DNA from: a phage
Reading direction: 5' to 3' (one strand)
DNA: 64,000 bases
Sequence record: PX421306.1
Of this stretch, positions 1 through 64,000 are shown one piece after another. The number at the start of each line of letters is the position of its first letter. Positions within the stretch are counted from its first letter, which is position 1. The notes beneath the pieces are model-generated. The model was not told the DNA's origin. It saw nothing but the letters and a program-made list of their open reading frames with translations, and did no database searches. Both the position numbers and the translations under genes were made by a program.

Positions 1-2409
<2,409 letters not shown>

Positions 2410-2437
2410 TATTAAAGCATATTAAAGAGGATTAAAA

Positions 2438-4417
2438 ATGACTTTATTATCTCCGGGCATTGAGCTCAAAGAAACTACGGTTCAAAGCACCGTGGTTAAT
2501 AACTCTACTGGTACAGCAGCTTTGGCCGGTAAATTCCAGTGGGGTCCTGCTTTTCAAATTAAACAGGTTACAAATGAAGTAGATTTAGTTAATACTTTTG
2601 GTCAACCTACAGCTGAAACTGCTGACTATTTTATGTCTGCAATGAATTTCTTACAATACGGAAATGATTTGCGAGTTGTGCGTGCTGTCGATAGAGATAC
2701 CGCTAAAAACTCATCTCCAATTGCCGGTAATATTGAATACACTATTTCTACCCCAGGTAGTAACTACGCGGTTGGAGATAAAATCACGGTTAAGTATGTT
2801 TCAGAAGACATTGAAACAGAATGTAAAGTTACCGAAGTAGATGCTGATGGAAAAATTAAGAAAATTAATATTCCTACCGCAAAAATTATCGCTAAAGCGA
2901 AAGAAGTAGGCGAATATCCAGAATTAGGTTCTAACTGGACCGCGGAAATTTCTTCGTCTTCCTCTGGTTTAGCTGCAGTAATAACTCTTGGAAAAATTAT
3001 TACTGATTCTGGTATTTTATTAGCTGAAATTGAAAATGCCGAAGCTGCTATGACAGCGGTTGAATTTCAAGCAAATCTCGAAAAATATGGAATTCCAGGA
3101 GTAGTAGCTCTTTATCCAGGCGAGTTGGGCGATAAAATCGAAATCGAAATCGTATCTAAAGCTGACTACGCAAAAGGGGCTTCTGCATTACTCCCAATTT
3201 ATCCAGGTGGCGGAACACGCGCATCTACTGCCAAAGCAGTGTTTGGATATGGACCACAAACTGATTCACAATACGCTATTATAGTTCGTCGCAATGATGC
3301 TATTGTTCAAAGCGTTGTTCTTTCAACGAAGCGTGGTGAAAAAGATATTTACGATAGTAACATTTATATTGATGACTTTTTCGCAAAAGGTGGTTCAGAA
3401 TATATTTTCGCAACTGCACAAAATTGGCCAGAAGGCTTCTCTGGAATTTTAACTCTGTCTGGTGGATTATCGTCAAATGCTGAAGTAACAGCAGGAGATT
3501 TGATGGAAGCCTGGGACTTCTTTGCTGACCGTGAATCTGTTGACGTTCAGTTGTTTATTGCGGGTTCTTGCGCCGGCGAATCTTTAGAAACAGCATCTAC
3601 TGTCCAAAAACACGTCGTTTCAATTGGTGATGCTCGCCAAGATTGCTTAGTATTGTGCTCACCGCCGCGCGAAACTGTAGTTGGAATTCCTGTAACTCGT
3701 GCTGTTGATAACTTAGTCAATTGGAGAACTGCAGCAGGTTCATACACTGATAATAACTTTAATATCAGTTCAACCTACGCAGCAATTGATGGTAACTACA
3801 AGTATCAGTATGACAAATATAATGATGTGAATCGTTGGGTTCCATTAGCAGCTGATATTGCTGGTTTGTGTGCAAGAACTGATAACGTTTCTCAGACTTG
3901 GATGTCTCCAGCTGGTTATAATCGTGGTCAGATTCTTAACGTTATTAAACTTGCTATTGAAACTCGCCAGGCGCAGCGCGACCGTTTATACCAAGAAGCT
4001 ATCAACCCGGTAACCGGTACAGGTGGTGATGGTTACGTATTGTATGGTGATAAAACAGCTACTTCTGTTCCTTCTCCATTTGATCGTATTAACGTTCGTC
4101 GTCTGTTTAATATGTTAAAAACGAATATCGGACGTAGTTCAAAATATCGTTTGTTCGAATTAAACAACGCGTTTACTCGTTCATCGTTCCGCACAGAAAC
4201 TTCCCAGTACTTACAGGGAATTAAAGCTCTCGGTGGAATTTATGAATATCGTGTAGTTTGCGATACAACAAATAACACTCCGTCAGTAATTGATAGAAAT
4301 GAGTTTGTTGCAACATTCTACATTCAACCGGCTAGAAGCATTAACTACATTACCTTAAACTTCGTAGCAACTGCTACTGGTGCAGATTTCGATGAGTTAA
4401 CTGGTCTTGCAGGTTAA
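2438..4417 (+). CDS. 18: Tail sheath protein gp18 (659 aa)
   Basis: 659 aa, late promoter TATAAATA just upstream; T4 order 17-18-19. Confidence 0.96.
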   Translation: MTLLSPGIELKETTVQSTVVNNSTGTAALAGKFQWGPAFQIKQVTNEVDLVNTFGQPTAETADYFMSAMNFLQYGNDLRVVRAVDRDTAKNSSPIAGNIEYTISTPGSNYAVGDKITVKYVSEDIETECKVTEVDADGKIKKINIPTAKIIAKAKEVGEYPELGSNWTAEISSSSSGLAAVITLGKIITDSGILLAEIENAEAAMTAVEFQANLEKYGIPGVVALYPGELGDKIEIEIVSKADYAKGASALLPIYPGGGTRASTAKAVFGYGPQTDSQYAIIVRRNDAIVQSVVLSTKRGEKDIYDSNIYIDDFFAKGGSEYIFATAQNWPEGFSGILTLSGGLSSNAEVTAGDLMEAWDFFADRESVDVQLFIAGSCAGESLETASTVQKHVVSIGDARQDCLVLCSPPRETVVGIPVTRAVDNLVNWRTAAGSYTDNNFNISSTYAAIDGNYKYQYDKYNDVNRWVPLAADIAGLCARTDNVSQTWMSPAGYNRGQILNVIKLAIETRQAQRDRLYQEAINPVTGTGGDGYVLYGDKTATSVPSPFDRINVRRLFNMLKTNIGRSSKYRLFELNNAFTRSSFRTETSQYLQGIKALGGIYEYRVVCDTTNNTPSVIDRNEFVATFYIQPARSINYITLNFVATATGADFDELTGLAG

Positions 4418-4452
4418 TACGGTGCATTCTAAAGGCCTGTTTCGGCAGGCCA

Positions 4453-4460
4453 TATAAATA
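4453..4460 (+). promoter_or_regulatory. Late promoter TATAAATA (upstream of gene 19, distal)
   Basis: Exact octamer. Confidence 0.55.
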
Positions 4461-4511
4461 CACTATATCCTTAATTCTTTAATTCTATATGCCCTAGGTT
4501 AAACATAGGGA

Positions 4512-4519
4512 TATAAATA
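4512..4519 (+). promoter_or_regulatory. Late promoter TATAAATA (gene 19, proximal)
   Basis: Exact octamer 15 nt upstream of ATG. Confidence 0.7.
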
Positions 4520-4533
4520 CTACAGAGGCTAAT

Positions 4534-5025
4534 ATGTTTGTAGATGATGTAACACGAGCGTTTGAATCTGGTGATTTTGCTCGACCTAACTTATTCCAAG
4601 TAGAAATTTCTTATCTTGGACAAAATTTTACGTTTCAATGTAAAGCCACTGCTTTACCAGCTGGTATTGTAGAAAAAATTCCAGTCGGATTCATGAACCG
4701 TAAAATTAACGTAGCAGGCGATCGTACATTCGATGACTGGACTGTTACAGTAATGAACGATGAGGCACATGATGCTCGCCAGAAGTTTGTTGATTGGCAA
4801 AGCATTGCTGCTGGGCAAGGGAACGAAATTACTGGTGGAAAACCAGCAGAGTATAAAAAGAGCGCTGTTGTTCGCCAATATGCTCGTGACGCTAAAACTG
4901 TAACAAAAGAAGTCGAAATTAAAGGCTTGTGGCCTACCAACGTGGGTGAACTTCAATTAGATTGGGATTCAAACAATGAAATCCAAACCTTTGAAGTAAC
5001 TCTCGCTCTCGATTATTGGGAATAA
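4534..5025 (+). CDS. 19: Tail tube protein gp19 (163 aa)
   Basis: 163 aa, two TATAAATA motifs upstream. Confidence 0.95.
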   Translation: MFVDDVTRAFESGDFARPNLFQVEISYLGQNFTFQCKATALPAGIVEKIPVGFMNRKINVAGDRTFDDWTVTVMNDEAHDARQKFVDWQSIAAGQGNEITGGKPAEYKKSAVVRQYARDAKTVTKEVEIKGLWPTNVGELQLDWDSNNEIQTFEVTLALDYWE

Positions 5026-5057
5026 AATGAATGGGGAGAAATCCCCATCCTGCTTAA

Positions 5058-6682
<1,625 letters not shown>

Positions 6683-6683
<1 letters not shown>

Positions 6684-6928
6684 TGGAAGGTTTAATTGAA
6701 GCTATTAAATCAAACGACCTCGTAGCCGCTCGTAAATTATTTGCTGAAGCCATGGCTGCAAGAACGATTGATTTAATTAAAGAAGAAAAAATCGCTATCG
6801 CTCGTAATTTCTTAATCGAAGGTGAAGAACCTGAAGACGAGGATGATGAAGACGAAGATAGTGATGATAAAGACGACAAAAAAGACAAAGACTCTGACGA
6901 AGATGACGAAGACGAGGATGATGAATAA
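6683..6928 (+). CDS. 67: Prohead core protein gp67 with polyacidic C-terminal tail
   Basis: 81 aa, Asp/Glu-rich tail, between portal and gp68. Confidence 0.85.
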
Positions 6929-7353
6929 TGCTTCTGATCCCTGAAACTCATGAATTAGTTCTCGAGAATGTCGAAGCACTTATTCCTGAAGCACAGGGTC
7001 GCTTTGACGAATTGTCTTCTGCTTTAAATAAAGACGATATAAATACAATTATCGAGAATATGCTTGATGATGAAACTGATTTAGCAGTTGCATTAGCTTC
7101 TATTAATGAAAATATGCCGTTAAATGAATTCATTGTTAAGCATGTTTCAGCTCGTGGTGAAATTACACGTACTAAAGACCGCAAAACGCGCGAACGTAAT
7201 GCATTTCAAACCACTGGGCTGTCTAAAGCAAAACGTAGACAAATTGCTCGCAAAGCTACCAAAACGAAGATTGCCAATCCAGCAGGTCAATCTCGTGCTC
7301 AGCGTAAGCGTAAAAAAGCTCTTAAACGCCGTAAAGCATTAGGATTAAGCTAA
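6928..7353 (+). CDS. 68: Prohead core protein gp68 (141 aa)
   Basis: Length and position; basic C-terminus. Confidence 0.85.
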
Positions 7354-7991
7354 TGAATGAACCCCAATTACTAATTGAAACTTGGGGTCAACCTGGCGAA
7401 ATTATTGATGGCGTGCCAATGCTTGAATCTCATGATGGAAAAGACTTAGGTTTAAAACCTGGTTTATACATCGAAGGAATATTCATGCAAGCGGAAGTCG
7501 TCAATAGAAATAAACGTCTTTATCCAAAACGCATATTAGAAAAAGCGGTAAAAGACTATATTAATGAGCAAGTTTTAACTAAACAAGCTCTCGGAGAATT
7601 AAATCATCCTCCACGCGCTAATGTTGACCCGATGCAAGCCGCTATCATTATAGAAGATATGTGGTGGAAAGGAAATGACGTATACGGACGAGCTCGTGTT
7701 ATTGAAGGTGACCACGGTCCTGGAGATAAATTAGCAGCTAATATTCGTGCCGGATGGATTCCAGGAGTTTCTTCTCGTGGATTAGGTTCATTGACTGACA
7801 CAAATAAAGGTTATCGTATCGTAAACGAAGGATTCAAATTAACTGTAGGTGTTGATGCAGTATGGGGTCCAAGTGCTCCAGATGCATGGGTAACTCCTAA
7901 GGAAATTACCGAATCACAGACGGCGGAAGCCGATACAAGTGCCGATGACGCCTATATGGCTCTCGCAGAGGCCATGAAAAAAGCGTTATAA
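7353..7991 (+). CDS. 21: Prohead protease gp21 (212 aa)
   Basis: 212 aa between gp68 and scaffold gp22, T4 order. Confidence 0.94.
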   Translation: MNEPQLLIETWGQPGEIIDGVPMLESHDGKDLGLKPGLYIEGIFMQAEVVNRNKRLYPKRILEKAVKDYINEQVLTKQALGELNHPPRANVDPMQAAIIIEDMWWKGNDVYGRARVIEGDHGPGDKLAANIRAGWIPGVSSRGLGSLTDTNKGYRIVNEGFKLTVGVDAVWGPSAPDAWVTPKEITESQTAEADTSADDAYMALAEAMKKAL

Positions 7992-7994
7992 ATA
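7987..7994 (+). promoter_or_regulatory. Late promoter TATAAATA (gene 22)
   Basis: Exact octamer. Confidence 0.7.
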
Positions 7995-8021
7995 TTATTA
8001 TCTAAACAACAGGACTACAAA

Positions 8022-8831
8022 ATGCTTAAAGAACAACTGATTGCTGAAGCGCAAAAAATTGATGCTTCCGTTGCTCTTGATAGTATTTTCGAATCAGTTA
8101 ATATTTCTCCGGAAGCAAAAGAAACTTTCGGCACTGTATTCGAAGCTACCGTCAAGCAGCACGCCGTTAAATTAGCTGAATCTCATATCGCTAAAATTGC
8201 TGAAAAAGCAGAAGAAGAAGTAGAAAAAAATAAAGAAGAAGCCGAAGAAAAAGCTGAGAAGAAAATCGCTGAGCAAGCTTCTAAATTCATCGACCATCTT
8301 GCGAAAGAATGGCTCGCCGAAAATAAATTAGCAGTTGATAAAGGCATCAAAGCCGAACTGTTTGAATCCATGCTTGGTGGATTAAAAGAGCTCTTTGTTG
8401 AACACAACGTTGTTGTTCCAGAAGAATCAGTTGATGTTGTGGCTGAAATGGAAGAAGAGCTGCAAGAACATAAAGAAGAATCAGCTCGTCTGTTCGAAGA
8501 ACTCAATATGCGCGACGCATATATCAATTATGTGCAGCGTGAAGTGGCATTGAGCGAAAGTACTAAAGATCTGACTGAGTCTCAAAAAGAAAAAGTCTCT
8601 GCTCTGGTCGAAGGTATGGATTATTCAGATGAATTCTCAAATAAATTGAGTGCCATCGTAGAAATGGTGAAGAAGTCTAATAAAGATGAAAGCACTATTA
8701 CTGAGAGTATAAATACTCCTGATACTGAAGCAGCCGGACTGAATTTCGTCACTGAAGCTGTAGAAGATAAAGCTGCACCTGGTGCAGAAGATATTGTAAG
8801 TGTATATGCGAAAGTCGCATCTCGTTTCTAA
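8022..8831 (+). CDS. 22: Prohead scaffold/core protein gp22 (269 aa)
   Basis: Coiled-coil, Glu/Lys-rich 269 aa; TATAAATA at 7987-7994. Confidence 0.93.
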   Translation: MLKEQLIAEAQKIDASVALDSIFESVNISPEAKETFGTVFEATVKQHAVKLAESHIAKIAEKAEEEVEKNKEEAEEKAEKKIAEQASKFIDHLAKEWLAENKLAVDKGIKAELFESMLGGLKELFVEHNVVVPEESVDVVAEMEEELQEHKEESARLFEELNMRDAYINYVQREVALSESTKDLTESQKEKVSALVEGMDYSDEFSNKLSAIVEMVKKSNKDESTITESINTPDTEAAGLNFVTEAVEDKAAPGAEDIVSVYAKVASRF

Positions 8832-8849
8832 TTTTAAAGGTTAACACAA

Positions 8850-10415
8850 ATGACTATCAAAACTAAAGCTGAACTTTTGAACAAATGGAAGCCATTACTG
8901 GAAGGTGAAGGTTTACCGGAAATTGCTAATAGCAAACAAGCGATTATCGCTAAAATCTTTGAAAACCAGGAAAAAGATTTCCAGACAGCTCCAGAGTACA
9001 AAGACGAAAAAATCGCTCAGGCGTTCGGTTCTTTCTTAACAGAAGCTGAAATCGGTGGTGACCACGGTTACAATGCTACTAACATCGCTGCTGGTCAGAC
9101 TTCTGGCGCAGTAACTCAGATTGGCCCAGCTGTTATGGGTATGGTACGTCGTGCTATTCCTAACCTGATTGCTTTCGATATTTGCGGTGTTCAGCCGATG
9201 AACAGCCCGACTGGCCAGGTATTCGCACTGCGCGCAGTATATGGTAAAGACCCAATCGCTTCCGGTGCTAAAGAAGCATTCCACCCAATGTATGGCCCAG
9301 ATGCAATGTTCTCTGGTCAGGGTGCTGCTAAGAAATTCCCGGCTCTGGCTGCTAGCACAGAAACCACAGTAGGTGATATCTATACTCACTTCTTCCAGGA
9401 CACTGGTACTGTGTATCTGCAGGCTTCTGCTCAAGTAACAATTAGTGCAAGCGCAACTGATGCAGCTAAATTAGATGCTGAAATTAAGAAACAAATGGAA
9501 GCTGGTGCATTGGTAGAAATCGCTGAAGGTATGGCTACTTCTATCGCTGAACTCCAGGAAGGTTTCAACGGTTCTACCGATAACCCATGGAATGAAATGG
9601 GCTTCCGTATCGATAAACAAGTTATCGAAGCTAAATCTCGCCAGCTGAAAGCTGCTTACTCTATCGAATTAGCACAAGACCTCCGCGCTGTTCACGGTAT
9701 GGATGCTGATGCCGAACTGTCTGGTATTCTGGCTACCGAAATCATGCTGGAAATCAACCGTGAAGTTGTTGATTGGATTAACTACTCGGCTCAGGTTGGT
9801 AAATCTGGTATGACCCTGACTCCAGGTTCTAAAGCTGGTGTATTTGACTTCCAGGATCCGATTGATATTCGTGGTGCTCGCTGGGCGGGTGAATCCTTTA
9901 AAGCTCTGTTGTTCCAGATTGACAAAGAAGCAGTTGAAATTGCTCGTCAGACCGGTCGTGGTGAAGGTAACTTCATTATCGCTTCCCGTAACGTAGTTAA
10001 CGTTCTGGCTTCAGTTGATACTGGCATTTCTTATGCTGCACAGGGTCTGGCTACCGGCTTTAACACTGATACTACCAAGTCAGTATTTGCTGGTGTTCTG
10101 GGTGGTAAATACCGTGTATATATCGACCAGTATGCTAAACAGGATTATTTCACTGTAGGTTATAAAGGTCCGAACGAAATGGATGCTGGTATTTACTATG
10201 CTCCATATGTAGCTCTGACTCCGCTGCGTGGTTCCGATCCGAAGAACTTCCAACCAGTAATGGGATTCAAAACTCGTTACGGTATCGGTATCAACCCATT
10301 TGCAGAATCCGCTGCTCAGGCTCCGGCTTCTCGCATCCAGAGCGGTATGCCTTCTATTCTGAATAGCCTTGGTAAAAACGCTTACTTCCGCCGTGTATAT
10401 GTTAAAGGTATCTAA
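8850..10415 (+). CDS. 23: Major capsid protein gp23 (521 aa)
   Basis: N-terminus MTIKTKAELLNKWKPLLEGEGLPEIANSKQ... is the T4 gp23 signature; 521 aa. Confidence 0.98.
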   Translation: MTIKTKAELLNKWKPLLEGEGLPEIANSKQAIIAKIFENQEKDFQTAPEYKDEKIAQAFGSFLTEAEIGGDHGYNATNIAAGQTSGAVTQIGPAVMGMVRRAIPNLIAFDICGVQPMNSPTGQVFALRAVYGKDPIASGAKEAFHPMYGPDAMFSGQGAAKKFPALAASTETTVGDIYTHFFQDTGTVYLQASAQVTISASATDAAKLDAEIKKQMEAGALVEIAEGMATSIAELQEGFNGSTDNPWNEMGFRIDKQVIEAKSRQLKAAYSIELAQDLRAVHGMDADAELSGILATEIMLEINREVVDWINYSAQVGKSGMTLTPGSKAGVFDFQDPIDIRGARWAGESFKALLFQIDKEAVEIARQTGRGEGNFIIASRNVVNVLASVDTGISYAAQGLATGFNTDTTKSVFAGVLGGKYRVYIDQYAKQDYFTVGYKGPNEMDAGIYYAPYVALTPLRGSDPKNFQPVMGFKTRYGIGINPFAESAAQAPASRIQSGMPSILNSLGKNAYFRRVYVKGI

Positions 10416-10428
10416 TCTTTGACGATTT

Positions 10429-10456
10429 AAGGGACCTTCGGGTCCCTTTAGTTGTT
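10429..10456 (+). terminator. Intrinsic terminator after gene 23 (GGGACC-TTCG-GGTCCC + T-run)
   Basis: GC stem, UUCG tetraloop, U-run. Confidence 0.8.
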
Positions 10457-10463
10457 TTTATGG

Positions 10464-10471
10464 TATAAATA
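10464..10471 (+). promoter_or_regulatory. Late promoter TATAAATA (gene 24)
   Basis: Exact octamer after the gene 23 terminator. Confidence 0.7.
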
Positions 10472-10498
10472 AATCATATAAACCAAAAGGAAAGCGCA

Positions 10499-11782
10499 AT
10501 GGCTAAAATCAACGAACTTCTGCGCGAATCAACCACAACGAATAGCAACTCAATCGGTCGCCCAAATCTCGTTGCTTTGACTCGCGCTACCACTAAATTA
10601 ATATATTCTGACATTGTAGCAACGCAAAGAACTAATCAACCTGTTGCTGCTTTTTATGGTATCAAATACCTTAACCCAGATAACGAATTTACATTTAAAA
10701 CTGGTGCTACTTACGCTGGCGAAGCTGGGTACGTAGACCGAGAACAAATCACAGAATTAACAGAAGAGTCTAAATTAACTCTCAATAAAGGCGATTTATT
10801 CAAATATAATAATATCGTTTATAAAGTATTAGAAGATACACCATTTGCTGATATTGAAGAAAGCGATTTAGAATTAGCTCTTCAGATTGCAATTGTTCTT
10901 TTAAAGGTTCGTCTATTTTCTGATGCAGCATCAACAAGCAAATTTGAAAGCTCTGATAGCGAAATTGCGGATGCTAGATTCCAGATTAATAAATGGCAAA
11001 CCGCAGTTAAATCTCGTAAACTTAAAACTGGCATCACAGTTGAATTAGCACAAGATTTAGAAGCAAATGGATTCGATGCTCCTAATTTCTTGGAAGATTT
11101 GCTTGCAACTGAAATGGCGGATGAAATCAATAAAGATATTCTGCAGTCTTTGATTACAGTGTCAAAACGCTATAAAGTTACAGGAATTACTGATACTGGA
11201 TTCATTGATTTGAGTTATGCATCTGCACCTGAAGCTGGTCGTTCATTATACCGAATGGTGTGTGAAATGGTTTCGCATATCCAAAAAGAATCAACTTATA
11301 CTGCAACGTTCTGTGTTGCTTCAGCTCGTGCCGCTGCGATTCTTGCTGCATCAGGTTGGTTAAAACATAAACCAGAAGATGATAAATATCTTTCACAAAA
11401 TGCCTATGGGTTCTTAGCTAATGGTTTACCGCTTTATTGCGATACTAACAGCCCATTAGATTATGTAATCGTTGGCGTAGTAGAAAATATTGGTGAAAAA
11501 GAAATTGTCGGATCAATTTTCTATGCTCCGTATACAGAAGGTCTTGACTTAGATGACCCTGAACATGTAGGTGCATTTAAAGTTGTAGTTGATCCAGAAA
11601 GCTTACAACCATCTATCGGTTTATTGGTTAGATATGCTTTATCTGCAAATCCTTACACTGTAGCAAAAGATGAAAAAGAAGCAAGAATAATTGATGGTGG
11701 AGACATGGATAAAATGGCGGGTCGTTCAGATTTGTCTGTTTTATTAGGTGTTAAATTACCAAAAATTATCGTTGATGAATAA
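10499..11782 (+). CDS. 24: Capsid vertex protein gp24 (427 aa)
   Basis: 427 aa gp23 paralog position; TATAAATA at 10464-10471. Confidence 0.95.
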   Translation: MAKINELLRESTTTNSNSIGRPNLVALTRATTKLIYSDIVATQRTNQPVAAFYGIKYLNPDNEFTFKTGATYAGEAGYVDREQITELTEESKLTLNKGDLFKYNNIVYKVLEDTPFADIEESDLELALQIAIVLLKVRLFSDAASTSKFESSDSEIADARFQINKWQTAVKSRKLKTGITVELAQDLEANGFDAPNFLEDLLATEMADEINKDILQSLITVSKRYKVTGITDTGFIDLSYASAPEAGRSLYRMVCEMVSHIQKESTYTATFCVASARAAAILAASGWLKHKPEDDKYLSQNAYGFLANGLPLYCDTNSPLDYVIVGVVENIGEKEIVGSIFYAPYTEGLDLDDPEHVGAFKVVVDPESLQPSIGLLVRYALSANPYTVAKDEKEARIIDGGDMDKMAGRSDLSVLLGVKLPKIIVDE

Positions 11783-11785
11783 AAC

Positions 11786-11811
11786 AAAGGGACCAAAAGG
11801 TCCCTTTTATT
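11786..11811. terminator. Bidirectional hairpin terminator between gene 24 and rnlB
   Basis: AGGGACC-AAAA-GGTCCCT flanked by A/T runs on both sides. Confidence 0.75.
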
Positions 11812-12815
11812 TAACTTACCAATTCAATCCAAGCCGGACGAAGTACATCTTGTACCATTTTAACTAATTCCTTTTTAATCAAAGAAGGATTATCCGCTTG
11901 AGTTAGAGTAATACCTTCACGAGAAGTTTCTTCCAAAATATCTTGAACAGTTAGCCCCATCACCTTTCCAAAATCTTTTGGACCAATTTCGCCAATTTTA
12001 GAAATAACATTATTTACTCGGTTCAGTGTAACGTAGCAAGCTAAAATTCCCAGCAATTTATTATCAGCTTCTGACAACTCAACTTTAGCTTTAATAGGCT
12101 TATCAGACTTTTTCTTTTCGCTAAATTTAGAGTTCTTGCATTTAATAGCGACACGATTGCCATTAGGCATCCAAGAAGGATAACAAGGTTTCAATACATA
12201 TCCTTCAGCAGTAAATACTTCGCCTTTTGCTTCGGCATTCCAAACGCATTTATTTGCATCAACTAATCCAGCATGGTCTACTGTAAAATTATAATCCTGG
12301 ACGACAGAATCTAAATCATTTGGCAATTTAATAAGTTCTTCAAATTTACCACGACCCAAAAGTGGAGCCATTTTAAATTTGAATGTATTACAGAATGATT
12401 CCATCATATAATCATCGACATAAGTCACATCACCACTTTCTGTAGTAACAATAATGTCAAATACATAAAAATCTTTATCACCATAATCGACATTCTTCTG
12501 AATGCCAGGTCCAGCGAATTCGCCGAAGACTTGATAAGATACAACTGCCGAAGTTTCCATAATATCTTGTACTGCTTTAATGGAATCAGCGTAATTCTTT
12601 AGAATAATTTCATACCCAAAGAAATCTTCAGCAGGAAGAATCGGTCCAGTACGTTTAGCACAAGTTGCTTTATCGCGTTCAATAATCAGTGAGAAATTTG
12701 TGCCATGAATCTTTTCACGAGCTACCCATTCGCCGCCAGTCAATCTTAAACTGTAAAGTTTTTCAATGAACTTAGAATTGTAATGATTTTCAAGACTGCT
12801 ATACTTTTTAAACAT
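11811..12815 (-). CDS. rnlB: RNA ligase 2 (334 aa)
   Basis: 334 aa with ligase lysine motif (REKIHGTNF); T4 position after gene 24. Confidence 0.9.
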
Positions 12816-12824
12816 AATTAATCC

Positions 12825-13103
12825 TCAAAATGTAATTTCTAACCAATCACCATCACGCTGATCACTATTGACTTTAAAGCTAAATCCTTCTTTTCTCAGC
12901 CAATCACCAATTTCTTCAGTAATCAATTTATCGCGAGCAGTACAATAATAACTAAAATATGTTTTACCTTGTTCAGCTGCTTTATTAGCAAGTTCCGAAA
13001 AATCTTTAATAAAACACTCTAGTTTAAACTGTTTACTTTTAAGTGCTTTTTCGCGTAATTGATTAGCAAAAGATTCATTTTCATAAAGATCATACTGTTC
13101 CAT
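12825..13103 (-). CDS. 24.2: Hypothetical protein (24.2-like)
   Basis: 92-aa ORF in T4 24.2 position. Confidence 0.55.
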   Translation of the reverse strand: MEQYDLYENESFANQLREKALKSKQFKLECFIKDFSELANKAAEQGKTYFSYYCTARDKLITEEIGDWLRKEGFSFKVNSDQRDGDWLEITF

Positions 13104-13305
13104 TTTTCACCTTTTTATTAATATGTCTTTTTCTATAGACAACTTTTTCTCGAGTCTCAAATTTATTCTTAGCAGTCATAGCTCGAGCCCATAATATAGC
13201 CACTTCTTTCGCCTGTAAGTTCAATTCACGAGCAATTTCAATGAATGACTTTCCAGACTCATGGAGTGTAAACACCACAACCTCAGTTCTCATAATCAAT
13301 CTCAT
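13090..13305 (-). CDS. 24.3: Hypothetical small protein (24.3-like), possible HTH
   Basis: 71-aa ORF in T4 24.3 position. Confidence 0.5.
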   Translation of the reverse strand: MRLIMRTEVVVFTLHESGKSFIEIARELNLQAKEVAILWARAMTAKNKFETREKVVYRKRHINKKVKNGTV

Positions 13306-13360
13306 GTTATCGAGTTGGTGCCATTATATACATCATTTTCTGAGTGTGTTTTATTTGCTT

Positions 13361-13390
13361 TCAAAATGAAGAAAGGGGCCGAAGCCCCTA
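13361..13390 (-). terminator. Terminator after hoc
   Basis: GGGGC-UUCG-GCCCC followed by U-rich tract on minus strand. Confidence 0.65.
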
Positions 13391-13393
13391 AGA

Positions 13394-14524
13394 TTATGGA
13401 TAGGTATAGATGATACCAGTTTCTAAAGCAGTTTTATGAATGATGTATCCATTGCGTGATTCTTGAACATCAACTTCTGGATAGTCTTTCATCATCTTCT
13501 GAAGAGTGTAACGATGCAAGTAGTACTTACTATCTGGGTCGTCAGTTTTCCAATCTTTACCTTCTTCAGTCATTTTTTGGATTTCATCCATAACCCACCA
13601 ACCGCACCAGATATAAGCTGAAGTACGATGTGGAAGAGGATGAACATAAGGTAATTCACCTTCTGGTTCCGGAGCAACTTTATCAGTTACCTGAACTTGA
13701 CCTTCTGCTGTGATAGTTTTGCTATCATAGTCAGTAGCGGTAACAGTTGCAGTAACTTCAATAGTTTGACTTCCAATAGATGATGTATCAACAGTGTATA
13801 CATTAGTTGACCCTTCTACTGGAGAAGAATCTTTCTTCCATGAATACGCAATTTGTGCTTCTTCCGGAGCATCCGTAACGTTAGCAGTAAATGTAGCCGA
13901 AGCATCTTGCTGAACGTTAATAGAAGGAGGAGTCAATGTAACCTGTGGATTCATTGTCTTCTTATTAACAGTCAGTGATACTTCATTAGAAGTAACTTCC
14001 TTTGCATCATAATCTGCCGCAGTTACTTGAGCTACACACTTAATTGTTTTAACTCCGCTTGTGGAAGGAGTGTAATTGAATGTAGCAGAAGTTGCTTCGC
14101 CCACAGGAGAACCGTCAACGTACCATTGATACGTAGCAGATGCGCCTGATGGTTGAGAAGCTAAAGCAGCAGTAAATTCAACAGGAGTTCCAATCACTCC
14201 AGCAGCAGGACTATCAGGAGTTACAGCTAAGGTAGTTGTTTGTGTCTTATTTTGAACTGTGATAGTTGTACTAATTTCAGCTGTTTCGGGACTACTATCG
14301 GCAACTTGATTGGTTGCAACTACTTTAATAGTCTTTTGACCGGCAGGTCCTTTTAGTACATAACTAAAAGTTGCTTCAGTTCCATCTTGTGGAACATCGT
14401 CTACAGTCCAAGCATATGTAATAGGTCCATCTCCAGTTTGACCACTGGGTGTAGCAGTAAACTGCTGAGTCTGATCTATAACTCCAGTAGGTGTTTTAGG
14501 AGTTATATCAACTGTAAAAGCCAT
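13394..14524 (-). CDS. hoc: Hoc, highly immunogenic outer capsid protein (376 aa, Ig-like repeats)
   Basis: 376 aa, repeated Thr/Val-rich Ig-like segments, T4 position. Confidence 0.9.
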   Translation of the reverse strand: MAFTVDITPKTPTGVIDQTQQFTATPSGQTGDGPITYAWTVDDVPQDGTEATFSYVLKGPAGQKTIKVVATNQVADSSPETAEISTTITVQNKTQTTTLAVTPDSPAAGVIGTPVEFTAALASQPSGASATYQWYVDGSPVGEATSATFNYTPSTSGVKTIKCVAQVTAADYDAKEVTSNEVSLTVNKKTMNPQVTLTPPSINVQQDASATFTANVTDAPEEAQIAYSWKKDSSPVEGSTNVYTVDTSSIGSQTIEVTATVTATDYDSKTITAEGQVQVTDKVAPEPEGELPYVHPLPHRTSAYIWCGWWVMDEIQKMTEEGKDWKTDDPDSKYYLHRYTLQKMMKDYPEVDVQESRNGYIIHKTALETGIIYTYP

Positions 14525-14533
14525 AAGTTATCC

Positions 14534-15214
14534 TTATTTTAATGTTACGAAAGAAGAATTACGTGTTTCACGAATTAGAACTGATCCGTCACGATTAATG
14601 TAGTAAATTAAGCTAAATAAAGTTTGGTGTGCCGACGCATGTTCAAAACTAGTTGGGTGAGATTTCCAATCCGGAGTTTCAGCAATCCACTGGTAAATCC
14701 ACCAAGGAACAGTACAGAATCCTGGATTTTTTCCAATCAGCTGAAGATTCGGACTAAAGTTTTCCGGAAGAGTAAATACAGACGGCTTTTCAGATTCAAT
14801 AATCTCAGCTACAGCCTGCTCGAATTTTTCTTCAACAAAAGGAGTATCTTCAATCAAAACATCGGTATTTTCAGGAATTTTATCCATTTCTACTACTTCA
14901 ATTTTAATGTCAGATTTAACCGGAGAATCAATCAGAAGTGCTGCCTCTGGATTGACTTCTTCATCGTCATATTTTAATCCCTCTGCGGCATCAGCAGCAT
15001 TGATTAAGTCTTTAATAGATAACCCATCAGTCTCTGGCATAGGTTCACTAGCGAGCTTCTGGAGGGCTTCTTCAATATCATTAACGATATTATCAAAAGA
15101 TTTATTCTTTTTAACCTTTATACCAAACTGTTCAGCATATTCAGCTAATTTAGCTTTAGCTTCTTTATTATCATCAAGAGCCTTCAGCTCTGCAATATAA
15201 TCTTTATCTATCAT
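14534..15214 (-). CDS. inh: Inh, prohead protease inhibitor-like protein (226 aa)
   Basis: Acidic 226-aa ORF between hoc and uvsW as in T4. Confidence 0.7.
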   Translation of the reverse strand: MIDKDYIAELKALDDNKEAKAKLAEYAEQFGIKVKKNKSFDNIVNDIEEALQKLASEPMPETDGLSIKDLINAADAAEGLKYDDEEVNPEAALLIDSPVKSDIKIEVVEMDKIPENTDVLIEDTPFVEEKFEQAVAEIIESEKPSVFTLPENFSPNLQLIGKNPGFCTVPWWIYQWIAETPDWKSHPTSFEHASAHQTLFSLIYYINRDGSVLIRETRNSSFVTLK

Positions 15215-15227
15215 AATATTTCCTCAG

Positions 15228-15235
15228 TATAAATA
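15228..15235 (+). promoter_or_regulatory. Late promoter TATAAATA (uvsW)
   Basis: Exact octamer 30 nt upstream of uvsW ATG. Confidence 0.6.
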
Positions 15236-15264
15236 TAGATATATTTATTACATGGTATTTAGAC

Positions 15265-16776
15265 ATGACTGACATTAAAGTACATTTTTATGATTTTAGT
15301 CACGTGAGAATTGATTGTGAAGAAAGTACATTTCATGAACTCCGTGATTTCTTTAGCTTTGAAGCTGATGGGTATCGTTTTAATCCGAAGTACAAATATG
15401 GCCATTGGGATGGACGAATCCGTCTTTTAGATTATAATCGCCTTCTTCCGTTTGGCTTAGTCGGGCAAATTAAAAAGTTCTGTGATAACTTTGGCTATAA
15501 AGCTTGGATTGACCCACAGATTAACGAAAAAGAAGAATTATCAAGAAAAGATTTTGATGAATGGCTTTCTAAGTTAGAAATCTATTCAGGAAATAAAAGA
15601 ATTGAACCACACTGGTATCAAAAAGATGCAGTGTTCGAAGGATTAGTTAATCGTCGTAGAATTCTTAATCTTCCAACATCCGCAGGTAAATCTTTAATTC
15701 AAGCTTTGCTTGCTCGATATTATTTGGAAAATTATGAAGGTAAAATTCTTATCATTGTTCCAACAACTGCTTTAACAACTCAGATGGCTGATGACTTTGT
15801 TGACTATCGTTTATTCAGTCATGCAATGATAAAGAAAATCGGTGGTGGAGCATCAAAAGATGATAAATATAAAAATGATGCACCAGTCGTTGTTGGTACA
15901 TGGCAAACTGTAGTAAAACAACCGAAAGAATGGTTCTCACAGTTTGGAATGATGATGAATGATGAATGCCATCTTGCTACAGGAAAAAGTATTTCATCTA
16001 TCATATCAGGTTTAAATAACTGCATGTTTAAATTTGGTTTGTCCGGTTCATTGCGTGATGGCAAAGCTAATATCATGCAGTATGTTGGAATGTTTGGTGA
16101 AATATTTAAGCCAGTAACGACTTCTAAATTAATGGAAGATGGACAAGTAACTGAGTTAAAAATTAATAGTATTTTTCTTCGCTATCCTGATGAGTTCACT
16201 ACTAAATTAAAGGGAAAAACTTACCAAGAAGAAATAAAAATTATTACTGGGCTCAGTAAAAGAAATAAATGGATCGCTAAATTAGCTATTAAACTTGCAC
16301 AAAAAGATGAAAACGCTTTTGTCATGTTTAAACACGTATCGCACGGTAAAGCTATTTTCGATTTAATTAAAAATGAATACGATAAAGTTTATTACGTATC
16401 AGGGGAAGTTGATACCGAAACACGCAACGTAATGAAAACCCTAGCTGAAAACGGTAAAGGAATAATTATAGTAGCTAGTTATGGTGTATTTTCTACTGGT
16501 ATTTCAGTTAAAAATCTGCATCACGTTATTTTAGCACACGGTGTTAAATCTAAAATTATTGTATTGCAAACAATAGGTCGCGTATTACGTAAGCATGGTT
16601 CTAAAACAATCGCAACGGTCTGGGACCTCATTGATGATTGCGGTGTTAAGCCAAAATCTGCTAATACGAAAAAGAAATACGTTCATTTGAACTATCTTTT
16701 AAAACACGGCATTGATCGTATTCAGCGCTACGCAGATGAAAAATTTAATTACGTAATGAAAACAGTTAATTTATAA
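15265..16776 (+). CDS. uvsW: UvsW DNA helicase (503 aa)
   Basis: SF2 helicase motifs (PTSAGKS, DECH); T4 position. Confidence 0.93.
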   Translation: MTDIKVHFYDFSHVRIDCEESTFHELRDFFSFEADGYRFNPKYKYGHWDGRIRLLDYNRLLPFGLVGQIKKFCDNFGYKAWIDPQINEKEELSRKDFDEWLSKLEIYSGNKRIEPHWYQKDAVFEGLVNRRRILNLPTSAGKSLIQALLARYYLENYEGKILIIVPTTALTTQMADDFVDYRLFSHAMIKKIGGGASKDDKYKNDAPVVVGTWQTVVKQPKEWFSQFGMMMNDECHLATGKSISSIISGLNNCMFKFGLSGSLRDGKANIMQYVGMFGEIFKPVTTSKLMEDGQVTELKINSIFLRYPDEFTTKLKGKTYQEEIKIITGLSKRNKWIAKLAIKLAQKDENAFVMFKHVSHGKAIFDLIKNEYDKVYYVSGEVDTETRNVMKTLAENGKGIIIVASYGVFSTGISVKNLHHVILAHGVKSKIIVLQTIGRVLRKHGSKTIATVWDLIDDCGVKPKSANTKKKYVHLNYLLKHGIDRIQRYADEKFNYVMKTVNL

Positions 16777-16790
16777 GGGCTTCGGCCCTT
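16775..16790 (+). terminator. Hairpin after uvsW (GGGC-TTCG-GCCC)
   Basis: Stem-loop overlapping uvsW stop; weak U-tract. Confidence 0.5.
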
Positions 16791-16801
16791 TGGAGAAAAA
16801 G

Positions 16802-17032
16802 ATGTTACTAGAATTTAAACAATTTCTTTATGAAGCTTCTATTGATGAATTTATGGGTAAAATTGCATCATGTCAAACATTAGAAGGTCTAGAAGAACTT
16901 GAAGCTTATTACAAGAAAAGAGTTAAAGAAACTGAATTAAAAGACACTGATGACATCTCTGTGAGAGATGCTTTGGCAGGAAAAAGAGCTGAATTAGAAG
17001 ATTCAGACGATGAAGTAGAAGAAAGCTTTTAA
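16802..17032 (+). CDS. uvsW.1: UvsW.1 (76 aa from ATG 16802; track ORF starts at TTG 16790)
   Basis: SD GGAGAAAAAG before ATG; acidic small protein after uvsW. Confidence 0.7.
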   Translation: MLLEFKQFLYEASIDEFMGKIASCQTLEGLEELEAYYKKRVKETELKDTDDISVRDALAGKRAELEDSDDEVEESF

Positions 17033-17087
17033 ATTAAAAAAGGCCCAACCAAAAAGGAAGGGCCAAAACTATAGACTAAAGGTCACA

Positions 17088-17255
17088 CTATAGCAAAAGT
17101 TGTGTTTCATTTAATTGTTCTTCCGAACTTTCTGAAACTGGTAGTTCTTTAATGTAATTATAGCAAGGCCCAGGATGTACAGGACCTTTGTCTGTTTCAA
17201 CAACCAATGCAGAATCGATTGGAGTTTTACAGACAACACAAATCTTATCTGACAT
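17088..17255 (-). CDS. uvsY.-2: UvsY.-2-like small Cys-containing protein (55 aa), below the ORF-track cutoff
   Basis: Hand-translated: MSDKICVVCKTPIDSALVVETDKGPVHPGPCYNYIKELPVSESSEEQLNETQLLL*; CxxC...C. Confidence 0.6.
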   Translation of the reverse strand: MSDKICVVCKTPIDSALVVETDKGPVHPGPCYNYIKELPVSESSEEQLNETQLLL

Positions 17256-17285
17256 GATTGTCTCCTCTAAATTATATATATCTAT

Positions 17286-17510
17286 TTATATAACTCTCAT
17301 ATGCATATCAATGCCCATATCTTTAGAATAAAAATATTCATCAAGATATCCGGCAAATTTTCCTTTAATATAAAGTACATCTTCACCGCATGGGTGGTCG
17401 GCCAGGATACGAATATCCTGACGTTTGAGATTATACTTTTTCATTAAGAATTGAATTTCCGTTTCGAATTCTTCTTCATAATTAAAAGCATCATCAATGC
17501 TATATCTCAT
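17286..17510 (-). CDS. uvsY.-1: Hypothetical protein (uvsY.-1-like)
   Basis: 74-aa ORF abutting uvsY stop. Confidence 0.6.
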   Translation of the reverse strand: MRYSIDDAFNYEEEFETEIQFLMKKYNLKRQDIRILADHPCGEDVLYIKGKFAGYLDEYFYSKDMGIDMHMRVI

Positions 17511-17923
17511 TATTTTCCAGCCTCAAATGCTCGCATGTCTTGAATATGCTTAATAGCAAATCCACGTGATTTAATAGCATCAAGAGCTCCGCTACAGAAA
17601 TCCAATAAAATTCCCCAATATTGTAATGAAGTATCAACTTTTAAAACATCCTTATCAGCTGATAGAACTGTCTTCATTTCTGATTTCTCATAACGGTCCA
17701 TACTAAATTCATCACCATCTCCTCGTCCCGAGTAGTAGTCTAATTTAGCTTTAAGAGCAACTTTTTTCTGTGCGTCAATTCTAAGCATTTCCTTTTTAAT
17801 ACTTGAATGCTTATTGAGCCATTTACTATATAACATCACATTATTAGCTGCTTCATACTGTAATTTAGTCGAATCTATAAACACATCTTTCTTCAATTCT
17901 TCTTGAAGATCTTCTAATTTCAT
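17510..17923 (-). CDS. uvsY: UvsY recombination mediator (137 aa)
   Basis: 137 aa, T4 position upstream of gene 25. Confidence 0.9.
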   Translation of the reverse strand: MKLEDLQEELKKDVFIDSTKLQYEAANNVMLYSKWLNKHSSIKKEMLRIDAQKKVALKAKLDYYSGRGDGDEFSMDRYEKSEMKTVLSADKDVLKVDTSLQYWGILLDFCSGALDAIKSRGFAIKHIQDMRAFEAGK

Positions 17924-17989
17924 ATTGTTCTCTATTCAATTGTTATTGGATGGACTTAGATTCATTATACCACGTTTATACGTGAAGCA

Positions 17990-18388
17990 TTATACTCTGT
18001 TACTGGAAGCCAGTTGTAGTTTTATCTGCTCAATATCATCAGGATTATCGATGACCGAAAAGCGTATTTCTACTATCAGAGTATAATCATCATAAACTGG
18101 TATTACATTAACTGCTAATTTATCAATACGTGGCTCGTAGTTTCTTACTGCGCTTTCAATGTTACGCTCAACAGTATCAGCAGTAAGAGGAGTCATATTC
18201 TCAAAAAGCTGATCAGATAAATCGCATCCAAATTCTGGGTCAAATGGCCTTGACCCTTTCCTGGTTGTAATAATTCCTAAAAGACTATTTTTAATTGACC
18301 TTAATCCAAGAGATCTGGAAACGTCTTTGTCCCAATCCATTTTCATTTCTGGGTCAATGTCAGAATAAAGCTTATTAATATTTGCCAT
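17990..18388 (-). CDS. 25: Baseplate wedge protein gp25 (132 aa)
   Basis: 132 aa; T4 order uvsY-25-26. Confidence 0.92.
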   Translation of the reverse strand: MANINKLYSDIDPEMKMDWDKDVSRSLGLRSIKNSLLGIITTRKGSRPFDPEFGCDLSDQLFENMTPLTADTVERNIESAVRNYEPRIDKLAVNVIPVYDDYTLIVEIRFSVIDNPDDIEQIKLQLASSNRV

Positions 18389-19014
18389 TACAATAGCTCA
18401 AAGAATTCTTTGAGTCCTCTTATTACATGAGCGTGAGATTTTCCACACTCTGGACATTTAATTGGAACAGCCAAATAAACAGTAGGCTTTAAAAGCATAT
18501 CTTTTATAGCTACAATATCTGACTCTGTGATGATAGAATATAAATCTTCCAACTCTTTTTCATTCAAGTCTTCAATTGGAATGCTTTCACCGTTAGCATG
18601 AATTGTTTCTATACATGATACTATCATGTGGGCTATGTTTTTATCATCAAAAATTTTAGGGTAATGGAACTTAATTTTAATGTCGCCCAGTGTATACCAG
18701 AGGTCTTCTGGTGCATCTATTTGTGTATGTAATAGATTTATATGGGTTGGTATTTCAGTTCCACAGGTGCACTTCCAGGAGTTTTCGTGATTAACTTCTC
18801 CAAGAGAATGTGCCCATAAATGAATCAGCAGTAGTTCTGATTCTTGACGGTTTAAATCTTTTGCATTTGTACAGTCTTTAATTAGCTTTTTAACGATCTC
18901 TTCTACTGAACCGTTCTTTTTAGCAGTAATAAGTTCTAGATATTCTTTAAGAGTAAATGCGCGACAGTTGATTATTTTAGAACCAACTCTCACATCAAAT
19001 TTGTATTCATACAT
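18388..19014 (-). CDS. 26: Baseplate hub protein gp26 (208 aa)
   Basis: 208 aa, divergent from gene 51. Confidence 0.9.
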
Positions 19015-19035
19015 ATTTAGCTCCTTTATTTATCA

Positions 19036-19047
19036 TATTTATAAATA
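19036..19047. promoter_or_regulatory. Overlapping divergent late promoters: TATAAATA on + (19040-19047, gene 51) and on - (19036-19043, gene 26)
   Basis: tatttataaata contains the octamer on both strands. Confidence 0.65.
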
Positions 19048-19064
19048 GAATAAAAGGAGCATCT

Positions 19065-19814
19065 ATGGCAAACATTATTCGTTGTAAATTACCAGATGGT
19101 GTTCATCGTTTTAAACCATTTACGGTAGAAGATTATCGAGATTTTTTGTTAGTTCGAAACGATATAGAACATCGGTCACCACAAGAACAAAAAGAAATAA
19201 TTGCTGATTTAATTGCCGATTATTTTGGAGACTATCCGAAGACTTGGCAACCATTTATATTTTTGCAGGTATTTGTAGGGTCAATAGGTAAAACTAAAGT
19301 ACCGGTCACATTTGTATGTCCAAAATGTAAAAAAGAAAAGACAGTTCCATTTGAAATATATCAAAAAGAATTAAAGGAACCTGTTTTTGATGTAGCTAAT
19401 GTTAAAATTAAATTAAAGTTTCCTTCTGAGTTTTATGAAAATAAAGCAAAGATGATTACTGAAAATATTCATTCTGTTCAAGTAGATGAAATGTGGTATG
19501 ATTGGAATGAAATTAGCGAATCAAGTCAAATAGAACTTGTTGATGCCATCGAGATAGAAACATTAGAAAAAATTCTCGATGCAATGAATCCTATTAATTT
19601 AACATTGCATATGTCATGTTGTAATAAGTATGTAAAAAAATACACTGATATAGTAGATGTGTTTAAGCTATTAGTTAACCCAGATGAAATATTTACTTTT
19701 TATCAAATCAATCACACGCTCGTAAAAAGTAATTATAGCTTAAATTCAATAATGAAAATGATTCCTGCTGAGCGCGGATTCGTATTAAAACTGATTGAGA
19801 AGGATAAACAATAA
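19065..19814 (+). CDS. 51: Baseplate hub assembly catalyst gp51 (249 aa)
   Basis: 249 aa, TATAAATA at 19040-19047. Confidence 0.9.
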
Positions 19815-20989
19815 TGAGTATGTTGCAACGCCCAGGATATCCAAATCTCAGCGTTAAATTATTTGATAGCTACGACGCTTGGAGTAATAATAGATTTGTT
19901 GAATTAGCTGCTACTATTACCACATTAACTATGCGGGATTCTCTTTATGGCCGAAATGAAGGAATGCTGCAGTTTTATGATTCTAAAAACATCCATACAA
20001 AAATGGATGGAAATGAAATAATTCAGATTTCTGTAGCTAATGCAAACGATATTAATAATGTTAAAACACGAATTTATGGATGTAAGCATTTTTCTGTATC
20101 TGTAGATTCAAAGGGTGATAACATCATTGCTATTGAATTGGGAACTATTCATTCTATAGAAAATCTTAAATTTGGCAGACCGTTTTTCTCTGATGCAGGT
20201 GAATCTATAAAGGAAATGCTTGGTGTCATTTATCAGGATCGCACGTTATTAACTCCAGCAATAAATGCTATAAATGCTTATGTTCCTGATATTCCATGGA
20301 CTAGCACATTTGAAAACTATTTGTCGTATGTTAGAGAAGTTGCTCTAGCTGTAGGAAGTGACAAATTTGTATTTGTGTGGCAAGACATCATGGGAGTTAA
20401 CATGATGGACTATGATATGATGATAAATCAAGAACCATATCCAATGATTGTCGGTGAGCCATCTTTAATAGGTCAATTCATCCAAGAATTAAAATATCCA
20501 TTAGCATATGATTTCGTTTGGTTGACTAAATCGAATCCTCACAAACGTGACCCAATGAAAAACGCTACTATCTATGCGCATTCATTTTTAGATTCTTCAT
20601 TGCCAATGATTACTACAGGAAAGGGCGAAAACTCTATTGTAGTATCAAGGTCAGGTGCTTATTCTGAAATGACTTATAGGAATGGATATGAAGAAGCTAT
20701 TCGTCTTCAAACTATGGCACAATACGATGGCTATGCTAAATGTTCTACTGTCGGTAATTTTAACTTGACTCCTGGCGTTAAAATTATTTTTAATGATAGT
20801 AAAAACCAATTTAAAACAGAATTTTACGTTGATGAAGTTATCCATGAATTATCAAATAATAATTCAGTAACACATCTATATATGTTCACTAATGCAACGA
20901 AACTGGAAACAATAGACCCAGTTAAGGTTAAAAATGAATTTAAATCTGATACTACCACTGAAGAAAGTAGTTCTTCCAATAAGCAATAA
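19814..20989 (+). CDS. 27: Baseplate hub protein gp27 (391 aa)
   Basis: 391 aa, T4 order 51-27-28-29. Confidence 0.93.
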
Positions 20990-21467
20990 AGAAGTTTCTA
21001 TTCCTAAAATGGGTCTTAAACACTATAACATTTTAAAAGATGTTAAAGGTCCTGATGAAAATTTAAAACTTCTTATTGATTCTATTTGTCCGAATTTATC
21101 ACCGGCAGAAGTTGATTTCGTTTCTATTCATTTATTGGAATTTAATGGAAAGATTAAATCTCGTAAAGAAATAGATGGTTATACTTATGACATTAATGAT
21201 GTTTATGTATGCCAAAGATTGGAATTTCAATACCAAGGAAATACATTTTATTTTAGACCGCCTGGAAAATTTGAACAATTTTTAACTGTGAGCGATATGT
21301 TATCCAAATGCTTGCTTAAGGTCAATGATGAAGTTAAAGAAATTAATTTTCTTGAGATGCCAGCATTCGTTTTAAAATGGGCAAATGATATTTTTACAAC
21401 TTTAGCAATTCCTGGCCCTAATGGTCCAATAATCGGAATTGGCAATATTATTGGATTATTTGAATGA
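20934..21467 (+). CDS. 28: Baseplate hub distal subunit gp28 (177 aa)
   Basis: 177 aa overlapping gp27 3' end. Confidence 0.88.
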
Positions 21468-23236
21468 AAAAGCCACAAGAAATGCAAACGATGCGTAGAA
21501 AAGTTATTTCAGATAATAAACCAACACAGGAAGCGGCTAAATCCGCTTCTAACACTTTATCTGGACTTAACGATATATCTACGAAATTGGATGATGCTCA
21601 AGCTGCTTCTGAATTAATTGCTCAAACTGTCGAAGAAAAATCGAATGAAATAATTGGAGCAATTGACAACGTAGAAAGCGCAGTGAGTGATACTACTGCC
21701 GGTTCTGAGTTAATTGCTGAAACTGTCGAAATTGGCAATAATATTAATAAAGAAATCGGTGAATCACTCGGGAGCAAATTAGATAAATTAACAAGTTTAC
21801 TAGAACAAAAAATTCAGACAGCTGGAATTCAACAGACGGGAACTAGTTTAGCTACGGTTGAAAGCGCTATTCCTGTTAAAGTTGTTGAGGATGATACAGC
21901 TGAATCTGTGGGTCCTTTATTACCGGCTCCTGAAGCAGTTAATAATGATCCTGATGCTGATTTTTTCCCTACCCCTCAGCCAGTTGAACCCAAACAAGAA
22001 TCGCCAGAAGAAAAACAGAAAAAAGACGCATTTAACTTAAAATTATCTCAAGCTTTAGATAAATTAACAAAGACTGTTGATTTTGGATTTAAGAAATCCA
22101 TTTCAATTACTGATAAAATATCGAGCATGTTATTTAAGTATACTGTCAGTGCTGCTATTGAAGCCGCTAAAATGACTGCAATGATATTGGCTGTTGTTGT
22201 TGGAATAGATCTGCTGATGGTTCACTTTAAATATTGGTCAGATAAATTTTCACAGGCATGGGATTTATTTAGTACAGACTTTACTAAATTCTCTAGTGAA
22301 ACAGGAACATGGGGTCCTTTATTACAGAGCATCTTTAGTTCTATTGATGAAATTAAAAAATTCTGGGAAGAGGGAGATTGGGGCGGTTTGACGGTAGCTA
22401 TTGTAGAAGGGCTTGGAAAGGTTCTTTATAATTTAGGAGAACTTATTCAGCTTGGAATGGCTAAATTATCTGCTGCAATTCTTCGAGTCATTCCTGGCAT
22501 GAAGGATACCGCTGATGAAGTAGAAGGAAGAGCACTAGAAAATTTCCAAAATTCTACTGGAGCATCTCTCAATAAAGAAGACCAGGAAAAAGTTGCAAAT
22601 TATCAAGATAAACGAATGAACGGAGACCTTGGTCCGATAGCAAAAGGATTAGATAAAATTGCTAATTGGAAAACTCGTGCATCTAACTGGATTCGTGGCG
22701 TTGATAATAAAGAAGCACTAACTACCGACGAAGAACGTGCAGCAGAAGAAGAAAAATTAAAGCAACTTTCACCAGAAGAAAGAAAAAATGCTTTAATGAA
22801 GGCTAATGAAGCCCGTGCCGCGATGATTCGTTTTGAAAAATACGCTGATTCGGCTGATATGAGTAAAGACTCAACGGTTAAATCAGTTGAAGCTGCCTAT
22901 GAAGACCTTAAAAAACGGATGGATGACCCAGATTTAAATAATTCACCGGCAGTTAAAAAAGAACTTGCTGCTAGATTTTCTAAAATTGATGCTACTTATC
23001 AAGAGCTCAAGAAAAATCAGCCTAATGCCAAACCTGAAACTTCTGCTAAATCGCCAGAAGCAAAACAAGTCCAGGTAATAGAAAAGAACAAAGCACAGCA
23101 AGCTCCTGTTCAACAAGCATCTCCTTCGATCAATAATACTAATAATGTTGTTAAGAAAAATACTGTCGTTCATAATATGACACCCGTAACGAGCACGACT
23201 GCTCCTGGTGTATTTGATGCGACTGGAGTTAATTAA
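21464..23236 (+). CDS. 29: Tape measure / tail length determinator gp29 (590 aa)
   Basis: 590 aa, internal hydrophobic segment. Confidence 0.92.
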   Translation: MKKPQEMQTMRRKVISDNKPTQEAAKSASNTLSGLNDISTKLDDAQAASELIAQTVEEKSNEIIGAIDNVESAVSDTTAGSELIAETVEIGNNINKEIGESLGSKLDKLTSLLEQKIQTAGIQQTGTSLATVESAIPVKVVEDDTAESVGPLLPAPEAVNNDPDADFFPTPQPVEPKQESPEEKQKKDAFNLKLSQALDKLTKTVDFGFKKSISITDKISSMLFKYTVSAAIEAAKMTAMILAVVVGIDLLMVHFKYWSDKFSQAWDLFSTDFTKFSSETGTWGPLLQSIFSSIDEIKKFWEEGDWGGLTVAIVEGLGKVLYNLGELIQLGMAKLSAAILRVIPGMKDTADEVEGRALENFQNSTGASLNKEDQEKVANYQDKRMNGDLGPIAKGLDKIANWKTRASNWIRGVDNKEALTTDEERAAEEEKLKQLSPEERKNALMKANEARAAMIRFEKYADSADMSKDSTVKSVEAAYEDLKKRMDDPDLNNSPAVKKELAARFSKIDATYQELKKNQPNAKPETSAKSPEAKQVQVIEKNKAQQAPVQQASPSINNTNNVVKKNTVVHNMTPVTSTTAPGVFDATGVN

Positions 23237-23244
23237 GGAATAAT

Positions 23245-24339
23245 ATGGCAATTGTTAAAGAAATAACTGCTGATTTAATTAAAAAGTCCGGTGAGAAAAT
23301 TTCAGCCGGACAGAGTACTAAATCAGAAGTAGTAACTAAAACATACACTGCCCAGTTTCCAACTGGGCGTGCTAGTGGTAATGACACTACAGGGGACTTC
23401 CAGGTAACAGATCTATATAAGAATGGATTATTATTTACTGCATACAATATGTCATCTAGGGATTCTGGAAGTCTTAGATCGATGAGATCTAACTACTCTT
23501 CTTCATCTTCGAGTATTTTAAGTACAGCTAGAAACACTATTAGTAGTACAGTATCAAAACTATCAAATGGATTAATATCAAACAATAATTCAGGAACAAT
23601 AAGTAAAGCTCCTGTGGCAAATATTCTTTTACCGAGATCTAAATCTGATGTTGATACATCATCACACAGATTTAATGATGTTCAAGAAAGTCTTATCAGC
23701 AGAGGCGGAGGTACTGCTACTGGCGTGTTAAGTAATATTGCTTCAACTGCAGTATTTGGGGCACTGGAAAGTATAACGCAAGGTATAATGGCTGATAATA
23801 ATGAACAGATTTATACGACAGCCAGAAGTATGTATGGCGGTGCTGAGAATAGAACTAAAGTGTTTACATGGGATTTGACGCCACGTTCAACAGAAGATTT
23901 AATGGCTATTATTAATATCTATCAATATTTTAACTATTTTTCTTATGGTGAAACGGGTAAATCTCAATATGCTGCTGAAATAAAGGGGTATTTAGATGAT
24001 TGGTATCGTTCTACGTTAATTGAACCTTTATCTCCGGAAGACGCAGCTAAAAATAAAACACTATTTGAGAAAATGACATCGAGTTTAACTAACGTTCTAG
24101 TAGTTTCAAACCCGACAATTTGGATGGTGAAAAACTTTGGCGCAACATCTAAGTTTGATGGAAAAACGGAAATATTTGGCCCATGCCAAATACAGAGCAT
24201 CAGATTTGATAAAACACCTAATGGTAACTTTAACGGATTAGCTATTGCTCCAAACCTCCCTAGTACATTTACTCTTGAGATTACTATGAGAGAAATTATC
24301 ACGTTAAACCGTGCTTCTTTATATGCGGGGACTTTTTAA
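23245..24339 (+). CDS. 48: Baseplate-tail tube initiator gp48 (364 aa)
   Basis: 364 aa. Confidence 0.92.
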   Translation: MAIVKEITADLIKKSGEKISAGQSTKSEVVTKTYTAQFPTGRASGNDTTGDFQVTDLYKNGLLFTAYNMSSRDSGSLRSMRSNYSSSSSSILSTARNTISSTVSKLSNGLISNNNSGTISKAPVANILLPRSKSDVDTSSHRFNDVQESLISRGGGTATGVLSNIASTAVFGALESITQGIMADNNEQIYTTARSMYGGAENRTKVFTWDLTPRSTEDLMAIINIYQYFNYFSYGETGKSQYAAEIKGYLDDWYRSTLIEPLSPEDAAKNKTLFEKMTSSLTNVLVVSNPTIWMVKNFGATSKFDGKTEIFGPCQIQSIRFDKTPNGNFNGLAIAPNLPSTFTLEITMREIITLNRASLYAGTF

Positions 24340-25304
24340 TGTATTCTTTAGAGGAATTTAATAATCAAGCAATAAACGCAGATTTCCAACGTAATAATAT
24401 GTTTAGCTGCGTTTTTGCGACAACTCCATCAACTAAAAGCTCTTCGTTGATAAGTTCAATTAGCAACTTTTCTTATAATAACTTGGGTCTAAATTCAGAT
24501 TGGTTAGGATTGACTCAAGGCGATATTAATCAGGGAATTACCACGCTAATTACTGCTGGCACACAAAAACTGATAAGAAAATCAGGGGTTAGTAAATATC
24601 TTATTGGTGCCATGAGTCAACGTACAGTTCAAAGTTTATTGGGCTCATTTACAGTTGGTACATATTTAATTGACTTCTTTAACATGGCATATAACTCATC
24701 TGGATTGATGATATATTCCGTAAAAATGCCAGAGAATAGATTATCCTATGAAACTGACTGGAACTATAATTCTCCTAATATTCGTATAACTGGGAGAGAA
24801 TTAGACCCTTTGGTTATTTCATTTAGGATGGATTCAGAAGCTTGTAACTATCGTGCAATGCAAGACTGGGTTAATGCTGTTCAAGACCCAGTAACTGGAC
24901 TGCGTGCTTTGCCGCAAGATGTCGAGGCAGATATTCAGGTTAATCTTCATGCTCGTAATGGATTACCTCATACTGCGGTGATGTTCACCGGATGCATTCC
25001 AGTGTCAGTGAGCGCTCCTGAGTTATCATATGATGGAGATAACCAAATAACTACATTTGATGTTACTTTTGCGTATAGAGTCATGCAGGCTGGAGCAGTT
25101 GATAGACAAGCTGCGCTTGAATGGCTTGAATCCGCTGCTATAAACGGTATTCAAAGCGTTCTCGGAAATAGCGGAGGCGTTACTGGACTATCTAATTCGC
25201 TTTCACGACTTAGTAGATTAGGAGGAACTGCTGGAAGCATTTCAAACATTAATACTATGACGGGAATTGTCAACTCGCAAAGTAAAATATTAGGAGCAAT
25301 ATAA
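24339..25304 (+). CDS. 54: Baseplate-tail tube initiator gp54 (321 aa)
   Basis: 321 aa; strong hairpin terminator follows. Confidence 0.92.
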   Translation: MYSLEEFNNQAINADFQRNNMFSCVFATTPSTKSSSLISSISNFSYNNLGLNSDWLGLTQGDINQGITTLITAGTQKLIRKSGVSKYLIGAMSQRTVQSLLGSFTVGTYLIDFFNMAYNSSGLMIYSVKMPENRLSYETDWNYNSPNIRITGRELDPLVISFRMDSEACNYRAMQDWVNAVQDPVTGLRALPQDVEADIQVNLHARNGLPHTAVMFTGCIPVSVSAPELSYDGDNQITTFDVTFAYRVMQAGAVDRQAALEWLESAAINGIQSVLGNSGGVTGLSNSLSRLSRLGGTAGSISNINTMTGIVNSQSKILGAI

Positions 25305-25307
25305 CAA

Positions 25308-25338
25308 TGGGGACCTTTCGGTCCCCATGTTTTTATTT
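25308..25338 (+). terminator. Intrinsic terminator after gene 54 (TGGGGACC-TTTC-GGTCCCCA + TGTTTTTATTT)
   Basis: 8-bp GC stem and U-run. Confidence 0.85.
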
Positions 25339-25623
25339 ACGGAATGAAATAAAAGCAGAAACTGAAGCAACTAAACTGTCTTCAATATAAACTTCAATTT
25401 TTACTGGAGCTTCTGATTCAAATTTACCTGTTACTACACCTTGGAAAATGCTTTCAGTCTGTTCTGGCTTTGAAAAATTTTCAGAAGGAAAAATTCCGAA
25501 CTTTTTATCTGTTCCAAAAATTTTGATAAATTCATCATAAACTGCTTCATTAAAAGCGTTATCAGCAGGAATAACGCCTTCAACTACAAGTTCTTGACCT
25601 AAAAAGCGTAAAGAAGATTTCAT
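25333..25623 (-). CDS. Hypothetical protein (96 aa) downstream of the alt genes
   Basis: ORF with SD GAGGAACA; driven by early-promoter cassette copy A. Confidence 0.5.
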   Translation of the reverse strand: MKSSLRFLGQELVVEGVIPADNAFNEAVYDEFIKIFGTDKKFGIFPSENFSKPEQTESIFQGVVTGKFESEAPVKIEVYIEDSLVASVSAFISFRK

Positions 25624-25631
25624 TTTGTGTT

Positions 25632-25686
25632 CCTCATGTTATGTCAGTAAGATTATTATAACACAATACGAGGGACTTGTAAACTA
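25632..25686 (-). promoter_or_regulatory. Early promoter/leader cassette copy A (stop codon + TTTACA-17-TATAAT + conserved leader + SD)
   Basis: Minus strand: TAG-TTTACAAGTCCCTCGTATTGTGTTATAATAATCTTACTGACATAACATGAGGAACACAAAATG. Confidence 0.65.
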
Positions 25687-27741
25687 CATCTTGAACTTTT
25701 TAGACATTCCATTGATGTTAACCAAAGAAGCCAAGATTTGAGAAACTTCGTTTTCCTCTTCTTTTGATTCTTCTACAAGGAATTGATTAAACCCAGCCAT
25801 TGGACGAACTTCACCAGTTTCCATCAGATGGTCGCCATCATATACCGATTCTTCTAATTGTTCAGAAGGAGGAACGATTGTGCCTTCGATTAGATACTTG
25901 TTATAAGCAGTTTCTTTCATCATGTACGTACTCACTTTATTAATCTTCAGCAAAATTCCACGTGGTAAAATAACTTCAGCTTCTGATGGAAATCCTGATA
26001 AATGTCCTGGAACGATAACTTTGATTCGCTCAGCTCCTTTAATTACCATACCCACGCTAGTTTCAGCATCTTCATTAGCATATGCAGAATGACTGCCCAT
26101 ATGCATTAAATCTTCAGCATCAACAGAACCTTCTCCTTCACCAGAAAATACTGCACCGGAATCATCTAGAGCCATATAGTTTTTACCATACTCACCGAAG
26201 ATATTTGGTTTAAGCGATGTGGATACGAAGTTCTTGAAATAAAACATTTTATTTTCAATATTATGACGTAAAGTTTTAAAGGTAACTTCTTGTCCACGAT
26301 AAAGTGTAGTTCCTGGAGGAAGAACTGATCCTTTGGCAAAGGCAGAATCCATTGTCTCGATGTGTTTAATAGCTCGTTCCATGTATTCTTCACGGGTAGA
26401 ATCTGGTTTACCCAAGAGGAACGAGTTCATTTCAACATATGAATCTGCACAATAATCTTCAATTACATCAGACTCAGCCTGAGTTAATCCTTTTGGGGGT
26501 ACTTCAGTACTTGCGTATTCATATGCCTGAGCAGCAGATTCATTAATCAATTTATAAATGCCATTCATGACAAATTGAATAATAGCTACTTTTTCGTCTG
26601 GCGTGGCTTTAGAACCTTTAACTAAATCATTGATAATTTTCTTAATAACATCAAAGCTATTAGAAATATTAATGTCAGCGAGATCGCTTAAAATTTTATC
26701 GGTTTTATAATCAAAGAATTCTTTATTCTTTAAATATTCTTGAGAACCTTGATATGTTATATCGCTCTGTAACTTGATAGATGGATCACGTAAACGTGCA
26801 TGAGCCAATGCAATATGATTTCGGAAGCTTTCTAGTTCATAATCGTTAGATTTAAAACGAGAAGCACTCCTCATACCACTGATAGCTCCTTTGCTGAAGT
26901 TTGAACCGACCTGAATAACGCCAGAGTTCATTGGTCCTTCTGCTTTATATACCGGAACTTTAGATTCAAACTCTTGATATTTCTTAGCAGCGAAGCTATC
27001 GCCCTGAAGTGAAGCATCGACAGTAGAGTATTGAGCTTGTGCTGCTAATCGACGACTAATTTTAGTTTTCTGAATAACAGCTTGATCCGTGCGCTTATCA
27101 TTTTCTAAGGCAATAGAAGCAGCGACAGCAACAGCTTTAGGAACAGCATTACCTGTTTTAACATCTACATAAACATCACCAACCTTTGATTCAACTTTTG
27201 TGAATAACTCAGTTGAAATAGGAGGTACACCTGGAATGTCTTCTAAATTAGCATTTTTACGGTAAACCATAATATATGCATATTTCTTATCATAGTCCCA
27301 GATTTCCTTTAAAAGAACATATCGACCTGCTCCTTTAGTACGTACTAAACGGTCAGCAATAACTTGCATTTGACGAGCAGCGCCATTTGTTTTACTTTTT
27401 AGTACGCGGAATAGGCATGCATCAATTTTATACTGTTTCATTGTTTGAAGAGCAGTATCAAAAACCGCATTAATGACACCAATTGGATTTCCACCTAAGT
27501 TTTTAAGTTTAACTAATGATAGCTTTTCATTGACACCTATCATTACGATATGCATCATTTTATCGCCTGGCTTAACGTTTTTATTCGTATCACCGCCAGA
27601 GGTGTATGTACAAAATCTAAATCCAGGAAGCACGCTTTCTTCACCCGCTTGAATAGCAAAAATTTGAGGTATTTTATGCTTAGGATTTAAGTTAACAACC
27701 GGCGCCGAAGCGCCGTCAAATAATTCTGTAATAAGTTCCAT
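25684..27741 (-). CDS. alt: Alt-family mono-ADP-ribosyltransferase (685 aa), R-S-E class motifs, probable capsid-packaged
   Basis: YRGQ...FVSTSL...EAEVILP (Arg / STS / ExE); N-terminal MELITE|LFD resembles a prohead-protease-cleaved targeting leader; which paralog is canonical alt is uncertain. Confidence 0.8.
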   Translation of the reverse strand: MELITELFDGASAPVVNLNPKHKIPQIFAIQAGEESVLPGFRFCTYTSGGDTNKNVKPGDKMMHIVMIGVNEKLSLVKLKNLGGNPIGVINAVFDTALQTMKQYKIDACLFRVLKSKTNGAARQMQVIADRLVRTKGAGRYVLLKEIWDYDKKYAYIMVYRKNANLEDIPGVPPISTELFTKVESKVGDVYVDVKTGNAVPKAVAVAASIALENDKRTDQAVIQKTKISRRLAAQAQYSTVDASLQGDSFAAKKYQEFESKVPVYKAEGPMNSGVIQVGSNFSKGAISGMRSASRFKSNDYELESFRNHIALAHARLRDPSIKLQSDITYQGSQEYLKNKEFFDYKTDKILSDLADINISNSFDVIKKIINDLVKGSKATPDEKVAIIQFVMNGIYKLINESAAQAYEYASTEVPPKGLTQAESDVIEDYCADSYVEMNSFLLGKPDSTREEYMERAIKHIETMDSAFAKGSVLPPGTTLYRGQEVTFKTLRHNIENKMFYFKNFVSTSLKPNIFGEYGKNYMALDDSGAVFSGEGEGSVDAEDLMHMGSHSAYANEDAETSVGMVIKGAERIKVIVPGHLSGFPSEAEVILPRGILLKINKVSTYMMKETAYNKYLIEGTIVPPSEQLEESVYDGDHLMETGEVRPMAGFNQFLVEESKEEENEVSQILASLVNINGMSKKFKM

Positions 27742-27744
27742 GAT

Positions 27745-29841
27745 TTATCCTTGAACGAACTTGTAAGGCATGTTTGTAATATCTATGCAAGACGCAATAA
27801 TTCCAAGAGATGATTCTACTTTCTGTTTAACGTTTGATGAAACAAATGATGCAAAGTCAACTCTGTCTTCTACTTCAATATCACCTGTCATTGCAACTAC
27901 TTCGCCGGTTTCCATTAGACGGTCACCGTCATAAATGACTGATTCGGTGAGTTCTTCCGTAGTCATAACTTCAGCTTGAATGAGTTTTGTGTTATTAGAT
28001 GTTGTTCCGTCATTATTAGAAGCATCAGTTATTTTATTAACTTTGACCATCAATCCGCGTGGTAGAATAACTTCAGCTTCTGTTGCTATTCCGAGACTTC
28101 CTGGATATACAACATTAACTTTATGAGCTCCATCAATTGCCCATCCTATTTGAACTTTAACGTATTCAGGATTTTCTTTATACGCTCTTATTTCGCTTGG
28201 ATTAATAGTTATTCCTTCTTCATTTTTATCAACTGTTAATTCATTGCGAACTTCTGGTTCTAAAAGACCAATACCAGCATGTGTAATTCCAAAACGTCCA
28301 AAAATGATAGGAGTTAAAGAAGTAGATACAAAATTTCTGAAATAGAACACTTTATTTTTAACTAGTGCTTCGTATATAGGAGCAGTCATACTTTGAGCAC
28401 GATAAACTGTAATGCCTTCTGGTATACGGTCACCGTTTTCAAAAGCTGAATCTAAGTTATTTATAGCAGATTCAATTTCTTTTTCACTCATTACATCATA
28501 TCGTTCTGGATTGTAACGACCCAAAAGAAGATTATTGATGTCAGTATATCCTGAACCACAATACTCTCTAATGCCGCGCTTTTGTGATGGAGTATATTTA
28601 GAACCATCACGGGCAATAGTAATATCAATCATTGGACCTGCACCAATTCCAGAAAAGCTATAAATCATTCTTTTAAGGAATTTAGTTTTTGCTGCGTTCC
28701 AGGAATTTTTAGTTATTTCTTCCCAGACTTCATCTGGCTGTCCTTTACGGGTTTTATTATGTTTATCAAGCCAATTATCTTTATATTCTTCAAAGAATTG
28801 ATTAACAGCTGCTGCGTATTTCTCTAAACATTTTATTGAAGTGGTTGGTTCATTTTTAATCGCATTAAGAATTACATCTTTAATTTTTTCAGAAACTTCA
28901 TTAACCTCACTTTTTGAAAAGAATTTATAGTCATAGTGAAGTTCATCTGCGGTTCCTTCGGCAATGATTTTTGCTGCCTTAGTTTTAGAAGCTAATGAAT
29001 TAATTCCAAGCTTCATTTCTTCTGCTTCGGGAATTAAAGGAGCTGTAGCAGGTTTATTGAAATTAGCTGCGGTAGATTCATATTTCTGGAATAATTCACT
29101 TTCAAATCTAGAAGATTCCAATGACTGACTTTGCGCAATTGCTCTACGGGAAATTTTAACTTTAACGATTACAGCTTGGTCAGAACGTTTATCGTTTTCT
29201 TGCGCAATAGATGCCGCAATTGCCTCATTTTTAGTTACTTGAGCTCCAGTATCTTTATTGATATAAACATCGCCGACTTTCGATTCAACTTTAGTAAAGA
29301 GCTCGGTACTAATTTCCGGAACTCCTGGAATGTCTTCTAGTGATACATTTTTGCGATGTATAAGAATATATGCATACTTTTTATCGTAATCCCAGAGTTC
29401 CTTAAGAAGGACGTATCTGCCACCTGAACGACTGCGGATAAGTCTATCAGCAATAACTTGAATTTGTCGAGCTTGACCAGCAGTTTTAGACTTAAGAATA
29501 CGAAGCATACAGGCATCAATTTTATACTGACGCATCGTTTGCATCGCAACAGTAAAAACTGAATTGATGTAATTAATTGGGCTTGGACCGAGACCTTTCA
29601 ATTTAGCAATTGAACCTTTAGCAGTTAATGTAAAAGGAACAATGTGCATCATTTTATCGCCCATCTTTAGATCACGGTTAGTATCACCTCCAGATGTATA
29701 GGTACATAAACGAAAGCCTGGTTGTTCAATTGCGTCATCAACATGAACTGAAAAAATTTGTGGTATTTTCTTCTTTGGATTTAAGTTTGTAATCGGAAGA
29801 GTAGTATCTTCGTCAAATAATTCTGTAATGAGTTCCATCAT
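27745..29841 (-). CDS. Alt-family mono-ADP-ribosyltransferase paralog (698 aa)
   Basis: Same N-terminal leader MELITELFD, YRAQ...FVSTSL...EAEVILP; tandem to the 685-aa paralog. Confidence 0.8.
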   Translation of the reverse strand: MMELITELFDEDTTLPITNLNPKKKIPQIFSVHVDDAIEQPGFRLCTYTSGGDTNRDLKMGDKMMHIVPFTLTAKGSIAKLKGLGPSPINYINSVFTVAMQTMRQYKIDACMLRILKSKTAGQARQIQVIADRLIRSRSGGRYVLLKELWDYDKKYAYILIHRKNVSLEDIPGVPEISTELFTKVESKVGDVYINKDTGAQVTKNEAIAASIAQENDKRSDQAVIVKVKISRRAIAQSQSLESSRFESELFQKYESTAANFNKPATAPLIPEAEEMKLGINSLASKTKAAKIIAEGTADELHYDYKFFSKSEVNEVSEKIKDVILNAIKNEPTTSIKCLEKYAAAVNQFFEEYKDNWLDKHNKTRKGQPDEVWEEITKNSWNAAKTKFLKRMIYSFSGIGAGPMIDITIARDGSKYTPSQKRGIREYCGSGYTDINNLLLGRYNPERYDVMSEKEIESAINNLDSAFENGDRIPEGITVYRAQSMTAPIYEALVKNKVFYFRNFVSTSLTPIIFGRFGITHAGIGLLEPEVRNELTVDKNEEGITINPSEIRAYKENPEYVKVQIGWAIDGAHKVNVVYPGSLGIATEAEVILPRGLMVKVNKITDASNNDGTTSNNTKLIQAEVMTTEELTESVIYDGDRLMETGEVVAMTGDIEVEDRVDFASFVSSNVKQKVESSLGIIASCIDITNMPYKFVQG

Positions 29842-29874
29842 ATCCTCTCTAGTGTTTATTCTATTTATAAAATT

Positions 29875-29892
29875 AAAGGCCCGAAGGCCTTT
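29875..29892 (-). terminator. Hairpin between the 62-aa ORF and the alt paralog
   Basis: AAAGGCC-CGAA-GGCCTTT. Confidence 0.5.
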
Positions 29893-30079
29893 AATAATCT
29901 AGTGGTAAGAGAGTACGATATATTTCAAACTTTGGACCTTTTTCGTAGGCATCAAATGTTTCTGTAAATTTATTATAAGCATATGCATCTACAAATTCGA
30001 GAACGATTTGTGATACAGAAGTAGAAACATCTCCACCTTCTTTTTGAGCAACGACAATTGTTTCTAAGTAAGCTTTCAT
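29891..30079 (-). CDS. Hypothetical protein (62 aa), translationally coupled to gene 30 (ATGA overlap)
   Basis: SD GAGGTAA; start overlaps ligase stop. Confidence 0.5.
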   Translation of the reverse strand: MKAYLETIVVAQKEGGDVSTSVSQIVLEFVDAYAYNKFTETFDAYEKGPKFEIYRTLLPLDY

Positions 30080-31539
30080 AGACCAGTTACCTCATGAAAA
30101 TCACCAAATACATCCTCGAATGTATTAGCTTTAGTTTTATCTTCACGTAAACGAATCGCAATTGGAAGAAATAATTTTACGTAATCAGTGCGGCCATCAG
30201 ATTTTAACCAACCGTTGCATTCGCACTCTAGAATTTTTCCAATATAATAATTTTGGTTTTCCATAATGCGAGTACGGTCAAGTTCATGCGATTTTACACC
30301 GGCTTTATCTTTTAAACCTGAACCAGCATTTACTTTAATTTTTCCACACTCTGATTCAAGAATAAATCCACCTGCTTTAGTAGGGTCTTTACGGTGAGGA
30401 TAAATTCCTACAATTTTTAAATCAACATCAATTACTTCTTTAAATTTATAGAGATTTTTTGAACGAGCATTTTCCCACAATCCATCGGTATTTTTGAGAA
30501 TAATACCTTCAAGACCTTGGTCAATATACTTTTTATAAATTACCTTAGCTTCATCTAGGTTATTTACTACCTGGTTTTCAATTAAAATTACTTTATCATA
30601 TCCTGATGTCATTTGTTCTAGTTTAGAAAAACGTACATCATATTTTAAACGAAACGCCGGAAGACCGTATATTTCTACCAACGGGACATAATCCCAGACC
30701 TGAAACTTCATGCATTGAGCTTCTTTTTCAGAAATGGTTCCTTTTAAGGATTTATTGGCGATTCCATTAGAAGTAGTACGAGATTCCGCTACTTCGGCGA
30801 ATTCTTTAGCTTTACTAATTTCAGGATAAGCATCAAAAAGAAAATCTAGGCCTTCTGGTTCCTTTTTAACTTGCTCATGGTATACCAATTCGCCATCAAT
30901 TAACACACCTTCTGGATGAATCTGGCGGGCTTCAGCAGTCATTTTGATTAACTCTTCCTTAAGAAGATCTAATCCTAGATATTCATTACCAGCTCGTGAT
31001 AAAAGACGAACATCATCTAATTCATCGCCTCGGACTTCAGCAAAACACCGAGCTCCATCTGCTTTTAACTGTGCAAAGGCTGGAAATTTGATATTCTTAC
31101 TAATGCCTTTTTCATCATAAGAACTTGCCAGCATTTGAGGTTGTTCAGGAATTAAACCTGGCCAAACTTTGTTTGCAATAGATACTGAAGCACCGCATTC
31201 AAGGTCTCGCATCATAACTCGACGCAAAACTTCAACATCATCCTTTTTACCATCGGTGATATATCCAGTCAATTCCTCAATTGCAGCATTTCCGGTCAAT
31301 TTCCGAGTAGCTAACGTGAATTCAATGAAGTCAAGCATATCGGTAATAGTCAGCATTCCAAAACTCTGGGTAGCAATACCAGGTTTAGGCCATTTCTTGA
31401 TATAATACTGTAACCCACGAGAATAAGTCAGACGATATACCCGTTTAAGCAATTCATTATCTTTATTCTTTTCAAGAATTGCTTGCTTCTGCTTAGTTGA
31501 TCCAATAGATGCTATTTCATTCAGAATTTTAAGAATCAT
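30076..31539 (-). CDS. 30: ATP-dependent DNA ligase gp30 (487 aa)
   Basis: Adenylation motif AQLKADGARC; 487 aa as T4 ligase. Confidence 0.96.
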   Translation of the reverse strand: MILKILNEIASIGSTKQKQAILEKNKDNELLKRVYRLTYSRGLQYYIKKWPKPGIATQSFGMLTITDMLDFIEFTLATRKLTGNAAIEELTGYITDGKKDDVEVLRRVMMRDLECGASVSIANKVWPGLIPEQPQMLASSYDEKGISKNIKFPAFAQLKADGARCFAEVRGDELDDVRLLSRAGNEYLGLDLLKEELIKMTAEARQIHPEGVLIDGELVYHEQVKKEPEGLDFLFDAYPEISKAKEFAEVAESRTTSNGIANKSLKGTISEKEAQCMKFQVWDYVPLVEIYGLPAFRLKYDVRFSKLEQMTSGYDKVILIENQVVNNLDEAKVIYKKYIDQGLEGIILKNTDGLWENARSKNLYKFKEVIDVDLKIVGIYPHRKDPTKAGGFILESECGKIKVNAGSGLKDKAGVKSHELDRTRIMENQNYYIGKILECECNGWLKSDGRTDYVKLFLPIAIRLREDKTKANTFEDVFGDFHEVTGL

Positions 31540-31805
31540 TGCTCATCCTTCAAAGTTTGATTTACAGCTCTATTATAAATCAATTCATCATTAAGCTCAG
31601 TCAAAGACCTATGATATGTAGTTCTAACTTTATTTCCTTGCATCCAATGCTTGATATAAATGAAACCTTGCTCTACACATTTTTTAAAAATTCGTTCGTC
31701 TTTTTGAGCTCGGAATTCTGGATTGCATCTAAAGAATTGATTTACGTGACCGTAATCACGTGTAGTATTACCTTCATTTTCATAAATAGTGTGAACGACA
31801 AACAT
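31536..31805 (-). CDS. 30.1: Hypothetical protein (30.1-like)
   Basis: 89-aa ORF in 30.1 position. Confidence 0.55.
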   Translation of the reverse strand: MFVVHTIYENEGNTTRDYGHVNQFFRCNPEFRAQKDERIFKKCVEQGFIYIKHWMQGNKVRTTYHRSLTELNDELIYNRAVNQTLKDEQ

Positions 31806-32668
31806 TAGAATGCTCCTTGGAAAATATTATCACCACTAGTAAATCTATTAAAATACCCTGCATCACCAGGCTTAGTATAACTCCACGTATGGAATGGATT
31901 CATATGATACGGGTGTGTATAATATGGATTATATTGATGTGTATAATATGGATTATACGGATTAAATCCAGGAGTTCTCCAGGTAGTGTTCCAACGAAAA
32001 GAATCGTTTTTAACCATCTTCTCAATTACATCTTTTATAGCTTTTTCACTATCAAAACTTTCTTTATTTTCCTTCGGTGAAAAAAGCTTATTTTCTACAT
32101 CATTCCATGTATAAACTCGCTGCGCAGTTTTTGGAATATTGTCACGCTCTCCTCGAGCCATCCAATAAACAGGAACATTTAATATTTCACTCGCGTGGTC
32201 ACAGTGGTGAGCGAGATCGTCAATATAACAAATTACGTTATATTTCTCTTTTGCCTTTTTAAACAACTCTTCTTTTGAAGAATCATGACCACACATCATT
32301 ACTTCTGAGAAGGCACCAGGAAAAAGAGCATTCAAATTAAATTGACGATTCAACAGAGCGTCAATAGAATCACCCAATGCTGTAACAGCTACAAAATTAT
32401 AATCTTCTTTTAATTTGTTAATTACACACAGGGCATCTTTATATGGAGACAAGTAACGAATAAAATCTGAACGATTGTATTTTTCAATTAACTTGACGCC
32501 AAGTTCTTCATCACAATTAAAGAGTTTACCTGGAGAAATAAATTTCTCATCTTGGATCATTTTTAAAATATGTTCTAACGGAAGATTATATTTCTGAGCA
32601 AAATAAGGAAGGCCTGATTGCCAGCTTAAACATACTCCATCAATATCAGTCAAAATAGTTGGCTTCAT
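31805..32668 (-). CDS. 30.2: HAD-like phosphatase/nucleotidase-fold protein (30.2-like) with Tyr/Pro/His-rich repetitive C-terminus
   Basis: N-terminal TDIDGV (HAD motif I-like); 287 aa. Confidence 0.65.
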   Translation of the reverse strand: MKPTILTDIDGVCLSWQSGLPYFAQKYNLPLEHILKMIQDEKFISPGKLFNCDEELGVKLIEKYNRSDFIRYLSPYKDALCVINKLKEDYNFVAVTALGDSIDALLNRQFNLNALFPGAFSEVMMCGHDSSKEELFKKAKEKYNVICYIDDLAHHCDHASEILNVPVYWMARGERDNIPKTAQRVYTWNDVENKLFSPKENKESFDSEKAIKDVIEKMVKNDSFRWNTTWRTPGFNPYNPYYTHQYNPYYTHPYHMNPFHTWSYTKPGDAGYFNRFTSGDNIFQGAF

Positions 32669-33123
32669 AGAGAGTCTCTTAATAGGTTTAACACATCAAT
32701 AAATTCAGCTTCGGTTAGTATTGTATCATCTTTTGTTAGACCACTAGCCATGCTGTGCTTCAAAACTTTTCCTTTCGAGGCTTGTAATGCATCACGAAAG
32801 CCCCTGTTTTGGATCGCTGCTTCAAAATATGCATTTGTGTATAATTCTTTCCACGCCGGGGAGTATCTTGAAAACGGAACTCCAAGCCAGAAGAGGGTCC
32901 CACGGTCCTGAGCTCTAGCATAAGACCTTCCAGCTTGTTGGGCGGCAAGCCCGGATAACCCAAATATACGTCTTTGCTGTTCAACATTTTTCACCTTACA
33001 TCCTTGGAGGAATCCTTCGAGACCTCCAAATTGGATACCATCCATAACGAAAGGCCATTGGGCGAAATTGCTTAATGCACATGATGGCCATCTAAAATTG
33101 CTTCTAATCTCTAATTCAGACAT
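32665..33123 (-). CDS. 30.3: NADAR (YbiA-like, DUF1768) domain protein
   Basis: LSNFAQWPFVMDG motif typical of the YbiA/NADAR family; 152 aa. Confidence 0.75.
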   Translation of the reverse strand: MSELEIRSNFRWPSCALSNFAQWPFVMDGIQFGGLEGFLQGCKVKNVEQQRRIFGLSGLAAQQAGRSYARAQDRGTLFWLGVPFSRYSPAWKELYTNAYFEAAIQNRGFRDALQASKGKVLKHSMASGLTKDDTILTEAEFIDVLNLLRDSL

Positions 33124-33331
33124 CTTTAATACTTATAATTTCAACATCAGCCCAATAACCGTAACCCGGTAAACGGTCTTCAATAGATAATCTGCCATCA
33201 TATTTAAGCATTTTAATTGTCATAATATATGGCTCTAAATGGTCTTCTGTGAGAGGAGAAACGTCAGTCACACGATAAGTAACTTCGACCATTTCCGTGC
33301 CCAGTAATTTCTGGATTAATTTCTTAAACAT
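33116..33331 (-). CDS. Hypothetical protein (71 aa)
   Basis: ORF in 30.x cluster. Confidence 0.5.
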   Translation of the reverse strand: MFKKLIQKLLGTEMVEVTYRVTDVSPLTEDHLEPYIMTIKMLKYDGRLSIEDRLPGYGYWADVEIISIKDV

Positions 33332-33335
33332 TTTA

Positions 33336-33623
33336 TTAAAATCTCATCTGAAAACCGTGTGATTTAACATTACCGCCGCCGATATCAGAAATGTTAATTT
33401 CACGCGCAATTGAAGGGTCAATATCAATTTCACGATTGAGTTTAGTGATAGCTAAAGTATCACGCCCATTTACAGTACGGAACTCTAAAGGGCAGACTAC
33501 ATTAACGTAGTTTTTAATTGATTCACTGGTAGGTTGCAAATGAGCAGGAAGGTCTTTAGGTGCCTTAGAGAAAACCACTTCACAGAAATTTTTGCGGGTA
33601 TCAAAATAAGTAGTCATAAACAT
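33336..33623 (-). CDS. Hypothetical protein (95 aa)
   Basis: ORF in 30.x cluster. Confidence 0.5.
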   Translation of the reverse strand: MFMTTYFDTRKNFCEVVFSKAPKDLPAHLQPTSESIKNYVNVVCPLEFRTVNGRDTLAITKLNREIDIDPSIAREINISDIGGGNVKSHGFQMRF

Positions 33624-33664
33624 AGTATTTTCCTCAGTAAGGGGCCGAAGCCCCTCATTTTATT

Positions 33665-34030
33665 TTAAATATCAAATTCGTTAAGAACTACATCAAAGAT
33701 CGCTTCAAGATGCTCAGGTTTAGCTCTGTTACTCAGAATATGACGAATCCAAGTTTTAACCAGAAGCTTACGATTGACGCCATTCCAGCAAGGATGAGTA
33801 CCTAAATCGCGTTGACGGAAATCATCATCTAATGCGATTTTAAAAGAAGAACCTTCTTTCGTGATTGAAACCGTGATGCCATTTTCAAATCGCATATAAA
33901 CGTAGTTAGGAGTCATATACTGTTCAATTTCGCATACTGATCCATTTTGATGTTTCCAAAGGCAGATAGTATCAATAGAACCTGCAATACCATTAGAAAC
34001 ATATTTACGTTCAAAGTTGATGTAGTTCAT
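33665..34030 (-). CDS. Hypothetical protein (121 aa)
   Basis: ORF with SD GGAGAA and upstream early promoter. Confidence 0.5.
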   Translation of the reverse strand: MNYINFERKYVSNGIAGSIDTICLWKHQNGSVCEIEQYMTPNYVYMRFENGITVSITKEGSSFKIALDDDFRQRDLGTHPCWNGVNRKLLVKTWIRHILSNRAKPEHLEAIFDVVLNEFDI

Positions 34031-34098
34031 TTTTATTCTCCGAGATGTTTAATTGCGGTACAGGTATATAATATCATATCCTGTACCAAAGTAAACAA

Positions 34099-34431
34099 TT
34101 ATTTTACTACTTTCCAATGTTGCATGTCAAGTTTACCAACTTTTTTCATCTTCTCAATTAAGCGTTCGGCACGTTGGCGGGCTGTAACATAATACCATTC
34201 ACCCAATTCATTTTGTTCAATTTTTCCAACGATTACTGTATTCAATTCATAAATCCAACCAGTAAAGAAATTATGAACTTGGATTGTAAAGGTGAAATCT
34301 GTTCCCATACCTTCTGTTGTTTCTACTTCAATAATATCACCTTCAACTGCCATTAAGAACCACATAGTTTCATCATATTTACCATTGAAGCATTTAGTTT
34401 TAACTGTAGCGTTCAGATTAATCGTTTTCAT
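34099..34431 (-). CDS. Hypothetical protein (110 aa)
   Basis: ORF with SD AAGGAG and upstream GTTTAC promoter. Confidence 0.5.
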   Translation of the reverse strand: MKTINLNATVKTKCFNGKYDETMWFLMAVEGDIIEVETTEGMGTDFTFTIQVHNFFTGWIYELNTVIVGKIEQNELGEWYYVTARQRAERLIEKMKKVGKLDMQHWKVVK

Positions 34432-34504
34432 TTTATTCTCCTTTGTTTGTGTAAGATAATACTATCACAAAGGAGCCATACTGTAAACAACTTTATGCAA
34501 TCTT

Positions 34505-34537
34505 TGGAAAATAAAAAAGGACTCCCGAAGGAGTCCT
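34505..34537 (-). terminator. Intrinsic terminator after the small basic ORF
   Basis: AGGACTCC-UUCG-GGAGUCCU followed by UUUUUUAUUUU on minus strand. Confidence 0.8.
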
Positions 34538-34541
34538 CAAC

Positions 34542-34718
34542 TTATGCTTTCTGCTTACCAAAACGAGAAGCATCATCTCGAAGAACCGCACGTGCTCGGC
34601 GCATGATCTTCTCAACAGTTTGATTGATACGAGAGTTCGACCCACGCTTGTAACCAGCGCGTTTAGAATCACCAACTTTCTTTTCAACTGCTTTCTTTGC
34701 TTTAGCTTGTTTTGCCAT
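34542..34718 (-). CDS. Small highly basic protein (58 aa from MAKQAKAKK...; track ORF has a longer start)
   Basis: Lys/Arg-rich; followed by a hairpin plus U-run terminator. Confidence 0.45.
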   Translation of the reverse strand: MAKQAKAKKAVEKKVGDSKRAGYKRGSNSRINQTVEKIMRRARAVLRDDASRFGKQKA

Positions 34719-34912
34719 TATAAATTCTCTTTTAAATGAAAATGCAGGACTTATTGGCATTGCCTGCGCAAGCCCTCAAGGGGAACATAGGTTTTATATA
34801 TTTACCGACAGGATAACCATAAACCTCGTCAACATTCAAGAGGTACACCGTAAAACAAAGTTCGACGGCTCCTCGTTTTAACTTCACACTAAGGCAGTGA
34901 CTCTCCAATAAA

Positions 34913-35161
34913 TTACTTCAGTGTTACCACAAAGTGACGAACTGCTTTTCGTGCGGCAGAAGCCAGAGGCTTAGCATATTTAAGTTCATCTTTTTCCTGA
35001 AGCTCAGCAGCTAATGCAGTTTGAGCAGGATTCAGATGTTTGAAATAACGCAGGATTTCAAGTGCTTCGGCTTCAACATCAATAGATGCGCCATAGTTTT
35101 CGTGACCATTATTCCATGCGTTTCGTTGCAGTTCAAGAGCGTGTTGTAATTGTTTAATCAT
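34913..35161 (-). CDS. rIII: rIII lysis-inhibition accessory protein (82 aa)
   Basis: 82 aa, position between 30.x cluster and gene 31. Confidence 0.88.
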   Translation of the reverse strand: MIKQLQHALELQRNAWNNGHENYGASIDVEAEALEILRYFKHLNPAQTALAAELQEKDELKYAKPLASAARKAVRHFVVTLK

Positions 35162-35308
35162 TTAAAAATTCTCGTTAGAGATTAAAACTCGGTAGTCACG
35201 TTCTTCTGAATTTCATCTTCTTTCGACAGATCTCTCAGTTGTAGACTACCACATAGAATTGTTCGGTTAACTTATTATTCCGACACCCAATTCATATTAT
35301 TATTTATA

Positions 35309-35644
35309 TCACTTATAAAGACACGGAATAGCTTTATAGTGACAGGTAACGAATTTTTGTTTAATTTCTTTTGGCTGCTTAAGACCCAGAGCTACAAAAG
35401 GATGAGGAACGTTTCGAATTTGACCAACTGGAAGAGAAGTCAAATCACCAACTTCGCAGAAACCTTCAGGAACATCAGGACCAACAGAGTGAACTACACA
35501 CAGTTCAGGAACTTCACCTTGGACACGTTTACCGATAATAAGTCCTGATTCTGTAACTTCTTCATCACCAGCTTGTGCAGGTTCAGAAACTAAAATAACA
35601 TATTCACCGACAGCACGAATTGGTAGCTGTTGTACTTCAAACAT
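35309..35644 (-). CDS. 31: Co-chaperonin gp31 (GroES analogue, 111 aa)
   Basis: 111 aa, [26 protein letters not shown]... Confidence 0.94.
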
Positions 35645-35700
35645 CGTTTTTCCTTTTTGTTAACAGATGAATTAATAATAACAAATAATTCTTAAAGCAT

Positions 35701-36009
35701 TTATTTACCAATAAATTGAAGCAAATGCTCAACTTTCATACCATTAACGGAAATCAATTTGTCAATAGAAAAACCTCGCCATGCACCAAGCTCAACATCA
35801 AATACTGGAATCATATCAGTAGATTCTTTCCGAGTAGATTCAGTCAATTTACCGGTTTGCATGGTTGGCATAAAGTCTGCATCACGAGTACCTTTCATAG
35901 TACGAATAGTACCATCAGACTTTTCAAAAACCACGTTTGAAATACCCATGGACAATTTAGTTTTCAAAATTTCACGAATTGCTACTTTCTGTTCAGTTGT
36001 CAGTTTCAT
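35701..36009 (-). CDS. 31.1: Hypothetical protein (31.1-like)
   Basis: 102-aa ORF. Confidence 0.55.
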   Translation of the reverse strand: MKLTTEQKVAIREILKTKLSMGISNVVFEKSDGTIRTMKGTRDADFMPTMQTGKLTESTRKESTDMIPVFDVELGAWRGFSIDKLISVNGMKVEHLLQFIGK

Positions 36010-36246
36010 TTATTTACCTATTACAGTTTTAATATGGGTTGTTCCACGTTCTTTAAGAGTGGAAAGCAATTTTTGGCATTTTTCTAAATCAGATTTCCAA
36101 CTATACGGCCTATCAATACAAACCCATTCTGACTTATAATACTGTTTCCATTTAGAGAAAAAATACTTCTTATACTCTACAGCAAATGAAATGTTCTCGT
36201 TAGAATAAGAACTAATTGCTGTGAGCTGTACCAAACGAAATTTCAT
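36010..36246 (-). CDS. 31.2: Hypothetical protein (31.2-like)
   Basis: 78-aa ORF. Confidence 0.5.
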   Translation of the reverse strand: MKFRLVQLTAISSYSNENISFAVEYKKYFFSKWKQYYKSEWVCIDRPYSWKSDLEKCQKLLSTLKERGTTHIKTVIGK

Positions 36247-36827
36247 TATTCACCACAGAATTCGTTGATATTTTCCCAGTTTAACTTATTCAAGTTTTTC
36301 TTAGGAACATTAAACACTTCAATACCTGCATTTCGCAGAATATCATCCCAGCCAGGTTTATTCTTATCGTATGTTTCGCAATAAACCAGCTTTTTAATAC
36401 CAGATTGAGCTATCGCTTTTGCACAATCTGGGCAAGGAGAAAGTGTTACATACATAGTAGCACCTTCAATTGAAGAACCATTTCGCGCAGCAAACAAAAT
36501 CGCATTTAGTTCAGCATGAATTTCATTTTTAGACGACCACTCAGAGTGAGCACTACGATGTTCTTTCGCCAAGACAAAACGATCAGTTGAACCAAATGAT
36601 ACACATTCAGGCTTATGACCTTGAATGATAGTATGTTTAGGCTTATTTAGCAACCAACCTTGCTCAACAGCATAATCGCAGCAATTCACACCACCTGCAG
36701 GTGAACCATTATATCCGGTAGAAATAATACGTCCATTCTTTTCAATTACCGCTCCTACCTTCCAGGAGCAACATTTTGATTCTTGTGATACTAAATATGC
36801 AATTTGAAGTACTGTACTCGCTTTCAT
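36246..36827 (-). CDS. cd: dCMP deaminase (193 aa)
   Basis: Zinc-binding HAELNAI...PCPDCAKAI motifs. Confidence 0.95.
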   Translation of the reverse strand: MKASTVLQIAYLVSQESKCCSWKVGAVIEKNGRIISTGYNGSPAGGVNCCDYAVEQGWLLNKPKHTIIQGHKPECVSFGSTDRFVLAKEHRSAHSEWSSKNEIHAELNAILFAARNGSSIEGATMYVTLSPCPDCAKAIAQSGIKKLVYCETYDKNKPGWDDILRNAGIEVFNVPKKNLNKLNWENINEFCGE

Positions 36828-37162
36828 TTCATAATCACCAGATAAGCAGATTTAGCAGTTTCAACACGATAAATTTCGTGACGAAGTTTAGTTATACTTT
36901 TAATAACAGAACTAATTATATTCTGCCCGTCTTTAAAGCGGTTTTTCTTATCAATAAAAATTGCGCCAACCATCTTTTTGTGAAGCTCAACTGGATACTT
37001 CGTCACAATAATAGCATCATACACAGAAGGATGAATACTGTTCACCAGAGTATCATTCATTAAAGTTATTCTAATGAACTGTGCTGTTTCAGAGTCAAGC
37101 GCTCTATGATCGCCAGTATCATTTTCAAGACAATTATCAATTATATCAGTTAAATTCATCAT
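36824..37162 (-). CDS. cd.1: Hypothetical protein (cd.1-like)
   Basis: 112-aa ORF. Confidence 0.5.
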   Translation of the reverse strand: MMNLTDIIDNCLENDTGDHRALDSETAQFIRITLMNDTLVNSIHPSVYDAIIVTKYPVELHKKMVGAIFIDKKNRFKDGQNIISSVIKSITKLRHEIYRVETAKSAYLVIMK

Positions 37163-37395
37163 AGTACGCCATACACCCTTTGTGCTTCAACTAATCCATC
37201 AAAATCCAATTTGAGATGTGTTATTTGGTCACCATCACCTGGATTCACAATTACTAATACTGAACGAGGAGTTTCGGTAATAACACGAACCGATGTTTCA
37301 GGAAATCGTTCAGAAACCTTATTTACCAATTCCTGAGCAAATAGTTTAACTTTTTCTTGGAATTCTTTAGTAGTAATTGGTTTTTCACTTAGCAT
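37159..37395 (-). CDS. cd.2: Hypothetical protein (cd.2-like)
   Basis: 78-aa ORF. Confidence 0.5.
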   Translation of the reverse strand: MLSEKPITTKEFQEKVKLFAQELVNKVSERFPETSVRVITETPRSVLVIVNPGDGDQITHLKLDFDGLVEAQRVYGVL

Positions 37396-37916
37396 GTTGA
37401 TCCCAGCTCCTTACTTTCAACGTTTTTAACTAATTTGACAGAAACTAATTCGGCATCTTGGGTAATCATTACCGGGCCTTCTTCATACTCTTCAAGATAT
37501 TCTAGAGCTTTCTTTTTAGCTTCTTCCTTCGTATCAGTTTGAGCATAGATATAAAACATACAACCAGTAATACCTACTACTTTCCACTTAATTTCTTTAT
37601 CAGTTTTAATTTCAAATTTACTTGTAGAATCATCTTTTTGAACTTCTTCGAAAAAAGAATATTCTAACATATAAGCAATTGAAAATAACGGGCTAACTTT
37701 ATAGGATTCGCCCATTACATCAACAGCTTTATACCAGCAATCATCAATTTCACGTTTAATGCTAATAACATTTTTCGCAGGATCTATTTTTACTTTAAAT
37801 GAATTTTCCCCAATAAACTGGGCAATTCGTTTATTAGCCCCGCAGGTTTCATTAAAAATATCTTTATACCCAGCTTTAAAGCGATAAACCTTATCTTCTT
37901 CAAACCATTCGCTCAT
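37389..37916 (-). CDS. cd.3: Hypothetical protein (cd.3-like)
   Basis: 175-aa ORF. Confidence 0.5.
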   Translation of the reverse strand: MSEWFEEDKVYRFKAGYKDIFNETCGANKRIAQFIGENSFKVKIDPAKNVISIKREIDDCWYKAVDVMGESYKVSPLFSIAYMLEYSFFEEVQKDDSTSKFEIKTDKEIKWKVVGITGCMFYIYAQTDTKEEAKKKALEYLEEYEEGPVMITQDAELVSVKLVKNVESKELGSTC

Positions 37917-37978
37917 TTCAATTTCCTCATTTGTTTTGGTAGAGCTATAATATCACAACTCTACCTTAAAGTAAACTA

Positions 37979-38254
37979 TTAAATTGCTTTGAATTCTGAT
38001 GTCTGTGATTCAAAGCGAATATCGCCTTTGATGACTAGCTCAGCATCAAAACCGAATACGACAATGATATGCGCGGAACCTGGATACAGCGTAATTGCAA
38101 TAGAATCCACTTGGTCTGGAAGCAAAGCGTTCAATACATGAGTCACCTGAGCATGAATTCGAAGCTCAGCTGCGTTATCAAGCTTTTCAAACATATTATT
38201 AGCAATAATTTGGCTAAACACTACTTCTACGATTTTAGAATAAGTCGGAAACAT
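37979..38254 (-). CDS. cd.4: Hypothetical protein (cd.4-like)
   Basis: 91-aa ORF. Confidence 0.5.
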   Translation of the reverse strand: MFPTYSKIVEVVFSQIIANNMFEKLDNAAELRIHAQVTHVLNALLPDQVDSIAITLYPGSAHIIVVFGFDAELVIKGDIRFESQTSEFKAI

Positions 38255-38256
38255 AT

Positions 38257-38449
38257 TTACCTCACATAATTTTCTTCAAGCCAATCAATAACATCCAACG
38301 CATTATCAAAAGTTGAACCATCTACTTTGTCTTCTGTTTCATAATCAAGAACATCTAAGCCTACTCTTCCATCAACAATAGGCCATAAACAAAATAGATA
38401 TTTCTTTTCTTTTTCAATTTTATCACAAAGCCGATAAATCTTTTCTATG

Positions 38450-38457
<8 letters not shown>
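38257..38457 (-). CDS. cd.5: Hypothetical protein (cd.5-like)
   Basis: 66-aa ORF. Confidence 0.5.
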
Positions 38458-39850
<1,393 letters not shown>

Positions 39851-39854
<4 letters not shown>

Positions 39855-40087
39855 TTATTTTTCTCAACTAATGATTGAATATAATCATGCAGGTCTTTAG
39901 ATGCTTTACCCCACTTATTTTGATATTCATTTTTAAGATTAGCACGTGATTGAGCTAATAAAACATCATTGGTTGGAGGTAAAGATTCTAATCGTTGAAT
40001 CTGGCGTCCATAAATCATTGCAGCCATCTCGGATTCATAAATCAATCCTTTGAGATGTTCAAATTGATGCCATGAAATCATTTGCAT
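39851..40087 (-). CDS. Hypothetical protein (78 aa)
   Basis: ORF between pseT.1 and spanins. Confidence 0.5.
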
Positions 40088-40377
40088 TTATCCTCTTTTA
40101 ACTCTTGGCGATAATAACATATCATAGTTTTTTGGTCATGTACATATCGTTTTACATCATTAAGCCAAATACGAAATTCCTGGGAATCTTCGAATGGCAT
40201 ACCGACCCAAGCTTTACCATCAATAACTTTAACTTGCCAGGATAGTTTAGCTTCATCATATGACTTTATCTGCACAGGCCAATTAGGATGAACTGTTTCT
40301 TTCTTTACTTCTAGAGGCTTTGTCGAACAACCAACTAGAAGACCAATAGATAATATTACTGCTGATAGTTTAATCAT
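40078..40377 (-). CDS. pseT.2: Outer-membrane spanin (o-spanin, lipoprotein; lipobox LLVGC)
   Basis: Signal peptide plus lipobox Cys; 99 aa; follows i-spanin. Confidence 0.75.
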   Translation of the reverse strand: MIKLSAVILSIGLLVGCSTKPLEVKKETVHPNWPVQIKSYDEAKLSWQVKVIDGKAWVGMPFEDSQEFRIWLNDVKRYVHDQKTMICYYRQELKEDKCK

Positions 40378-40727
40378 TTAGAAAGGTCCTGGATGTCTTC
40401 TGCGAACTTGTTGAAGGAGTTGTTGATTTGTTTTTCAACCAATCCTGGCTTATGAGCCACCACATCCGCCTTCTTTGCGTCTTTGCGCAGTTTTTCATTT
40501 TCACGCTCAATAGCAGCAATTGCCTCACGATTTTTATTATTCATCGCATCAATATAATTATACTGAATTCGCAAATTATCTAATGCTAAAGCGTTTTCAT
40601 TGGCCGTTTTTGTAATTTCTACAACAGACGTTTCTAATCTTTCAATTTTACTTTTTAAAATTAAAGAAGTTCCGCCCAATGCAATTACAATTAATAGCAA
40701 GCCTGCTGTCGTATTATTTAATTGCAT
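40374..40727 (-). CDS. pseT.3: Inner-membrane spanin (i-spanin; N-terminal TM plus coiled coil)
   Basis: N-terminal hydrophobic helix GLLLIVIALGG and coiled-coil periplasmic domain; 117 aa. Confidence 0.75.
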   Translation of the reverse strand: MQLNNTTAGLLLIVIALGGTSLILKSKIERLETSVVEITKTANENALALDNLRIQYNYIDAMNNKNREAIAAIERENEKLRKDAKKADVVAHKPGLVEKQINNSFNKFAEDIQDLSK

Positions 40728-41221
40728 AAAGTTTTAATAACCTCTATAATATCGTCTTGAGAAAGACCGTTAATTAAAATATGATGTTCAGCAGGAGATT
40801 TAGAAATTTTAAAGCATGCCTCAACATCTTCTGCCATATCTGATGCGCTACGATTTGGATTACTAATTCCAAGACGATGTTTTCCCGTTAAAGGATTAAC
40901 GATGATATAACATTTACAGTTGTTAATATGAACATTAGGTTGAGTCTGATTAATGAACACATCACAATCATATTTCGCAAGCTGATTTTCTAAAAAGACT
41001 TTCATCTCCTCAACTGCGTCAGGAAGCATATCACGGGCTTGCTCAAGACGACGATTTCGATATTCTTTAATGGTCGTTTTCCGCTTGACTTGCTTAGCTA
41101 AATCTTTCTTAAGATCGGTGATATATCCAACTCGACGATTTCCTTTAAATACAGAAATCCCATCTGTAGTATCACCGTATGCTTCAACGACCATCTCAGT
41201 AGTAATAAGCTGCAAATCCAT
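40718..41221 (-). CDS. alc: Alc, host transcription unfolding/termination protein (167 aa)
   Basis: 167 aa at T4 alc position. Confidence 0.8.
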   Translation of the reverse strand: MDLQLITTEMVVEAYGDTTDGISVFKGNRRVGYITDLKKDLAKQVKRKTTIKEYRNRRLEQARDMLPDAVEEMKVFLENQLAKYDCDVFINQTQPNVHINNCKCYIIVNPLTGKHRLGISNPNRSASDMAEDVEACFKISKSPAEHHILINGLSQDDIIEVIKTLCN

Positions 41222-41229
41222 CATAAAGT

Positions 41230-41285
41230 CCTCATGTTATGTCAGTAAGACTACTGTAACACATCACGAGGGACTTGTAAACAGC

Positions 41286-41288
<3 letters not shown>
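41230..41288 (-). promoter_or_regulatory. Early promoter/leader cassette copy B (near-identical to copy A) upstream of alc
   Basis: Minus strand: TAA-GCTGTTTACAAGTCCCTCGTGATGTGTTACAGTAGTCTTACTGACATAACATGAGGAC; about 90% identical to copy A over 53 nt. Confidence 0.65.
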
Positions 41289-42873
<1,585 letters not shown>

Positions 42874-42900
42874 AATAAAATGGGCCTTGCGGCCCACTCC
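42874..42900 (-). promoter_or_regulatory. Structured translation initiation region of denA: SD GGAG separated from AUG by an 18-nt hairpin (UGGGCC-GCAA-GGCCCA)
   Basis: Minus strand TAA-GGAGTGGGCCGCAAGGCCCATTTTATT-ATG; GNRA-type loop. Confidence 0.5.
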
Positions 42901-44070
42901 TTAAAAATATTTTTTAAAACTCATCATAACTTTATCATCAACATCATTATCAATCTGTGCAACAAGGTAAGATGACAGTTCTACTTCTTGTGGCGCTGAT
43001 TGAACATTATCAGAATTAAGATATTCACGAATCCAAGGATACGGATGTTTAACCGGAGCATCAGTAATTGGGCATGGAAGACCGCACTGTTTCATACGAG
43101 ATACAGTTAAGTAATCAATAAAGCTCCACATGCTATTTGTATTTAATCCAGGAACATCGCCATCTTTAAATAAATGAACTGCCCAGTCTTTTTCTTGACG
43201 GTTAACTTCCATGAAAATATCAACTGCTTCTTGTTCACACTCTTGGGCGATTTTAACCCATTCATCACCATCAGTGCCAAGCTGAAGTTGACGAATAATA
43301 TATTGGGTGCCTTTAAGGTGTAGCTGTTCATCACGAGCAATGAACTTCATAATCTTGGCATTACCTTCCATGATTTCCATGTTTTTGTGGAAGTTAAATG
43401 TACACGCGAAAGATACGTAAAAACGAATAGCTTCCAGAGCGTTGATTACATGAAGGCAAAGATAAAGAGATTTCATTAATGCTCGTTTAGTACATTCAAC
43501 AACTTTGCCTAACTCTTCTTTACGAAATCCTTCTGATAAAATTCCTTCATAATCTTCAACCGCATTCTGATATTCACGAGTCTTAACTAGAACGTCATCA
43601 TAATAACGACCAATAGATTCAGCACGTTTCATGATAGCTTTATCTAATACAATCTCATCAAATACCTTTGACGGATCAGTATAAAGATTTCGCATAATAT
43701 GAGTATATGAACGGCTGTGAATAGTTTCACTAAAAGTCCATGTAGCAACCCATGTATCAAGGCTTGGGTCTGAAATTAATGACATAAGTACAGCAGACGG
43801 TGCACGACCCTGAATGCTATCTAGAAGTGATTGATACTTCAGGTTATTAGTAAAAATATCCTGCTGATATTGAGGAAGCTTATTAAATTGTGCAGCATCC
43901 ATCATCAAGTTTACTTCTTCAGGACGCCAGAAAAATGACAACTGCTTTTCGGTTAAATCTTCAAAAACTTTATGACGTTGAATATCATAACGCGCAATAC
44001 CAAGACCTGAACCGAAGAACATAGGTTCTTTTAAAACATCAACTGGATTTGTATTAAAAACTGTGCTCAT
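42901..44070 (-). CDS. nrdB: Ribonucleotide reductase beta subunit NrdB (389 aa), uninterrupted
   Basis: Di-iron/tyrosyl radical family, continuous ORF. Confidence 0.96.
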   Translation of the reverse strand: MSTVFNTNPVDVLKEPMFFGSGLGIARYDIQRHKVFEDLTEKQLSFFWRPEEVNLMMDAAQFNKLPQYQQDIFTNNLKYQSLLDSIQGRAPSAVLMSLISDPSLDTWVATWTFSETIHSRSYTHIMRNLYTDPSKVFDEIVLDKAIMKRAESIGRYYDDVLVKTREYQNAVEDYEGILSEGFRKEELGKVVECTKRALMKSLYLCLHVINALEAIRFYVSFACTFNFHKNMEIMEGNAKIMKFIARDEQLHLKGTQYIIRQLQLGTDGDEWVKIAQECEQEAVDIFMEVNRQEKDWAVHLFKDGDVPGLNTNSMWSFIDYLTVSRMKQCGLPCPITDAPVKHPYPWIREYLNSDNVQSAPQEVELSSYLVAQIDNDVDDKVMMSFKKYF

Positions 44071-44121
44071 AAATTTTCCGCTTAGTTAATAGATAGTGAC
44101 TCGTCCGTGAGTCAAATTATA

Positions 44122-45111
44122 TCATAATTTACAGGATGAACAATCTTCAGCTTTTGGAGTTTCTATTTCATAATCATCAGTACCAGAACCGTCGCGGGTA
44201 TTATGATAATAGAAATTTTTTCCGCCAAAATACCAAAAGTACAAAAGGTCATCAATCATTACAGACATTGGAACCTTTCCTTTTGGAAAAATCTGCGGGT
44301 CATAATATGTATTCGCTGAAGCTGATTGACATACCCATTTCAGCATAATAGCTACCTGCGTAAGATAAGGTTTATTACCTTTCTTAGCCAATTTCCACGT
44401 ATAATCATAGAGGTCTATGTTATGTTCAATATTGGGCACGACTTGATTAAAGGAACCCTCTTTTGACTCTTTAACAGAGACTGGTCCACGTGGAGGCTCG
44501 ATACCGTTTGTACTGTTAGAAACTTGGGAAGATGACTCACATGGCATAAGTGCTGATAATGTGCTATTACGAATGCCAAAGAGCTTAAGGTCTTCCCGCA
44601 GCGACGACCAGTCACAAACGTATTTTGGAGCTGCGATTTGGTCAATCTTTTTATTGTACCAGTCGATAGGTAATTCGCCTCGAGACCAACGAGTGTCTGA
44701 ATAATATTCGCAAGGTCCTTTTTCTTTGGCGAGCTTAATGGATGCTTTAATGAGTCCATACTGTAATCTCTCAAATAGTTCATGTGTTAAATCGTTAGCA
44801 TCTTCATAAGAAGCAAAGTTACTTGCCAACCAAGCTGCATAGTTAGTAACACCTACACCAAGATTTCGACGCTTTTTAGCCTTTTCTGCTTCAGGAACTG
44901 GATATCCTTGGTAATCCAAAAGATTATCAAGAGCACGAACTTGGACTTCTGCTAATTCATTAATTTTATCTTGGTCTTGCCAATCGAAGTTATCTAACAC
45001 AAATGCGCTAAGGGTACAAAGCCCCACTTCTCCCTTGTTTTCAATAACTTCTATTGTAGTATACTCATCATCTTCGTAAAATTCATCTACAAATTCATAA
45101 TCAATATTCAT
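44122..45111 (-). CDS. nrdA: Ribonucleotide reductase alpha subunit, C-terminal fragment (329 aa)
   Basis: Begins with 19-27 non-native residues then EVGLCTLSAF...; C-terminal CxxC tail (CSSCKL); start overlaps HNH stop. Confidence 0.9.
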   Translation of the reverse strand: MNIDYEFVDEFYEDDEYTTIEVIENKGEVGLCTLSAFVLDNFDWQDQDKINELAEVQVRALDNLLDYQGYPVPEAEKAKKRRNLGVGVTNYAAWLASNFASYEDANDLTHELFERLQYGLIKASIKLAKEKGPCEYYSDTRWSRGELPIDWYNKKIDQIAAPKYVCDWSSLREDLKLFGIRNSTLSALMPCESSSQVSNSTNGIEPPRGPVSVKESKEGSFNQVVPNIEHNIDLYDYTWKLAKKGNKPYLTQVAIMLKWVCQSASANTYYDPQIFPKGKVPMSVMIDDLLYFWYFGGKNFYYHNTRDGSGTDDYEIETPKAEDCSSCKL

Positions 45112-45943
45112 TTAATTCTTCTACCTTTTTTCTAGTAATTCCTAAAGCTTTAGATGCTCGATGTATTGATTGATATTCTATACCGTTTATTTTTACAGCA
45201 ATTAAGTTATGGGGTTTTAATCCCTTTGGATGAGGTTTACTGACGAAAACTAAATTATCAAGCTCTGAAATCTTATCCAATTTCTTACACTTAAATCCTT
45301 TGTGATGCGCCCGTTTACCTTTACAAACGGCTGACATCGCAGATGGATTTAAATTATGCTCTTTACAAAATTCGTTAAGACCTCGATGAATTTCCTCATG
45401 ACCATCTGGAAATGTAAACACCCAAGACGTTTGAAGTCGAGATTTAACTTCTGGAGACATAGGAATACCTTTGTTCCAGGCCGGTTTGCCTTTATTATTT
45501 TCAGATACAGAAATAGCCAATTTTCTTCTAAGCCACCCATGTCGTTTATTGGTGTTCTTTCGTTCAATATTATCTTCAGAATAAACACACATCATATTAG
45601 CGGCAAATATCAATTTATGATTATCTGGATATATCTTTACTAATAATTGATGAGCTATGTAATGCTCTTCTGGTGTCAAATCTACCAGGTTTTCCTTTGT
45701 ATCAGAACCACCAATACACAGAGGTATAATATGATGTGATTCGGTATAGCAATCTAATTTTCTGTTCTTAGCTTTAGAAATAAGGTTATTGTAAATTTTA
45801 GAATAATCCATAACTTTTCCTCTTGTTATGGATTATTTATTAACGGTCTGTGTACTTTATTTGCTTTGAATTATACCGCCAGGATTAGCTTCATAAAACT
45901 TAGCTACATCCGACTTCTTAATTTTAATTAAACGGGTTTGTTG
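45050..45943 (-). mobile_element. Approximate extent of the homing-endonuclease insertion interrupting nrdA
   Basis: Region between the last native NrdA-N codons (NDVNS, ~45944) and resumption of native NrdA-C sequence; boundaries approximate. Confidence 0.5.
45101..45811 (-). CDS. mobE: mobE-like HNH homing endonuclease (236 aa) inserted within nrdA
   Basis: Mob-family HNH signature ESHHIIPLCIGGSDTKENLVDLTPEEHYIAHQ, NUMOD-like C-terminal motifs, SD AAGAGGA. Confidence 0.85.
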   Translation of the reverse strand: MDYSKIYNNLISKAKNRKLDCYTESHHIIPLCIGGSDTKENLVDLTPEEHYIAHQLLVKIYPDNHKLIFAANMMCVYSEDNIERKNTNKRHGWLRRKLAISVSENNKGKPAWNKGIPMSPEVKSRLQTSWVFTFPDGHEEIHRGLNEFCKEHNLNPSAMSAVCKGKRAHHKGFKCKKLDKISELDNLVFVSKPHPKGLKPHNLIAVKINGIEYQSIHRASKALGITRKKVEELNEY

Positions 45944-47290
45944 ACTATTCACGTCATTTGTTGGAATAGCAATTTCACAACACAAGTTACTCTGACGAAT
46001 AGGTGCCTTTTCACGAATAAATGGAGTATAGTTATTCGTATTATCAATGAACTGTACATAAATCCTTGCTGTTCCTGAGCGTTCAGTCATAAGTAATTCA
46101 AATAGTTCACGGGCTTTAATACGCTTTTTGCGAATATTAGGGTCTTTTTCTGCTGCTTCGTATAATTCGCGGAAACGGTCTTGGTCTTTAAAATAAGAAT
46201 AATAAAGCTCGCCACCCATTTCATGCGGACTGAATAAAGTAATGTAATCGTTCTTTCCGAATCGTTCCATCATCAAATCATTCAGCTGAACACCATAATC
46301 CATATGACGGATACGGTTTTCTTCTACACCTTTATTATTTTTCAAAACGAGAAGATTTTCAACTTCCAAATGCCAAATAGGATAATAAGCAGTAGCAGCG
46401 CCGCCACGAATTCCGCCTTGTGAACATGATTTAACAGCAGTCTGAAAATGTTTCCAAAAAGGAATAACGCCAGTATGACGCACTTCACCTGTGCCAATCT
46501 TAGAACCTTCAGCACGAATCATACCAACGTTAATGCCAATTCCAGCTCGTTTAGAAATATACTCAACAATTGAAGCAGAAGCCTTATTGATAGACTTCAG
46601 CGAATCACCTGCTTCAATAACAACGCATGAACTAAACTGTCGAGTTGGAGTACGACAACCAGCCATAATAGGAGTTGGCAATGAAATCTGTCGAGTAGAT
46701 ACTGCTTCATAAAAACGGATAACGTGTTTTAATCTATCAACAGGTTCATCTTGATGCAATGCCATTCCAATAGTCATAAATGCAAACTGTGGAGTTTCAT
46801 AAATTTGACCAGTGGTTTTATCTTTAACTAGATATTTTTCTTTTAATTGCATCGCCCCGGAATAAGTAAATTCCATATCCCGCTCATGCTTAATTTTTGA
46901 TTCTAAAAATGTAATTTCTTCGGCAGAATATTTTGACAACAATTCAGGGTCGTATTTACCTTCATTTACACAGTAAGAAATTTGATCAATAAATGAACGT
47001 GGTTCATACTGCCCATAAACATGCTTACGAAGAGCGAACATTAAACAGCGTGCAGCTACATATTGATAATCAGGCTCTTCAACTGAAATAGAATTCGCAG
47101 CAGCCTTAATGACAATAGTCTGAATGTCATCAGTTGTCATTCCATCACGGAGATATGATTTAATATTTTCATATAATTCATAAGGATCTACAGATGTTCC
47201 TTCAGCTGCCCAAGATAAAACTTTAATAATTTTTTGCGGGTCAAAGCTCTGAGAAACACCACTACTTTTGATAACATTAATTAATTGCAT
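45857..47290 (-). CDS. nrdA: Ribonucleotide reductase alpha subunit, N-terminal fragment (477 aa)
   Basis: MQLINVIKSSGVSQSFDPQKII... through active-site SNLCCEIAIPTNDVNS, then 28 unrelated residues and stop. Confidence 0.92.
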   Translation of the reverse strand: MQLINVIKSSGVSQSFDPQKIIKVLSWAAEGTSVDPYELYENIKSYLRDGMTTDDIQTIVIKAAANSISVEEPDYQYVAARCLMFALRKHVYGQYEPRSFIDQISYCVNEGKYDPELLSKYSAEEITFLESKIKHERDMEFTYSGAMQLKEKYLVKDKTTGQIYETPQFAFMTIGMALHQDEPVDRLKHVIRFYEAVSTRQISLPTPIMAGCRTPTRQFSSCVVIEAGDSLKSINKASASIVEYISKRAGIGINVGMIRAEGSKIGTGEVRHTGVIPFWKHFQTAVKSCSQGGIRGGAATAYYPIWHLEVENLLVLKNNKGVEENRIRHMDYGVQLNDLMMERFGKNDYITLFSPHEMGGELYYSYFKDQDRFRELYEAAEKDPNIRKKRIKARELFELLMTERSGTARIYVQFIDNTNNYTPFIREKAPIRQSNLCCEIAIPTNDVNSQQTRLIKIKKSDVAKFYEANPGGIIQSK

Positions 47291-47517
47291 AAGTCCTCAA
47301 CTTGAAAATCGTCTTTAAACAATCGGTTAACTATATGAGCTATTATATCACCATGACACGGCTTTGGTTTACATGTGCATCCTAGCCTCATTCCACGTAA
47401 AGGCTCTAAATGTGCTTTAGTTATTTCTCCGGATTTAATTCGACGTATAAAATCTTTTTTGAATAATTCAATGGCAGCCTCCCGGCTGCCAGCATCTTTA
47501 CCGACGTAATTTCCCAA
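47281..47517 (-). CDS. nrdA.1: Small protein with GCxC...PCHGD motif (DUF4326-like), nrdA.1 position
   Basis: 78 aa, motif LGCTCKPKPCHGD. Confidence 0.55.
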   Translation of the reverse strand: MGNYVGKDAGSREAAIELFKKDFIRRIKSGEITKAHLEPLRGMRLGCTCKPKPCHGDIIAHIVNRLFKDDFQVEDLCN

Positions 47518-47559
47518 AATGTACCACGGTGAATATTAACATCAAAGTCGGATTTATAT

Positions 47560-47835
47560 TTATTCACTACCCGGCATAGACGGCCCGCGTGGTAATAGTT
47601 CGTCATATTGTTTTTCCGTTAAAACAGTAATATCATAATAACAATCAGAAGAAGTTTTAACTGTAGAAATTTTATTATCAAAATACTCACGAGTCATTTT
47701 ATGAGTATAATATTTTTTGCCATAAATGATAATAGGCTGTTCTGGCCCTGGAACTTCCAGTTCACTTGGATTAGGAAGTGTAAAAAGAACGACACCAGAA
47801 GTATCCTTAAATCGTAAAATCATATATCCTCTCAA
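47560..47835 (-). CDS. nrdA.2: Hypothetical protein (nrdA.2 position)
   Basis: 91-aa ORF. Confidence 0.5.
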
Positions 47836-47846
47836 TTAAATTAAAA

Positions 47847-48706
47847 TTACACCGCCATCTTTCCTTTAATTGGCGGATGAGATACATAGTTGTTAAGAAC
47901 AAAATTATGTGGCTTTGCGAATTGACTCAACCAAAATACCTGAGATTCTGTGCCCCATTCATCAAATTCATCTGGAAATTTTAATTGTAATTCACATAAA
48001 TCCATAGGTTCACGACGTAAAATTTCTTTACATTGTTCTACGTGATTCATATAGATATGAGTATTACCACCAGAAAATATCAAATCTCCTGGAATAAGAT
48101 TACACATCTTAGCTACAATATGAACTAACGTAGCATATGATGCAATATTAAATGGAAGACCGAGGAAAACATCTACCGAACGTTGATACCACTGCAAATC
48201 CAAATAGCCATTACGCACATTAAACTGATAGAACATATGACAAGGTGGCAATGCCATCTGCTTGAGTTCTGCCGGATTCCATGCTGAAACAATTTGACGT
48301 CTATCATTTGGCAGTTTTTTAATACGATCAACAACTTCTACAATTTGGTCTACACCGCCAAAATCACGCCACTGTTTTCCATAAATTGGACCAAGTTCAC
48401 CGCTATGATATCCTAAATCTTTTGCTTGATTTTCGTAATTTTCATCCCAGACTGTTTTGCCTTGAATTAATGAATCGTGTTGAATTAATCGTAAATCATT
48501 AACATTTGTGCTTCCTGATAAAAACCAAAGGAGCTCAGCAATGCAAGCTTTCCAGGCAAGCTTCTTAGTCGTTACTGCAGGAAAACCTTTAGTTAAATCC
48601 CAGCGTAATTTAGTACCGAACAAAGCAATTGTTCCTGTGCCTGTTCGGTCATCGGTTTCATAACCGTTTTCCAGGATATCTTTAATTAAAAATTGGTATT
48701 GTTTCA

Positions 48707-48707
<1 letters not shown>
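47847..48707 (-). CDS. td: Thymidylate synthase (286 aa), uninterrupted (no intron)
   Basis: Continuous ORF MKQYQ...; catalytic PPCH motif; track ORF starts at upstream TTG. Confidence 0.95.
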
Positions 48708-49739
<1,032 letters not shown>

Positions 49740-49747
49740 ATTATCTC

Positions 49748-50083
49748 CTAATATAAAGGATCGGGAACATATCCACTGGCTTTAATCATTTTGATTAACG
49801 TTAGCAGTCCTTTATTAACTGCTTGTGAGATTTCATTAAAAACTTCATCACTAAAAAGTTCTAACACTCCCTTCTGAACTTTTAATTTACAACCAACAAT
49901 TTCGTCATCGCCTATAGTAAATTCGTTTCCGCCAATTCCACCGAAAAACTTAATTACACCAGTTAACTGTGTTCCACGAGAATATGGGTCGTGTGATAAA
50001 GTAATATGAGTCACCCCAGGTACAGTTTTAAATTGGCAGCGAATGTTTACTTGGGAAATTCCAGTTACATGAATGTCAGACAT
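49748..50083 (-). CDS. Hypothetical protein (111 aa)
   Basis: SD GAGGAAA. Confidence 0.5.
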   Translation of the reverse strand: MSDIHVTGISQVNIRCQFKTVPGVTHITLSHDPYSRGTQLTGVIKFFGGIGGNEFTIGDDEIVGCKLKVQKGVLELFSDEVFNEISQAVNKGLLTLIKMIKASGYVPDPLY

Positions 50084-50093
50084 AATATTTTCC

Positions 50094-50336
50094 TCAAACA
50101 GACTTTTTCACAATTTTCCAATCAGCTTTAAACTGATCAACGTCAGAATGGTAAATCCAGAATCCTGCGCTTTCTCCATCCTCATAAAGAGGGCATCCAT
50201 CGCATTCATCTTCCCATCCCATATCACGCAAAAGACGTTCAGCTTTTTCAACGAGTTCAGAATCTTTACCGATGATATTAAAATACCATTTACCTCTAAC
50301 TTCTGAATCTTTGATGCTCTGGCGCTGTAATCTCAT
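50094..50336 (-). CDS. Hypothetical protein (80 aa)
   Basis: SD AAGGAGA. Confidence 0.5.
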   Translation of the reverse strand: MRLQRQSIKDSEVRGKWYFNIIGKDSELVEKAERLLRDMGWEDECDGCPLYEDGESAGFWIYHSDVDQFKADWKIVKKSV

Positions 50337-50390
50337 TTTATTCTCCTTAGTTGATAGGGTAATAGTATCACACTACTACCCTTCTGTAAA

Positions 50391-50756
50391 CTACTTTTTG
50401 AAAGTTTTTCGCAAAAGTTCAATGATTTCATCTACATTGTTTTCGTCAACAATGCAGTGAATTTTTGTTACGCCAGAAACCTTGTCTTCTATTTCATCTT
50501 CTTCAGAAGTCGGTTCTTTATACTCACGAAAACAATGAAATTCGTCTTCGCAAACGTTAAAGTAAAAATGCTTTCCATTTGCACATTCAATGTGTTTTAT
50601 TACTCTAAATCCATCAGCAAAGAAAGCTTCTTTAACTTCAAACCATCCGCCATTTTCTTGAATAATTTTAACTATTGATGAATTAGAACGTGGGCGATAA
50701 TTAATAAATGTATCAATAAGTCTTGGAACAAGTTCATACTTTTTGCCAATATACAT
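50391..50756 (-). CDS. Hypothetical protein (121 aa)
   Basis: SD GAGGAAA. Confidence 0.5.
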   Translation of the reverse strand: MYIGKKYELVPRLIDTFINYRPRSNSSIVKIIQENGGWFEVKEAFFADGFRVIKHIECANGKHFYFNVCEDEFHCFREYKEPTSEEDEIEDKVSGVTKIHCIVDENNVDEIIELLRKTFKK

Positions 50757-50800
50757 TACGTTTTCCTCATTTTAACGGGGCTGTAATAGCCCCTTGATAA

Positions 50801-51028
50801 TTACTGCTCAATAAATCCTGTGTAAAATTCTACATCTTCAGCATCCATACCGTCACAATATTCATTAATCATAAATTGTTTAAGACGATTTAAAGGACCT
50901 TCAATAACAACTGAAACATTGCAATTGGGGTCATTTAGTGCGCTTGTAATACGGAGTTCAGGATAACGATTACGAATAATTTCTTCAATATATTCAAAAT
51001 CAACAACATCAATATCAATTTTAGCCAT
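50801..51028 (-). CDS. Hypothetical protein (75 aa from MAKIDID...)
   Basis: Strong SD AAGAGGAAA before internal ATG; longer track ORF would begin inside the gene 32 terminator. Confidence 0.5.
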
Positions 51029-51136
51029 GTTATTTTCCTCTTTAATCATCATCAGCAGTATTGCCGATAGTTGTATAGTACCATAAAGCTTTATGCTTGT
51101 AAACAGTTTTGTGAAAAAATTTTTGAAATAAAAAAA

Positions 51137-51155
51137 GGGGACCTCTAGGGTCCCC
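51137..51155 (-). terminator. Gene 32 terminator
   Basis: GGGGACCC-UAGA-GGUCCCC followed by U-run on minus strand. Confidence 0.85.
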
Positions 51156-51177
51156 AATTAATTAGTAATATAATCTA

Positions 51178-52086
51178 TTAAAGGTCATTCAAAAGGTCAT
51201 CCAGGTCCGTGTCATCAGCACTAGATGAACTGCCAGAGCTTGAGCTCATAAAATCATCTTCAGTTTTTGTTTTGAAGTCATCAACATTGAATGCATCCAA
51301 ATCATCAGCAACTTTATCAGCTTTCTTAGCGGCAGTCGCTGCGGCACCACCCATAGCAGCAGTTCCCATAACTTGACTGAACTTAGTGCTCAGTTCTTCA
51401 AACGATTTGAATTTATCTTTAGAAGTCATTTCAGAAAGGTCAACCATTTGTTCGAACAATTCTTTCTGGAAAGATTCATCATCAATGTTTGGAATCGCAG
51501 ATTGATTCAGGAATTTAGATTCGTCGTAGTTACTAAAACCAGAAACTTGTTTAACTTTCAGTACAAAGTTAGCACCTTCCCACGGACAAGTTACATCAAC
51601 CGGAGTTTCACCCATTTCAACATCAACTGCAATCATTGCATTGATTTTATCCCAGATTTTCTTACCGAAACGATATTTAAATACTTTACCTTCATTTTCT
51701 GGAGCAGCTGGGTCTTTTACAACAAGAATGTTAGCCCAGTAAGAAGTTTTACGTTTAACAAGACCGTACTCTTTATTGTCAGTGTTATACAAATCATTTT
51801 TACTGATGTACTGACATACTGGACAAGAATCGTAATCACCGTAGGTAGATGAGCATGTTTCAATATACCATTTACCATTTTTCTTGAAACCGTGATTTAC
51901 AAGAAGTGCGAATGGTGCTTGTTCATCATTTTTAGACGGAAGAAAACGAATTACTGCTTGACCGTTACCCGCATTGTCGAGTTTCAGTTTCCACTCGCCT
52001 TTATCTTCAGAAGAAAAACCACCTTTATTTCCAGCCAGTTTAGCCATTTGTGCAGCGAGTTCAGCAGTAGATTTACGTTTAAACAT
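51178..52086 (-). CDS. 32: Single-stranded DNA-binding protein gp32 (302 aa)
   Basis: [17 protein letters not shown]..., acidic Ser-rich C-terminus; matches T4 gp32. Confidence 0.97.
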
Positions 52087-52185
52087 TTTTATTTCCTTTT
52101 TAATTTAATTAACAGTTGGTGCTATGACGATGTATGACCTCATAGCTGGTCAGTGAGATAATTATAATCTATTTATAATAAGCAA
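52087..52185 (-). promoter_or_regulatory. Gene 32 control region: MotA-box middle promoter (TTGCTTA, 52179-52185) with -10 TATAAT (52161-52166), late promoter TATAAATA (52170-52177) and AU-rich translational operator (UUAAUUAAAUUAAAAAGGAAAUAAAA-AUG)
   Basis: Motifs read on the minus strand; unstructured A/U repeat leader matches the known gp32 autoregulatory site. Confidence 0.65.
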
Positions 52186-52839
52186 TTAATACTTGCAAGA
52201 TTTCACAGTTTCAATGAAAACACTTTTAGCTTTCTGTGAATCAATATTTAAAATTTTTCTATAAGCCTTTAACTTTATAGAATAATTATTCCAGACTAAA
52301 TTATCAGTCTGTTCATCATGTTTATCAATTATATTTAAAAACGAATCAAGCAAGATAAACGTCTCAAACGAAATTATATTCGATTGAAGTAGTTTAAAAA
52401 TATAACTTGATTGAACTTTTGGATTATACTCAAAGATTTCTTTAAAAGCAGAAACTTCAACTTTTTTACTAAAATAATAAATGTTGCGAATATCTTCTTC
52501 AAACTTAAATTTAATTTGCTTTAAGCGTCCGATATATTCACGATAAAACACAAGTGCATCAGCGTCAGAGATGTCACCAATCCAAGCATCTTGGTTAGCA
52601 ACCAAATTACTTATAAAAATTAAAGCAAGTTCCTTTAATTTATATTTTTCTGATAACTTCTGGAAAAAATACTTATCCCTTCGCTTTTGATAAGCGGCAT
52701 CAGACACCCGCATGCACCAATTATACTTAATTACATCATACTTTCCATTCATATGTTGTTTTATCATTAAGTATAATTTATAAACTGATTTACCATCAAT
52801 GTATCTTTCACCACCAGCAGGCATGCGGAGTTTAATCAT
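52186..52839 (-). CDS. 59: Helicase loader gp59 (217 aa)
   Basis: 217 aa, position upstream of gene 32. Confidence 0.92.
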   Translation of the reverse strand: MIKLRMPAGGERYIDGKSVYKLYLMIKQHMNGKYDVIKYNWCMRVSDAAYQKRRDKYFFQKLSEKYKLKELALIFISNLVANQDAWIGDISDADALVFYREYIGRLKQIKFKFEEDIRNIYYFSKKVEVSAFKEIFEYNPKVQSSYIFKLLQSNIISFETFILLDSFLNIIDKHDEQTDNLVWNNYSIKLKAYRKILNIDSQKAKSVFIETVKSCKY

Positions 52840-53174
52840 AGTAGAAAATCTAATGTATTAGTTTTTTCACAACGAACAACAGAAGGACGTAAAAGATTTT
52901 CGTCAATAGCTTCTGACTGAATTTTTTCAATTATACCCGAAGGAATAAATTTAGCAAATTGAGTTTCAGGAATAGAATTTTCTTCCAAGAATGCTGTTGT
53001 AGCTTCAAGATAACTCATTCCAAACTCTTCTACCATTTTTTCAATAATAAATCCATTTTCTTGGCGGTCAAGAAGCTTTGCTATTTCATCCTTTTCTTTC
53101 TTAATTGAAAGTTCTTTTTCTGAAAGACCGGTCTCATCGACCGGACGAATATCATTTAGAGAAAACTGTGTCAT
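52836..53174 (-). CDS. 33: Late transcription co-activator gp33 (112 aa)
   Basis: MTQFSLNDIRPVDETG... Confidence 0.9.
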   Translation of the reverse strand: MTQFSLNDIRPVDETGLSEKELSIKKEKDEIAKLLDRQENGFIIEKMVEEFGMSYLEATTAFLEENSIPETQFAKFIPSGIIEKIQSEAIDENLLRPSVVRCEKTNTLDFLL

Positions 53175-53421
53175 AAAGTTCAACTACCTCTTCAGTTTCA
53201 GCTTCAAACACATCACGGTTATCTTTATGATACAAAGCTAATAGACGATTAAACATCTTGCCATCAACACCGAGTTCATCTTTGGCGCGAATTCGAATGT
53301 CTTTAATCAATTCATTATAACCGGAAATTTTCAGTTTATGGTCAGATGCTTCTTTAATAAATTTAGCTAAGTCTTCGCCATGGATAGCTTCATCAAATTC
53401 AACCATTTCTTTTTTAGCCAT
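53152..53421 (-). CDS. dsbA: dsDNA-binding protein DsbA (89 aa)
   Basis: 89 aa between rnh and 33. Confidence 0.85.
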   Translation of the reverse strand: MAKKEMVEFDEAIHGEDLAKFIKEASDHKLKISGYNELIKDIRIRAKDELGVDGKMFNRLLALYHKDNRDVFEAETEEVVELYDTVFSK

Positions 53422-53429
53422 TATTCACC

Positions 53430-54347
53430 TCAAAATTCATTAATGCTATTAGTTAATTTAGAAAGACCCGCTTTTACAAAATATGAATAAATTTTGCCAC
53501 GCGGTGGTAATTTATATGAATTATAGTAATTCACAATATTTGAAGCAATATTATCAGGAATATAATCAAAATCAATTAGAACTAAATTTTCTTTATACCG
53601 ATTATATTCAGATTCAGTGAGAAGCACCTTAGCTTGCTCGCGGTCATTAGCAATAGCTTCAACAATAGAGGTTTTCATTGAAGGAGTTCGTTCACCTTCA
53701 ACTCTGGTAAACCAAAAGTCAGATCGTACTTTAACTGAAGCAACGTTATCCTTTTTGTCGCCTTTAAGGATTTTAGTCATACAGTCAATTTCAGCAGAAC
53801 CGCTTTTAATTTTAACCCATTTCTTGTGCATCGGTGACCATTGCTTAACATTTGGGTATTTGTGAAGTTGAGTAAAGTCACCATCCGATGAAATGATTAA
53901 AATCTTATGCCCTTCTAAAGAGAACTTTTTAACAAGAACAGCAATATGGTCATCTGCTTCATACTTATCAATATCCATAACGATGTATGGCATATAAGCT
54001 TTCAATTCATCTATAACTTTATGACTGGATTCAAAATAACCTTCCCAATCCCAAGTAGATTCTTCTCGTGCTTTTCCACGGTTTTTCTTATAATAATAAG
54101 CAAAATCACGACGCCAGTATCCAGATTTCGCGTTATCAATACACAATACAATTTTAGTGTATCCAAGAGTTTTTGCTTTTTTGACATTAAACTTAATTGA
54201 GTTCAATATCAAATGACGAACCATTGATAAATTAATTTTTTCTTTATCTGGGAAGTTTACTAGAGCAGTTGAAAGCGCAATTTGACTAAAGTCAATTAAG
54301 CAGATTCCTTCTTTGTAATCTTCATCCAACATCATTTCTAAATCCAT
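53430..54347 (-). CDS. rnh: RNase H / 5'-3' exonuclease (305 aa)
   Basis: FEN-family; MDLEMMLDEDYKEGICLIDF... Confidence 0.93.
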   Translation of the reverse strand: MDLEMMLDEDYKEGICLIDFSQIALSTALVNFPDKEKINLSMVRHLILNSIKFNVKKAKTLGYTKIVLCIDNAKSGYWRRDFAYYYKKNRGKAREESTWDWEGYFESSHKVIDELKAYMPYIVMDIDKYEADDHIAVLVKKFSLEGHKILIISSDGDFTQLHKYPNVKQWSPMHKKWVKIKSGSAEIDCMTKILKGDKKDNVASVKVRSDFWFTRVEGERTPSMKTSIVEAIANDREQAKVLLTESEYNRYKENLVLIDFDYIPDNIASNIVNYYNSYKLPPRGKIYSYFVKAGLSKLTNSINEF

Positions 54348-54409
54348 ATGAACCTCGTTCAATTAGTGAGATTTCTATTATATACTATCCAAATCTTAAA
54401 GTAAACAAG

Positions 54410-54417
54410 TATAAATA
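54410..54417 (+). promoter_or_regulatory. Late promoter TATAAATA (gene 34)
   Basis: Exact octamer. Confidence 0.7.
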
Positions 54418-54451
54418 CTTATTATTGAAAACACAATAGGAGCCCGGGAGA

Positions 54452-57400
54452 ATGGCCGAGATTAAAAGAAAGTTCAGAGCAGAAGACGGTCTGGACGCAG
54501 GTGGCGATAAAATAATCAACGTAGCTTTAGCTGATCGTACCGTAGGAACTGACGGTGTTAACGTTGATTACCTAATTCAAGAAAACACAGTTCAACAATA
54601 TGATCCAACTCGTGGATATTTAAAAGATTTTGTAATCATTTATGATAACCGCTTTTGGGCTGCTATAAATGATATTCCAAAACCAGCGGGAACTTTTAAT
54701 AGTGGACGCTGGAGAGCATTGCGTACTGATGCTAACTGGATTACAGTTTCATCTGGTTCATATCAATTAAAATCCGGTGAAGCTATTTCGGTTAACACTG
54801 CAGCTGGTAATGATATCACATTTACTTTACCATCTACTCCAATTGACGGTGATACTATCGTTCTCCAAGACATTGGAGGAAAACCTGGGGTTAACCAAGT
54901 TTTAATTGTAGCTCCAGTGCAAAGTATTGTAAACTTCAGAGGTGAACAAGTACGTTCAGTACTAATGACTCATCCAAAGTCACAGTTAGTTTTAATTTTT
55001 AGTAATCGCCTGTGGCAAATGTATGTGGCTGATTATAGTAGAGAAGCTGTAGTTGTAACACCAGCGAATACTTATCAAGCGCAATCCAACGATTTTATCG
55101 TACGTAGATTTACTTCTGCTGCACCGATTAATATTAAACTTCCGAGATTTGCTAATCACGGCGATATTATTAATTTCGTCGATTTGGATAAATTAAATCC
55201 ACTTTATCATACAATTGTTACTACATACGATGAAACTACATCAGTACAAGAAGATGGAACTCATTCTATTGAAGGCCGTACATCTATTGACGGTTTCTTG
55301 ATGTATGATGATAATGAAAAATTGTGGAGATTGTTTGACGGAGACAGCAAAGCACGTTTACGTATCATAACGACTAATTCAAACATTCGTCCAAATGAAG
55401 AAGTTATGGTATTTGGTGCGAATAATGGAATAACTCAAACAATTGAACTCCAGCTTCCAACTAATATTTCTGTTGGTGATACTGTTAAAATTTCCATGAA
55501 TTACATGAGAAAAGGACAAACAGTTAAAATCAAAGCTGCCGGTGAAGATAAAATTGCTTCTTCAGTTCAATTGCTGCAGTTCCCAAAACGTTCAGAATAT
55601 CCGCCTGAAGCTGAATGGGTAACTGTTCAAGAATTAGTTTTTAACGGTGAAACTAATTATGTTCCAGTTTTACAACTTGCTTATATAGAAGATTCTGACG
55701 GAAAATACTGGGTTGTACAGCAAAACGTTCCAACTGTAGAAAGAGTTGATTCTTTAAATGATTCTACTAGAGCAAGATTAGGCGTAATTGCTTTAGCTAC
55801 ACAAGCTCAAGCTAATGCTGATTTAGAAAATTCTCCACAAAAAGAATTAGCAATTACTCCAGAAACATTAGCTAACCGTACTGCTACAGAAACTCGTAGA
55901 GGTATCGCAAGAATAGCAACTACTGCTCAAGTGAATCAGAACACTACATTCTCTTTTGCTGACGATATTATCATCACTCCTAAAAAGCTGAATGAAAGAA
56001 CTGCTACAGAAACTCGTAGAGGTGTTGCTGAAATTGCTACGCAGCAGGAAACTAATGCAGGTACTGATGATACTACAATCATCACTCCTAAAAAGCTTCA
56101 AGCTCGACAAGGTTCTGAGTCATTATCTGGTATTGTAACTTTTGTATCTACTACAGGAGCTACTCCAGCTTCTAGTCGTGAATTAAATGGTACAAACGTT
56201 TATAATAAAAACACTAATAATTTAGTCGTTTCGCCTAAAGCTTTGGATCAGTATAAAGCTACTCCAACGCAACAAGGTGCAGTAATTTTAGCAGTTGAAA
56301 GTGAAGTAATTGCTGGACAGAGTCAAGAAGGATGGGCAAATGCTGTTGTAACGCCAGAAACGTTACATAAAAAGACATCAACTGATGCAAGAATTGGTTT
56401 AATTGAAATTGCTACACAAAGTGAAGTTAATACAGGAACTGATTATACTCGTGCAGTCACTCCTAAAACTTTAAATGACCGTATAGCAACTGAAAGTTTA
56501 AGTGGTATAGCTGAAATTGCTACACAAGTTGAATTCGACGCAGGCGTCGACGATACTCGTATCTCTACACCATTAAAAATTAAAACCAGATTTAATAGTA
56601 CTGATCGTACTTCTGTTGTTGCTCTATCTGGATTAGTTGAATCAGGAACTCTCTGGGACCATTATACCCTTAATATTCTTGAAGCAAATGAGACACAGCG
56701 TGGTACACTTCGTGTAGCTACACAAGTTGAAGCTGCTGCAGGAACATTGGATAATGTTTTAATAACTCCTAAAAAGCTTTTAGGTACTAAATCTACCGAA
56801 TCGCAAGAAGGTGTTATTAAAGTTGCAACTCAGACTGAAACTGTGGCTGGAACGTCAGCAAATACTGCTGTATCTCCAAAAAATTTAAAATGGATTGTGC
56901 AGAGTGAACCTACTTGGGCAGCTACTACTGCAATAAGAGGCTTTGTTAAAACTTCATCTGGTTCAATTACATTCGTTGGTAATGATACAGTTGGTTCTAC
57001 ACAGAGCTTAGAGCTATACGAGAAAAATAGCTATGCAGTATCACCATATGAATTAAACCGTGTATTAGCAAATTATTTGCCGTTAAAAGCAAAAGCTGCT
57101 GACGCGAATTTATTAGATGGTCTAGATTCATCTCAGTTCATTCGTAGGGATATTGCACAGACGGTTAATGGTTCACTAACCTTAACCCAACAAACGAATC
57201 TGAATGCCCCTCTTGTATCATCTAGTACTGCTACGTTTGGTGGCTCGTTGGCTGCTAACTCCACATTTACTATACGTAACACAGGAACTCCGACCCGCAT
57301 CGTTTTCGAAAAAGGTCCTGCATCCGGTGCAAACCCGGTTCAGTCAATGAGCATCCGTGTATGGGGTAACCAGTATGGTGGCGGTTCAGATACAACACGT

Positions 57401-58321
57401 TCTACTGTATTTGAAGTTGGCGATGAAACATCTCATCACTTTTATTCTCAGCGTAATAAAGACGGTACTATAGCGTTTATCATTAATGGTACTGTAATGC
57501 CAATAAACATTAATGCTTCCGGTTTGATGAATGTGAATGGCACTGCAACATTTGGTAGTTCAGTTACAGCCAATGGTGAATTCATCAGCAAGTCTGCAAA
57601 TGCTTTTAGAGCAATAAGTGGTAATTATGGATTCTTTATTCGCAATGATGCTACTAACACCTATTTTATGCTTACTGCATCGGGTGATCAGACTGGCGGA
57701 TTTAATGGATTACGTCCTTTAGCTATTAACAATGCATCTGGTCAAGTAACGATTGGTGAAAGCTTAATCATTGCCAAAGGTGCTACTATAAATTCAGGTG
57801 GTTTAACTGTTAACTCGAGAATTCGTTCTCAGGGCACTAAAACATCTGACTTATATACCCGTGCACCGACATCTGATACTGTAGGATTCTGGTCAATCGA
57901 TATTAACGATTCAGCCACTTATAACCAGTTCCCAGGTTATTTTAAAATGGTTGAAAAAACTAATGAAGTGACTGGACTTCCATACTTAGAACGTGGTGAA
58001 GAAGTTAAATCTCCTGGTACATTGACTCAGTTTGGTAACACACTTGATTCACTTTACCAAGATTGGATTACTTATCCAACAACTCCAGAAGCACGTACAA
58101 CCCGTTGGACACGTACATGGCAGAAAACTAAAAATTCTTGGTCGAGTTTTGTTCAGGTATTTGATGGTGGAAACCCTCCTCAACCGTCTGATATCGGTGC
58201 TTTACCATCTGATAATGCTACAATGGGGAATCTTACTATTCGTGATTTCTTACGAATTGGTAATGTTCGCATTATTCCTGACCCAGTGAATAAAACGGTT
58301 AAATTTGAATGGGTTGAATAA
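54452..58321 (+). CDS. 34: Long tail fibre proximal subunit gp34 (1289 aa)
   Basis: 1289 aa, internal repeated motifs (TATETRRG.A.IAT); TATAAATA at 54410-54417. Confidence 0.96.
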   Translation: MAEIKRKFRAEDGLDAGGDKIINVALADRTVGTDGVNVDYLIQENTVQQYDPTRGYLKDFVIIYDNRFWAAINDIPKPAGTFNSGRWRALRTDANWITVSSGSYQLKSGEAISVNTAAGNDITFTLPSTPIDGDTIVLQDIGGKPGVNQVLIVAPVQSIVNFRGEQVRSVLMTHPKSQLVLIFSNRLWQMYVADYSREAVVVTPANTYQAQSNDFIVRRFTSAAPINIKLPRFANHGDIINFVDLDKLNPLYHTIVTTYDETTSVQEDGTHSIEGRTSIDGFLMYDDNEKLWRLFDGDSKARLRIITTNSNIRPNEEVMVFGANNGITQTIELQLPTNISVGDTVKISMNYMRKGQTVKIKAAGEDKIASSVQLLQFPKRSEYPPEAEWVTVQELVFNGETNYVPVLQLAYIEDSDGKYWVVQQNVPTVERVDSLNDSTRARLGVIALATQAQANADLENSPQKELAITPETLANRTATETRRGIARIATTAQVNQNTTFSFADDIIITPKKLNERTATETRRGVAEIATQQETNAGTDDTTIITPKKLQARQGSESLSGIVTFVSTTGATPASSRELNGTNVYNKNTNNLVVSPKALDQYKATPTQQGAVILAVESEVIAGQSQEGWANAVVTPETLHKKTSTDARIGLIEIATQSEVNTGTDYTRAVTPKTLNDRIATESLSGIAEIATQVEFDAGVDDTRISTPLKIKTRFNSTDRTSVVALSGLVESGTLWDHYTLNILEANETQRGTLRVATQVEAAAGTLDNVLITPKKLLGTKSTESQEGVIKVATQTETVAGTSANTAVSPKNLKWIVQSEPTWAATTAIRGFVKTSSGSITFVGNDTVGSTQSLELYEKNSYAVSPYELNRVLANYLPLKAKAADANLLDGLDSSQFIRRDIAQTVNGSLTLTQQTNLNAPLVSSSTATFGGSLAANSTFTIRNTGTPTRIVFEKGPASGANPVQSMSIRVWGNQYGGGSDTTRSTVFEVGDETSHHFYSQRNKDGTIAFIINGTVMPININASGLMNVNGTATFGSSVTANGEFISKSANAFRAISGNYGFFIRNDATNTYFMLTASGDQTGGFNGLRPLAINNASGQVTIGESLIIAKGATINSGGLTVNSRIRSQGTKTSDLYTRAPTSDTVGFWSIDINDSATYNQFPGYFKMVEKTNEVTGLPYLERGEEVKSPGTLTQFGNTLDSLYQDWITYPTTPEARTTRWTRTWQKTKNSWSSFVQVFDGGNPPQPSDIGALPSDNATMGNLTIRDFLRIGNVRIIPDPVNKTVKFEWVE

Positions 58322-58329
58322 GAGGTATT

Positions 58330-59445
58330 ATGGAAAAATTTATGGCAGAGTTTGGACAAGGATATGTCCAAACGCCATTTTTATCGGAAAGTAATTCAGT
58401 AAGATATAAAATAAGCATAGCGGGTTCTTGCCCGCTTTCTACTGCAGGACCATACGTTAAATTTCAGGATAATCCTGTTGGAAGTCAAACATTTAGCGCA
58501 GGACTTCATTTAAGAGTTTTTGACCCTTCTACAGGAGCATTAGTTGATAGTAAGTCATATGCTTTTTCTACTTCAAATGATACTACATCAGCGGCTTTTG
58601 TTAGTTTCATGAATTCTTTGACGAATAATAGACTTGTTGCTATATTAACTAGTGGAAAGGTTAATTTTCCTCCTGAAGTGGTGTCTTGGTTAAGAACCGC
58701 AGGAACGTCTGCTTTTCCATCTGATTCTATATTGTCAAGATTCGACGTATCATATGCTGCTTTTTACACTTCTTCTAAAAGAGCTATTGCATTAGAGCAT
58801 GTTAAACTAAGTAATAGAAAAAGCACAGATGATTATCAAACTATTTTAGATGTTGTATTTGACAGTTTAGAAGACGTTGGAGCTACCGGATTTCCAAGAA
58901 GAACGTATGAAAGCGTTGATCAATTTATGTCGGCAGTTGGCGGAACTAATAATGAAATTGCGCGATTGCCAACTTCAGCTGCCATAAGTAAATTATCTGA
59001 CTATAATTTAATTCCTGGCGATGTTCTTTATCTTAAAGCTCAGTTATATGCTGATGCCGATTTACTTGCGCTTGGAACTACAAATATATCTATCCGTTTT
59101 TATAATTCATCAAATGGATATATTTCTTCAACACAAGCTGAGTTCACCGGACAAGCTGGGTCTTGGGAATTAAAGGAAGATTATGTAGTTGTTCCAGAAA
59201 ACGCTGTGGGATTTACGATATACGCGCAAAGAACTGCACAAGCCGGTCAAGGTGGCATGAGAAATTTAAGCTTTTCTGAAGTGTCAAGAAATGGAGGTAT
59301 TTCGAAACCCGCTGAATTTGGCGTCAATGGCATTCGTGTTAATTATATCTGTGAATCTGCTTCACCTCCGGATATAATGGTACTTCCTACACAAGCATCG
59401 TCTAAAACTGGTAAAGTGTTTGGGCAAGAATTTAGAGAAGTATAA
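58330..59445 (+). CDS. 35: Long tail fibre hinge connector gp35 (371 aa)
   Basis: 371 aa. Confidence 0.92.
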   Translation: MEKFMAEFGQGYVQTPFLSESNSVRYKISIAGSCPLSTAGPYVKFQDNPVGSQTFSAGLHLRVFDPSTGALVDSKSYAFSTSNDTTSAAFVSFMNSLTNNRLVAILTSGKVNFPPEVVSWLRTAGTSAFPSDSILSRFDVSYAAFYTSSKRAIALEHVKLSNRKSTDDYQTILDVVFDSLEDVGATGFPRRTYESVDQFMSAVGGTNNEIARLPTSAAISKLSDYNLIPGDVLYLKAQLYADADLLALGTTNISIRFYNSSNGYISSTQAEFTGQAGSWELKEDYVVVPENAVGFTIYAQRTAQAGQGGMRNLSFSEVSRNGGISKPAEFGVNGIRVNYICESASPPDIMVLPTQASSKTGKVFGQEFREV

Positions 59446-59448
59446 ATT

Positions 59449-59474
59449 GAGGGAGCCTTCGGGTTCCCTTTTTC
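59449..59474 (+). terminator. Terminator after gene 35
   Basis: GGGAGCC-TTCG-GGTTCCC + TTTTTC. Confidence 0.75.
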
Positions 59475-59476
59475 TT

Positions 59477-59484
59477 TATAAATA
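59477..59484 (+). promoter_or_regulatory. Late promoter TATAAATA (gene 36)
   Basis: Exact octamer after the gp35 terminator. Confidence 0.7.
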
Positions 59485-59507
59485 CTATTAAAATAAAGGG
59501 GCATACA

Positions 59508-60173
59508 ATGGCTGATTTAAAAGTAGGTTCAACAACTGGAGGCTCTGTCATTTGGCATCAAGGAAATTTTCCATTGAATCCAGCCGGTGACGATGTACTC
59601 TATAAATCATTTAAAATATATTCAGAATACAATAAACCACAAGCTGCTGATAACGATTTCGTTTCTAAAGCTAATGGTGGTACTTATGCGTCAAAGGTAA
59701 CATTTAACAGTGGCGTGCAAATACCATATGCTATAAACAATACAAACCAAAGCGGTATTTATCCTGGCAATGGTGATGCAGCTACTTTTGCTACAGCAAA
59801 TATTGATATTGTTTCATGGTATGGTATTGGTTTTAAATCATCACAGGGTTCAGCAGCCAGAACTGTTGTAATTAATACGCGTAATGGTGATATTAGTACA
59901 AAAGGTGTCGTGTCGGCAACTGGTCAAGTAAGAAGTGATGCGACTGCTCCTATAGCAGCGAATGACCTTACTAGAAAAGACTATGTTGACGGAGCAATAA
60001 ATACTGTTACGGCAAATGCAGATTCTAGAGTTTTCCGTAAAGGAGACACTATGACTGGAAACTTAACCGCACCAAACTTTTTCTCGCAGAATCCTGCATC
60101 TCAACCTTCACATGTTCCACGATTTGACCAAATCGTAATTAAGGATTCTGTTCAAGATTTCGGCTATTATTAA
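59508..60173 (+). CDS. 36: Long tail fibre distal connector gp36 (221 aa)
   Basis: 221 aa; TATAAATA at 59477-59484. Confidence 0.93.
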   Translation: MADLKVGSTTGGSVIWHQGNFPLNPAGDDVLYKSFKIYSEYNKPQAADNDFVSKANGGTYASKVTFNSGVQIPYAINNTNQSGIYPGNGDAATFATANIDIVSWYGIGFKSSQGSAARTVVINTRNGDISTKGVVSATGQVRSDATAPIAANDLTRKDYVDGAINTVTANADSRVFRKGDTMTGNLTAPNFFSQNPASQPSHVPRFDQIVIKDSVQDFGYY

Positions 60174-60181
60174 GAGGACTT

Positions 60182-63100
60182 ATGGCTACTTTAAAACAAA
60201 TACAATTTAAAAGAAGCAAAACCGCAGGTGCACGTCCTGCTGCTTCAGTATTAGCCGAAGGTGAATTGGCTATAAACTTAAAAGATAGAACAATTTTTAC
60301 TAAAGACGATTCAGGAAATATCATTGACTTAAGCATTTCTGCTGGCGGTAGTATCAGTGGAAATATCACTCAAACTGGCGATTATTTACAAAATGGAACA
60401 TATAATCTTAATGGAAACCAGTTTGTTTATGCAGGAAAATATATTGAATTTTTACCTAAAACTGCTGGTAATGGTGCTTGGGCAAATCAACATAAAAATA
60501 AAGCTCCTATCTTTACCGATTTGAGTTCAACGACTTCTACTTCAGAATACCATCCGCTAATTAAACAACGCTATAAAGATGGAACTTTTTCTGTTGGTAC
60601 GTTAGTAAACGAAGGTAGTTTTAAAATTCAATATATCAATGAATCTGGTGATTCAAAATATTGGACTTTTAATCGTAACGGTAGTTTTATTGTAGATAAT
60701 GGCAGTATTGAAGTCCGTGCAGGTAATATTTCTGCATCAGGCAATATTAACTCGGCAACTGGATTTGTTTCTGCACCGCGCGTCAATACAAAAAATATTA
60801 ACCTGAGTTCTAAAACCTTTATACCGAATAATGACACGGGTTATGACATTGTTTCTTTACCTACTTGGATTTATAATCCACCAGCAGATGGTTCTGACCG
60901 TGATACAAACGGATTGAACTACATGCGTAAAATGCGGGCTTCAAATACTTCTAGCATTTTCCATGAAATAGTTGACTGTCGTTCAGGAAAGCCACAAGAA
61001 ATTTCTTGGTGGACCGGCGTAGGACCTTCGTCTTTCCAGTGGGCATTTGATACCACTGGACGTATTACCGCAGGTAAATCTATTTCAGTAGGTCTTCCTG
61101 ATAGTGGTACAAATGGCCGTTATCCACTTGATTCTGCAATTTCTATTGGTATTGCGATTGGCGATAATGATACCGGTATTAAATGGGTCCGCGATGGCGT
61201 TTATGACCTGATGGCTAACGGTATTTCATCCGCTACCATTTTGAACAACGGTATTAATAGTACTAAAAAATTGATGGTTGGTTATAGCCGTGATTCCGGC
61301 TCTACTTGGGATTTCCCAAATAACAACCAAGCAATGTTTACTGCGCGTACCGATATTGATGGTAATAATAACGGCGATGGTCAGACTCATATTGGTTATA
61401 GCAGCAATTCTAAAATGTATCACTATTTCCGTGGCACGGGTCGTATGGCTGTCGGAATGGCTGAAGGTTTAATTGTTGAGCCGGGTATTTTAGATATTAA
61501 AACTGGGTCCAATAGAGTTGCTATTAGAGCAGATGGTACATTTGACTCAACCCAACGTATTTCAATGCGTACTGGATTATTTTTATCAGGTGATGATAAT
61601 ACCAATGCTTTGTCATTTAAAGCGCCTACAGGTGTTGACGGGACAAAAACCATTAACTGGGATGCAGGCACTCGTAATGGTCAGAATAAAAATACTGTAA
61701 CCATTAAAGCGTGGGGTAACTCATTTAACTCAACTCCAGGTAATAGAGAAACTGTATTCGAAGTTTCAGATTCACAAGGTTATTATTTCTACGCTCAACG
61801 TACTAATCCTGCGTCAGGTCAAACAGTAGGTCCTATTAATTTTAAATTTAATGGTACTGTAGAAACTGGACATATTGTTGGGCTCGGAAATATAAGTGCC
61901 TCTGGTACAGGTTCTTTTGGTGGCAATGTTACCATGTCTAATGGTTTGTTTGTCCAAGGTGGTTCTTCTATTACTGGGCAAGTTAAAATCGGCGGAACAT
62001 CAGATGCATTAAGAATTTGGAATGCTGAATATGGCGCAATTTTCCGTCGTTCTGAAGATAAGTTTTATATTATTCCAACTCCGCAGAATGCCGGTGAATC
62101 AGGTGGTATTTCTAATTTACGTCCGTTCTATATTACATTAAGTAATGGTAAAGTTTCCATGGATCATGATGTAGATATCGGCGGCGGTAGATTTAAAGTA
62201 GAAGTGGCTGGAACTACGGCTGGTCAACGTATTACAGTTAATGCAAGTAGCGATGCTATTAGAATAAATGCTCCAACACAAGAGTCTTCTAACTTCATTC
62301 AAGGACGTAAGGCTGATGTGCCTAAATGGTATTTGGGTATTGGTGATGGCGGCAATGTCGTTCGTATGCACAGCTACACACATTCACATGGTATTGCATT
62401 AAATTCTGATTCTGTCGATATTACTAAGCCTCTTAAAGTCGGCAATGCCCAACTAGGAACTGACGGTAATATTACCAATGGTTCAGGAAACTTTGCCAAC
62501 TTAAATACCACGTTAAATCGTAAAGTTAATTCTGGATTTATTACTTATGGAGCAACCTCTGGATGGTATAAGTTTGCAACTGTAACAATGCCACAATCCA
62601 CTTCAACAGTCTTCTTTAAAATAGTTGGAGGTTCTGGATTTAATAGCGGATTATTCACCCAATGTAATATTGCTGAAATTGTTTTACGTACTGGTAATGA
62701 AAGACCTTCTGACTTAAATGCTGTATTATACACAAGAACAACTGGAATGTATAGCGCAGCATTTAGAAATATTGCAGTTAACAATGTCTCTGGAAATACA
62801 TATGACATTTATGTTTATGCTGGAACATATTGTAATCAACTAGTTTGTGAATGGTCATGTACCGAAAATGCTACTGTTAGCGTTATTGGTATTAACTCAT
62901 CTACCCAATCACCTGTGGATGCTCTTCCAGATACAGCAGTTGATGGGCAAGTTGCTAATGTTCTTAATAACTTGGTTGATCGCGGTAAAGTTAAGCGTTA
63001 TGAAGCCGATTCTGAAATAGCTATTAATAGCCCAACCGGTATTCGTATCAGAAGCAATGGCGATAAAACTGGTTCTGTTGCTACAATGCTACGAAATGAT

Positions 63101-63970
63101 GGCGGCAGTTTTTATATTCTGTTTACAGATAAAAATGCCACCGATGGCGCAGCAACTGTTAATGGTGATTGGAATAGTAAACGTCCTTTCGCAATTAACT
63201 TAACAACCGGCGAAGTGATGATGAATAATGGCATAGCTGTTCGCAGCGCTGCTTTATTCTATAATAGCATAAACGTCAAAGATAATGGTTCTATTAACTT
63301 TGATAAATCAGGTGCTAACCCGAGAAATATGAGAATATTTCATGCTGGCGATGCTTCTCGCGGTAACCGCATTGAAATTGCAGATGAAACTAACTATATT
63401 GCTTACTTTGAAAAGACTCCAGGTGGAGCTAACCGCTTTGTAGTAAATAATGCTACTGTAGCTGGTGTTAACCAAATGAATTCATTTGGTATTAATATCA
63501 ATAACGCACTTGGTGGAAATAGTATAGCATTTGGTGATAATGACACTGGAATTAAACAATCCGGTGACGGACTTCTTGATATTATTACTAACGCCGCACG
63601 CCGAATGAGATTCCAGACAGGTGACACCTATTCTGACATGAATATAAACGCTCCAAACGTTTATATTCGTTCTGATATTCGTTTGAAATCTAATTTCAGA
63701 CCTATTGAAAATGCTCTTGAAAAGGTTGAACAGCTTGATGGTTTAATCTATGATAAAGCTGACTATATAGGTGGTGAAATTGTTCAGACTGAAGCGGGTA
63801 TTGTGGCTCAAACACTGCAAGATGTTTTACCAGAAGCAGTTCGTGAAGTTGAAGATATTAAAGGTAATAAAATACTCACTGTTTCTTCTCAATCCCAGAT
63901 TGCTCTTCTAGTTGAAGCTGTGAAAACACTTTCTGCTCGTGTAAAAGAACTTGAATCTAAACTTATGTAA
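60182..63970 (+). CDS. 37: Long tail fibre distal subunit gp37 (1262 aa), T2-type with C-terminal intramolecular chaperone domain
   Basis: N-terminus MATLKQIQFKRSK...; C-terminal ...IRSDIRLKSNF... chaperone/S74-like domain. Confidence 0.93.
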   Translation: MATLKQIQFKRSKTAGARPAASVLAEGELAINLKDRTIFTKDDSGNIIDLSISAGGSISGNITQTGDYLQNGTYNLNGNQFVYAGKYIEFLPKTAGNGAWANQHKNKAPIFTDLSSTTSTSEYHPLIKQRYKDGTFSVGTLVNEGSFKIQYINESGDSKYWTFNRNGSFIVDNGSIEVRAGNISASGNINSATGFVSAPRVNTKNINLSSKTFIPNNDTGYDIVSLPTWIYNPPADGSDRDTNGLNYMRKMRASNTSSIFHEIVDCRSGKPQEISWWTGVGPSSFQWAFDTTGRITAGKSISVGLPDSGTNGRYPLDSAISIGIAIGDNDTGIKWVRDGVYDLMANGISSATILNNGINSTKKLMVGYSRDSGSTWDFPNNNQAMFTARTDIDGNNNGDGQTHIGYSSNSKMYHYFRGTGRMAVGMAEGLIVEPGILDIKTGSNRVAIRADGTFDSTQRISMRTGLFLSGDDNTNALSFKAPTGVDGTKTINWDAGTRNGQNKNTVTIKAWGNSFNSTPGNRETVFEVSDSQGYYFYAQRTNPASGQTVGPINFKFNGTVETGHIVGLGNISASGTGSFGGNVTMSNGLFVQGGSSITGQVKIGGTSDALRIWNAEYGAIFRRSEDKFYIIPTPQNAGESGGISNLRPFYITLSNGKVSMDHDVDIGGGRFKVEVAGTTAGQRITVNASSDAIRINAPTQESSNFIQGRKADVPKWYLGIGDGGNVVRMHSYTHSHGIALNSDSVDITKPLKVGNAQLGTDGNITNGSGNFANLNTTLNRKVNSGFITYGATSGWYKFATVTMPQSTSTVFFKIVGGSGFNSGLFTQCNIAEIVLRTGNERPSDLNAVLYTRTTGMYSAAFRNIAVNNVSGNTYDIYVYAGTYCNQLVCEWSCTENATVSVIGINSSTQSPVDALPDTAVDGQVANVLNNLVDRGKVKRYEADSEIAINSPTGIRIRSNGDKTGSVATMLRNDGGSFYILFTDKNATDGAATVNGDWNSKRPFAINLTTGEVMMNNGIAVRSAALFYNSINVKDNGSINFDKSGANPRNMRIFHAGDASRGNRIEIADETNYIAYFEKTPGGANRFVVNNATVAGVNQMNSFGININNALGGNSIAFGDNDTGIKQSGDGLLDIITNAARRMRFQTGDTYSDMNINAPNVYIRSDIRLKSNFRPIENALEKVEQLDGLIYDKADYIGGEIVQTEAGIVAQTLQDVLPEAVREVEDIKGNKILTVSSQSQIALLVEAVKTLSARVKELESKLM

Positions 63971-63971
63971 A

Positions 63972-63989
63972 AGAGGGCTTCGGCCCTCT
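63972..63989 (+). terminator. Hairpin after gene 37 (AGAGGGC-TTCG-GCCCTCT)
   Basis: Perfect 7-bp stem with UUCG loop directly after stop codon. Confidence 0.65.
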
Positions 63990-64000
63990 AAGGATTTTTA

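Follow-up and report, generated by a model that had tools for sequence, protein, structure and literature searches.

Promoter-early stem-loops (PeSLs) have been characterised as units in which an AT-rich region, a terminator stem-loop, the -35 and -10 elements, a Shine-Dalgarno (SD) sequence and an ATG follow one another in this order (Arbiol et al. 2010, PMC2839356; Comeau et al. 2014, PMC4122927). They have been located beside indels, in hyperplastic parts of the genome, and are able to give rise to mini-circles (PMC2839356; PMC4122927), and they have been proposed to spread or to be exchanged by recombination inside the unit. The early promoters of T4 present a GTTTAC(A) -35 element, a 17-nt spacer, a TGn and a TAyAAT-like -10 element (Hinton 2010, PMC2988021). 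In the T4 genes e, soc, 49 and I-TevI, the SD sequence, with or without the AUG, is paired in a hairpin of long read-through transcripts, and a promoter lies inside the region of the 5' strand, so that the transcripts from this promoter lack that strand and are translatable (Uzan & Miller 2010, PMC3014915). In these cases the nested promoter is late and the silent RNA is early.

The locus described here shares features with each of these systems. Two copies of a 54-nt cassette are found in the 64,000-nt stretch of phage DNA that was analysed (the window; record PX421306.1), a segment of a Tequatrovirus (T4-like phage) genome. As with a PeSL, the cassette is a compact strong early promoter with an SD sequence and a start codon, repeated in the genome, and the consensus TTTACW-N17-TAYWAT quoted for PST and T4 fits it. 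As in T4 early promoters, both copies carry the expected motifs and stand directly 5' of genes that are early in T4. As in the hairpins of e, soc, 49 and I-TevI, the SD sequence is predicted to be paired in read-through transcripts, and the promoter lies within the region of the 5' strand, so that transcripts starting there would be translatable.

The part of the window between positions 24000 and 27000 is 97.8% identical to the phages EP01, CrRp10, Shfl2 and PP01. The window holds two full-length alt paralogs, the second of which (ORF 25684..27741, minus strand, 685 aa) matches PHROG 802, Alt-like ADP-ribosyltransferase (E 5e-255), and is followed by copy A and by alt.-3 (ORF 25333..25623, minus strand). 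Copy B stands between rnlA (gene 63; 41286..42446, minus strand; TIGR02308, T4 RnlA, E 9e-189) and alc (ORF 40718..41224, minus strand). The corresponding junctions of T4 are alt.-2/alt.-3 and rnlA/alc, and a related-locus search with Alc and Alt.-3 returned close relatives only. A late promoter motif (TATAAATA) is present at 29862-29869, 20 nt upstream of the first alt gene, and none is found inside the cassette. A terminator scan of the window placed no terminator between alt and alt.-3 and a bidirectional one downstream of alt.-3. The interval between the two copies measures 15.6 kb, close to the length given in the initial annotation, which had described it as a segment of accessory early genes; as DNA ligase (gene 30) and gene 31 lie within it, it is not accessory only.

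On the minus strand, from 25684 to 25631, copy A reads GTTTACAAGTCCCTCGTATTGTGTTATAATAATCTTACTGACATAACATGAGGA. The cassette was delimited by the G that precedes the -35 hexamer and by the final A of the SD sequence GAGGA. Between these limits copies A and B are identical at 49/54 positions (90.7%), with differences at unit positions 18, 19, 27, 29 and 32, and the identity ends abruptly at both of them, the flanks being unrelated. The initial annotation had reported a duplicated element of approximately 90% identity sitting directly after the alt stop codon, and it was right on both counts: its ranges were 1-6 nt off and describe the same object. The features of both copies are collected in Table 1.

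Table 1. Positions of the two cassette copies, their predicted elements and the adjoining gene ends in the window.
Feature	Position	Strand	Remarks
Cassette copy A, 54 nt	25631..25684	minus	Junction of alt-paralog stop and alt.-3; same junction in ~500 Tequatrovirus records
TAG stop of second alt paralog (ORF 25684..27741)	25684..25686	minus	Its G is base 1 of copy A
Copy A -35 hexamer TTTACA	25678..25683	minus	
Copy A extended -10, TGT + TATAAT	25655..25663 (hexamer 25655-25660)	minus	11/12 match, TG present
Predicted transcription start of copy A, an A located 7 nt past the -10	25648	minus	Predicted from geometry and CTTAC/TATC context
Copy A predicted RNA hairpin	25629..25676	minus	dG -15.2 kcal/mol; 5' arm spacer, apex -10 region, 3' arm leader and SD
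Copy A Shine-Dalgarno GAGGA	25631..25635	minus	Predicted pairing with spacer CCUC in read-through RNA
alt.-3 start codon	25621..25623	minus	ORF 25333..25623, 96 aa; PHROG 1739
rnlA (gene 63) TAA stop	41286..41288	minus	3 nt upstream of copy B
Cassette copy B, 54 nt	41229..41282	minus	Junction of rnlA stop and alc; agrees with copy A at 49/54 positions
Copy B -35 hexamer TTTACA	41276..41281	minus	
Copy B extended -10, TGT + TACAGT	41253..41261	minus	A weaker element than that of copy A; T4 has TATAGT
Copy B predicted transcription start (A)	41246	minus	Predicted from the geometry of copy A
Copy B predicted RNA hairpin	41226..41276	minus	21 bp, dG -21.4 kcal/mol, SD in 3' arm
Copy B Shine-Dalgarno GAGGA	41229..41233	minus	
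alc start region ATGATG	41219..41224	minus	PHROG 1253, inhibitor of host transcription

The similarity between the two copies exceeds what the promoter consensus accounts for. The leader of 21 nt has two occurrences in the window and none in 100 dinucleotide-preserving shuffles. Over 56 nt copies A and B share 88% of their positions, whereas the other pairs of early promoters in the window have a median identity of 51% and do not exceed 62%. Over 54 nt the alt.-3/alc pair of T4 agrees at 53 positions; among 301 pairs the median is 26/54 and the 95th percentile 35/54. The window holds two copies only, and in a search of the whole T4 genome with 16 mismatches allowed the alt.-3 and alc copies were the sole matches. 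By blastn the cassette was found in 508 phage records, T4, T2, RB14 and PST among these, at 1007 places, which amounts to two per genome. No description of the repeat, or of the structure of the alc and alt.-3 promoters, was found in the literature searched; the main reviews that list T4 promoters lay outside this scope and may contain an earlier description.

The consensus of the A copies and that of the B copies are the same at all 54 nt, and the most diverged A/B pair among those examined is the one in the window. Within a genome the private substitutions of A and B differ, without co-variation between the copies; in PST, for instance, copy A carries C11U, C15U and G16A and copy B equals the consensus. 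The nucleotide diversity of the cassette is 0.047 for A and 0.024 for B, compared with 0.093 and 0.081 at the third codon positions of adjacent genes. The cassette evolves at 30-50% of the rate of third codon positions and is under moderate constraint.

The motifs of T4-type early promoters (-35 GTTTAC, a spacer of 17 +/- 1 nt, TGn and -10 TAnnnT) are present in copy A (TTTACA-17-TGT-TATAAT, 11/12) and in copy B (TTTACA-17-TGT-TACAGT, 9/12), the latter with an A/T-rich stretch upstream. The CTTAC/TATC context at the predicted start is common to T4-like early promoters, and the two predicted starts correspond to approximately 123057(-) and 136300(-) in T4 (NC_000866.4). A 'predicted early promoter' is annotated at both cassette sites in the fPS-65 record. 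With regard to expression, alt.-3 and alc belong to the early RNA and early protein classes in a transcriptome and proteome study of T4, a relative of the window phage (PMC9697503). In the same T4 data alt is late, with its RNA at t7 and its protein at t8, and rnlA combines an early RNA with a late protein (PMC9697503). Of the middle promoters in Hinton's table, PnrdA and PnrdB are located upstream of rnlA, and none is given for alc or alt.-3. Judged by these motifs, each copy is a sigma-70-type T4 early promoter joined to a short 5' leader and a ribosome-binding site, placed before alt.-3 and alc, in agreement with the initial annotation, which had recognised an early-promoter and leader cassette in two direct copies. 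Two properties set the cassette apart from other T4 early promoters. Pairs of the latter agree at a median of 26/54 positions, whereas the cassette pair keeps an identity of 91-100% throughout spacer, discriminator and entire leader; moreover, the UP region falls in coding sequence, since the upstream gene has its stop codon at the -35 hexamer, either overlapping it or next to it. Before alc, the second ATG (41219-41221) corresponds to the start annotated in T4 and has the better SD spacing.

The promoter spacer (AAGUCCCUCGUGUUGUGUUA) is complementary to the cassette's own leader and SD sequence (UAACAUAACAUGAGGACUU). The predicted RNA fold joins unit positions 7-31 (the spacer and the -10 element) to positions 36-57 (the leader, SD included) in a hairpin of 19-22 bp, which in copy B is interrupted by two 1-nt bulges and one 2-nt interior loop. 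The initial annotation had not mentioned an internal hairpin of this kind. The z-scores of the hairpins in Table 1 are -3.45 for copy A and -4.15 for copy B, and in neither case was any of 200 shuffles as stable; the T4 counterparts reach -23.0 kcal/mol (alt.-3) and -24.4 kcal/mol (alc). Because the stem uses G.U pairs, the sense RNA of T4 forms a hairpin that exceeds its antisense counterpart in stability by 4.6-9 kcal/mol, a difference that points to a function in mRNA rather than in DNA. The copies in the window carry changes that weaken the stem (in copy A, G18A and G29A, the second of which improves the -10 element instead). Rfam returned no match overlapping 25629-25684 at E <= 1.

The accessibility of the ribosome site was expressed as the free energy needed to open the segment from SD-2 to AUG+12, a measure that leaves aside translating ribosomes and co-transcriptional folding. 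Transcripts from the cassette promoter lack the 5' arm of the hairpin, since this arm is the promoter spacer. Accordingly defined, the opening energy of the A and B cassettes in the window, T4 and relatives is 14-22 kcal/mol in read-through RNA and 3-6 kcal/mol in promoter-initiated RNA, the values for the window being 14.3 versus 4.7 kcal/mol (copy A) and 21.1 versus 5.6 kcal/mol (copy B). The same measure gives 15.7 versus 1.5 kcal/mol for T4 gene e, whose switch is experimentally established. For the other early promoters of the window the difference is only 2.8-5.3 kcal/mol, and among 86 distinct T4-like promoters of the same layout in IMG/VR, with a median difference of 2.2 kcal/mol, the A/B family ranks first. 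In silico, the probability that the SD is unpaired in read-through RNA is 0.03-0.19.

Within the A/B family the evidence for selection on this masking is weak. A set of 16 distinct A/B variants, drawn from IMG/VR, metagenomes and GenBank, contains no base pair that has changed on both sides. Six types of substitution keep the pairing (C11U, C15U, G16A, C42U, G40A and A46G) and four break it; as 58% of the possible transitions would keep the pairing anyway, the bias towards pair-keeping changes has p = 0.14-0.27, the genus being too shallow for this test. Furthermore, A and B share the hairpin by descent and therefore count as one observation.

The reading that we favour, with a probability of roughly 0.6, is that the cassette masks itself and thereby makes the translation of both downstream genes, alt.-3 and alc, dependent on their own early promoter; the figure is not higher because we infer every functional step beyond the sequence analysis, that is, the start site, the folding in vivo and the effect on translation. 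RNA entering from upstream would carry both arms and fold into the 19-22 bp hairpin that buries the SD. For alt.-3 this read-through RNA would come from the late promoter of alt, and for alc from the middle promoters PnrdA and PnrdB via denA and rnlA. RNA started internally would begin past the -10 element, without the 5' arm, and its ribosome site would be open. The cassette would thus act as a temporal insulator: translation of the downstream gene would last only as long as its own early promoter is active, and the gene would be silent on read-through RNA made later. In the size of the predicted energy difference the cassette resembles the lysozyme gene (14.2 kcal/mol for e, 10-18 kcal/mol for A and B). 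In e, soc, 49 and I-TevI, however, a late promoter is nested in RNA that is silent early, whereas here an early promoter is nested in RNA that would be silent as middle or late read-through. It seems fairly likely, from this modelled correspondence, that the fold-back is an early-promoter version of the known T4 switch with its temporal direction reversed.

If this is correct, the cassette would explain how T4-type phages keep early proteins early. Alc, a terminator of host transcription, and Alt.-3, mutant forms of which escape the CmdTAC defence, are encoded directly downstream of rnlA and alt; alt appears late, RnlA protein accumulates late, and neither gene pair is separated by a terminator. 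The lysozyme-type RNA switch would be extended from late to early promoters, and a functional reason would be provided for the otherwise unconserved spacers in a third of the T4 early promoters. Promoter, leader and insulation could be copied as a single 54-nt module, and in phage engineering such a cassette would restrict a gene placed behind it to early expression. RNA-seq coverage alone would mispredict the expression of masked genes.

The design is not confined to the two copies. Among 27 early-promoter cassettes of T4, eight show predicted pairing of spacer and SD (alc, alt.-3, ndd.4, e.8, denV, regB, nrdC.8 and motB.2). The six that do not belong to the A/B family have gene-specific stems of 10-15 bp, with arms such as UCUCCUGUAG/CUACAGGAGA in denV and UUCCUCUUGACUG/CAGUUAAGAGGA in regB. 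As in A and B, these stems join the 13 nt after the -35 hexamer to the SD region and leave the -10 element and the start site at the apex. In sequence, by contrast, the six are unrelated to the A/B cassettes and to one another, apart from ndd.4 and nrdC.8, which are alike (46/54); A and B have the longest stem and are the sole near-perfect duplicate. When the spacer of each of the eight was replaced by 26 foreign spacers, between 0 and 2 of these gave as much masking, and for A and B the single exception was the spacer of the other copy. Anti-SD tetramers are present in 7/27 T4 spacers compared with 4.9% of random 13-mers (p = 3e-4). The convergence of unrelated T4 cassettes on one pairing scheme is a stronger argument for selected masking than the data from within the family. 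All the downstream genes of masked T4 cassettes that were detected by proteomics are early at the level of RNA and of protein, and denV follows ipII, whose protein accumulates late, as is the case for the genes before alc and alt.-3. Several of the six other cassettes follow a gene that is also early (nrdC.9 before nrdC.8, for example), so the early-versus-late logic is not universal. That translation dependent on the promoter of origin is a general and portable rule of T4 early genes, applying to approximately 30% of the cassettes (8/27), with alt.-3/alc as a recently copied insulating module, is a tentative proposal to which we give somewhat less than even odds.

Outside Tequatrovirus the pattern is different. 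For the orthologous alt.-3 promoters the difference in opening energy is 0.3-2.2 kcal/mol in Gaprivervirus, in Mosigvirus and in several unassigned contigs of IMG/VR, and 5.2 and 8.1 kcal/mol in two contigs. The geometry is kept in Gaprivervirus, Mosigvirus and others, with short, different stems that stop short of the SD. The alc promoters outside Tequatrovirus are unrelated to the alt.-3 promoters there, and neither Mosigvirus nor Gaprivervirus has a pair. Duplication and SD masking are thus specific to Tequatrovirus, since other genera have unpaired promoters and stems that do not reach the SD.

With regard to origin, the early cassettes of T4 are mosaic with sharp break points. The 46/54 identity of the ndd.4 and nrdC.8 cassettes is one case; the motA and e.8 cassettes are identical from -14 to +24 and have unrelated spacers, and those of frd.3 and nrdC.10 are identical over 39 nt and then unrelated. 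In addition, the denB-ndd region of Mosigvirus has a chimeric relative (TATAGTAGTCTTACTGA..ACATGAGGAACACAAAATG) of the cassette in front of an unrelated ORF, and a single genome contains up to four such places. These mosaics, together with the chimeric relative at another Mosigvirus locus, make a past copy or replacement event plausible. We consider it likely that one cassette was copied over the other in an ancient event in the Tequatrovirus ancestor. The end points of the A/B identity coincide with the GTTTACAAG and ATGAGGA blocks, which are common to many early cassettes, and this coincidence suggests that the shared blocks mark the site of exchange. The ACATGAGGA leader is common to the cassette and to orthologues of alt.-3 rather than of alc, a weak hint that the alt.-3 cassette may have been copied to alc.

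An ongoing exchange is another matter. The initial annotation had likened the cassette to a published element under the name 'PeSS', properly PeSL, promoter-early stem-loop, and had seen the two copies as recombination hot spots for module shuffling. The likeness is partial: the promoter, the SD, the start codon and a plausible past copy event agree with it, and the upstream terminator stem-loop, which defines a PeSL, is absent. In a PeSL the terminator sits just upstream of the promoter, whereas the only strong stem here (unit positions 7-57) extends across the promoter, between spacer and SD, with no consistent U-tract; since the upstream stop codon overlaps the -35 region in A and is 3 nt away in B, the non-coding DNA has no space for a PeSL terminator stem-loop. 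PeSL regions are hyperplastic, whereas the genes flanking the cassette appear to be conserved and no exchange between the copies is seen. That A and B are mobile PeSL-type cassettes at which present-day recombination shuffles the bracketed 15.6-kb module is, on this evidence, unlikely, even if they are direct 54-nt repeats of 49-54/54 identity in a system where recombination reportedly needs patches of <50 bp only, PeSL pairs form mini-circles in RB49 and phi1, and both the mosaic T4 cassettes and the chimeric Mosigvirus relative speak for exchange at some time. The two-copy state and both junctions are conserved in ~500 genomes. The alc cassette differs between genera, and beside copy A only the number of alt paralogs varies (one in PST, one together with remnants in T4 and two in the window), a variation that fits a hot spot but is explained by recombination between the alt paralogs themselves. 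The different private substitutions of A and B argue against concerted evolution, and the deletion product of an A x B exchange would not be viable, because the interval holds genes 30 and 31. Fixed junctions, differing private changes and the presence of these two genes leave no sign of ongoing A/B exchange, and the module shuffling that had been proposed is not upheld.

Other explanations concern the hairpin itself. It might serve the upstream alt and rnlA transcripts as a 3' stabiliser, a weak terminator or pause, or an RNase III-type site, the pairing of the SD being incidental; a 22-bp stem is close to the length of an RNase III substrate. Unusually stable hairpins enclosing the -10 element are found at 12-13 of the 27 T4 early promoters and several of them end before the SD, a compensatory change from U-A to C-G is seen in the stem of the hairpin pair 57990/20612, the stem-loops of PeSLs are terminators in RB49, and some public records place a 'terminator' feature under the cassette match. 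No U-tract follows the stem of copy A (GGAACACAAAAUG), though, and the terminator scan reports neither copy, for which reasons an intrinsic terminator was rejected as a candidate. A role upstream would also leave aside that eight T4 cassettes have SD-centred complementarity reaching into gene-specific flanks, which foreign spacers fail to reproduce. We regard it as improbable as the sole explanation, and it is not mutually exclusive with SD masking. Nor does a recent neutral duplication or conversion of one promoter, with the fold-back as a chance property without function, appear probable. It gains from the fact that A and B are a single evolutionary observation without significant covariation, from the lack of SD masking in the orthologous promoters of most other genera and from the stem-weakening changes tolerated in the window; it has to contend with a hairpin energy that no shuffle attained, six unrelated T4 cassettes converging on the same pairing, a predicted masking as large as in the proven case of gene e, a diversity below that of synonymous sites, and an identical consensus for two copies that both predate the radiation of the genus. 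A DNA-level inverted repeat, either a palindromic operator for a phage or host regulator or a cruciform, would place the dyad on the -10 region of two co-regulated early promoters, and the shut-off of early promoters has been described as incompletely understood. We hold this to be very improbable, given that the G.U-dependent stem is weaker on the opposite strand of T4 by the margin stated above, which indicates sense-strand RNA, that the arms of the other six cassettes are long, imperfect and gene-specific, unlike a shared operator, and that no candidate binding protein was identified.

Against these alternatives the self-masking early cassette remains the preferred reading, and further candidate functions were set aside. 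Translational coupling is rejected as the main mode: reasoning from published footprint sizes, a ribosome terminating on the upstream gene would reach unit position ~7-11, short of the CCUC-GAGG core. The leaders contain GAGGA and not GGAG, and RegB targeting was likewise rejected. Finally, the mini-ORFs noted in the initial annotation are present as described, ATGAGGAACACAAAATGA in copy A and ATGAGGACTTTATGA in copy B. The AUG of the mini-ORF has no SD of its own upstream and is located ~12 nt from the predicted 5' end, and a functional upstream ORF was not retained as an interpretation. The sequence ATGAGGA is found at four gene starts in the window, in each case giving an ORF of 4-5 codons that ends on the start codon of the gene, and it is a very common SD context, present in dozens of T4-like contigs; because of this frequency, the mini-ORF is treated here as a by-product.

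The pairing predicted in read-through RNA between the −35/−10 spacer of cassette copies A and B and their own Shine-Dalgarno (SD) sequence is not confined to these two early-promoter cassettes. In T4, the cassettes upstream of ndd.4, e.8, denV, regB, nrdC.8 and motB.2 also have a spacer that is predicted to pair with the SD of the same cassette, through gene-specific stems of 10–15 bp, and the computed difference in the energy required to open the ribosome binding site amounts to 8–14 kcal/mol. The spacer-swap control supports the co-adaptation of spacer and SD in these six further cassettes.

Features of the window and of related genomes, with coordinates
Feature	Location	Strand	Remark
Early cassettes with predicted spacer-SD pairing	NC_000866.4 (T4) 166807, 70696, 65413, 62797, 53943, 8218 (loci L168, L166, L165)	minus	
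T4 cassette pair	166807/53943		identity 46/54
T4 cassette pair	163673/70696		identity 44/54
T4 cassette pair	146875/55384		identity 42/54
T4 cassette pair	57990/20612		identity 39/54
Cassette related to copy A	L016:1176-1246 (Mosigvirus LF82-41, denB-ndd region)		precedes unrelated 66-aa ORF
Early promoters in predicted stable hairpins	window 50391, 37976, 34096	minus	position of G of GTTTAC
175-aa ORF	window 37389-37916	minus	directly 3' of 37976 early-promoter hairpin
ATGAGGA as SD context, four gene starts	window 50770, 41235, 37930, 25637	minus	
Tandem full-length alt paralogs	window 25684-27741, 27745-29841	minus	685 and 698 aa
Late-promoter motif TATAAATA	window 29862-29869	minus	~20 nt 5' of first alt start codon
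Bidirectional terminator, perfect 9-bp GC-rich ATGGGGACC..GGTCCCCAT	window 25307-25328		between convergent alt.-3 and 54
Early promoter GTTTACAA-N16-TACTAT + SD + ATGAATATGCAATTG (MNMQLITNDMVV)	L163 41060-41145 (Mosigvirus LF82-41)	minus	inside annotated alc 5' end
rnlA mechanical ORF start	window 42408-42446	minus	GTG at 42446; 386 aa

Pairwise comparison within NC_000866.4 shows that the T4 early-promoter cassettes form mosaic families with sharp break points. In the pair 57990/20612, the stem that encloses the −10 hexamer carries a compensatory change from U-A to C-G (AAGATTA..TAATCTT versus AAGACTA..TAGTCTT). A further early promoter, found at window position 51103 (minus strand) and at T4 146875 and 55384, contains the perfect palindrome ATAAAGCTTTAT inside its spacer; its first 39 nt are exactly repeated at the second T4 locus, 5' of nrdC.10, while the leaders are unrelated. 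With regard to Mosigvirus, the L016 cassette has the −10, the leader, the SD and the bases preceding the ATG in common with Tequatrovirus copy A and differs from it in the spacer, and up to four related places occur per Mosigvirus genome.

Three other early promoters of the window lie within hairpins of a predicted −16 kcal/mol, which places them within the top 1% when compared with 2000 control segments, and 12–13 of the 27 early cassettes of T4 have a fold energy in the bottom 5% of the control distribution. The window hairpins enclose the −10 hexamer and leave the SD outside the stem; such structures may be relocated versions of the stem-loop of the published promoter-early stem-loop cassettes (PeSLs), which is situated upstream of the promoter. 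The 175-aa ORF, present in the window and in PST (ORF213), is missing in T4, in which cd.2 follows this promoter; it represents an indel adjoining an early cassette, a setting described for PeSLs.

Each of the four ATGAGGA sites opens a mini-ORF of 4–5 codons whose stop overlaps the start codon of the gene (ATGA or TAATG), a layout that is common among T4-like contigs in IMG/VR.

In the alt region, the number of gene copies varies, with two full-length copies in the window, one plus the remnants alt.-1 and alt.-2 in T4, and one in PST. In all three, the alt.-3 cassette adjoins the last alt stop codon. The motif TATAAATA upstream of the first alt is consistent with the status of alt as a late gene, the protein product of which is incorporated into the virion.

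Two gene starts are probably placed too far upstream. The annotated start of alc in Mosigvirus LF82-41 (L163, 41140) overlaps the rnlA stop. The other is the mechanical start of rnlA in the window; its alignment to the RnlA family model begins only at residue 14 of the ORF, in agreement with the 374-aa T4 protein.

Follow-up and report, generated by a model that had tools for sequence, protein, structure and literature searches.

The phage of record PX421306.1 carries two adjacent minus-strand genes, altA and altB, that most likely (probability about 0.8) encode functional enzymes of the T4 Alt family, duplicated in tandem: mono-ADP-ribosyltransferases specific for arginine that are packaged in the head and injected. 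For AltB, we infer the timing of expression, packaging, processing, injection, activity and target divergence. The two-gene arrangement is already known, annotated and ordinary in most close relatives of T4. All positions refer to the window, the whole stretch of 64,000 nucleotides that was analyzed.

The two open reading frames, predicted at 685 and 698 aa, are present at 25684-27741 and 27745-29841. The larger figure applies to altA read from its first ATG; from the second ATG at 29838 it encodes 697 aa. Annotations of T4, T6 and phage G50 use the second ATG, which lies 5 nt from the GAGGA Shine-Dalgarno sequence; for the first ATG this distance is 2 nt. At the DNA level the tandem duplication shows up as a repeat period of 2094-2097 nt, far beyond chance, and the locus is flanked by DNA ligase/alt.1 and alt.-3/gene 54, a conserved position typical of the T4 Alt family. 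The genes and their domains are arranged as follows:

27745..29838 (-): altA, 697 aa plus stop, positional ortholog of T4 alt
29161..29805 (-): altA N-terminal α/β domain, ~aa 12-226, PF26846 Tevenvirinae_ADPRT
27958..29121 (-): altA variable effector module (helical middle plus catalytic domain), ~aa 240-627
27748..27942 (-): altA predicted C-terminal propeptide, aa 633-697, after LTE-632; cleavage proposed from the alignment with T4
25684..27741 (-): altB, 685 aa plus stop; an intact gene whose T4 ortholog is broken into the pseudogene fragments alt.-1/alt.-2
27067..27708 (-): altB N-terminal α/β domain, aa 12-225
26497..27054 (-): altB all-helical middle region, aa 230-415 (AlphaFold2 model, pLDDT ~77-89)
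25867..26484 (-): altB ADP-ribosyltransferase catalytic domain, aa 420-625
25687..25848 (-): altB predicted C-terminal propeptide, aa 632-685, after LEE-631; cleavage putative

The limits of the altA N-domain were transferred from the AltB model through alignment. In that model the C-terminal tail is disordered (pLDDT <50), and a Pfam search with the altB middle region gave no match. PF26846 is precomputed on P0001, a representative 99% identical to AltB, on P0084, the 697-aa representative of the AltA-type cluster, and on hybrid genes. AltB is also 99% identical to annotated 'Alt-like' proteins.

Profiles, motifs and fold all place both proteins among the ADP-ribosyltransferases. PF03496 (ADPrib_exo_Tox; gathering cut-off 23.4) matches AltA with 130.6 bits (E 6e-38) and AltB with 72.8 bits (E 3e-20), and the full-length phrog_802 'Alt-like' profile covers residues 1-696 of AltA (E 3e-272) and 1-685 of AltB (E 5e-255). 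The catalytic motifs follow in the order Arg, STS, ExE: VYR480AQ, FVS505-T-S507L and E587-A-E589VILP in AltA, and LYR482GQ, FVS507-T-S509L and E587-A-E589VILP in AltB. None of these residues varies within an alignment of 23 sequences, all are retained in 23 Alt-like proteins from six phage genera, and neither paralog lacks one, which bears out the original prediction of an R-S-E triad in both frames and, together with the PF03496 matches, of two intact Alt-family paralogs. The fold is that of an ADP-ribosyltransferase, and a PDB profile alignment spans the Arg and ExE strands. In T4 Alt, the member assayed for activity, mutation of the second Glu of ExE (E577A) abolished activity (PMC11404850). 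AltA and AltB thus appear to be mono-ADP-ribosyltransferases of the R-S-E clade, and NAD+-dependent modification of arginine is predicted for both. The C3, VIP2, iota-toxin and Vis group belongs to the same clade, but the Alt proteins additionally have an N-domain of 225 residues, a middle region made of helices, a long stretch inserted between STS and ExE and a cleaved C-terminal tail, and they are delivered by ejection from the phage head rather than by secretion.

Among the closest known proteins is T4 gpAlt, which has 682 aa and is present in ~40 copies per head; it is packaged, injected with the DNA (PMC5512222, PMC9026906), and ADP-ribosylates RNA polymerase α and other host proteins. 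AltA and AltB share with it the locus (from alt.1/gene 30 to alt.-3/gene 54), the order of domains, the R-STS-ExE motifs, the processing sites at ITE-6 and at a C-terminal L-x-E, and the late promoter, whereas altB, intact here, is in fragments in T4. By its identity profile AltA is a mosaic relative to T4 Alt: it is 70% identical overall, with 100% in the N-domain (94-100% at the DNA level), 33% in the middle, 64% in the catalytic domain and 94% in the C-terminal tail. Over nucleotides 1250-1880, altA matches the upstream alt of Dhakavirus IME341/WG01 at 83-97% identity and T4 at 56-81%; at the protein level its catalytic domain is 96% identical to the upstream Dhakavirus copy, against 64% for T4 Alt. 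AltB starts with the same nine residues as T4 Alt and is 41% identical to it overall, the middle region being unrelated.

AltA and AltB are likewise 41% identical overall, a figure that conceals 67% in the N-terminal domain, 18% in the middle, 33% in the catalytic domain and 44% in the C-terminal tail; the claim that the central regions had diverged strongly was therefore correct. Given this divergence in the middle and catalytic regions, different targets for the two enzymes are plausible. Strong purifying selection acts on both genes (dN/dS 0.02-0.06 among the window, G50 and T6; 0.03-0.05 for altB alone), and the long retention of two diverged copies under such selection argues for distinct roles. 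Because the effector modules diverge, modification of RNA polymerase α at Arg265 is uncertain for AltA and AltB alike.

Both proteins begin with MELITE|LFD, which had been read as a cleavage site of the prohead protease gp21. This is indeed a documented cleavage site of T4 Alt: its GenBank entry (X15811) is annotated with '6 amino acids cleaved off', and mass spectrometry mapped gp21 cuts at ITE-6 and LTE-619, giving a protein of 68.2 kDa (PMC5694885), a mass that we could reproduce by calculation from the sequence. A second site, overlooked in the original prediction, is conserved near the C terminus of both paralogs (L-x-E|S...YDGD), so that AltA has ITE-6 and LTE-632 and AltB has ITE-6 and LEE-631. 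LEE|S of AltB aligns with LTE-619|S of T4, and both motifs are in register in AltA, AltB and Alt-like proteins of six genera. A Mosigvirus (RB69-like) phage has likewise been described to package its Alt in the head and inject it (PMC6563131).

The T4 internal proteins IPI-IPIII, which are packaged and injected, similarly lose a short N-terminal propeptide cut by gp21 after (L/I)-x-E (PMC9026906). Their capsid targeting sequence has 10-19 residues, and the IPIII leader alone suffices for targeting, whereas in Alt a second propeptide is located at the C terminus and the large conserved N-domain may take part in targeting; the 6-residue leader of Alt proteins may itself be a capsid-targeting signal. 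How proteins are localized to the T4 prohead scaffolding core has been described as unresolved (PMC9958956). From its phylogenetic pattern and weak fold matches we infer that the shared, genus-specific N-domain is a packaging or core-interaction module. Foldseek finds the N-domain fold (E 1e-8 to 1e-4) in large uncharacterized proteins of unrelated phages, namely Ackermannviridae, Vibrio phages and the jumbo phage Atu_ph07. Some of these proteins carry annotations of zeta-toxin, ParB/Srx or deaminase domains, so the putative adaptor may deliver other cargo too. A GNAT acetyltransferase fold, marked by the acetyl-CoA pyrophosphate-binding motif Q/R-x-x-G-x-G/A, was weighed for the N-domain as well and is at most tentative.

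Several signals in and around the pair bear on its expression:

29875..29892 (-): terminator-like hairpin AAAGGCC-TTCG-GGCCTTT followed by a T-rich run, read from the sequence
29862..29869 (-): T4-type late promoter TATAAATA, exact match, putative function
27748..27752 (-): AAGGA Shine-Dalgarno-like sequence for altB within the final altA codons (sequence GTTCAAGGATAAATCATGG)
25655..25683 (-): strong early-type promoter TTTACA-17 nt-TATAAT with TG, directly past the altB stop, serving alt.-3
25333..25623 (-): alt.-3, 96 aa, DUF5498, the downstream neighbor
25307..25328 (no strand): bidirectional terminator hairpin between alt.-3 and gene 54, annotated in G50

The hairpin directly past the alt.1 stop lies upstream of altA; a simple terminator scanner did not report it, and a terminator is annotated at the homologous position in G50. 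The late promoter, 24 nt upstream of the altA start codon, is the only one nearby and is common to both genes, and its presence is compatible with late expression of a head-packaged protein. Only 3 nt separate the altA stop from the altB ATG, and altB is probably translationally coupled to altA.

Taken together, these features suggest the following course. altA and altB would be transcribed late from the shared promoter, with translation of altB coupled to that of altA. Both products would enter the prohead core, where gp21 would remove the six N-terminal residues and the acidic C-terminal tail of 54-65 residues, leaving mature proteins of ~69-70 kDa in the head. Ejected with the DNA, they would use NAD+ to ADP-ribosylate arginines of host proteins. 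Since their middles are unrelated and their catalytic domains only 33% identical, AltA and AltB probably modify different or partly overlapping sets of host proteins.

AltB could instead be a redundant back-up or dosage copy of AltA acting on the same targets, RNA polymerase α Arg265 and the other T4 Alt substrates. The two share family, catalytic motifs and predicted processing, T4 manages without an intact altB, and T4 Alt itself is non-essential (PMC9026906). However, the A and B effector modules are just 18% (middle) and 33% (catalytic) identical, and each forms a lineage of its own that is conserved across genera and has long been retained under purifying selection, so redundancy is unlikely. 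We consider it still less likely that AltB is neither packaged nor injected and works solely in the cell that makes it, at late times of infection. T4 ModA and ModB are unpackaged paralogous transferases (PMC5512222), and the literature searched contained no proteomic evidence of AltB packaging, nor any other proteomic or biochemical study of the protein. Nevertheless, AltB has the complete Alt architecture, including the N-domain, both gp21 motifs in register and T4-identical first nine residues, natural hybrids join the AltA N-domain to the AltB body, and the sole nearby late promoter is common to altA. The decay of its T4 homolog might suggest that AltB is a structural core protein devoid of catalytic activity, or that its gene is becoming a pseudogene; either is very improbable and contradicted by the sequence data, as the frame is intact, all catalytic residues are kept, dN/dS is 0.03-0.05 and the protein is 95-99% conserved in ~400 records.

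An extended form of the preferred reading, in which AltA and AltB are both injected transferases, is more tentative. Here, AltB would be a second packaged arginine ADP-ribosyltransferase with targets distinct from those of T4 Alt, possibly including defense or stress proteins, and the alt locus would be an effector array of one to three cassettes, each joining a genus-specific N-domain as head-packaging and ejection adaptor to horizontally exchanged effector modules. We regard this as possible but doubtful at present.

Across phages, N-domains group by genus, whereas middle and catalytic modules group by paralog type across genera in neighbor-joining trees drawn without bootstrap support. Effector modules of types A and B are recognizable in both Tequatrovirus and Dhakavirus: middle and catalytic identities are 64/96% for AltA versus the upstream Dhakavirus copy and 44/55% for AltB versus the downstream copy. 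Natural single genes with an altA N-domain on an altB body (altA-N::altB) also occur, which implies that N-domains are interchangeable. As judged from these comparisons, the alt locus is modular and dynamic. One to three tandem Alt-like genes occupy the same locus in other T4-like phages (PMC1524935, PMC4177764): two in Dhakavirus IME341 and three in WG01, an 'alt gene duplication' in Acinetobacter phage Ac42, tandem arrays in Aeromonas phages 44RR and avDM2, alt plus a fragment in RB49, and a split copy in ZZ1. The Acinetobacter and Aeromonas pairs do not clearly fit the A and B types.

The original prediction regarded a second intact paralog as unusual and contrasted it with a T4 credited with one alt plus modA/modB. 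That the second paralog is unusual is not supported. Intact altB is the majority state, found in ~400 of ~500 Tequatrovirus records (~80% of the genus), including T2 and T6; AltB at ≥80% identity occurs in 403 phage records, including T2 and RB7, and was found separately in T6. RefSeq names both genes "Alt-like RNA polymerase ADP-ribosyltransferase", and papers of 2006 and 2014 already reported alt duplications (PMC1524935, PMC4177764). The gene pair as such therefore matters little, being annotated in hundreds of genomes, with an alt duplication noted since the T4 genome was annotated. What changes is the reading of the model phage, in which alt.-1/alt.-2 is a deleted remnant of altB: T4 is the exception.

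According to the T4 annotation, the first part of alt was duplicated long ago to give alt.-1/alt.-2. Their region is ~95% identical at the DNA level to the first 347 nt of altB, at the same position, and T4 is also ~95% identical over 94 nt comprising the last altB codons and the spacer upstream of alt.-3. The PHROG families of alt.-1 and alt.-2 both score higher on AltB than on AltA. Relative to altB, the remnant is frameshifted by 1 bp and lacks 1699 bp between two 9-bp direct repeats. Both repeat copies are present here:

27394..27402 (-): CTAAAAAGT, upstream repeat, at codons ~114-116 of altB, where the T4 deletion has its left breakpoint
25695..25703 (-): CTAAAAAGT, downstream repeat, at codons ~680-682 of altB, where the T4 deletion has its right breakpoint

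A frameshift plus a deletion between repeats indicates that the T4 state is a decayed full-length gene and not a partial duplication. The same type of junction occurs in 91 of 500 related records, and since these records and T4 lack an intact altB, the gene is dispensable, at least under laboratory conditions. T2, T6 and ~80% of the genus thus have a second intact Alt-family enzyme that is apparently uncharacterized. ADP-ribosylation and RNAylation by T4 enzymes are under active study, with T4 only, which makes AltB an easy candidate for a new host-takeover or counter-defense activity. If its targets do not overlap with those of T4 Alt, loss of altB would contribute to phenotypic differences between T4 and T2/T6. 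Module swapping could also be used to ask how Alt is directed to the prohead core.

The early-type promoter of alt.-3 is kept in T4 because the deletion ends just upstream of it. C-terminal extensions of T4 Alt.-3 itself allow escape from the CmdTAC defense system (PMC11618068).

The window comes from a Tequatrovirus (T4-like) genome and shares ~98% identity with phages such as IME339 and Shfl2. Near the locus the plus strand carries gp29, gp48 and gp54, in that order, and the minus strand carries DNA ligase (gp30), alt.1, two large ORFs (altA and altB) and alt.-3. Both large ORFs are present where the original prediction had placed them, with the following coordinates:

27745-29841, minus strand: altA from its first ATG, an ORF of 698 aa
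25684-27741, minus strand: altB, an ORF of 685 aa
25333-25623: alt.-3 (DUF5498), with its own predicted early-type promoter

The likely start of altA is the second ATG, at 29838, for a protein of 697 aa: T4, T6 and G50 are annotated with this start, and its distance from a GAGGA ribosome-binding site is 5 nt, against only 2 nt for the first ATG. Short plus-strand ORFs within altA and altB lack support as genes, and an Rfam search over 25000-30300 returned no RNA family.

AltA and AltB both match Pfam PF03496, and PHROG 802 ('Alt-like RNA polymerase ADP-ribosyltransferase') spans the full length of each. The R-S-E catalytic motifs expected in both paralogs could be located as full sets, formed by R480, S505-T-S507 and E587-A-E589 in AltA and by R482, S507-T-S509 and E587-A-E589 in AltB. 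Toxin ADP-ribosyltransferases are reached from AltB by family profile only; its sequence search against solved structures gave no match at E 0.01 or better. No NCBIfam model matches either protein, and Pfam searches with the isolated N-domains and middle regions yielded nothing above noise. Strong purifying selection acts on both genes: in pairwise comparisons of the window, G50 and T6, dN/dS is 0.02-0.06 for altA and 0.03-0.05 for altB.

AltB is 41% identical to AltA and likewise 41% identical to T4 Alt. By region, its identity to AltA is 67% in the N-domain, 18% in the middle, 33% in the catalytic domain and 44% in the C-terminal tail, which bears out the view that the centers of the two proteins have diverged strongly. 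AltA compared with T4 Alt is 100% identical in the N-domain, 33% in the middle, 64% in the catalytic domain and 94% in the tail; it is the positional ortholog of T4 Alt, yet a mosaic. Koch and Rüger reportedly compared gpAlt among T2, T4 and T6 in 1994.

The MELITE|LFD leader shared by the two proteins had been proposed as a site for the prohead protease gp21, and it is indeed the documented cleavage site of T4 Alt: a feature in GenBank X15811 reads '6 amino acids cleaved off', and processing at ITE-6 was mapped by mass spectrometry (PMC5694885). What the proposal overlooked is a second, C-terminal site. In T4 Alt, a cut at LTE-619 removes 63 C-terminal residues to leave a mature protein of 68.2 kDa (PMC5694885), and the mass we computed from sequence agrees with this value. 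The second site is in register in the window (LTE-632|S in AltA, LEE-631|S in AltB), followed in each by an invariant YDGD..ETGE, which predicts mature proteins of 70.1 and 69.2 kDa, respectively. As expected for a propeptide, the tail is acidic and is modeled with low confidence. Both motifs are retained in Alt-like proteins of Dhakavirus, Mosigvirus, Krischvirus, Acinetobacter and Aeromonas phages.

In T4, the position of altB is occupied by the small ORFs alt.-1 and alt.-2, described in its GenBank record as an old duplication of the first part of alt. However, translation of this stretch starts with MELITELFDGASAPVV..., which is the N terminus of AltB and not that of AltA, and the first 347 nt of altB are ~95% identical in T4 by DNA alignment. 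The T4 frame is shifted by a 1-bp deletion, and 1699 bp are gone exactly between two copies of the 9-bp repeat CTAAAAAGT, at the following positions:

27394-27402: first copy of the repeat, bounding the T4 deletion
25695-25703: second copy of the repeat, bounding the T4 deletion

Together these features indicate that alt.-1 and alt.-2 are a decayed full-length altB rather than a partial duplication. AltB also outscores AltA in matches to the PHROG families derived from alt.-1 and alt.-2. The altB gene is thus orthologous to the T4 remnant.

The original prediction singled out a second intact paralog as worthy of attention relative to T4, but it is T4 that is the exception, since most related records have an intact altB. 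By tblastn, 403 phage records, T2 and RB7 among them, contain AltB at ≥80% identity, and T6 has the same pair of 697 and 685 aa. Of 500 related records, only 91 match a probe centered on the T4 deletion junction over its whole length; in the remainder the probe splits in two, the pattern expected of intact altB. The tandem pair, although correctly observed, is therefore ordinary and already known. Both genes bear the RefSeq name 'Alt-like RNA polymerase ADP-ribosyltransferase', alt duplications were reported by Nolan et al. 2006 (PMC1524935) and Jin et al. 2014 (PMC4177764), and other records annotate the duplication directly (e.g., 'alt gene duplication' in Ac42). At the same locus, the Dhakavirus phages IME341 and WG01 have two and three alt copies; an Aeromonas phage has two, and RB49 has one plus a fragment. 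The WG01 genes (locus L007, 3383-9495) are three tandem Alt-like genes of 631, 693 and 707 aa, and the first product lacks YDGD after its C-terminal I-T-E.

Neighbor-joining trees and identity tables suggest that the parts of Alt have evolved as modules. The N-domains group by phage genus, with the A and B copies in one genome 64-67% identical and Tequatrovirus and Dhakavirus copies ~42-46% identical. For the middle and catalytic modules, the grouping instead follows paralog type and cuts across genera. In its catalytic domain, AltA shares 96% identity with the upstream Alt of Dhakavirus IME341 and WG01 versus 64% with T4 Alt. Nucleotide comparison places sharp boundaries in altA: nt 1-730 are 94-100% identical to T4, nt 1250-1880 are 83-97% identical to Dhakavirus as opposed to 56-81% to T4, and nt 1970-2094 are 97-98% identical to T4. 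T4-like flanks on both sides of a Dhakavirus-like catalytic module point to cassette exchange between genera. The probably exchanged module and the hybrid genes, in which a single altA-N::altB gene stands alone between alt.1 and alt.-3, are as follows:

27958-29121 of the window: altA module, compared with upstream alt of Dhakavirus (L006 1913-3997 and L007 5287-7368)
1742-3802 of locus L005: hybrid alt of ECML-134 (JX128259), a complete GenBank genome
5001-7055 of locus L003: hybrid alt of a metagenomic (Logan) contig
5001-7061 of locus L004: hybrid alt of a second metagenomic (Logan) contig

The breakpoints differ in all three hybrids, with the altA 5' part extending to about nt 480, 550 or 650 before altB takes over, implying that the tandem N-domains crossed over unequally at three separate positions. 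An assembly artefact is unlikely given the three breakpoints, the longest exact run common to altA and altB being 19 nt and ECML-134 being complete, if less firmly so for the two Logan contigs. At least four configurations of the alt locus thus occur: A+B, A with a deleted B remnant (T4), the A-N::B hybrid, and three copies.

A sequence search of 1.84 billion representatives places the Alt N-domain in only 69 clusters, and almost all of these are Alt-like proteins of 600-712 residues with the domain at the N terminus. Two distant proteins, P0184 (541 aa) and P0183 (485 aa), have the N-domain and no Pfam ADP-ribosyltransferase match; P0183 looks like a degenerate transferase (Y-K for Y-R, TSCS for STS), and the C-terminal part of P0184 is apparently unrelated. 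Beyond Alt proteins, a Foldseek search of predicted viral structures returned uncharacterised large proteins encoded by Ackermannviridae, by Vibrio phages and by the jumbo phage Atu_ph07 (E 1e-8 to 1e-4, TM about 0.4-0.55), some annotated with zeta-toxin, ParB/Srx or deaminase domains. These fold matches are a lead rather than a result; taken with the genus-specific clustering and natural N-domain swaps, they fit a possible role as an adaptor for head packaging or ejection.

Upstream of altA lie a hairpin and a putative late promoter, and further candidate signals are found within and beyond the pair:

29862-29869, minus strand: perfect match to the late promoter TATAAATA, just upstream of altA
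28458-28465, minus strand: second exact TATAAATA, inside altA, ~720 nt upstream of altB
25655-25683, minus strand: predicted strong early-type promoter for alt.-3, beginning directly after the altB stop

Only 3 nt separate the altA stop from the altB start, and AAGGA lies within the last altA codons, suggesting that the two genes are co-transcribed and their translation coupled. The internal TATAAATA could be a late promoter for altB or a chance match; the window holds 18 matches versus 9 expected, and the internal copy is compatible with chance. T4 Alt.-3 with C-terminal extensions blocks the CmdTAC defence system (PMC11618068).

The altA and altB genes are intact, selected members of the Alt family, with complete catalytic and processing motifs. 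Their products would be co-expressed late, incorporated into the prohead core, trimmed at both ends by gp21 and injected into the host, where they would ADP-ribosylate arginines specifically, with target sets that differ between them. AltB might instead be redundant with AltA, a minority possibility: the two share a full catalytic set, but the divergence of their middle and catalytic regions argues against it. A literature search for biochemistry or virion proteomics of AltB found none, and AltB could be an intracellular enzyme that is not packaged, but with both gp21 motifs in place this is improbable. Decay of the kind seen in T4 would make AltB a dead protein, which the low dN/dS and intact frame in the window render very improbable indeed. 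If AltB is a second injected transferase, as we favor, then T2, T6 and most of the genus encode one, and its role is directly testable.

Annotation of this region in databases is unreliable. The T6 record (AP018814) calls altB a 'hypothetical protein' and labels small genes near gene 30 as portal, terminase or head vertex protein, and several records call alt.1 a 'siderophore-interacting protein'. The gene 30.2 homolog (31805-32668, minus strand, 287 aa) ends in a Tyr/Pro/Asn-rich repeat (NPYNPYYTHQYNPYYTHPYHMNPF) and is 864 nt long in the window versus 837 nt in T4.

Follow-up and report, generated by a model that had tools for sequence, protein, structure and literature searches.

Gene 30.3 of a Tequatrovirus encodes AdfN, a phage-type NADAR protein predicted to counter the DarTG1 defense

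NADAR enzymes were found to reverse the guanine ADP-ribosylation carried out by DarT1 toxins, and the histidine variant carried by phages was noted in the same work (Schuller et al. 2023). The phage T4 representative, gp30.3, was subsequently observed to hydrolyze G-ADPr, not T-ADPr, in vitro, and it did not rescue cells from DarT1 (Toxins 2024, PMC11125620). The construct used in that study is described as "E. coli T4 phage NADAR (gp30.3; residues 1-208)" (Methods 4.2), compared with 152 aa in the T4 reference genome; this difference may reflect a typo, an included tag, or a different phage protein. Hydrolysis of guanine-linked ADP-ribose by the T4 protein has been reported in PMC11125620, PMC11825919, PMC11833690, and PMC12945103. 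The enzyme acts on G-ADPr in RNA as well, but not on C-ADPr (PMC11833690, PMC12945103).

The biological role of the T4 gene was established with chimeras between RB69 and T2 or T4, which mapped resistance to DarTG1 to gene 30.3, renamed adfN (Johannesman et al., bioRxiv 2024; Nat Commun 2025, 16:1598). Deletion of adfN sensitized T4 and T2 to DarTG1 by about four logs, and ectopic AdfN rescued RB69 (Nat Commun 2025, 16:1598). [quoted passage not shown] The purified protein strips ADP-ribose from DarT1-modified DNA, the E36A mutant fails to do so, and AdfN does not bind DarT1 (Nat Commun 2025, 16:1598). An independent transposon screen in T4, available as a preprint, likewise reported adfN to be conditionally essential on a DarTG1 host. 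AdfN-T4 leaves DarT1 unneutralized in uninfected cells and barely rescues phages outside the T-even group, so the activity of the isolated enzyme does not fully explain the mechanism in vivo. Full activity is confined to T-even infection. The use of T4-GT7 ruled out DNA modification as the reason, and the authors posit a T-even "potentiating factor."

The stretch of DNA analyzed here, which we call the window, comprises 64,000 nucleotides of a phage genome (PX421306.1). It carries an intact, full-length ORF at positions 32665-33123 on the minus strand that runs from an ATG to a TGA and encodes 152 aa. An earlier sequence-only reading had delimited exactly this ORF, with no strand given, and had proposed that its product is a NADAR domain protein that reverses ADP-ribosylation to counter host defense. 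The product is identical to T4 gp30.3 at 150 of 152 positions (98.7%), and the two differences are K107R and I125M. Shigella phage ESh17 carries a copy with 100% identity to the window protein, and homologs are found in 1511 phage records. In most GenBank records, the gene is still labeled "hypothetical protein."

The surroundings of the ORF are also those of a T4 relative. Approximately 3 kb around it share 95%-96% DNA identity with many Tequatrovirus genomes, and the T4 proteins from alt.-3 to 30.9 map onto the window with the T4 order and orientation kept. Identity to T4 is 99% for the ligase, 100% for 30.1, 90% for 30.2, 98.7% for 30.3, and 97%-100% for 30.6 through 30.9. By sequence comparison, the window is that of a Tequatrovirus whose alt to 30.9 region resembles T4 gene for gene, except for 30.5 and 30.4. 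Because the T4 order is preserved and the T4 proteins match, the ORF is gene 30.3 (adfN), and its CDS at 32665-33123 encodes a phage-type NADAR DNA ADP-ribosylglycohydrolase of the kind already published for T4. The original guess was therefore right, but the gene is not new.

Assignment of the protein to the NADAR superfamily required more than a routine domain search. The window protein matches PF08010 (Phage_30_3) over the full profile with E = 5e-70 and 234 bits, versus a gathering cut-off of 36. Along with the 99% identity to T4 gp30.3 and the many phage homologs, this match lies well outside what chance would give. Pfam classifies gp30.3 proteins in this family, separate from NADAR, and the connection goes unnoticed in a simple Pfam scan. 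An NCBIfam scan of the window protein gave no match. The sequence-only reading had named a profile match to NADAR/DUF1768 as its check. For the window protein alone, there is no match to PF08719 (NADAR) even at E ≤ 10, whereas 21 of 59 relatives match PF08719 on their own, with a best E-value of 1.5e-7. These 59 full-length homologs were aligned and served as the source of both the conservation counts and the family profile used below.

When this profile was compared with the sequences of all solved structures, the best match was E. coli YbiA (2b3w), at a marginal E = 0.003 and over residues 14-67 only. The alignment pairs SNF, DG, Glu36, Gln40, and Lys43 with their YbiA counterparts, and the family thus carries the NADAR motif, SNF...DG followed by E..Q..K, residue for residue with YbiA. 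The profile search missed 8bau and 8bat, and a fold search was needed. That search found the characteristic alpha+beta NADAR fold in the window protein and placed YbiA among the top matches. The motif previously quoted for this ORF, LSNFAQWPFVMDG, is indeed present as residues 17-29 (33037-33075, minus strand) and constitutes the N-terminal NADAR signature. Five of its residues (L17, S18, N19, F20, and F25) do not vary among the 59 homologs, and two more (D28 and G29) are shared by at least 90% of them. The E. coli YbiA string given for comparison, FSNFAAWPIKVDG, is genuine: it occurs in the 2b3w chain and lines up with the family motif in every column. Given the PF08719 matches of relatives, the YbiA profile match, and the conservation of E36, K43, and H123, the protein is a member of the NADAR superfamily, as had been proposed. 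It belongs to the phage gp30.3 subfamily and is neither a YbiA-type nor a DarG1-type protein.

The catalytic residues of T4 AdfN are all present. The codon for the catalytic Glu36 lies at 33016-33018 (minus strand); this residue is invariant in the family, as is Q40, and pairs with the Glu of ...TSEHYFQ in YbiA. In T4 AdfN, the E36A change causes defects both in vitro and in vivo (PMC11825919). Lys43, which contacts ADP-ribose and is encoded at 32995-32997 (minus strand), is shared by at least 90% of family members and pairs with the Lys of ...QAQKF in YbiA, and the K43A change in T4 AdfN impairs rescue (PMC11825919). In the published version of that study, E36A and K43A lower rescue in vivo without abolishing it (PMC11825919). 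The remaining residue, His123 (codon 32755-32757, minus strand), does not vary within the family. It closes the last beta-strand (VLKH), modeled at residues 120-123. The residue that marks this strand is His in phage gp30.3 proteins, Glu in YbiA-type NADARs, and Asp in DarG1-type NADARs (PMC11125620, PMC11543638, PMC12945103), and the window protein carries the His of phage-type NADARs.

Downstream from this strand, the C-terminal helix EAEFIDVLNLLRDSL (residues 138-152, 32668-32712, minus strand) is intact, is modeled as helical over residues 138-151, and ends as in T4. The importance of this helix is evident from RB69, a DarTG1-sensitive phage in which a single inserted base deprives the 30.3 product of its last 15 residues. 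We reproduced this frameshift from the RB69 genome record, wherein the protein stops after ...TILT and the helix is left out of frame. The sensitivity of RB69 is attributed to this loss. T4 AdfN cut at the RB69 stop point has reduced activity (PMC11825919), and the helix is thus needed for full activity.

Among described proteins, T4 AdfN is the closest counterpart of the window protein. Both have 152 aa, the E36/K43/H123 set, the C-terminal helix, and a location between 30.4 and 30.2 upstream of DNA ligase. The differences are the K107R and I125M substitutions, both conservative, the lack of 30.5 from the window phage, and a 30.4 product that is only 49% identical to its T4 counterpart. On this comparison, no functional difference from T4 AdfN would be expected.

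The distinction from other NADARs is much greater. DarG1, the antitoxin of DarTG1 systems such as that of Geobacter lovleyi (8bat), is encoded beside the DarT1 gene, whereas AdfN is an orphan: no DarT gene is found among the neighbors of adfN from alt.-3 to 30.9, all of which are T4 genes. DarG1 also has an N-terminal extension. In comparison, AdfN consists of the 152-aa core only, 132 residues of which align to the 219-residue 8bat chain. Asp occupies the place of His123 in the last strand of DarG1, and DarG1 is an antitoxin, whereas AdfN cannot serve as one in uninfected E. coli. E. coli YbiA (2b3w) is approximately 20% identical to AdfN, has Glu in place of His123, and does not protect against DarT1 in vivo. 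Its gene is a housekeeping gene on the chromosome, with links to riboflavin metabolism and swarming.

NADAR-Bas32 of T5-like phages and NADAR-Bas60 of Vequintavirinae resemble AdfN as phage NADARs that counter DarTG1 through guanine de-ADP-ribosylation. However, they belong to other NADAR clades and represent independent acquisitions. They are also active in uninfected cells and on behalf of unrelated phages, whereas the T4-type protein is fully active only in T-even infection. Two further anti-DarT factors of T-even phages, AdfM and AdfA, are unrelated to AdfN. AdfM (T4 Tk.4) is a macrodomain protein that acts against DarTG2, whose toxin modifies thymidine. No enzymatic domain was recognized in AdfA, whose T4-type form binds DarT1, by those who discovered it, and association with DarT1 is described for the R164H variant. 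The window is not expected to contain either gene.

We estimate a probability of about 93% that the ORF is a Tequatrovirus adfN whose product is a minimal NADAR-fold ADP-ribosylglycohydrolase that counters DarTG1 by removing ADP-ribose from guanine. From the window itself, this reading draws on the identity to T4 AdfN, the NADAR fold, the conserved catalytic residues, the intact helix, and the T4-like synteny. At 99% identity, the window copy would be expected to behave as T4 AdfN does, both as an enzyme and in conferring DarTG1 resistance. The gene would be expressed from the early- and middle-transcribed block that extends from 30.9 to 30, probably in translational coupling with 30.4 and 30.2. 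On infection of a DarTG1 cell, DarT1 would ADP-ribosylate guanines of the phage DNA and block replication. AdfN would then hydrolyze the bond between guanine and ADP-ribose by means of Glu36, Lys43, and the phage-type His123, presumably without binding DarT1, and the restored base would allow replication to continue. Its substrate is predicted to be guanine-ADPr only, neither the thymidine-ADPr made by DarT2 nor cytidine-ADPr. The proposal that the protein reverses ADP-ribosylation in an anti-defense role is thus supported by its 99% identity to T4 AdfN, whose role is published. It needed refinement in that the activity is specific for guanine and for DarTG1, the function has been validated in T4 and is more than that of a mere candidate, and Pfam separates the family from NADAR.

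Several other explanations must be weighed against this reading. The main or an extra substrate could be something other than DarT1-modified DNA, such as guanine-ADP-ribosylated RNA or soluble ADP-ribose-derived molecules of other defenses. RNA G-ADPr is removed in vitro by T4 phage NADAR, albeit less strongly than by E. coli C7 NADAR (PMC11833690), and many host genera are represented among the phage records with the family. However, genetic work in T4 and T2 connects the phenotype directly with DarTG1 and with the removal of ADP-ribose from DNA, and no soluble substrate has been demonstrated. Such a substrate would also be compatible with the anti-DarTG1 function, to which it would add a role without replacing it, and we regard it as unlikely. 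It is far less probable that the protein is a YbiA-type housekeeping N-glycosidase acting on intermediates of the riboflavin pathway, although YbiA gives the best match to the family profile and ranks among the top fold matches, and YbiA-type NADARs are linked to riboflavin metabolism. YbiA-type proteins are defined by Glu at the position where this family has an invariant His, residue 123. Moreover, a published phylogeny places gp30.3-type NADARs nearest to DarG1, not YbiA, and the anti-DarTG1 phenotype was shown by experiment in T4 and T2.

Genomic context invites another proposal, namely that AdfN limits collateral ADP-ribosylation of nucleic acids by the phage's own ADP-ribosyltransferases. 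Two full-length Alt-like genes at 25684-29841 lie only 3-7 kb from adfN and are transcribed in the same direction, and NADARs of T4-like phages were described by Iyer et al. as expressed early along with ADP-ribosyltransferases. The target of Alt according to the annotation of the T4 record is nevertheless RNA polymerase, a protein, and modification of nucleic-acid bases by Alt is absent from the evidence that we examined. No defect of adfN deletion has been reported on hosts that lack DarTG1, and the neighbors of NADAR genes vary widely across 80 related loci. We therefore consider this role very improbable. Inactive alleles do exist, as the loss of the last helix from the RB69 product illustrates, and the window copy could in principle be another. 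The full-length ORF, the intact catalytic residues, and the 99% identity to the active T4 protein refute this idea, and its probability is close to nil. Guanine de-ADP-ribosylation of DarT1-modified DNA by AdfN thus remains the preferred reading.

The gene is located in what had been called an accessory cluster, and the description holds: adfN is accompanied by the HAD-like 30.2 and by the small genes 30.1, 30.4, 30.6, 30.7, and 30.8, which have no assigned function. Immediately upstream is a 30.4-like gene (33116-33331, minus strand) that encodes 71 aa and matches phrog_2042. Its stop overlaps the adfN start by 8 nt (ATGTCTGA, 33116-33123, minus strand), which suggests translational coupling. 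Downstream, the adfN stop and the 30.2 start share a 4-nt ATGA overlap (32665-32668, minus strand) that is the same in close relatives. Gene 30.2 (31805-32668, minus strand) encodes 287 aa, comprising a HAD-fold hydrolase over residues 1-200 and a disordered tail rich in Pro, Tyr, and His. This assignment rests on invariant HAD motif residues together with a confident HAD fold. On its own, gp30.2 has no Pfam match at E ≤ 10 and no meaningful single-sequence match among solved structures, and its family profile gives only a weak match to a 5'(3')-deoxyribonucleotidase (E = 0.036). Homologs range from about 176 to 347 aa, with similarity mostly confined to the N-terminal two thirds of the window protein. 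The tail (approximately 31805-31940) includes a 10-residue insertion relative to T4, ...NPYNPYYTHQYNPYYTHPY....

Between 30.3 and 30.7, the content of the window (33116-33623, minus strand) differs from that of T4. T4 30.5 is unmatched anywhere in the window, and the low identity of the 30.4-like ORF stands against the 98%-99% of the flanking 30.3 and 30.6. This segment is a local cassette replacement relative to T4. With regard to transcription, a closely related annotated genome carries depositor-annotated matches to T4 early- and middle-type promoters in the 30.x block, and a generic scan for sigma-70 promoters and terminators revealed no enrichment over shuffled sequence.

The coupled neighbors of adfN, gp30.4 and the HAD-fold gp30.2, are conceivable sources of the T-even potentiating factor, and we surveyed 80 gp30.3-type loci from IMG/VR by phmmer and one round of HMM iteration, which brought no new members into the 30.4 and 30.2 families. 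A gp30.4 homolog is present in 12 loci, in all of which AdfN identity is at least 84%. These are close T-even relatives, and every one has the same 8-nt overlap. Similarly, 18 of the 80 have gp30.2 within 3 kb of adfN. The neighbors are unrelated in over 60 divergent loci, and most divergent loci lack both 30.2 and 30.4. There is therefore no family-wide linkage, the partner idea is unsupported, and we rejected the survey as evidence for it. Since such a factor should be specific to T-even phages, the idea is still permitted. We treat it as speculation only and judge it quite unlikely.

The same survey included gp30.3-type NADARs of 37%-46% identity on contigs of up to 380 kb (loci L019-L085). 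Their immediate neighbors differ greatly from locus to locus, with some ORFs as small as 50-120 aa and others encoding 400-680 aa, and overlaps of 1 or 4 nt with the NADAR gene are frequent. The gp30.3-type gene apparently moves between accessory regions in large myovirus genomes.

Two other features of adfN deserve comment. A 75-aa ORF in the +1 frame within the gene (32760-32987, minus strand) corresponds to 30.3' as annotated in T4, with 92% identity. We considered this ORF as a real second gene and rejected it. Its frame is open in T4, the window, SA21RB, and Dhakavirus LHE83 and contains stops in RB69 and Yersinia phage JC221, so its conservation does not extend past close relatives. The GC content of adfN is 42.7% (35% at third codon positions), versus 36.3% for the window and 32%-37% for neighboring genes. 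This could reflect amino acid composition or foreign origin. The value falls at the 97th percentile of 459-nt windows, which is too weak to argue for recent horizontal transfer.

The nearby Alt-like ADP-ribosyltransferase genes are arranged in tandem (25684-27741, minus strand, 685 aa; 27745-29841, minus strand, 698 aa), and their products share 41% identity. T4 alt.-1 and alt.-2 match the N-terminal approximately 116 residues (95%-98% identity) and the extreme C-terminus (72%) of the 685-aa paralog. Because these matches correspond to both of its ends, alt.-1 and alt.-2 appear to be a deletion remnant in T4 of a gene that is intact here. The intact paralog is found in about 400 phage records at ≥95% identity and is thus common in Tequatroviruses. 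The second gene, the Alt ortholog, is a mosaic relative to T4 (70% identity overall): its first approximately 240 residues and its C-terminal end are nearly identical, and its center is strongly divergent. This pattern suggests recombination inside the gene.

As a discovery, the present analysis adds little, because reports on T4 from 2023 to 2025 had already described the gene together with its fold, enzymology, and anti-DarTG1 role. Its use lies in annotation, where "hypothetical protein" records and the division between Pfam families hide the NADAR link. An intact adfN predicts resistance to DarTG1 hosts, and a frameshifted copy such as that of RB69 predicts sensitivity. The state of adfN is therefore a practical marker when picking T4-like phages for therapy.

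Follow-up and report, generated by a model that had tools for sequence, protein, structure and literature searches.

A probable early promoter between rnlA and alc of T4-like phages lies within a conserved hairpin that may mask the alc ribosome-binding site on read-through transcripts

Main finding

In T4-like phages the short gap between rnlA (RNA ligase 1) and alc (inhibitor of host transcription) is occupied by a predicted early promoter and a leader that together can fold into one hairpin, and the pairing of this hairpin is retained across genera with different arm sequences. The hairpin was overlooked in the initial annotation of the locus, which described a duplicated promoter and leader. 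Of all properties of the element it is both the best conserved and the most informative. Our best explanation, held with moderate confidence and resting on comparative and folding analysis, is that the early promoter is nested in a structure that would silence the alc ribosome-binding site (RBS) on transcripts of other origin. The DNA analyzed here, called the window, is a 64,000-nt stretch of a phage genome (PX421306.1). It belongs to a Tequatrovirus and is 100% identical to Escherichia phage vB_EcoM_P8 across the 601 bases compared around the site.

The rnlA-alc junction and its promoter

The minus strand from 41288 to 41222 reads TAA GCT GTTTACAAGTCCCTCGTGATGTGTTACAGTAGTCTTACTGACATAACATGAGGAC TTT ATG (in the wider reading GGATAC TAA GCT GTTTACAAGTCCCTCGTGATGTGTTACAGTAGTCTTACTGACATAACATGAGGAC TTT ATG ATG GAT), so the initial annotation was right in placing the element directly after the rnlA stop codon; the range it gave, 41230-41288, is accurate to one or two bases, the repeat proper being 41282-41229. 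Its gene names are also correct: vB_EcoM_P8 is annotated with RNA ligase 1, protein Alc, then two spanin genes and pseT, and the Alc ORF matches the PHROG inhibitor of host transcription with E = 3.6e-82. It is Alc that stops host transcription in T4 infection. The gap between the two genes is 61 bp, and the 3' end of alc overlaps the i-spanin gene (40374..40727). The junction is kept in the Tevenvirinae genera and in the Bragavirus examined, and is absent in Ac42 and Cronobacter phage S13. Short similarities of the alc start to alt or gene 30 (repeat families D8 and D20) are, by a rough estimate, at the level expected by chance for AT-rich DNA. The features of the locus are as follows.

41286..42446, minus strand: rnlA (RNA ligase 1, gene 63), ORF of 386 aa
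41286..41288, minus strand: rnlA stop codon TAA, with three bases (GCT) between it and GTTTAC
41282-41229, minus strand: copy B, a cassette of 54 nt lying between the stop of rnlA and the start of alc
41276..41282, minus strand: -35 element, G + TTTACA (T4 early form GTTTAC), invariant in 34 alc cassettes from several genera
41265..41276, minus strand: outer 5' arm of the hairpin, AAGTCC-C-TCGTG, the anti-Shine-Dalgarno segment, in the -35/-10 spacer and upstream of the predicted start
41253..41261, minus strand: extended -10, TGT TACAGT (TG 41261-41260, hexamer 41258-41253), 17 bp past TTTACA
41246, minus strand: predicted transcription start, at the A within conserved CTT[A]C and 7 nt past the -10
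41226..41236, minus strand: outer 3' arm CATGAGGACTT (RNA CAUGAGGACUU), part of the leader, holding the Shine-Dalgarno sequence GAGGA
41229..41233, minus strand: Shine-Dalgarno (SD) sequence GAGGA of alc, 4 nt ahead of the first ATG
41224-41222, minus strand: alc start codon ATG
40718..41224, minus strand: alc, inhibitor of host transcription, ORF of 168 aa, the first gene served by the cassette

TTTACA begins four bases past the rnlA stop codon and is followed by a 17-bp spacer and TGn-TACAGT, which bears out the initial reading of a T4-type early promoter and leader directly in front of alc. From the start that we infer at 41246, the 5' UTR of alc would be about 22 nt. In a consensus scan copy B scores 9/12 plus TG (TTTACA-17-TACAGT). 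Promoter-like hexamers occur in the AT-rich window at chance density (29 found, 26.2 expected), so a consensus match alone is weak proof. Across 34 distinct rnlA-alc spacers GTTTACA, several positions of the -10 region and the T of the TG are invariant, the G of the TG is nearly so, and a CTTAC(A)C motif, with its A 7 nt past the -10, is present in most cassettes and most genera. One public record carries the annotation that the element resembles a T4 early promoter; the T4 records examined have no annotated promoter features. According to the supplement of PMC9697503, T4 alc, alt.-3 and pseT.2 give early RNA and early protein, pseT.3 early RNA and middle protein, and rnlA early RNA and late protein, while the RNA of alt.-1 and alt.-2 is middle. 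Taken together, the copy B site is very probably an early promoter, and sequence evidence makes promoter activity a strong expectation. The initial annotation had the element drive alc and the spanin genes. This fits the layout, in that the cassette abuts alc and the terminator-like site scan predicted no terminator between alc and the overlapping spanin genes, which it would serve.

A second copy in front of alt.-3

A near-identical cassette, also reported initially, is found between alt and alt.-3.

25686-25684, minus strand: alt stop codon TAG, the last base of which is the G of the copy A GTTTAC
25684-25631, minus strand: copy A, between alt and alt.-3, 49/54 positions identical to copy B (repeat search, family D7)
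25683-25678, minus strand: -35 element TTTACA of copy A
25660-25655, minus strand: -10 hexamer of copy A, within TG-T-TATAAT
25635-25631, minus strand: Shine-Dalgarno sequence GAGGA of copy A
25333..25623, minus strand: alt.-3, 96 aa, of unknown function, preceded by copy A

The alt gene upstream of copy A encodes 685 aa, and the alt.-3 transcription unit is closed by a convergent hairpin terminator at 25307-25328. The variable region alt/alt.-1/alt.-2 is next to copy A. The two copies share an identical 5' segment of 17 nt (GTTTACAAGTCCCTCGT) and an identical 3' segment of 21 nt (CTTACTGACATAACATGAGGA), so that the -35 and leader are indeed the same in both; each segment occurs at just these two places in the window, and shuffled sequences gave 0.00 and 0.20 matches, respectively. 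A 67-nt query hit 999 places in 500 phage records, with two places per record among the matches listed, T4 and T2 included. The repeat is hence shared by the genus and not particular to this phage. A flank-anchored scan of IMG/VR for variants of copy B added just L013, a GC-rich locus that matches by chance and is unrelated.

The difference in the -10 (TACAGT in copy B, TATAAT in copy A) is real. In T4 one of the 54 positions differs between the copies, and TATAGT is the -10 of both, as is the case in most of the relatives compared. Copy A scores 11/12 plus TG (TTTACA-17-TATAAT), and the initial prediction that copy B is the weaker promoter is a guess from 9/12 versus 11/12 that applies to this phage only. 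Upstream of the copy B -35 there is no A/T-rich UP element, CCCAGAAGGATACTAAGCT being rnlA coding sequence, and just a short A-run (CTAAAAAG) precedes the -35 of copy A.

The promoter is enclosed by a stable hairpin

As RNA, the region 41276-41226 of copy B folds with a minimum free energy of -24.3 kcal/mol (z = -3.0), and only 1 of 200 shuffles folds as well; the corresponding values for copy A are -18.4 kcal/mol and z = -2.5. For about 12 nt the promoter spacer is complementary to the part of the leader with the alc SD, and the extended -10 and the predicted start sit in the inner, loop-proximal part of the hairpin. Pairing in copy B runs three pairs (AAG with CUU) beyond the 3' end of the repeat into alc-specific sequence, where copy A has a C-A mismatch, which suggests that the arm evolved in the alc context. 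No family of Rfam 15 matched at gathering score in 24000-43000 of the window.

An intrinsic (Rho-independent) terminator was considered and is rejected on sequence: the stem is followed by UAUGAUGG with no U-run, the tail is A-rich in other genera, and neither cassette copy was called in the window scan for terminator-like sites (no T-run).

Pairing is conserved across genera

We compared the rnlA-alc spacers of 12 annotated phages of other genera and of 41 IMG/VR loci retrieved with an Alc protein profile. A hairpin with different arm sequences is located at the same place in 10 of the 13 sequence groups, which include Tequatrovirus, Gelderlandvirus, Jiaodavirus, Karamvirus, Bragavirus, Dhakavirus, Winklervirus, and Kagamiyamavirus. 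The 10 groups follow a common plan, with the 5' arm after GTTTAC, TGnTAnnAT in the loop, and the 3' arm ending a few bases before ATG; the rnlA stop often overlaps the -35 as TAGTTTAC. Thus AUCUCCGUUUAGU pairs with ACUAAACGGAGAU in Gelderlandvirus, AUCCUCAUCAG with CUGAUGAGGAU in Jiaodavirus-like phages, AACCUCUCAUUUU with AAAAUGAGAGGUU in Bragavirus, and AUCCUCAUUUUGUUG with CAACAAAAUGAGGAU in Kagamiyamavirus.

The conservation of pairing was measured in three ways. First, each spacer segment was paired, free of any alignment, against the leader of its own cassette and against those from other groups: cognate duplexes average -14.6 kcal/mol versus -7.2 kcal/mol for non-cognate ones, and none of 20,000 permutations was as good. 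Second, an alignment made by MAFFT only of 12 cassettes of equal geometry contains a 13-bp helix with 96.2% of cells paired, both-side changes in 4 of the 13 pairs, and one pair position at which four standard pair types occur; the covariation score is 0.280 versus 0.126 in shuffles (0/500 reach it), and slid controls pair at 33-53%. Third, a covariance model built from this 12-cassette seed retrieves the cassettes of the remaining groups, and in the model-fitted alignment of 34 distinct cassettes 94.2% of cells pair (slid controls 38-51%), with both-side changes in 13/13 pairs. The stems are almost all Watson-Crick; by our tally, G-U accounts for about 10 cells of the model-fitted alignment and A-C for 3. 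We consider it very likely that the hairpin is a selected structure.

These results bear on the initial reading of a duplicated promoter, in the form that the copies are just a repeat and their self-complementarity plays no role. Two near-identical copies do exist, and the chance density of promoter-like hexamers also agrees with that reading. It is disfavoured by compensatory changes that keep pairing at the same position across several genera and by a fold more stable than shuffles, and the alignment-free duplex test argues against an alignment artefact. We regard a functionless repeat as highly improbable.

Comparison of the two strands gives a mixed picture. The Tequatrovirus sense fold (-23.9 kcal/mol) is clearly better than the antisense fold (-14.6 kcal/mol) and its stem has G-U pairs, while over the 34 cassettes the mean sense-antisense difference is -0.8 kcal/mol and sense is better in 20/34. 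Sense/antisense folding, clear in Tequatrovirus and mixed elsewhere, thus leaves the choice between an RNA-level and a DNA-level role undecided.

Predicted masking of the SD on read-through RNA

Partition-function folding yields a large difference between the two kinds of RNA that could carry alc. The probability that the copy B SD is unpaired is 0.66 in the promoter-initiated RNA (22-nt leader) and 0.01 in an RNA begun 120 nt upstream. The values for T4 are 0.60 and 0.00, and in most other genera 0.4-0.75 for promoter-initiated RNA versus 0.00 for read-through. The promoter-initiated leader itself is predicted to be partly closed in copy A (0.16) and in Bragavirus (0.01-0.15).

Read-through into the cassette is plausible because no terminator-like site was seen on the minus strand from 44097 to the cassette and because in T4 the middle promoters PI-TevIII (138939), PnrdB (139878), and PnrdA (142726) lie upstream (PMC2988021 Table 1). 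The same table gives P30 at 127234, upstream of alt.

From these data we propose that a sigma-70 early promoter and a 5' leader are packed into the rnlA-alc gap and built as a hairpin, which would act as follows. RNA begun at the internal promoter would lack the 5' arm and have a free RBS, and alc would be translated from it immediately after infection. Transcripts arriving from nrdA/nrdB/denA/rnlA, in T4 served by middle promoters as well, would contain both arms, fold, and hide the alc RBS. If masking depends on mRNA origin in this manner, Alc synthesis depends on where the mRNA starts and not only on whether alc is transcribed. The effect on translation is modelled from predicted accessibility, and we put the chance that masking on read-through transcripts is the main role of the hairpin at about even.

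The proposal can be tentatively extended to a more general one, which we think possible and somewhat short of probable: an anti-SD in the early-promoter spacer would be a conserved insulator device of T4-like phages, in which translation is set by the promoter of the mRNA, and Alc (in Tequatrovirus also Alt.-3) would be confined to the first minutes despite later transcription through the gene. To our knowledge, the confinement of Alc synthesis to the first minutes has so far had no explanation from the alc control region.

Exceptions and other early promoters

The whole SD lies inside the 3' arm in 8 of the 10 hairpin-bearing groups (8/13 overall). In the two others, L046/L062 and Kanagawavirus L023/L051, the stem encloses the -10 and leaves 2-5 nt between its end and the SD, for which a half-open state (P ~0.45) and no masking are predicted. 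There is no spacer-SD pairing in three groups: in Mosigvirus and in L064/L065 the spacer contains just a small hairpin of its own, and L063 is without a convincing stem. Some stem-loop is thus present in the promoter in at least 12 of the 13 alc cassette groups. In Gaprivervirus one finds instead a terminator downstream of rnlA, and a partial duplicate of alc.

We also examined eight early promoters of the window, five of which (both cassette copies included) have an inverted repeat enclosing or overlapping the -10.

50390, 41281, 37975, 34095, and 25683: starts of the early promoters with a stem at the -10

A sixth (34487) has its stem in the spacer, and here spacer-leader pairing reaches the SD as it does in the alc and alt.-3 cassettes; other early promoters of the window have inverted repeats around the -10 that fall short of the SD. 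When cognate and non-cognate duplexes were compared for the eight promoters, 177 of 5040 permutations did as well; the 3' segments used excluded the -10 and with it the beginning of some arms, so that this count is uninformative and the individual folds are relied on. Hairpins at early promoters may have a broader role, of which masking of the SD would be a frequent special case.

A rival explanation comes from the promoter early stem-loop (PeSL). By its definition a PeSL runs from an upstream stop codon through a promoter of the sigma-70 type, with a stem-loop at one of five positions, to an SD and start codon (PMC2839356), and has the PST/T4 promoter consensus TTTACW-N17-TAYWAT (Arbiol et al. 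2010, PMC2839356; Comeau et al. 2014, PMC4122927); termination or attenuation has been suggested as the function of its stem-loop, and the motif as a place where modules are shuffled (PMC2839356; PMC4122927). By analogy, the alc stem-loop could stop, pause or process polymerase or RNA coming from rnlA, alc and the downstream genes would be transcribed mainly from their own promoter, and the overlap with the SD would be a by-product of the short leader. One PeSL stem-loop is reported to have reduced lacZ expression to the same degree as did the rrnB T1 terminator, and PeSL stem-loops are mostly between the -35 and -10 or over the -10 (PMC2839356). The stems at six of the eight window promoters agree with an attenuator, as does the greater frequency of a stem-loop in the alc promoter (at least 12/13 groups) than of a covered SD (only 8/13). 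However, the alc hairpin has no U-run and was not terminator-like in the scan, the PeSL stem that was tested is the G/C-tract stem of RB49/phi1, unlike the alc arms, and the 3' arm spans the whole SD in 8 of the 10 hairpin-bearing groups. We therefore consider an attenuator unlikely as the main function, and keep masking of the RBS as the preferred reading.

Origin of copy A and exchange of modules

Also in Dhakavirus, Kagamiyamavirus, Gaprivervirus, Mosigvirus, Marfavirus, and Karamvirus, the alt.-3 homologue has TAGTTTAC or GTTTAC in front of it. Its promoters in these six genera have a small hairpin within the spacer (for example CACCACAAGGAUGUGG) and no spacer-SD pairing, and the element is not copied from the alc cassette of the same phage. 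As the alc-type hairpin is found only at alc in other genera, copy B looks native and copy A derived. The word "duplicated" in the initial annotation thus calls for some qualification. Most likely, to judge from this distribution, the original promoter of alt.-3 was overwritten by a copy of the alc cassette in the Tequatrovirus lineage, and copy A would have arisen before the divergence of the sampled Tequatrovirus genomes.

Within a genome copies A and B differ by 0-5 nt across seven genomes, and by 0-1 nt in four of the seven; these genomes were picked by an exact 17-mer in the 3' arm and the sample is hence biased. Ongoing homogenisation was not seen in the seven genomes, the mean A-B difference being 2.14 within and 2.10 between genomes, and continuing gene conversion between the copies is on these numbers unsupported. 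Judged by sequence comparison, copies A and B are old and conserved. Modules are shared elsewhere, too: in a Dhakavirus-like contig alc and alt.-3 have an identical 28-nt leader with differing spacers, and the same 28-nt leader is also located at a third gene in other Dhakavirus-like contigs.

The inverted repeat might act at the DNA level, either as a cruciform or hairpin that shows the -10 in an extruded loop and tunes the early promoter, or as a site at which early-gene cassettes preferentially recombine, in the manner of PeSL shuffling. The stems are nearly all Watson-Crick with no steady strand bias between genera, the same promoter/leader modules are found at unrelated early genes (alc and alt.-3 in Tequatrovirus, the 28-nt leader in Dhakavirus-like phages), and PeSLs recombine into mini-circles (PMC2839356), all of which would suit this role. 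Yet recombination requires homology and not self-complementarity, which leaves the covariation of the arms within a cassette unexplained. In addition, the Tequatrovirus stem has G-U pairs with a sense RNA about 9 kcal/mol more stable than the antisense, the seven genomes are without ongoing homogenisation, and we know of no precedent for a hairpin-dependent sigma-70 promoter. A DNA-level role appears improbable to us, and we continue with the masking of the RBS in RNA.

Comparison with known systems and significance

As a promoter, the alc element resembles the T4 early promoters Pe (PMC2988021) in its -35 (GTTTAC/TTTACA), its TGn extended -10, and an immediate-early downstream gene, and differs from them in that copy B has no UP element and a -10 (TACAGT) two steps from consensus. 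A promoter and a repeat of this kind are ordinary for T4-like phages.

The cassette shares with PeSLs an intergenic location that extends from an upstream stop codon as far as the SD and start codon of the gene that follows, a stable stem-loop (the helix 41276-41226 encloses the -10), repetition in the genome, and modules common to different early genes. Unlike PeSLs, there is no AT-rich stretch from the stop to the -35 (GCT only in copy B, nothing in copy A), the alc stem is not made of a G-tract and a C-tract and is without a terminator-like tail, its 3' arm is the RBS, and the cassette keeps its place across genera between two widely shared genes (rnlA and alc) and not beside variable ORFans. 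Neither alc nor rnlA is mentioned in the text, figures aside, of PMC2839356 or PMC4122927.

A third comparison is with T4 e, soc, 49, and I-TevI, where hairpins mask the RBS on long transcripts and an internal late promoter TATAAATA, or a middle plus a late promoter, is present (PMC3014915). In both cases the SD is paired in RNA started upstream (at alc by prediction backed by covariation), an internal promoter gives a translatable RNA without the 5' arm (at alc from a predicted start), and the structure is kept in relatives. The alc promoter, in contrast, is an early sigma-70 promoter with the anti-SD in its spacer, the cassette has no TATAAATA, and translation is delayed in those genes whereas at alc it is predicted to be confined to early-promoter transcripts. 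The list of RBS-sequestering hairpins in PMC3014915 does not contain alc, and no description of an anti-SD in a promoter spacer, conserved by covariation at alc, was found in the accessible literature, a scope outside which older subscription papers fall.

If the masking reading is true, an element of about 60 bp sets both the timing of alc transcription and which transcripts are translatable, an early-promoter case is added to a mechanism so far documented for late T4 genes, and PeSL stem-loops, hitherto assumed to be terminators, gain a concrete function. The cassette is then also a compact, testable part that combines a promoter with a read-through-proof RBS, and its two copies show regulatory modules being copied between unrelated phage genes. 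By analogy, the alc cassette appears closest in mechanism to the hairpins of e, soc, 49, and I-TevI, and in its layout it corresponds to most of the PeSL definition.

Stem-loops at other candidate early promoters

Besides copies A and B of the promoter/leader cassette (upstream of alt.-3 and alc, respectively), the early-promoter pattern GTTTAC-N17-TGnTAnnAT yielded six candidates in the window, all on the minus strand and given below by the position where the promoter begins, and most of them also carry a stem-loop. At three of these (50390, 37975, and 34095) the predicted stability ranges from -16 to -19 kcal/mol.

54405, minus: candidate promoter; no convincing stem
51103, minus: candidate promoter; hairpin within the spacer
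50390, minus: candidate promoter; stem-loop encloses or overlaps the -10
37975, minus: candidate promoter; stem-loop encloses or overlaps the -10
34487, minus: candidate promoter; spacer CTCCTTTG pairs with CAAAGGAG, the Shine-Dalgarno (SD) sequence of a 110-aa ORF (34099..34431)
34095, minus: candidate promoter; stem-loop encloses or overlaps the -10

Given this frequency, stem-loops look like a common property of the early promoters of the window.

Leaders and gene starts in related phages

In one Dhakavirus-like genome (IMGVR_UViG_2706795356_000001; comparison loci L083 and L085) alc and alt.-3 are preceded by an identical 28-nt leader, CTTACACAAACATGAGGAGAACATTATG, which in other contigs (L084 and L087) also stands before a third gene (MINTFRKYGEMKV...). 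The leader is the same but the promoter spacers of these genes differ, which suggests an exchange of leader modules among early genes. In the Mosigvirus phage PhAPEC2 (L014), alc is annotated as starting at 641, a position that overlaps the rnlA stop; read from there, the gene crosses a clear GTTTAC-TGCTACTAT promoter. A start at 704 (ATGAATATGCAA, with GAGGAG just before it) agrees with the other genera, and the annotated N-terminal extension is therefore probably wrong. The rnlA-alc gap of Gaprivervirus holds an intrinsic terminator followed by a 78-aa ORF that resembles the N-terminal part of Alc (phage VR7, L015, 388-704; also L038, L039, and L066). The SD of this ORF likewise lies within a hairpin (GGUUCCAUCA paired with UGAUGAGGACC), inside which the GTTTAC promoter is absent.

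The start of alc shares short stretches of similarity with gene 30 (41102-41129 vs. 31240-31267; GYITD.KKD in both proteins) and with the alt paralogues (41124-41149 vs. 27288-27313 and 29382-29407). At 77-86% identity over 26-28 nt for all pairs, they are by rough estimate at chance level for AT-rich DNA of such length.

Terminator-like hairpins and alt paralogues

25307-25328: perfect 9-bp G+C-rich hairpin, ATGGGGACC TTTC GGTCCCCAT, between convergent gene 54 and alt.-3
13370-13397 and 33636-33663: repeated AAGGGGCCGAAGCCCCT hairpin, repeat family D19, 86% identical
25684-27741, minus: full-length alt (ADP-ribosyltransferase) paralogue, 685 aa
27745-29841, minus: full-length alt (ADP-ribosyltransferase) paralogue, 698 aa

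The first hairpin scored as terminator-like on both strands, with a clearly T-rich tail only on the plus strand; with this hairpin as terminator, the alt.-3 unit would be a monocistronic early transcript. The D19 hairpin looks like a shared terminator-type stem-loop. The two alt paralogues form a tandem pair, seen as repeat families D1, D6, and D17 with a spacing of about 2094-2097 nt. T4 has a single alt, and the remnants alt.-1 and alt.-2 occupy the position of the second alt copy of the window; the C-terminal ...KKFKM-stop that precedes copy A of the cassette is also kept by T4 alt.-2.

Follow-up and report, generated by a model that had tools for sequence, protein, structure and literature searches.

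Gene organization of the split nrdA locus

The window analysed here, i.e. the whole 64,000-nt stretch of phage sequence record PX421306.1, carries a split nrdA on its minus strand: two nrdA ORFs with an HNH ORF between them. All features described below are located on this strand. The first ORF (45857..47290) encodes the 477-aa N-terminal fragment, NrdA-a. It is followed by the gene for a mobE-like HNH homing endonuclease of 236 aa (45101..45811), with an N-terminal HNH part and a C-terminal NUMOD-like/helix-turn-helix DNA-binding part, and by the ORF for the 329-aa C-terminal fragment, NrdA-b (44122..45111), which overlaps the HNH ORF by 11 nt. An uninterrupted nrdB for the class Ia ribonucleotide reductase (RNR) small subunit (42901..44070; identified as an ORF and by Pfam) lies 51 nt downstream of nrdA-b and is the partner of the split large subunit. 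The coordinates and lengths of the HNH ORF and the two nrdA fragments, the 11-nt overlap and the 51-nt gap had all been given exactly in a preliminary description of the locus. The Shine-Dalgarno (SD) sequence AAGAGGA that it placed ahead of the HNH ATG is present, and the T4 layout that it described, a single 754-aa nrdA and a 141-aa mobE between nrdA and nrdB, is correct.

The insertion that separates the two nrdA cores is a cassette of 912 nt (45942..45031). About 200 nt of it lie outside the HNH ORF, instead of the 130-190 nt first estimated, and are nearly all coding: 84 nt plus a stop codon for a C-terminal tail on NrdA-a, and 81 nt for an N-terminal head on NrdA-b, 11 nt of it shared with the HNH ORF. 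The non-coding share is 45 nt only. In the direction of transcription, the nrdA-a core (aa 1-449; 45944..47290) comprises the ATP cone, the all-alpha domain and the first barrel half, and ends with SNLCCEIAIPTNDVNS. The basic tail of 28 codons, QQTRLIKIKKSDVAKFYEANPGGIIQSK, and the stop (45857..45943) belong to the inserted cassette. A putative regulatory stretch with a late-promoter-like motif and a hairpin (45802..45841) lies within the 45-nt spacer. Beyond the HNH ORF, NrdA-b opens with an acidic head of 27 codons, MNIDYEFVDEFYEDDEYTTIEVIENKG (45031..45111, the first 11 nt shared with the HNH ORF). A recoded stretch of 24 nt encoding EVGLCTLS (45007..45030) is found directly 3' of the cassette, at the start of the nrdA-b core (44122..45030), i.e. 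the second barrel half.

Completeness of the large subunit and site of the interruption

The full domain set and the catalytic residues of a class Ia RNR alpha subunit are present across the two fragments. With Pfam, the N fragment matches the ATP-cone, Ribonuc_red_lgN and positions 1-221 of the barrel, and the C fragment matches barrel positions 219-523. The NCBIfam class Ia alpha model NF006578 is covered from 4 to 452 by the N fragment and from 452 to 759 by the C fragment (617 and 365 bits; the cutoff for one chain is 813), which indicates that no part of NrdA is missing. Alignment to NrdA places C222 (E. coli C225), N435, C437 and E439 on NrdA-a, and C32 (C462), Y301/Y302 (Y730/Y731) and C324/C327 (C754/C759) on NrdA-b. 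The earlier view of nrdA as a gene in pieces, broken inside its catalytic core, is thus borne out: N435/C437/E439 sit on one fragment, and C32, the tyrosine pair and the C-terminal CxxC on the other.

The N fragment tracks intact NrdA to the end of its core motif (aa 434-449) and then continues with 28 non-NrdA residues; the C fragment opens with 27 non-NrdA residues before NrdA homology is found again from EVGLCTLSAF, as first described. Alignment to intact NrdA maps the insertion point exactly. Compared with the intact allele of phage IME339, to which the nrdA-a core is 99.8% identical, the cassette replaces three loop codons (P-D-A). The N core ends at the equivalent of E. coli D454 and the C core restarts at that of E458, in the loop that joins the C439/E441 strand to the C462 strand. 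At 11 of the 24 recoded positions the base is not that of the intact allele, which alters the protein by a single conservative substitution (I to V). Such recoding presumably destroys the target of the endonuclease.

The endonuclease and its putative expression signals

The preliminary assignment to the Mob-family HNH endonucleases with a NUMOD-like C-terminus agrees with the Pfam, MobE, McrA and I-HmuI matches. The protein is 45% identical over 227 aa (E 5e-57, full length) to MobE of Aeromonas phage Aeh1, the best full-length non-coliphage match among 50,697 phage records, and 45% identical over 130 aa, in the HNH domain, to the 141-aa MobE of T4. Its HNH motif ESHHIIPLCIGGSDTKENLVDLTPEEHYIAH aligns with that of McrA, and H26, H27, N41, H50 and H54 are invariant across the split-type family. 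The C-terminal NUMOD-like module (PF22083, E 1.7e-9) matches I-HmuI (1u3e) by sequence, and I-HmuI is also the top PDB fold match (E 5.5e-5) of the AF2 model of the endonuclease (pLDDT 90). The dN/dS ratio of mobE is 0.14-0.21 between cassette variants. In all ten full-length MobE relatives whose context was examined, the gene lies inside nrdA.

The spacer contains a perfect 13-bp hairpin (arms 45837..45825 and 45814..45802), with the SD AAGAGGA in the loop (45824..45815) and the HNH AUG (45811..45809) in the 3' arm. Its predicted stability is -13.8 kcal/mol (z -4.1), and none of 200 shuffles was equally stable. The late-promoter-like sequence AATAAATA (45841..45834), a 7/8 match to TATAAATA, overlaps the 5' arm. 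Scans for sigma-70 promoters and terminators gave nothing above shuffle expectation. A hairpin at the endonuclease start recurs in four divergent loci. In one of them (L010) the helix is preserved via two compensatory pairs, a covariation that is not significant, with two distinct sequences only and 139 of 500 shuffles reaching the same level. Aeh1 and another locus (L012) have analogous hairpins with a TAAATA motif. The arrangement agrees with the scheme outlined for Aeh1 mobE and I-TevI (PMC2988022; PMC2677866). By analogy, the hairpin over the start codon would keep the endonuclease silent on early and middle transcripts, and the endonuclease is probably made only from a late transcript starting inside the hairpin. 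Both the hairpin over the start codon and the 24-nt recoding, synonymous apart from the one change mentioned, had escaped the preliminary description.

Conserved tail and head peptides

The two short segments flanking the endonuclease gene carry opposite charges: the NrdA-a tail has a net charge of +4 (pI 10.0) and the NrdA-b head one of -9 (pI 4.1). NrdA-b has a purine-rich SD of its own inside the 3' end of the HNH gene. The tail is homologous to the Aeh1 NrdA-a tail (8/16 identities in the core) and the head to the acidic Aeh1 N-tail (11/22 identities in the core). The motif L[IV]K[IV]KKSD[VI]xxF is kept in the tails of 12 lineages, over which the net charges are +3 to +6 for tails and -7 to -13 for heads; these ranges depend on segment boundaries, and alternative boundaries give +2 to +5 and -8 to -13. 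The diversity of tails was taken from contigs, because the proteins retrieved with the N fragment as query were nearly all intact T4-type ones of near-identical sequence. The 28 and 27 codons had been called unrelated. This holds with respect to NrdA, but they are conserved tails belonging to the mobile element, a point that was missed earlier. In Aeh1 the tails are essential for activity and allow both halves to come together as a working enzyme (PMC3045599); the present segments would likewise be functional tails. The Aeh1 authors mentioned that the tail sequences had no database matches (PMC3045599). In a model of NrdA-b alone the head shows low pLDDT, and such a model says little on head pairing. 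In a tblastn search with the head, whose acidic part is masked by the low-complexity filter, TIEVIENKG aligned to TNDVNSPDA. This likeness hints at a diverged duplicate of the target, too weakly for a claim.

Could a single NrdA be restored by splicing, either of the RNA as a group I intron or of the protein as an intein or split intein? In T-even phages, the nrd genes are a classical home of group I introns (T4 nrdB and td). About 10 codons upstream of the insertion site, nrdA fragments with split inteins are known, a contiguous intein occurs at that upstream site in locus L102, and Crona et al. (PMC3045599) raised a degenerate-intein origin of the Aeh1 tails. [quoted passage not shown] Moreover, there are two in-frame stops between nrdA-a and the HNH ORF, and the reading frame of nrdA-b is a different one. 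For the protein, Pfam detects no Hint or intein domain, and no lineage has Cys/Ser at the start of the tail or Asn followed by Cys/Ser/Thr at the end of the head. In Aeh1, two separate polypeptides with tails were found by mass spectrometry. We therefore regard removal of the insertion by splicing as highly improbable. A degenerate-intein origin of the tails was set aside after comparison with a C-intein profile, which gave no match (match probability 0.3%) in what is a weak test, made with segments of 27-39 residues and with heads only.

Origin, spread and persistence of the cassette

The window locus is a clean recombinant of two known phage types. Outside the cassette its backbone is IME339-like at 79 of 81 informative sites, and the flanks are 99.2-99.8% identical to an intact allele. 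The cassette itself is 100% identical to that of phage 236Ecol005PP, and the only donor-like sites in the window are at -38 and +23 around it. The converted tract thus consists of the cassette with 38-65 nt upstream and 24-35 nt downstream (minimal donor-derived tract, 45007..45980). The cassette is a very recent arrival in this E. coli phage.

A recombinant of two phage types might also be produced by an assembly or sequencing error or by a chimera of two phages in the sample, and the exact N-fragment protein is absent from a collection of 15 billion proteins. However, the breakpoints are symmetric about the cassette and at most 65 nt away from it, a pattern that fits gene conversion rather than a mis-join. 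About 35 GenBank phage records, sequenced independently and from several countries, share the arrangement down to the base at both junctions, and its architecture also occurs in many metagenome contigs; the identical HNH protein is present on 40 contigs. The assembly or frameshift artefact considered in the preliminary description is contradicted by these records and contigs, and we give it practically no weight.

At least 12 lineages carry the cassette, and the identity of their endonucleases goes down to 45%. The same three ORFs, of 477 aa (Tequatrovirus-type) or 474 aa (Mosigvirus-type), 236 aa and 329 aa, are present in each of the 11 GenBank split alleles examined. Two cassette variants were distinguished, each found in both Tequatrovirus-type and Mosigvirus-type nrdA backgrounds; between phages with 77% identity in the nrdA cores, the cassettes are 98.8-100% identical, and the identity switches within 2-20 nt of the cassette. 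That both backgrounds share the variants means that the unit moves horizontally, and the endonuclease cassette spreads with its flanks by gene conversion. In IMG/VR no coliphage-type cassette was found, and 25 of the 26 nrd-linked relatives there are in the T4-type position. Several deposited genomes label the fragments as duplicate, partial or absent nrdA, which needs correction; in phage HY01 the GenBank and RefSeq records leave them unannotated.

It is worth considering whether the split nrdA is simply a dead gene, the phage living off the anaerobic NrdD and the RNR of its host, with the two fragments as recent, undecayed pseudogenes. The very recent insertion with its clean footprint and the missing HY01 annotation would fit this view. 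The phage RNR is not known to be strictly required by T4 on normal E. coli hosts, and T4 nrdA mutants are viable on wild-type hosts. Loss of function could thus be tolerated for a while, and with such a recent insertion, intact ORFs in this genome alone prove little. Nevertheless, none of the 11 GenBank split alleles examined departs from exact full-length fragments, and both fragments, all catalytic residues and the oppositely charged tails are retained in at least 12 lineages. The tails are conserved at least as well as the endonuclease, which makes no sense for pseudogenes. In locus L014 the endonuclease is lost, while both fragments and both tails are retained. Finally, the split enzyme of Aeh1 is fully active (Crona et al. 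2011, PMC3045599). Taken together, a dead gene seems unlikely.

Proposed mechanism

We consider it very likely that an Aeh1-type mobE cassette has homed by gene conversion into the nrdA of a T4-like coliphage, giving a two-piece, non-covalent reductase with no splicing. Observed directly are the anatomy, the homology to Aeh1 in all three parts, a lack of features typical of introns or inteins, the footprint of recombination, the spread across genera and the conservation of the tails. The mobile unit, of about 0.9 kb, would consist from 5' to 3' of the basic 28-codon tail with its stop, the 45-nt hairpin spacer, the HNH gene, the acidic 27-codon head with its own start, and the eight recoded codons. 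An intact nrdA would be invaded through gene conversion initiated by the endonuclease, with a co-infecting phage as donor, and the recoded 24 nt would then shield the carrier genome from its own endonuclease. The nrd transcript would give three independently translated proteins. NrdA-a (477 aa) and NrdA-b (329 aa) may associate non-covalently, tail and head serving as interaction modules, to form a (NrdA-a/NrdA-b)2-NrdB2 reductase with a composite active site, neither RNA nor protein splicing taking part. From sequence and from the analogy with Aeh1 we infer that the two polypeptides assemble and are active, what the tails do, when the endonuclease is made and which site it targets.

A broader proposal, to which we give an even chance, is that the endonuclease gene, together with tail and head, makes up a self-contained 'split-and-rescue' cassette. 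With its complementary interaction peptides, such a cassette would home into the core of an essential enzyme without intron or intein, spread among T-even genera (Tequatrovirus, Mosigvirus and relatives) and leave a permanent two-gene reductase once the endonuclease is lost. Both severed strands of the barrel would be extended by a charged beta-ribbon, formed by pairing of the conserved alternating motifs L-I-K-I-K-K and T-T-I-E-V-I-E. The idea of an element carrying its own antidote to gene fragmentation is supported by tails that are conserved throughout the family and transferred along with the endonuclease, and by the descendant that lacks the endonuclease. If true, this could be a general route from invasion by a mobile element to stable gene fission. 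The split reductase of Aeh1 has so far been a near-unique case. The coliphage copies bring the element into T4-like phages on E. coli K-12, with the most tractable genetics; given the natural isogenic intact alleles (99% identity), it becomes possible to test how the element homes into sequence coding for an active site, what the tails do and what a two-piece RNR costs in fitness.

Comparison with known systems

The kind of element is already known, and its novelty was overrated at first, since the arrangement is present in many deposited coliphage genomes and a 2022 preprint mentions several other Myoviridae with similar MobE insertions and conserved extensions as unpublished (bioRxiv 10.1101/2022.08.31.505936). 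The likeness to Aeh1 noticed earlier is confirmed in the site, the endonuclease and the tails. The closest described case, the mobE-split nrdA of Aeh1, was reported by Friedrich et al. (2007, PNAS), as cited in PMC3045599, where mass spectrometry identified both tailed polypeptides. As here, nrdA is divided into nrdA-a and nrdA-b by mobE at the same place in the loop, downstream of PTxxxxx and ahead of E-[IV]-x-LCTL, MobE is of the long type (about 235 aa), the C-tail is basic and the N-tail acidic, nrdB is directly next, and a stable hairpin with a TAAATA motif is located at the start of endonuclease translation. The NrdA proteins are about 52-69% identical. The endonuclease gene overlaps nrdA-b in both, by 11 nt here and by 14 nt in Aeh1. 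In contrast, the tail ends past the conserved core differ, and the hairpins are not sequence-homologous: here the stem covers the AUG and leaves the SD in the loop, but in Aeh1 the SD is part of the stem. The present phage is a Tequatrovirus on E. coli and Aeh1 a Cinqassovirus on Aeromonas. Here the insertion is demonstrably recent, since sister alleles that are intact have 99% identity, and cassette variants are shared across genera, whereas for Aeh1 no donor or empty-site relative has been described. The biochemistry was done on the Aeh1 enzyme.

The mobE of T4 (Wilson and Edgell 2009, PMC2790892) belongs to the same endonuclease family and operon and has the same homing lifestyle. However, its product has 141 aa and lacks the C-terminal ~100 aa, and the gene is intergenic, with no gene split and no tails; nrdB is given as its target gene in a review table. 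The mobA element in the T4 topoisomerase genes 39/60 (bioRxiv 10.1101/2022.08.31.505936) is another HNH Mob endonuclease gene within an essential enzyme gene, with a C-terminal extension on the upstream ORF, an N-terminal extension on the downstream ORF and a short target stretch swapped for a diverged homologue that the element brings with it. The parallel to the MobE insertions is drawn in the preprint itself. The mobA element differs in its host gene, in a 50-nt translational bypass and in extensions without sequence similarity. Finally, in the split-intein nrdA of Dassa et al. (2009, PMC2677866) a free-standing endonuclease gene likewise lies between two genes, with a hairpin upstream of the endonuclease and an overlap with the downstream fragment. 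There, the intein halves end with LVHN right before the catalytic Cys and protein trans-splicing is presumed, whereas the break described here lies about 10 codons downstream of that site, no intein motifs are present, and the halves would stay separate.

Organization of the split nrdA gene

An ORF map of positions 42500-48500 shows four ORFs on the minus strand: an N-terminal NrdA fragment of 477 aa (NrdA-a, 47290..45857), an HNH ORF of 236 aa (45811..45101), a C-terminal NrdA fragment of 329 aa (NrdA-b, 45111..44122) and nrdB (389 aa, 44070..42901; Pfam Ribonuc_red_sm). The ORF coordinates and motifs of the preliminary description were right according to this map and Pfam, as were the 11-nt overlap between the HNH ORF and nrdA-b and the 51 nt to nrdB. 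In Pfam, NrdA-a contains the ATP-cone, Ribonuc_red_lgN and positions 1-221 of a 523-position barrel model, of which NrdA-b covers positions 219-523. The NCBIfam equivalog for the class Ia alpha subunit (NF006578, 761 positions) is likewise distributed, with 4-452 in the N fragment and 452-759 in the C fragment. Together, the two fragments therefore represent one complete NrdA.

The closest intact allele is that of phage vB_EcoM_IME339, with flanks 99.8% and 99.2% identical to the window. IME339 reads ...PTNDVNS-PDA-EIGLCTLSAF at the site, and in the window the three codons P-D-A are replaced by a 912-nt block (45942..45031), here called the cassette, made up of a basic tail, a spacer with a hairpin, the mobE-like HNH gene and an acidic head. 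Compared with IME339, the 24 nt that follow (45030..45007, EVGLCTLS) carry 11 base differences and one amino-acid change, a conservative one, unlike the remainder of nrdA, which differs by less than 1%. Alignment to IME339 and to the solved E. coli R1 mapped the insertion point: the N core runs up to the equivalent of D454 and the C core resumes at E458, in a variable loop between the N437/C439/E441 strand and the C462 strand (E. coli R1 numbering). Because of this position of the break, N435, C437, E439 and C222 are located on NrdA-a; NrdA-b bears C32, Y301/Y302 and C324/C327. The catalytic Cys/Glu (C437/E439) and the next conserved Cys (C32) are thus on separate polypeptides, as had been proposed. 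The cassette (45031-45942) has a GC content of 32.3%, lower than that of the nrdA halves (36.5% and 39.2%); such a low GC percentage, also reported for the Aeh1 tails, is consistent with a foreign origin.

The earlier view that this is a split gene and not a group I intron is supported. A permissive Rfam scan of 43900-47400 found no intron or ribozyme, and the non-coding part of the insert is only 45 nt. The HNH ORF shares the frame of nrdA-a, but two stop codons lie between them, and nrdA-b is in another frame. As to protein splicing, no Hint domain was found with Pfam, junction nucleophiles are absent in all 12 lineages checked, and the heads, compared as a profile with C-inteins from split-intein nrdA fragments, gave no match.

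A MobE-type endonuclease

The 236-aa protein belongs to PHROG 655 (homing endonuclease). Its HNH motif aligns with McrA and its central region with I-HmuI, of which Pfam detects the NUMOD-like domain. It is 45% identical to T4 MobE (141 aa) over the HNH domain. Leaving aside the coliphage group, MobE of Aeromonas phage Aeh1 is the top full-length match among 50,697 phage records (45% identity, 227 of 236 residues, E 5e-57). AlphaFold, run with 36 homologues, gives a confident model (pLDDT 90.1), with I-HmuI as best PDB match (E 5.5e-5). The MobE homology, the PHROG assignment and this fold match all agree with the Mob-family HNH and NUMOD-like reading made from the sequence.

Two cassette variants exist, about 90% identical to each other, with an endonuclease dN/dS of 0.14-0.21 between them. 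Their divergence is mostly in endonuclease codons 101-236 (dS 0.84 versus 0.05 in codons 1-100), so the gene is a mosaic. Tail, spacer and HNH domain are near-identical, and a central DNA-binding block (HNH codons ~117-190; 45244-45463 in the window, 2238-2459 in L006, phage HY01) is strongly diverged, a pattern suggestive of recombination among different mobE alleles. Despite the diverged block, both variants occupy the identical site in both nrdA backgrounds. In the protein cluster of the window endonuclease (P0255), a 197-aa member is found on 8 contigs, whereas the other listed members all have 236 aa; this short form is possibly a truncated copy in decay.

Conserved tails at the break

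The 28 codons ending the N fragment had been described as unrelated to NrdA. They do end this fragment, but they are not without relatives: the segment, QQTRLIKIKKSDVAKFYEANPGGIIQSK (net charge +4), aligns with the tail that ends Aeh1 NrdA-a. Similarly, the 27 codons that start the C fragment, MNIDYEFVDEFYEDDEYTTIEVIENKG (net charge -9), align with the tail at the N-terminus of Aeh1 NrdA-b, and the insertion position is identical in Aeh1 and the window. Across 12 lineages the tail is conserved as L[IV]K[IV]KKSD[VI]xxF and the head as E[FI]VxEFYEDDEYTT[ILV][EQ][VI], with opposite net charges in every one. In Aeh1, loss of the tails' contribution still allows the heterodimer to form and compromises the dimer of heterodimers and the holoenzyme (PMC3045599). 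When NrdA-b is modelled alone, the head is of low confidence, and short strands span its residues 5-7 and 20-22. One may speculate that the alternation of hydrophobic residues with Lys in the tail and with Glu in the head forms a two-stranded charged ribbon prolonging the severed barrel strands. The end of the head, TTIEVIENKG (45031-45060), aligns weakly by tblastn with PTNDVNSPDA (45944-45964), the NrdA residues just ahead of the insertion; by eye, the first six codons share 11 of 18 bases. A diverged duplicate of the target, comparable to the 'HomR' of the mobA element, is possible, though the similarity is too weak for such a claim.

Expression signals

A perfect hairpin of 13 bp lies in the 45-nt spacer (45837..45802; -13.8 kcal/mol, z -4.1, no equally stable fold in 200 shuffles), with a Shine-Dalgarno sequence in the loop and the AUG in the 3' arm. 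All seven coliphage alleles that were compared share it unchanged. In the metagenomic locus L010, with an endonuclease of 66% identity, two compensatory pairs preserve the helix; this covariation, coming from two distinct sequences only, is not statistically significant. Aeh1 and locus L012 have different hairpins that are equally placed, and an xxTAAATA motif is found at or in the 5' arm at all four loci. For I-TevI and Aeh1 mobE, early transcripts fold and translation is blocked, and the late transcript begins inside the hairpin (PMC2988022; PMC2677866). The hairpin and motif of the window match this scheme, which may operate here too. In every lineage, nrdA-b has a purine-rich Shine-Dalgarno sequence within the endonuclease gene, 10-15 nt ahead of the nrdA-b AUG.

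A recent transfer of the cassette

The cassette is carried by about 35 GenBank records, roughly 29 phages, and all full-length copies are in nrdA. The carrier nrdA cores are of Tequatrovirus or Mosigvirus type, about 77% identical. One cassette variant is shared across these backgrounds at 98.8% (window versus JM17) and the other at 99.9% (HY01 versus AV111). Within 2-20 nt of either cassette end, identity drops from about 99% to about 77%. At least two transfers of the cassette between genera have taken place.

The window cassette is 100% identical to that of 236Ecol005PP, a donor-like carrier, and the backbone shares 98.7% identity with IME339 over 24 kb. Of 81 sites distinguishing these two phages, 79 have the IME339-like state in the window; the 236Ecol005PP-like allele is present only at -38 and +23. 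The converted tract therefore extends beyond the cassette by 38-65 nt upstream and 24-35 nt downstream, a typical homing footprint. The window holds a fresh, sharply delimited homing event.

In the account with the best support, the endonuclease, made late, would cut nrdA at or near codons E458-L461 in co-infecting genomes that lack the cassette, as the recoding suggests. Repair templated by the carrier copies the whole cassette and a few tens of flanking bases, as the footprint shows, and the recoded segment would keep the carrier immune. The basic tail and acidic head would promote assembly of the (NrdA-a/NrdA-b)2 large subunit and of the holoenzyme with NrdB, a role known from Aeh1, whose tails are homologous to those of the window.

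Wider family and other insertions

In a 5.8-billion-protein database, C fragments 50-91% identical to that of the window carry the acidic head, and full-length endonuclease relatives grade from 83% to 45% identity. The order nrdA-a, endonuclease, nrdA-b was found in every context examined (L010/L011, L012/L013, L101-L106 and Aeh1); in L015, at the end of a contig, only nrdA-b and an endonuclease-like ORF are seen. In IMG/VR the in-gene form occurs only in Aeh1, the other 25 nrd-linked relatives being beyond an unsplit nrdA in the T4-type position, so the in-gene form is rarer. At L014:2478-5008 (ENA ERZ27315285, contig k141_73620) the fragments are 77 nt apart with recognisable tails and the endonuclease is absent; the neighbourhood (5'-3' exonuclease, RuvC, RNase H, MazG) is not T4-like. 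The split therefore outlives the element, and this locus looks like a fixed gene fission after element loss.

Other elements are found close to the same site. At L102:707-4287 (ENA ERZ14207129, NODE_16) the N fragment reaches 614 aa because it contains a contiguous intein that abuts the catalytic Cys (...FFANDILVHN|C). About 10 codons further on comes the mobE cassette with its tails, so two different mobile elements lie within 12 codons of one active site. Further nrdA C fragments start with a C-intein of ~33 residues ending in LVHN, followed by C-x-E-I: P0004 (Yersinia phage vB_YenM_TG1), P0005, P0012, P0021, P0054, P0061, P0068, P0098 and P0119. These are split-intein fractured nrdA genes of T4-like phages and metagenomes, broken at the catalytic Cys, a second and mechanistically different solution near the same site. 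Several cassette carriers have another, different insert between nrdA-b and nrdB (L008:3623-4414, L097:3379-4110, L098:3354-4988, L100:4820-6286), for which the records give DNA adenine methylase (263 aa), hypothetical proteins (243 and 544 aa) or endonuclease. This nrdA-nrdB junction, where the window has only its 51-nt spacer, is a separate hotspot of insertion.

Comparison with known systems

In T4, td and nrdB contain group I introns with I-TevI and I-TevIII, whereas in the window both td (thymidylate synthase, 47847-48719) and nrdB (42901-44070) are uninterrupted. The nrdA cassette is the sole mobile element in this nrd/td stretch. The ORF after nrdB (42463-42897), with its GIY-YIG match, is not a homing endonuclease; it corresponds to denA (endonuclease II) of relatives.

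In GenBank the pieces appear as a pair of alpha-subunit genes and a homing endonuclease, or remain unannotated. For HY01 (KF925357.1, NC_027349.1) only the homing endonuclease is annotated, in the deposited and RefSeq records alike, and the two nrdA fragments, intact at 477 and 329 aa, are without CDS features; other carriers name the fragments as duplicate alpha subunits (nrdA_1/nrdA_2).

The split nrdA of Aeh1 was published by Friedrich et al. 2007, as cited in PMC3045599, and was also studied by Crona et al. 2011 (PMC3045599), whose database searches with the Aeh1 tails gave nothing. Reviews up to 2013 list Aeh1 alone, and a full-text literature search found no paper describing the coliphage case. 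A 2022 preprint (bioRxiv 10.1101/2022.08.31.505936) mentions unpublished MobE insertions of this sort, with extensions that are conserved, in several other Myoviridae. The Aeh1-like reading of the preliminary description held, since endonuclease, tails and insertion position were all matched to Aeh1. The finding is real and correctly interpreted; it is of a known kind and had itself been noticed before. This analysis adds that the tails are homologous to those of Aeh1 and conserved family-wide, that the window contains a fresh, delimited homing event, that the cassette has made at least two genus crossings, and that a descendant without endonuclease exists.
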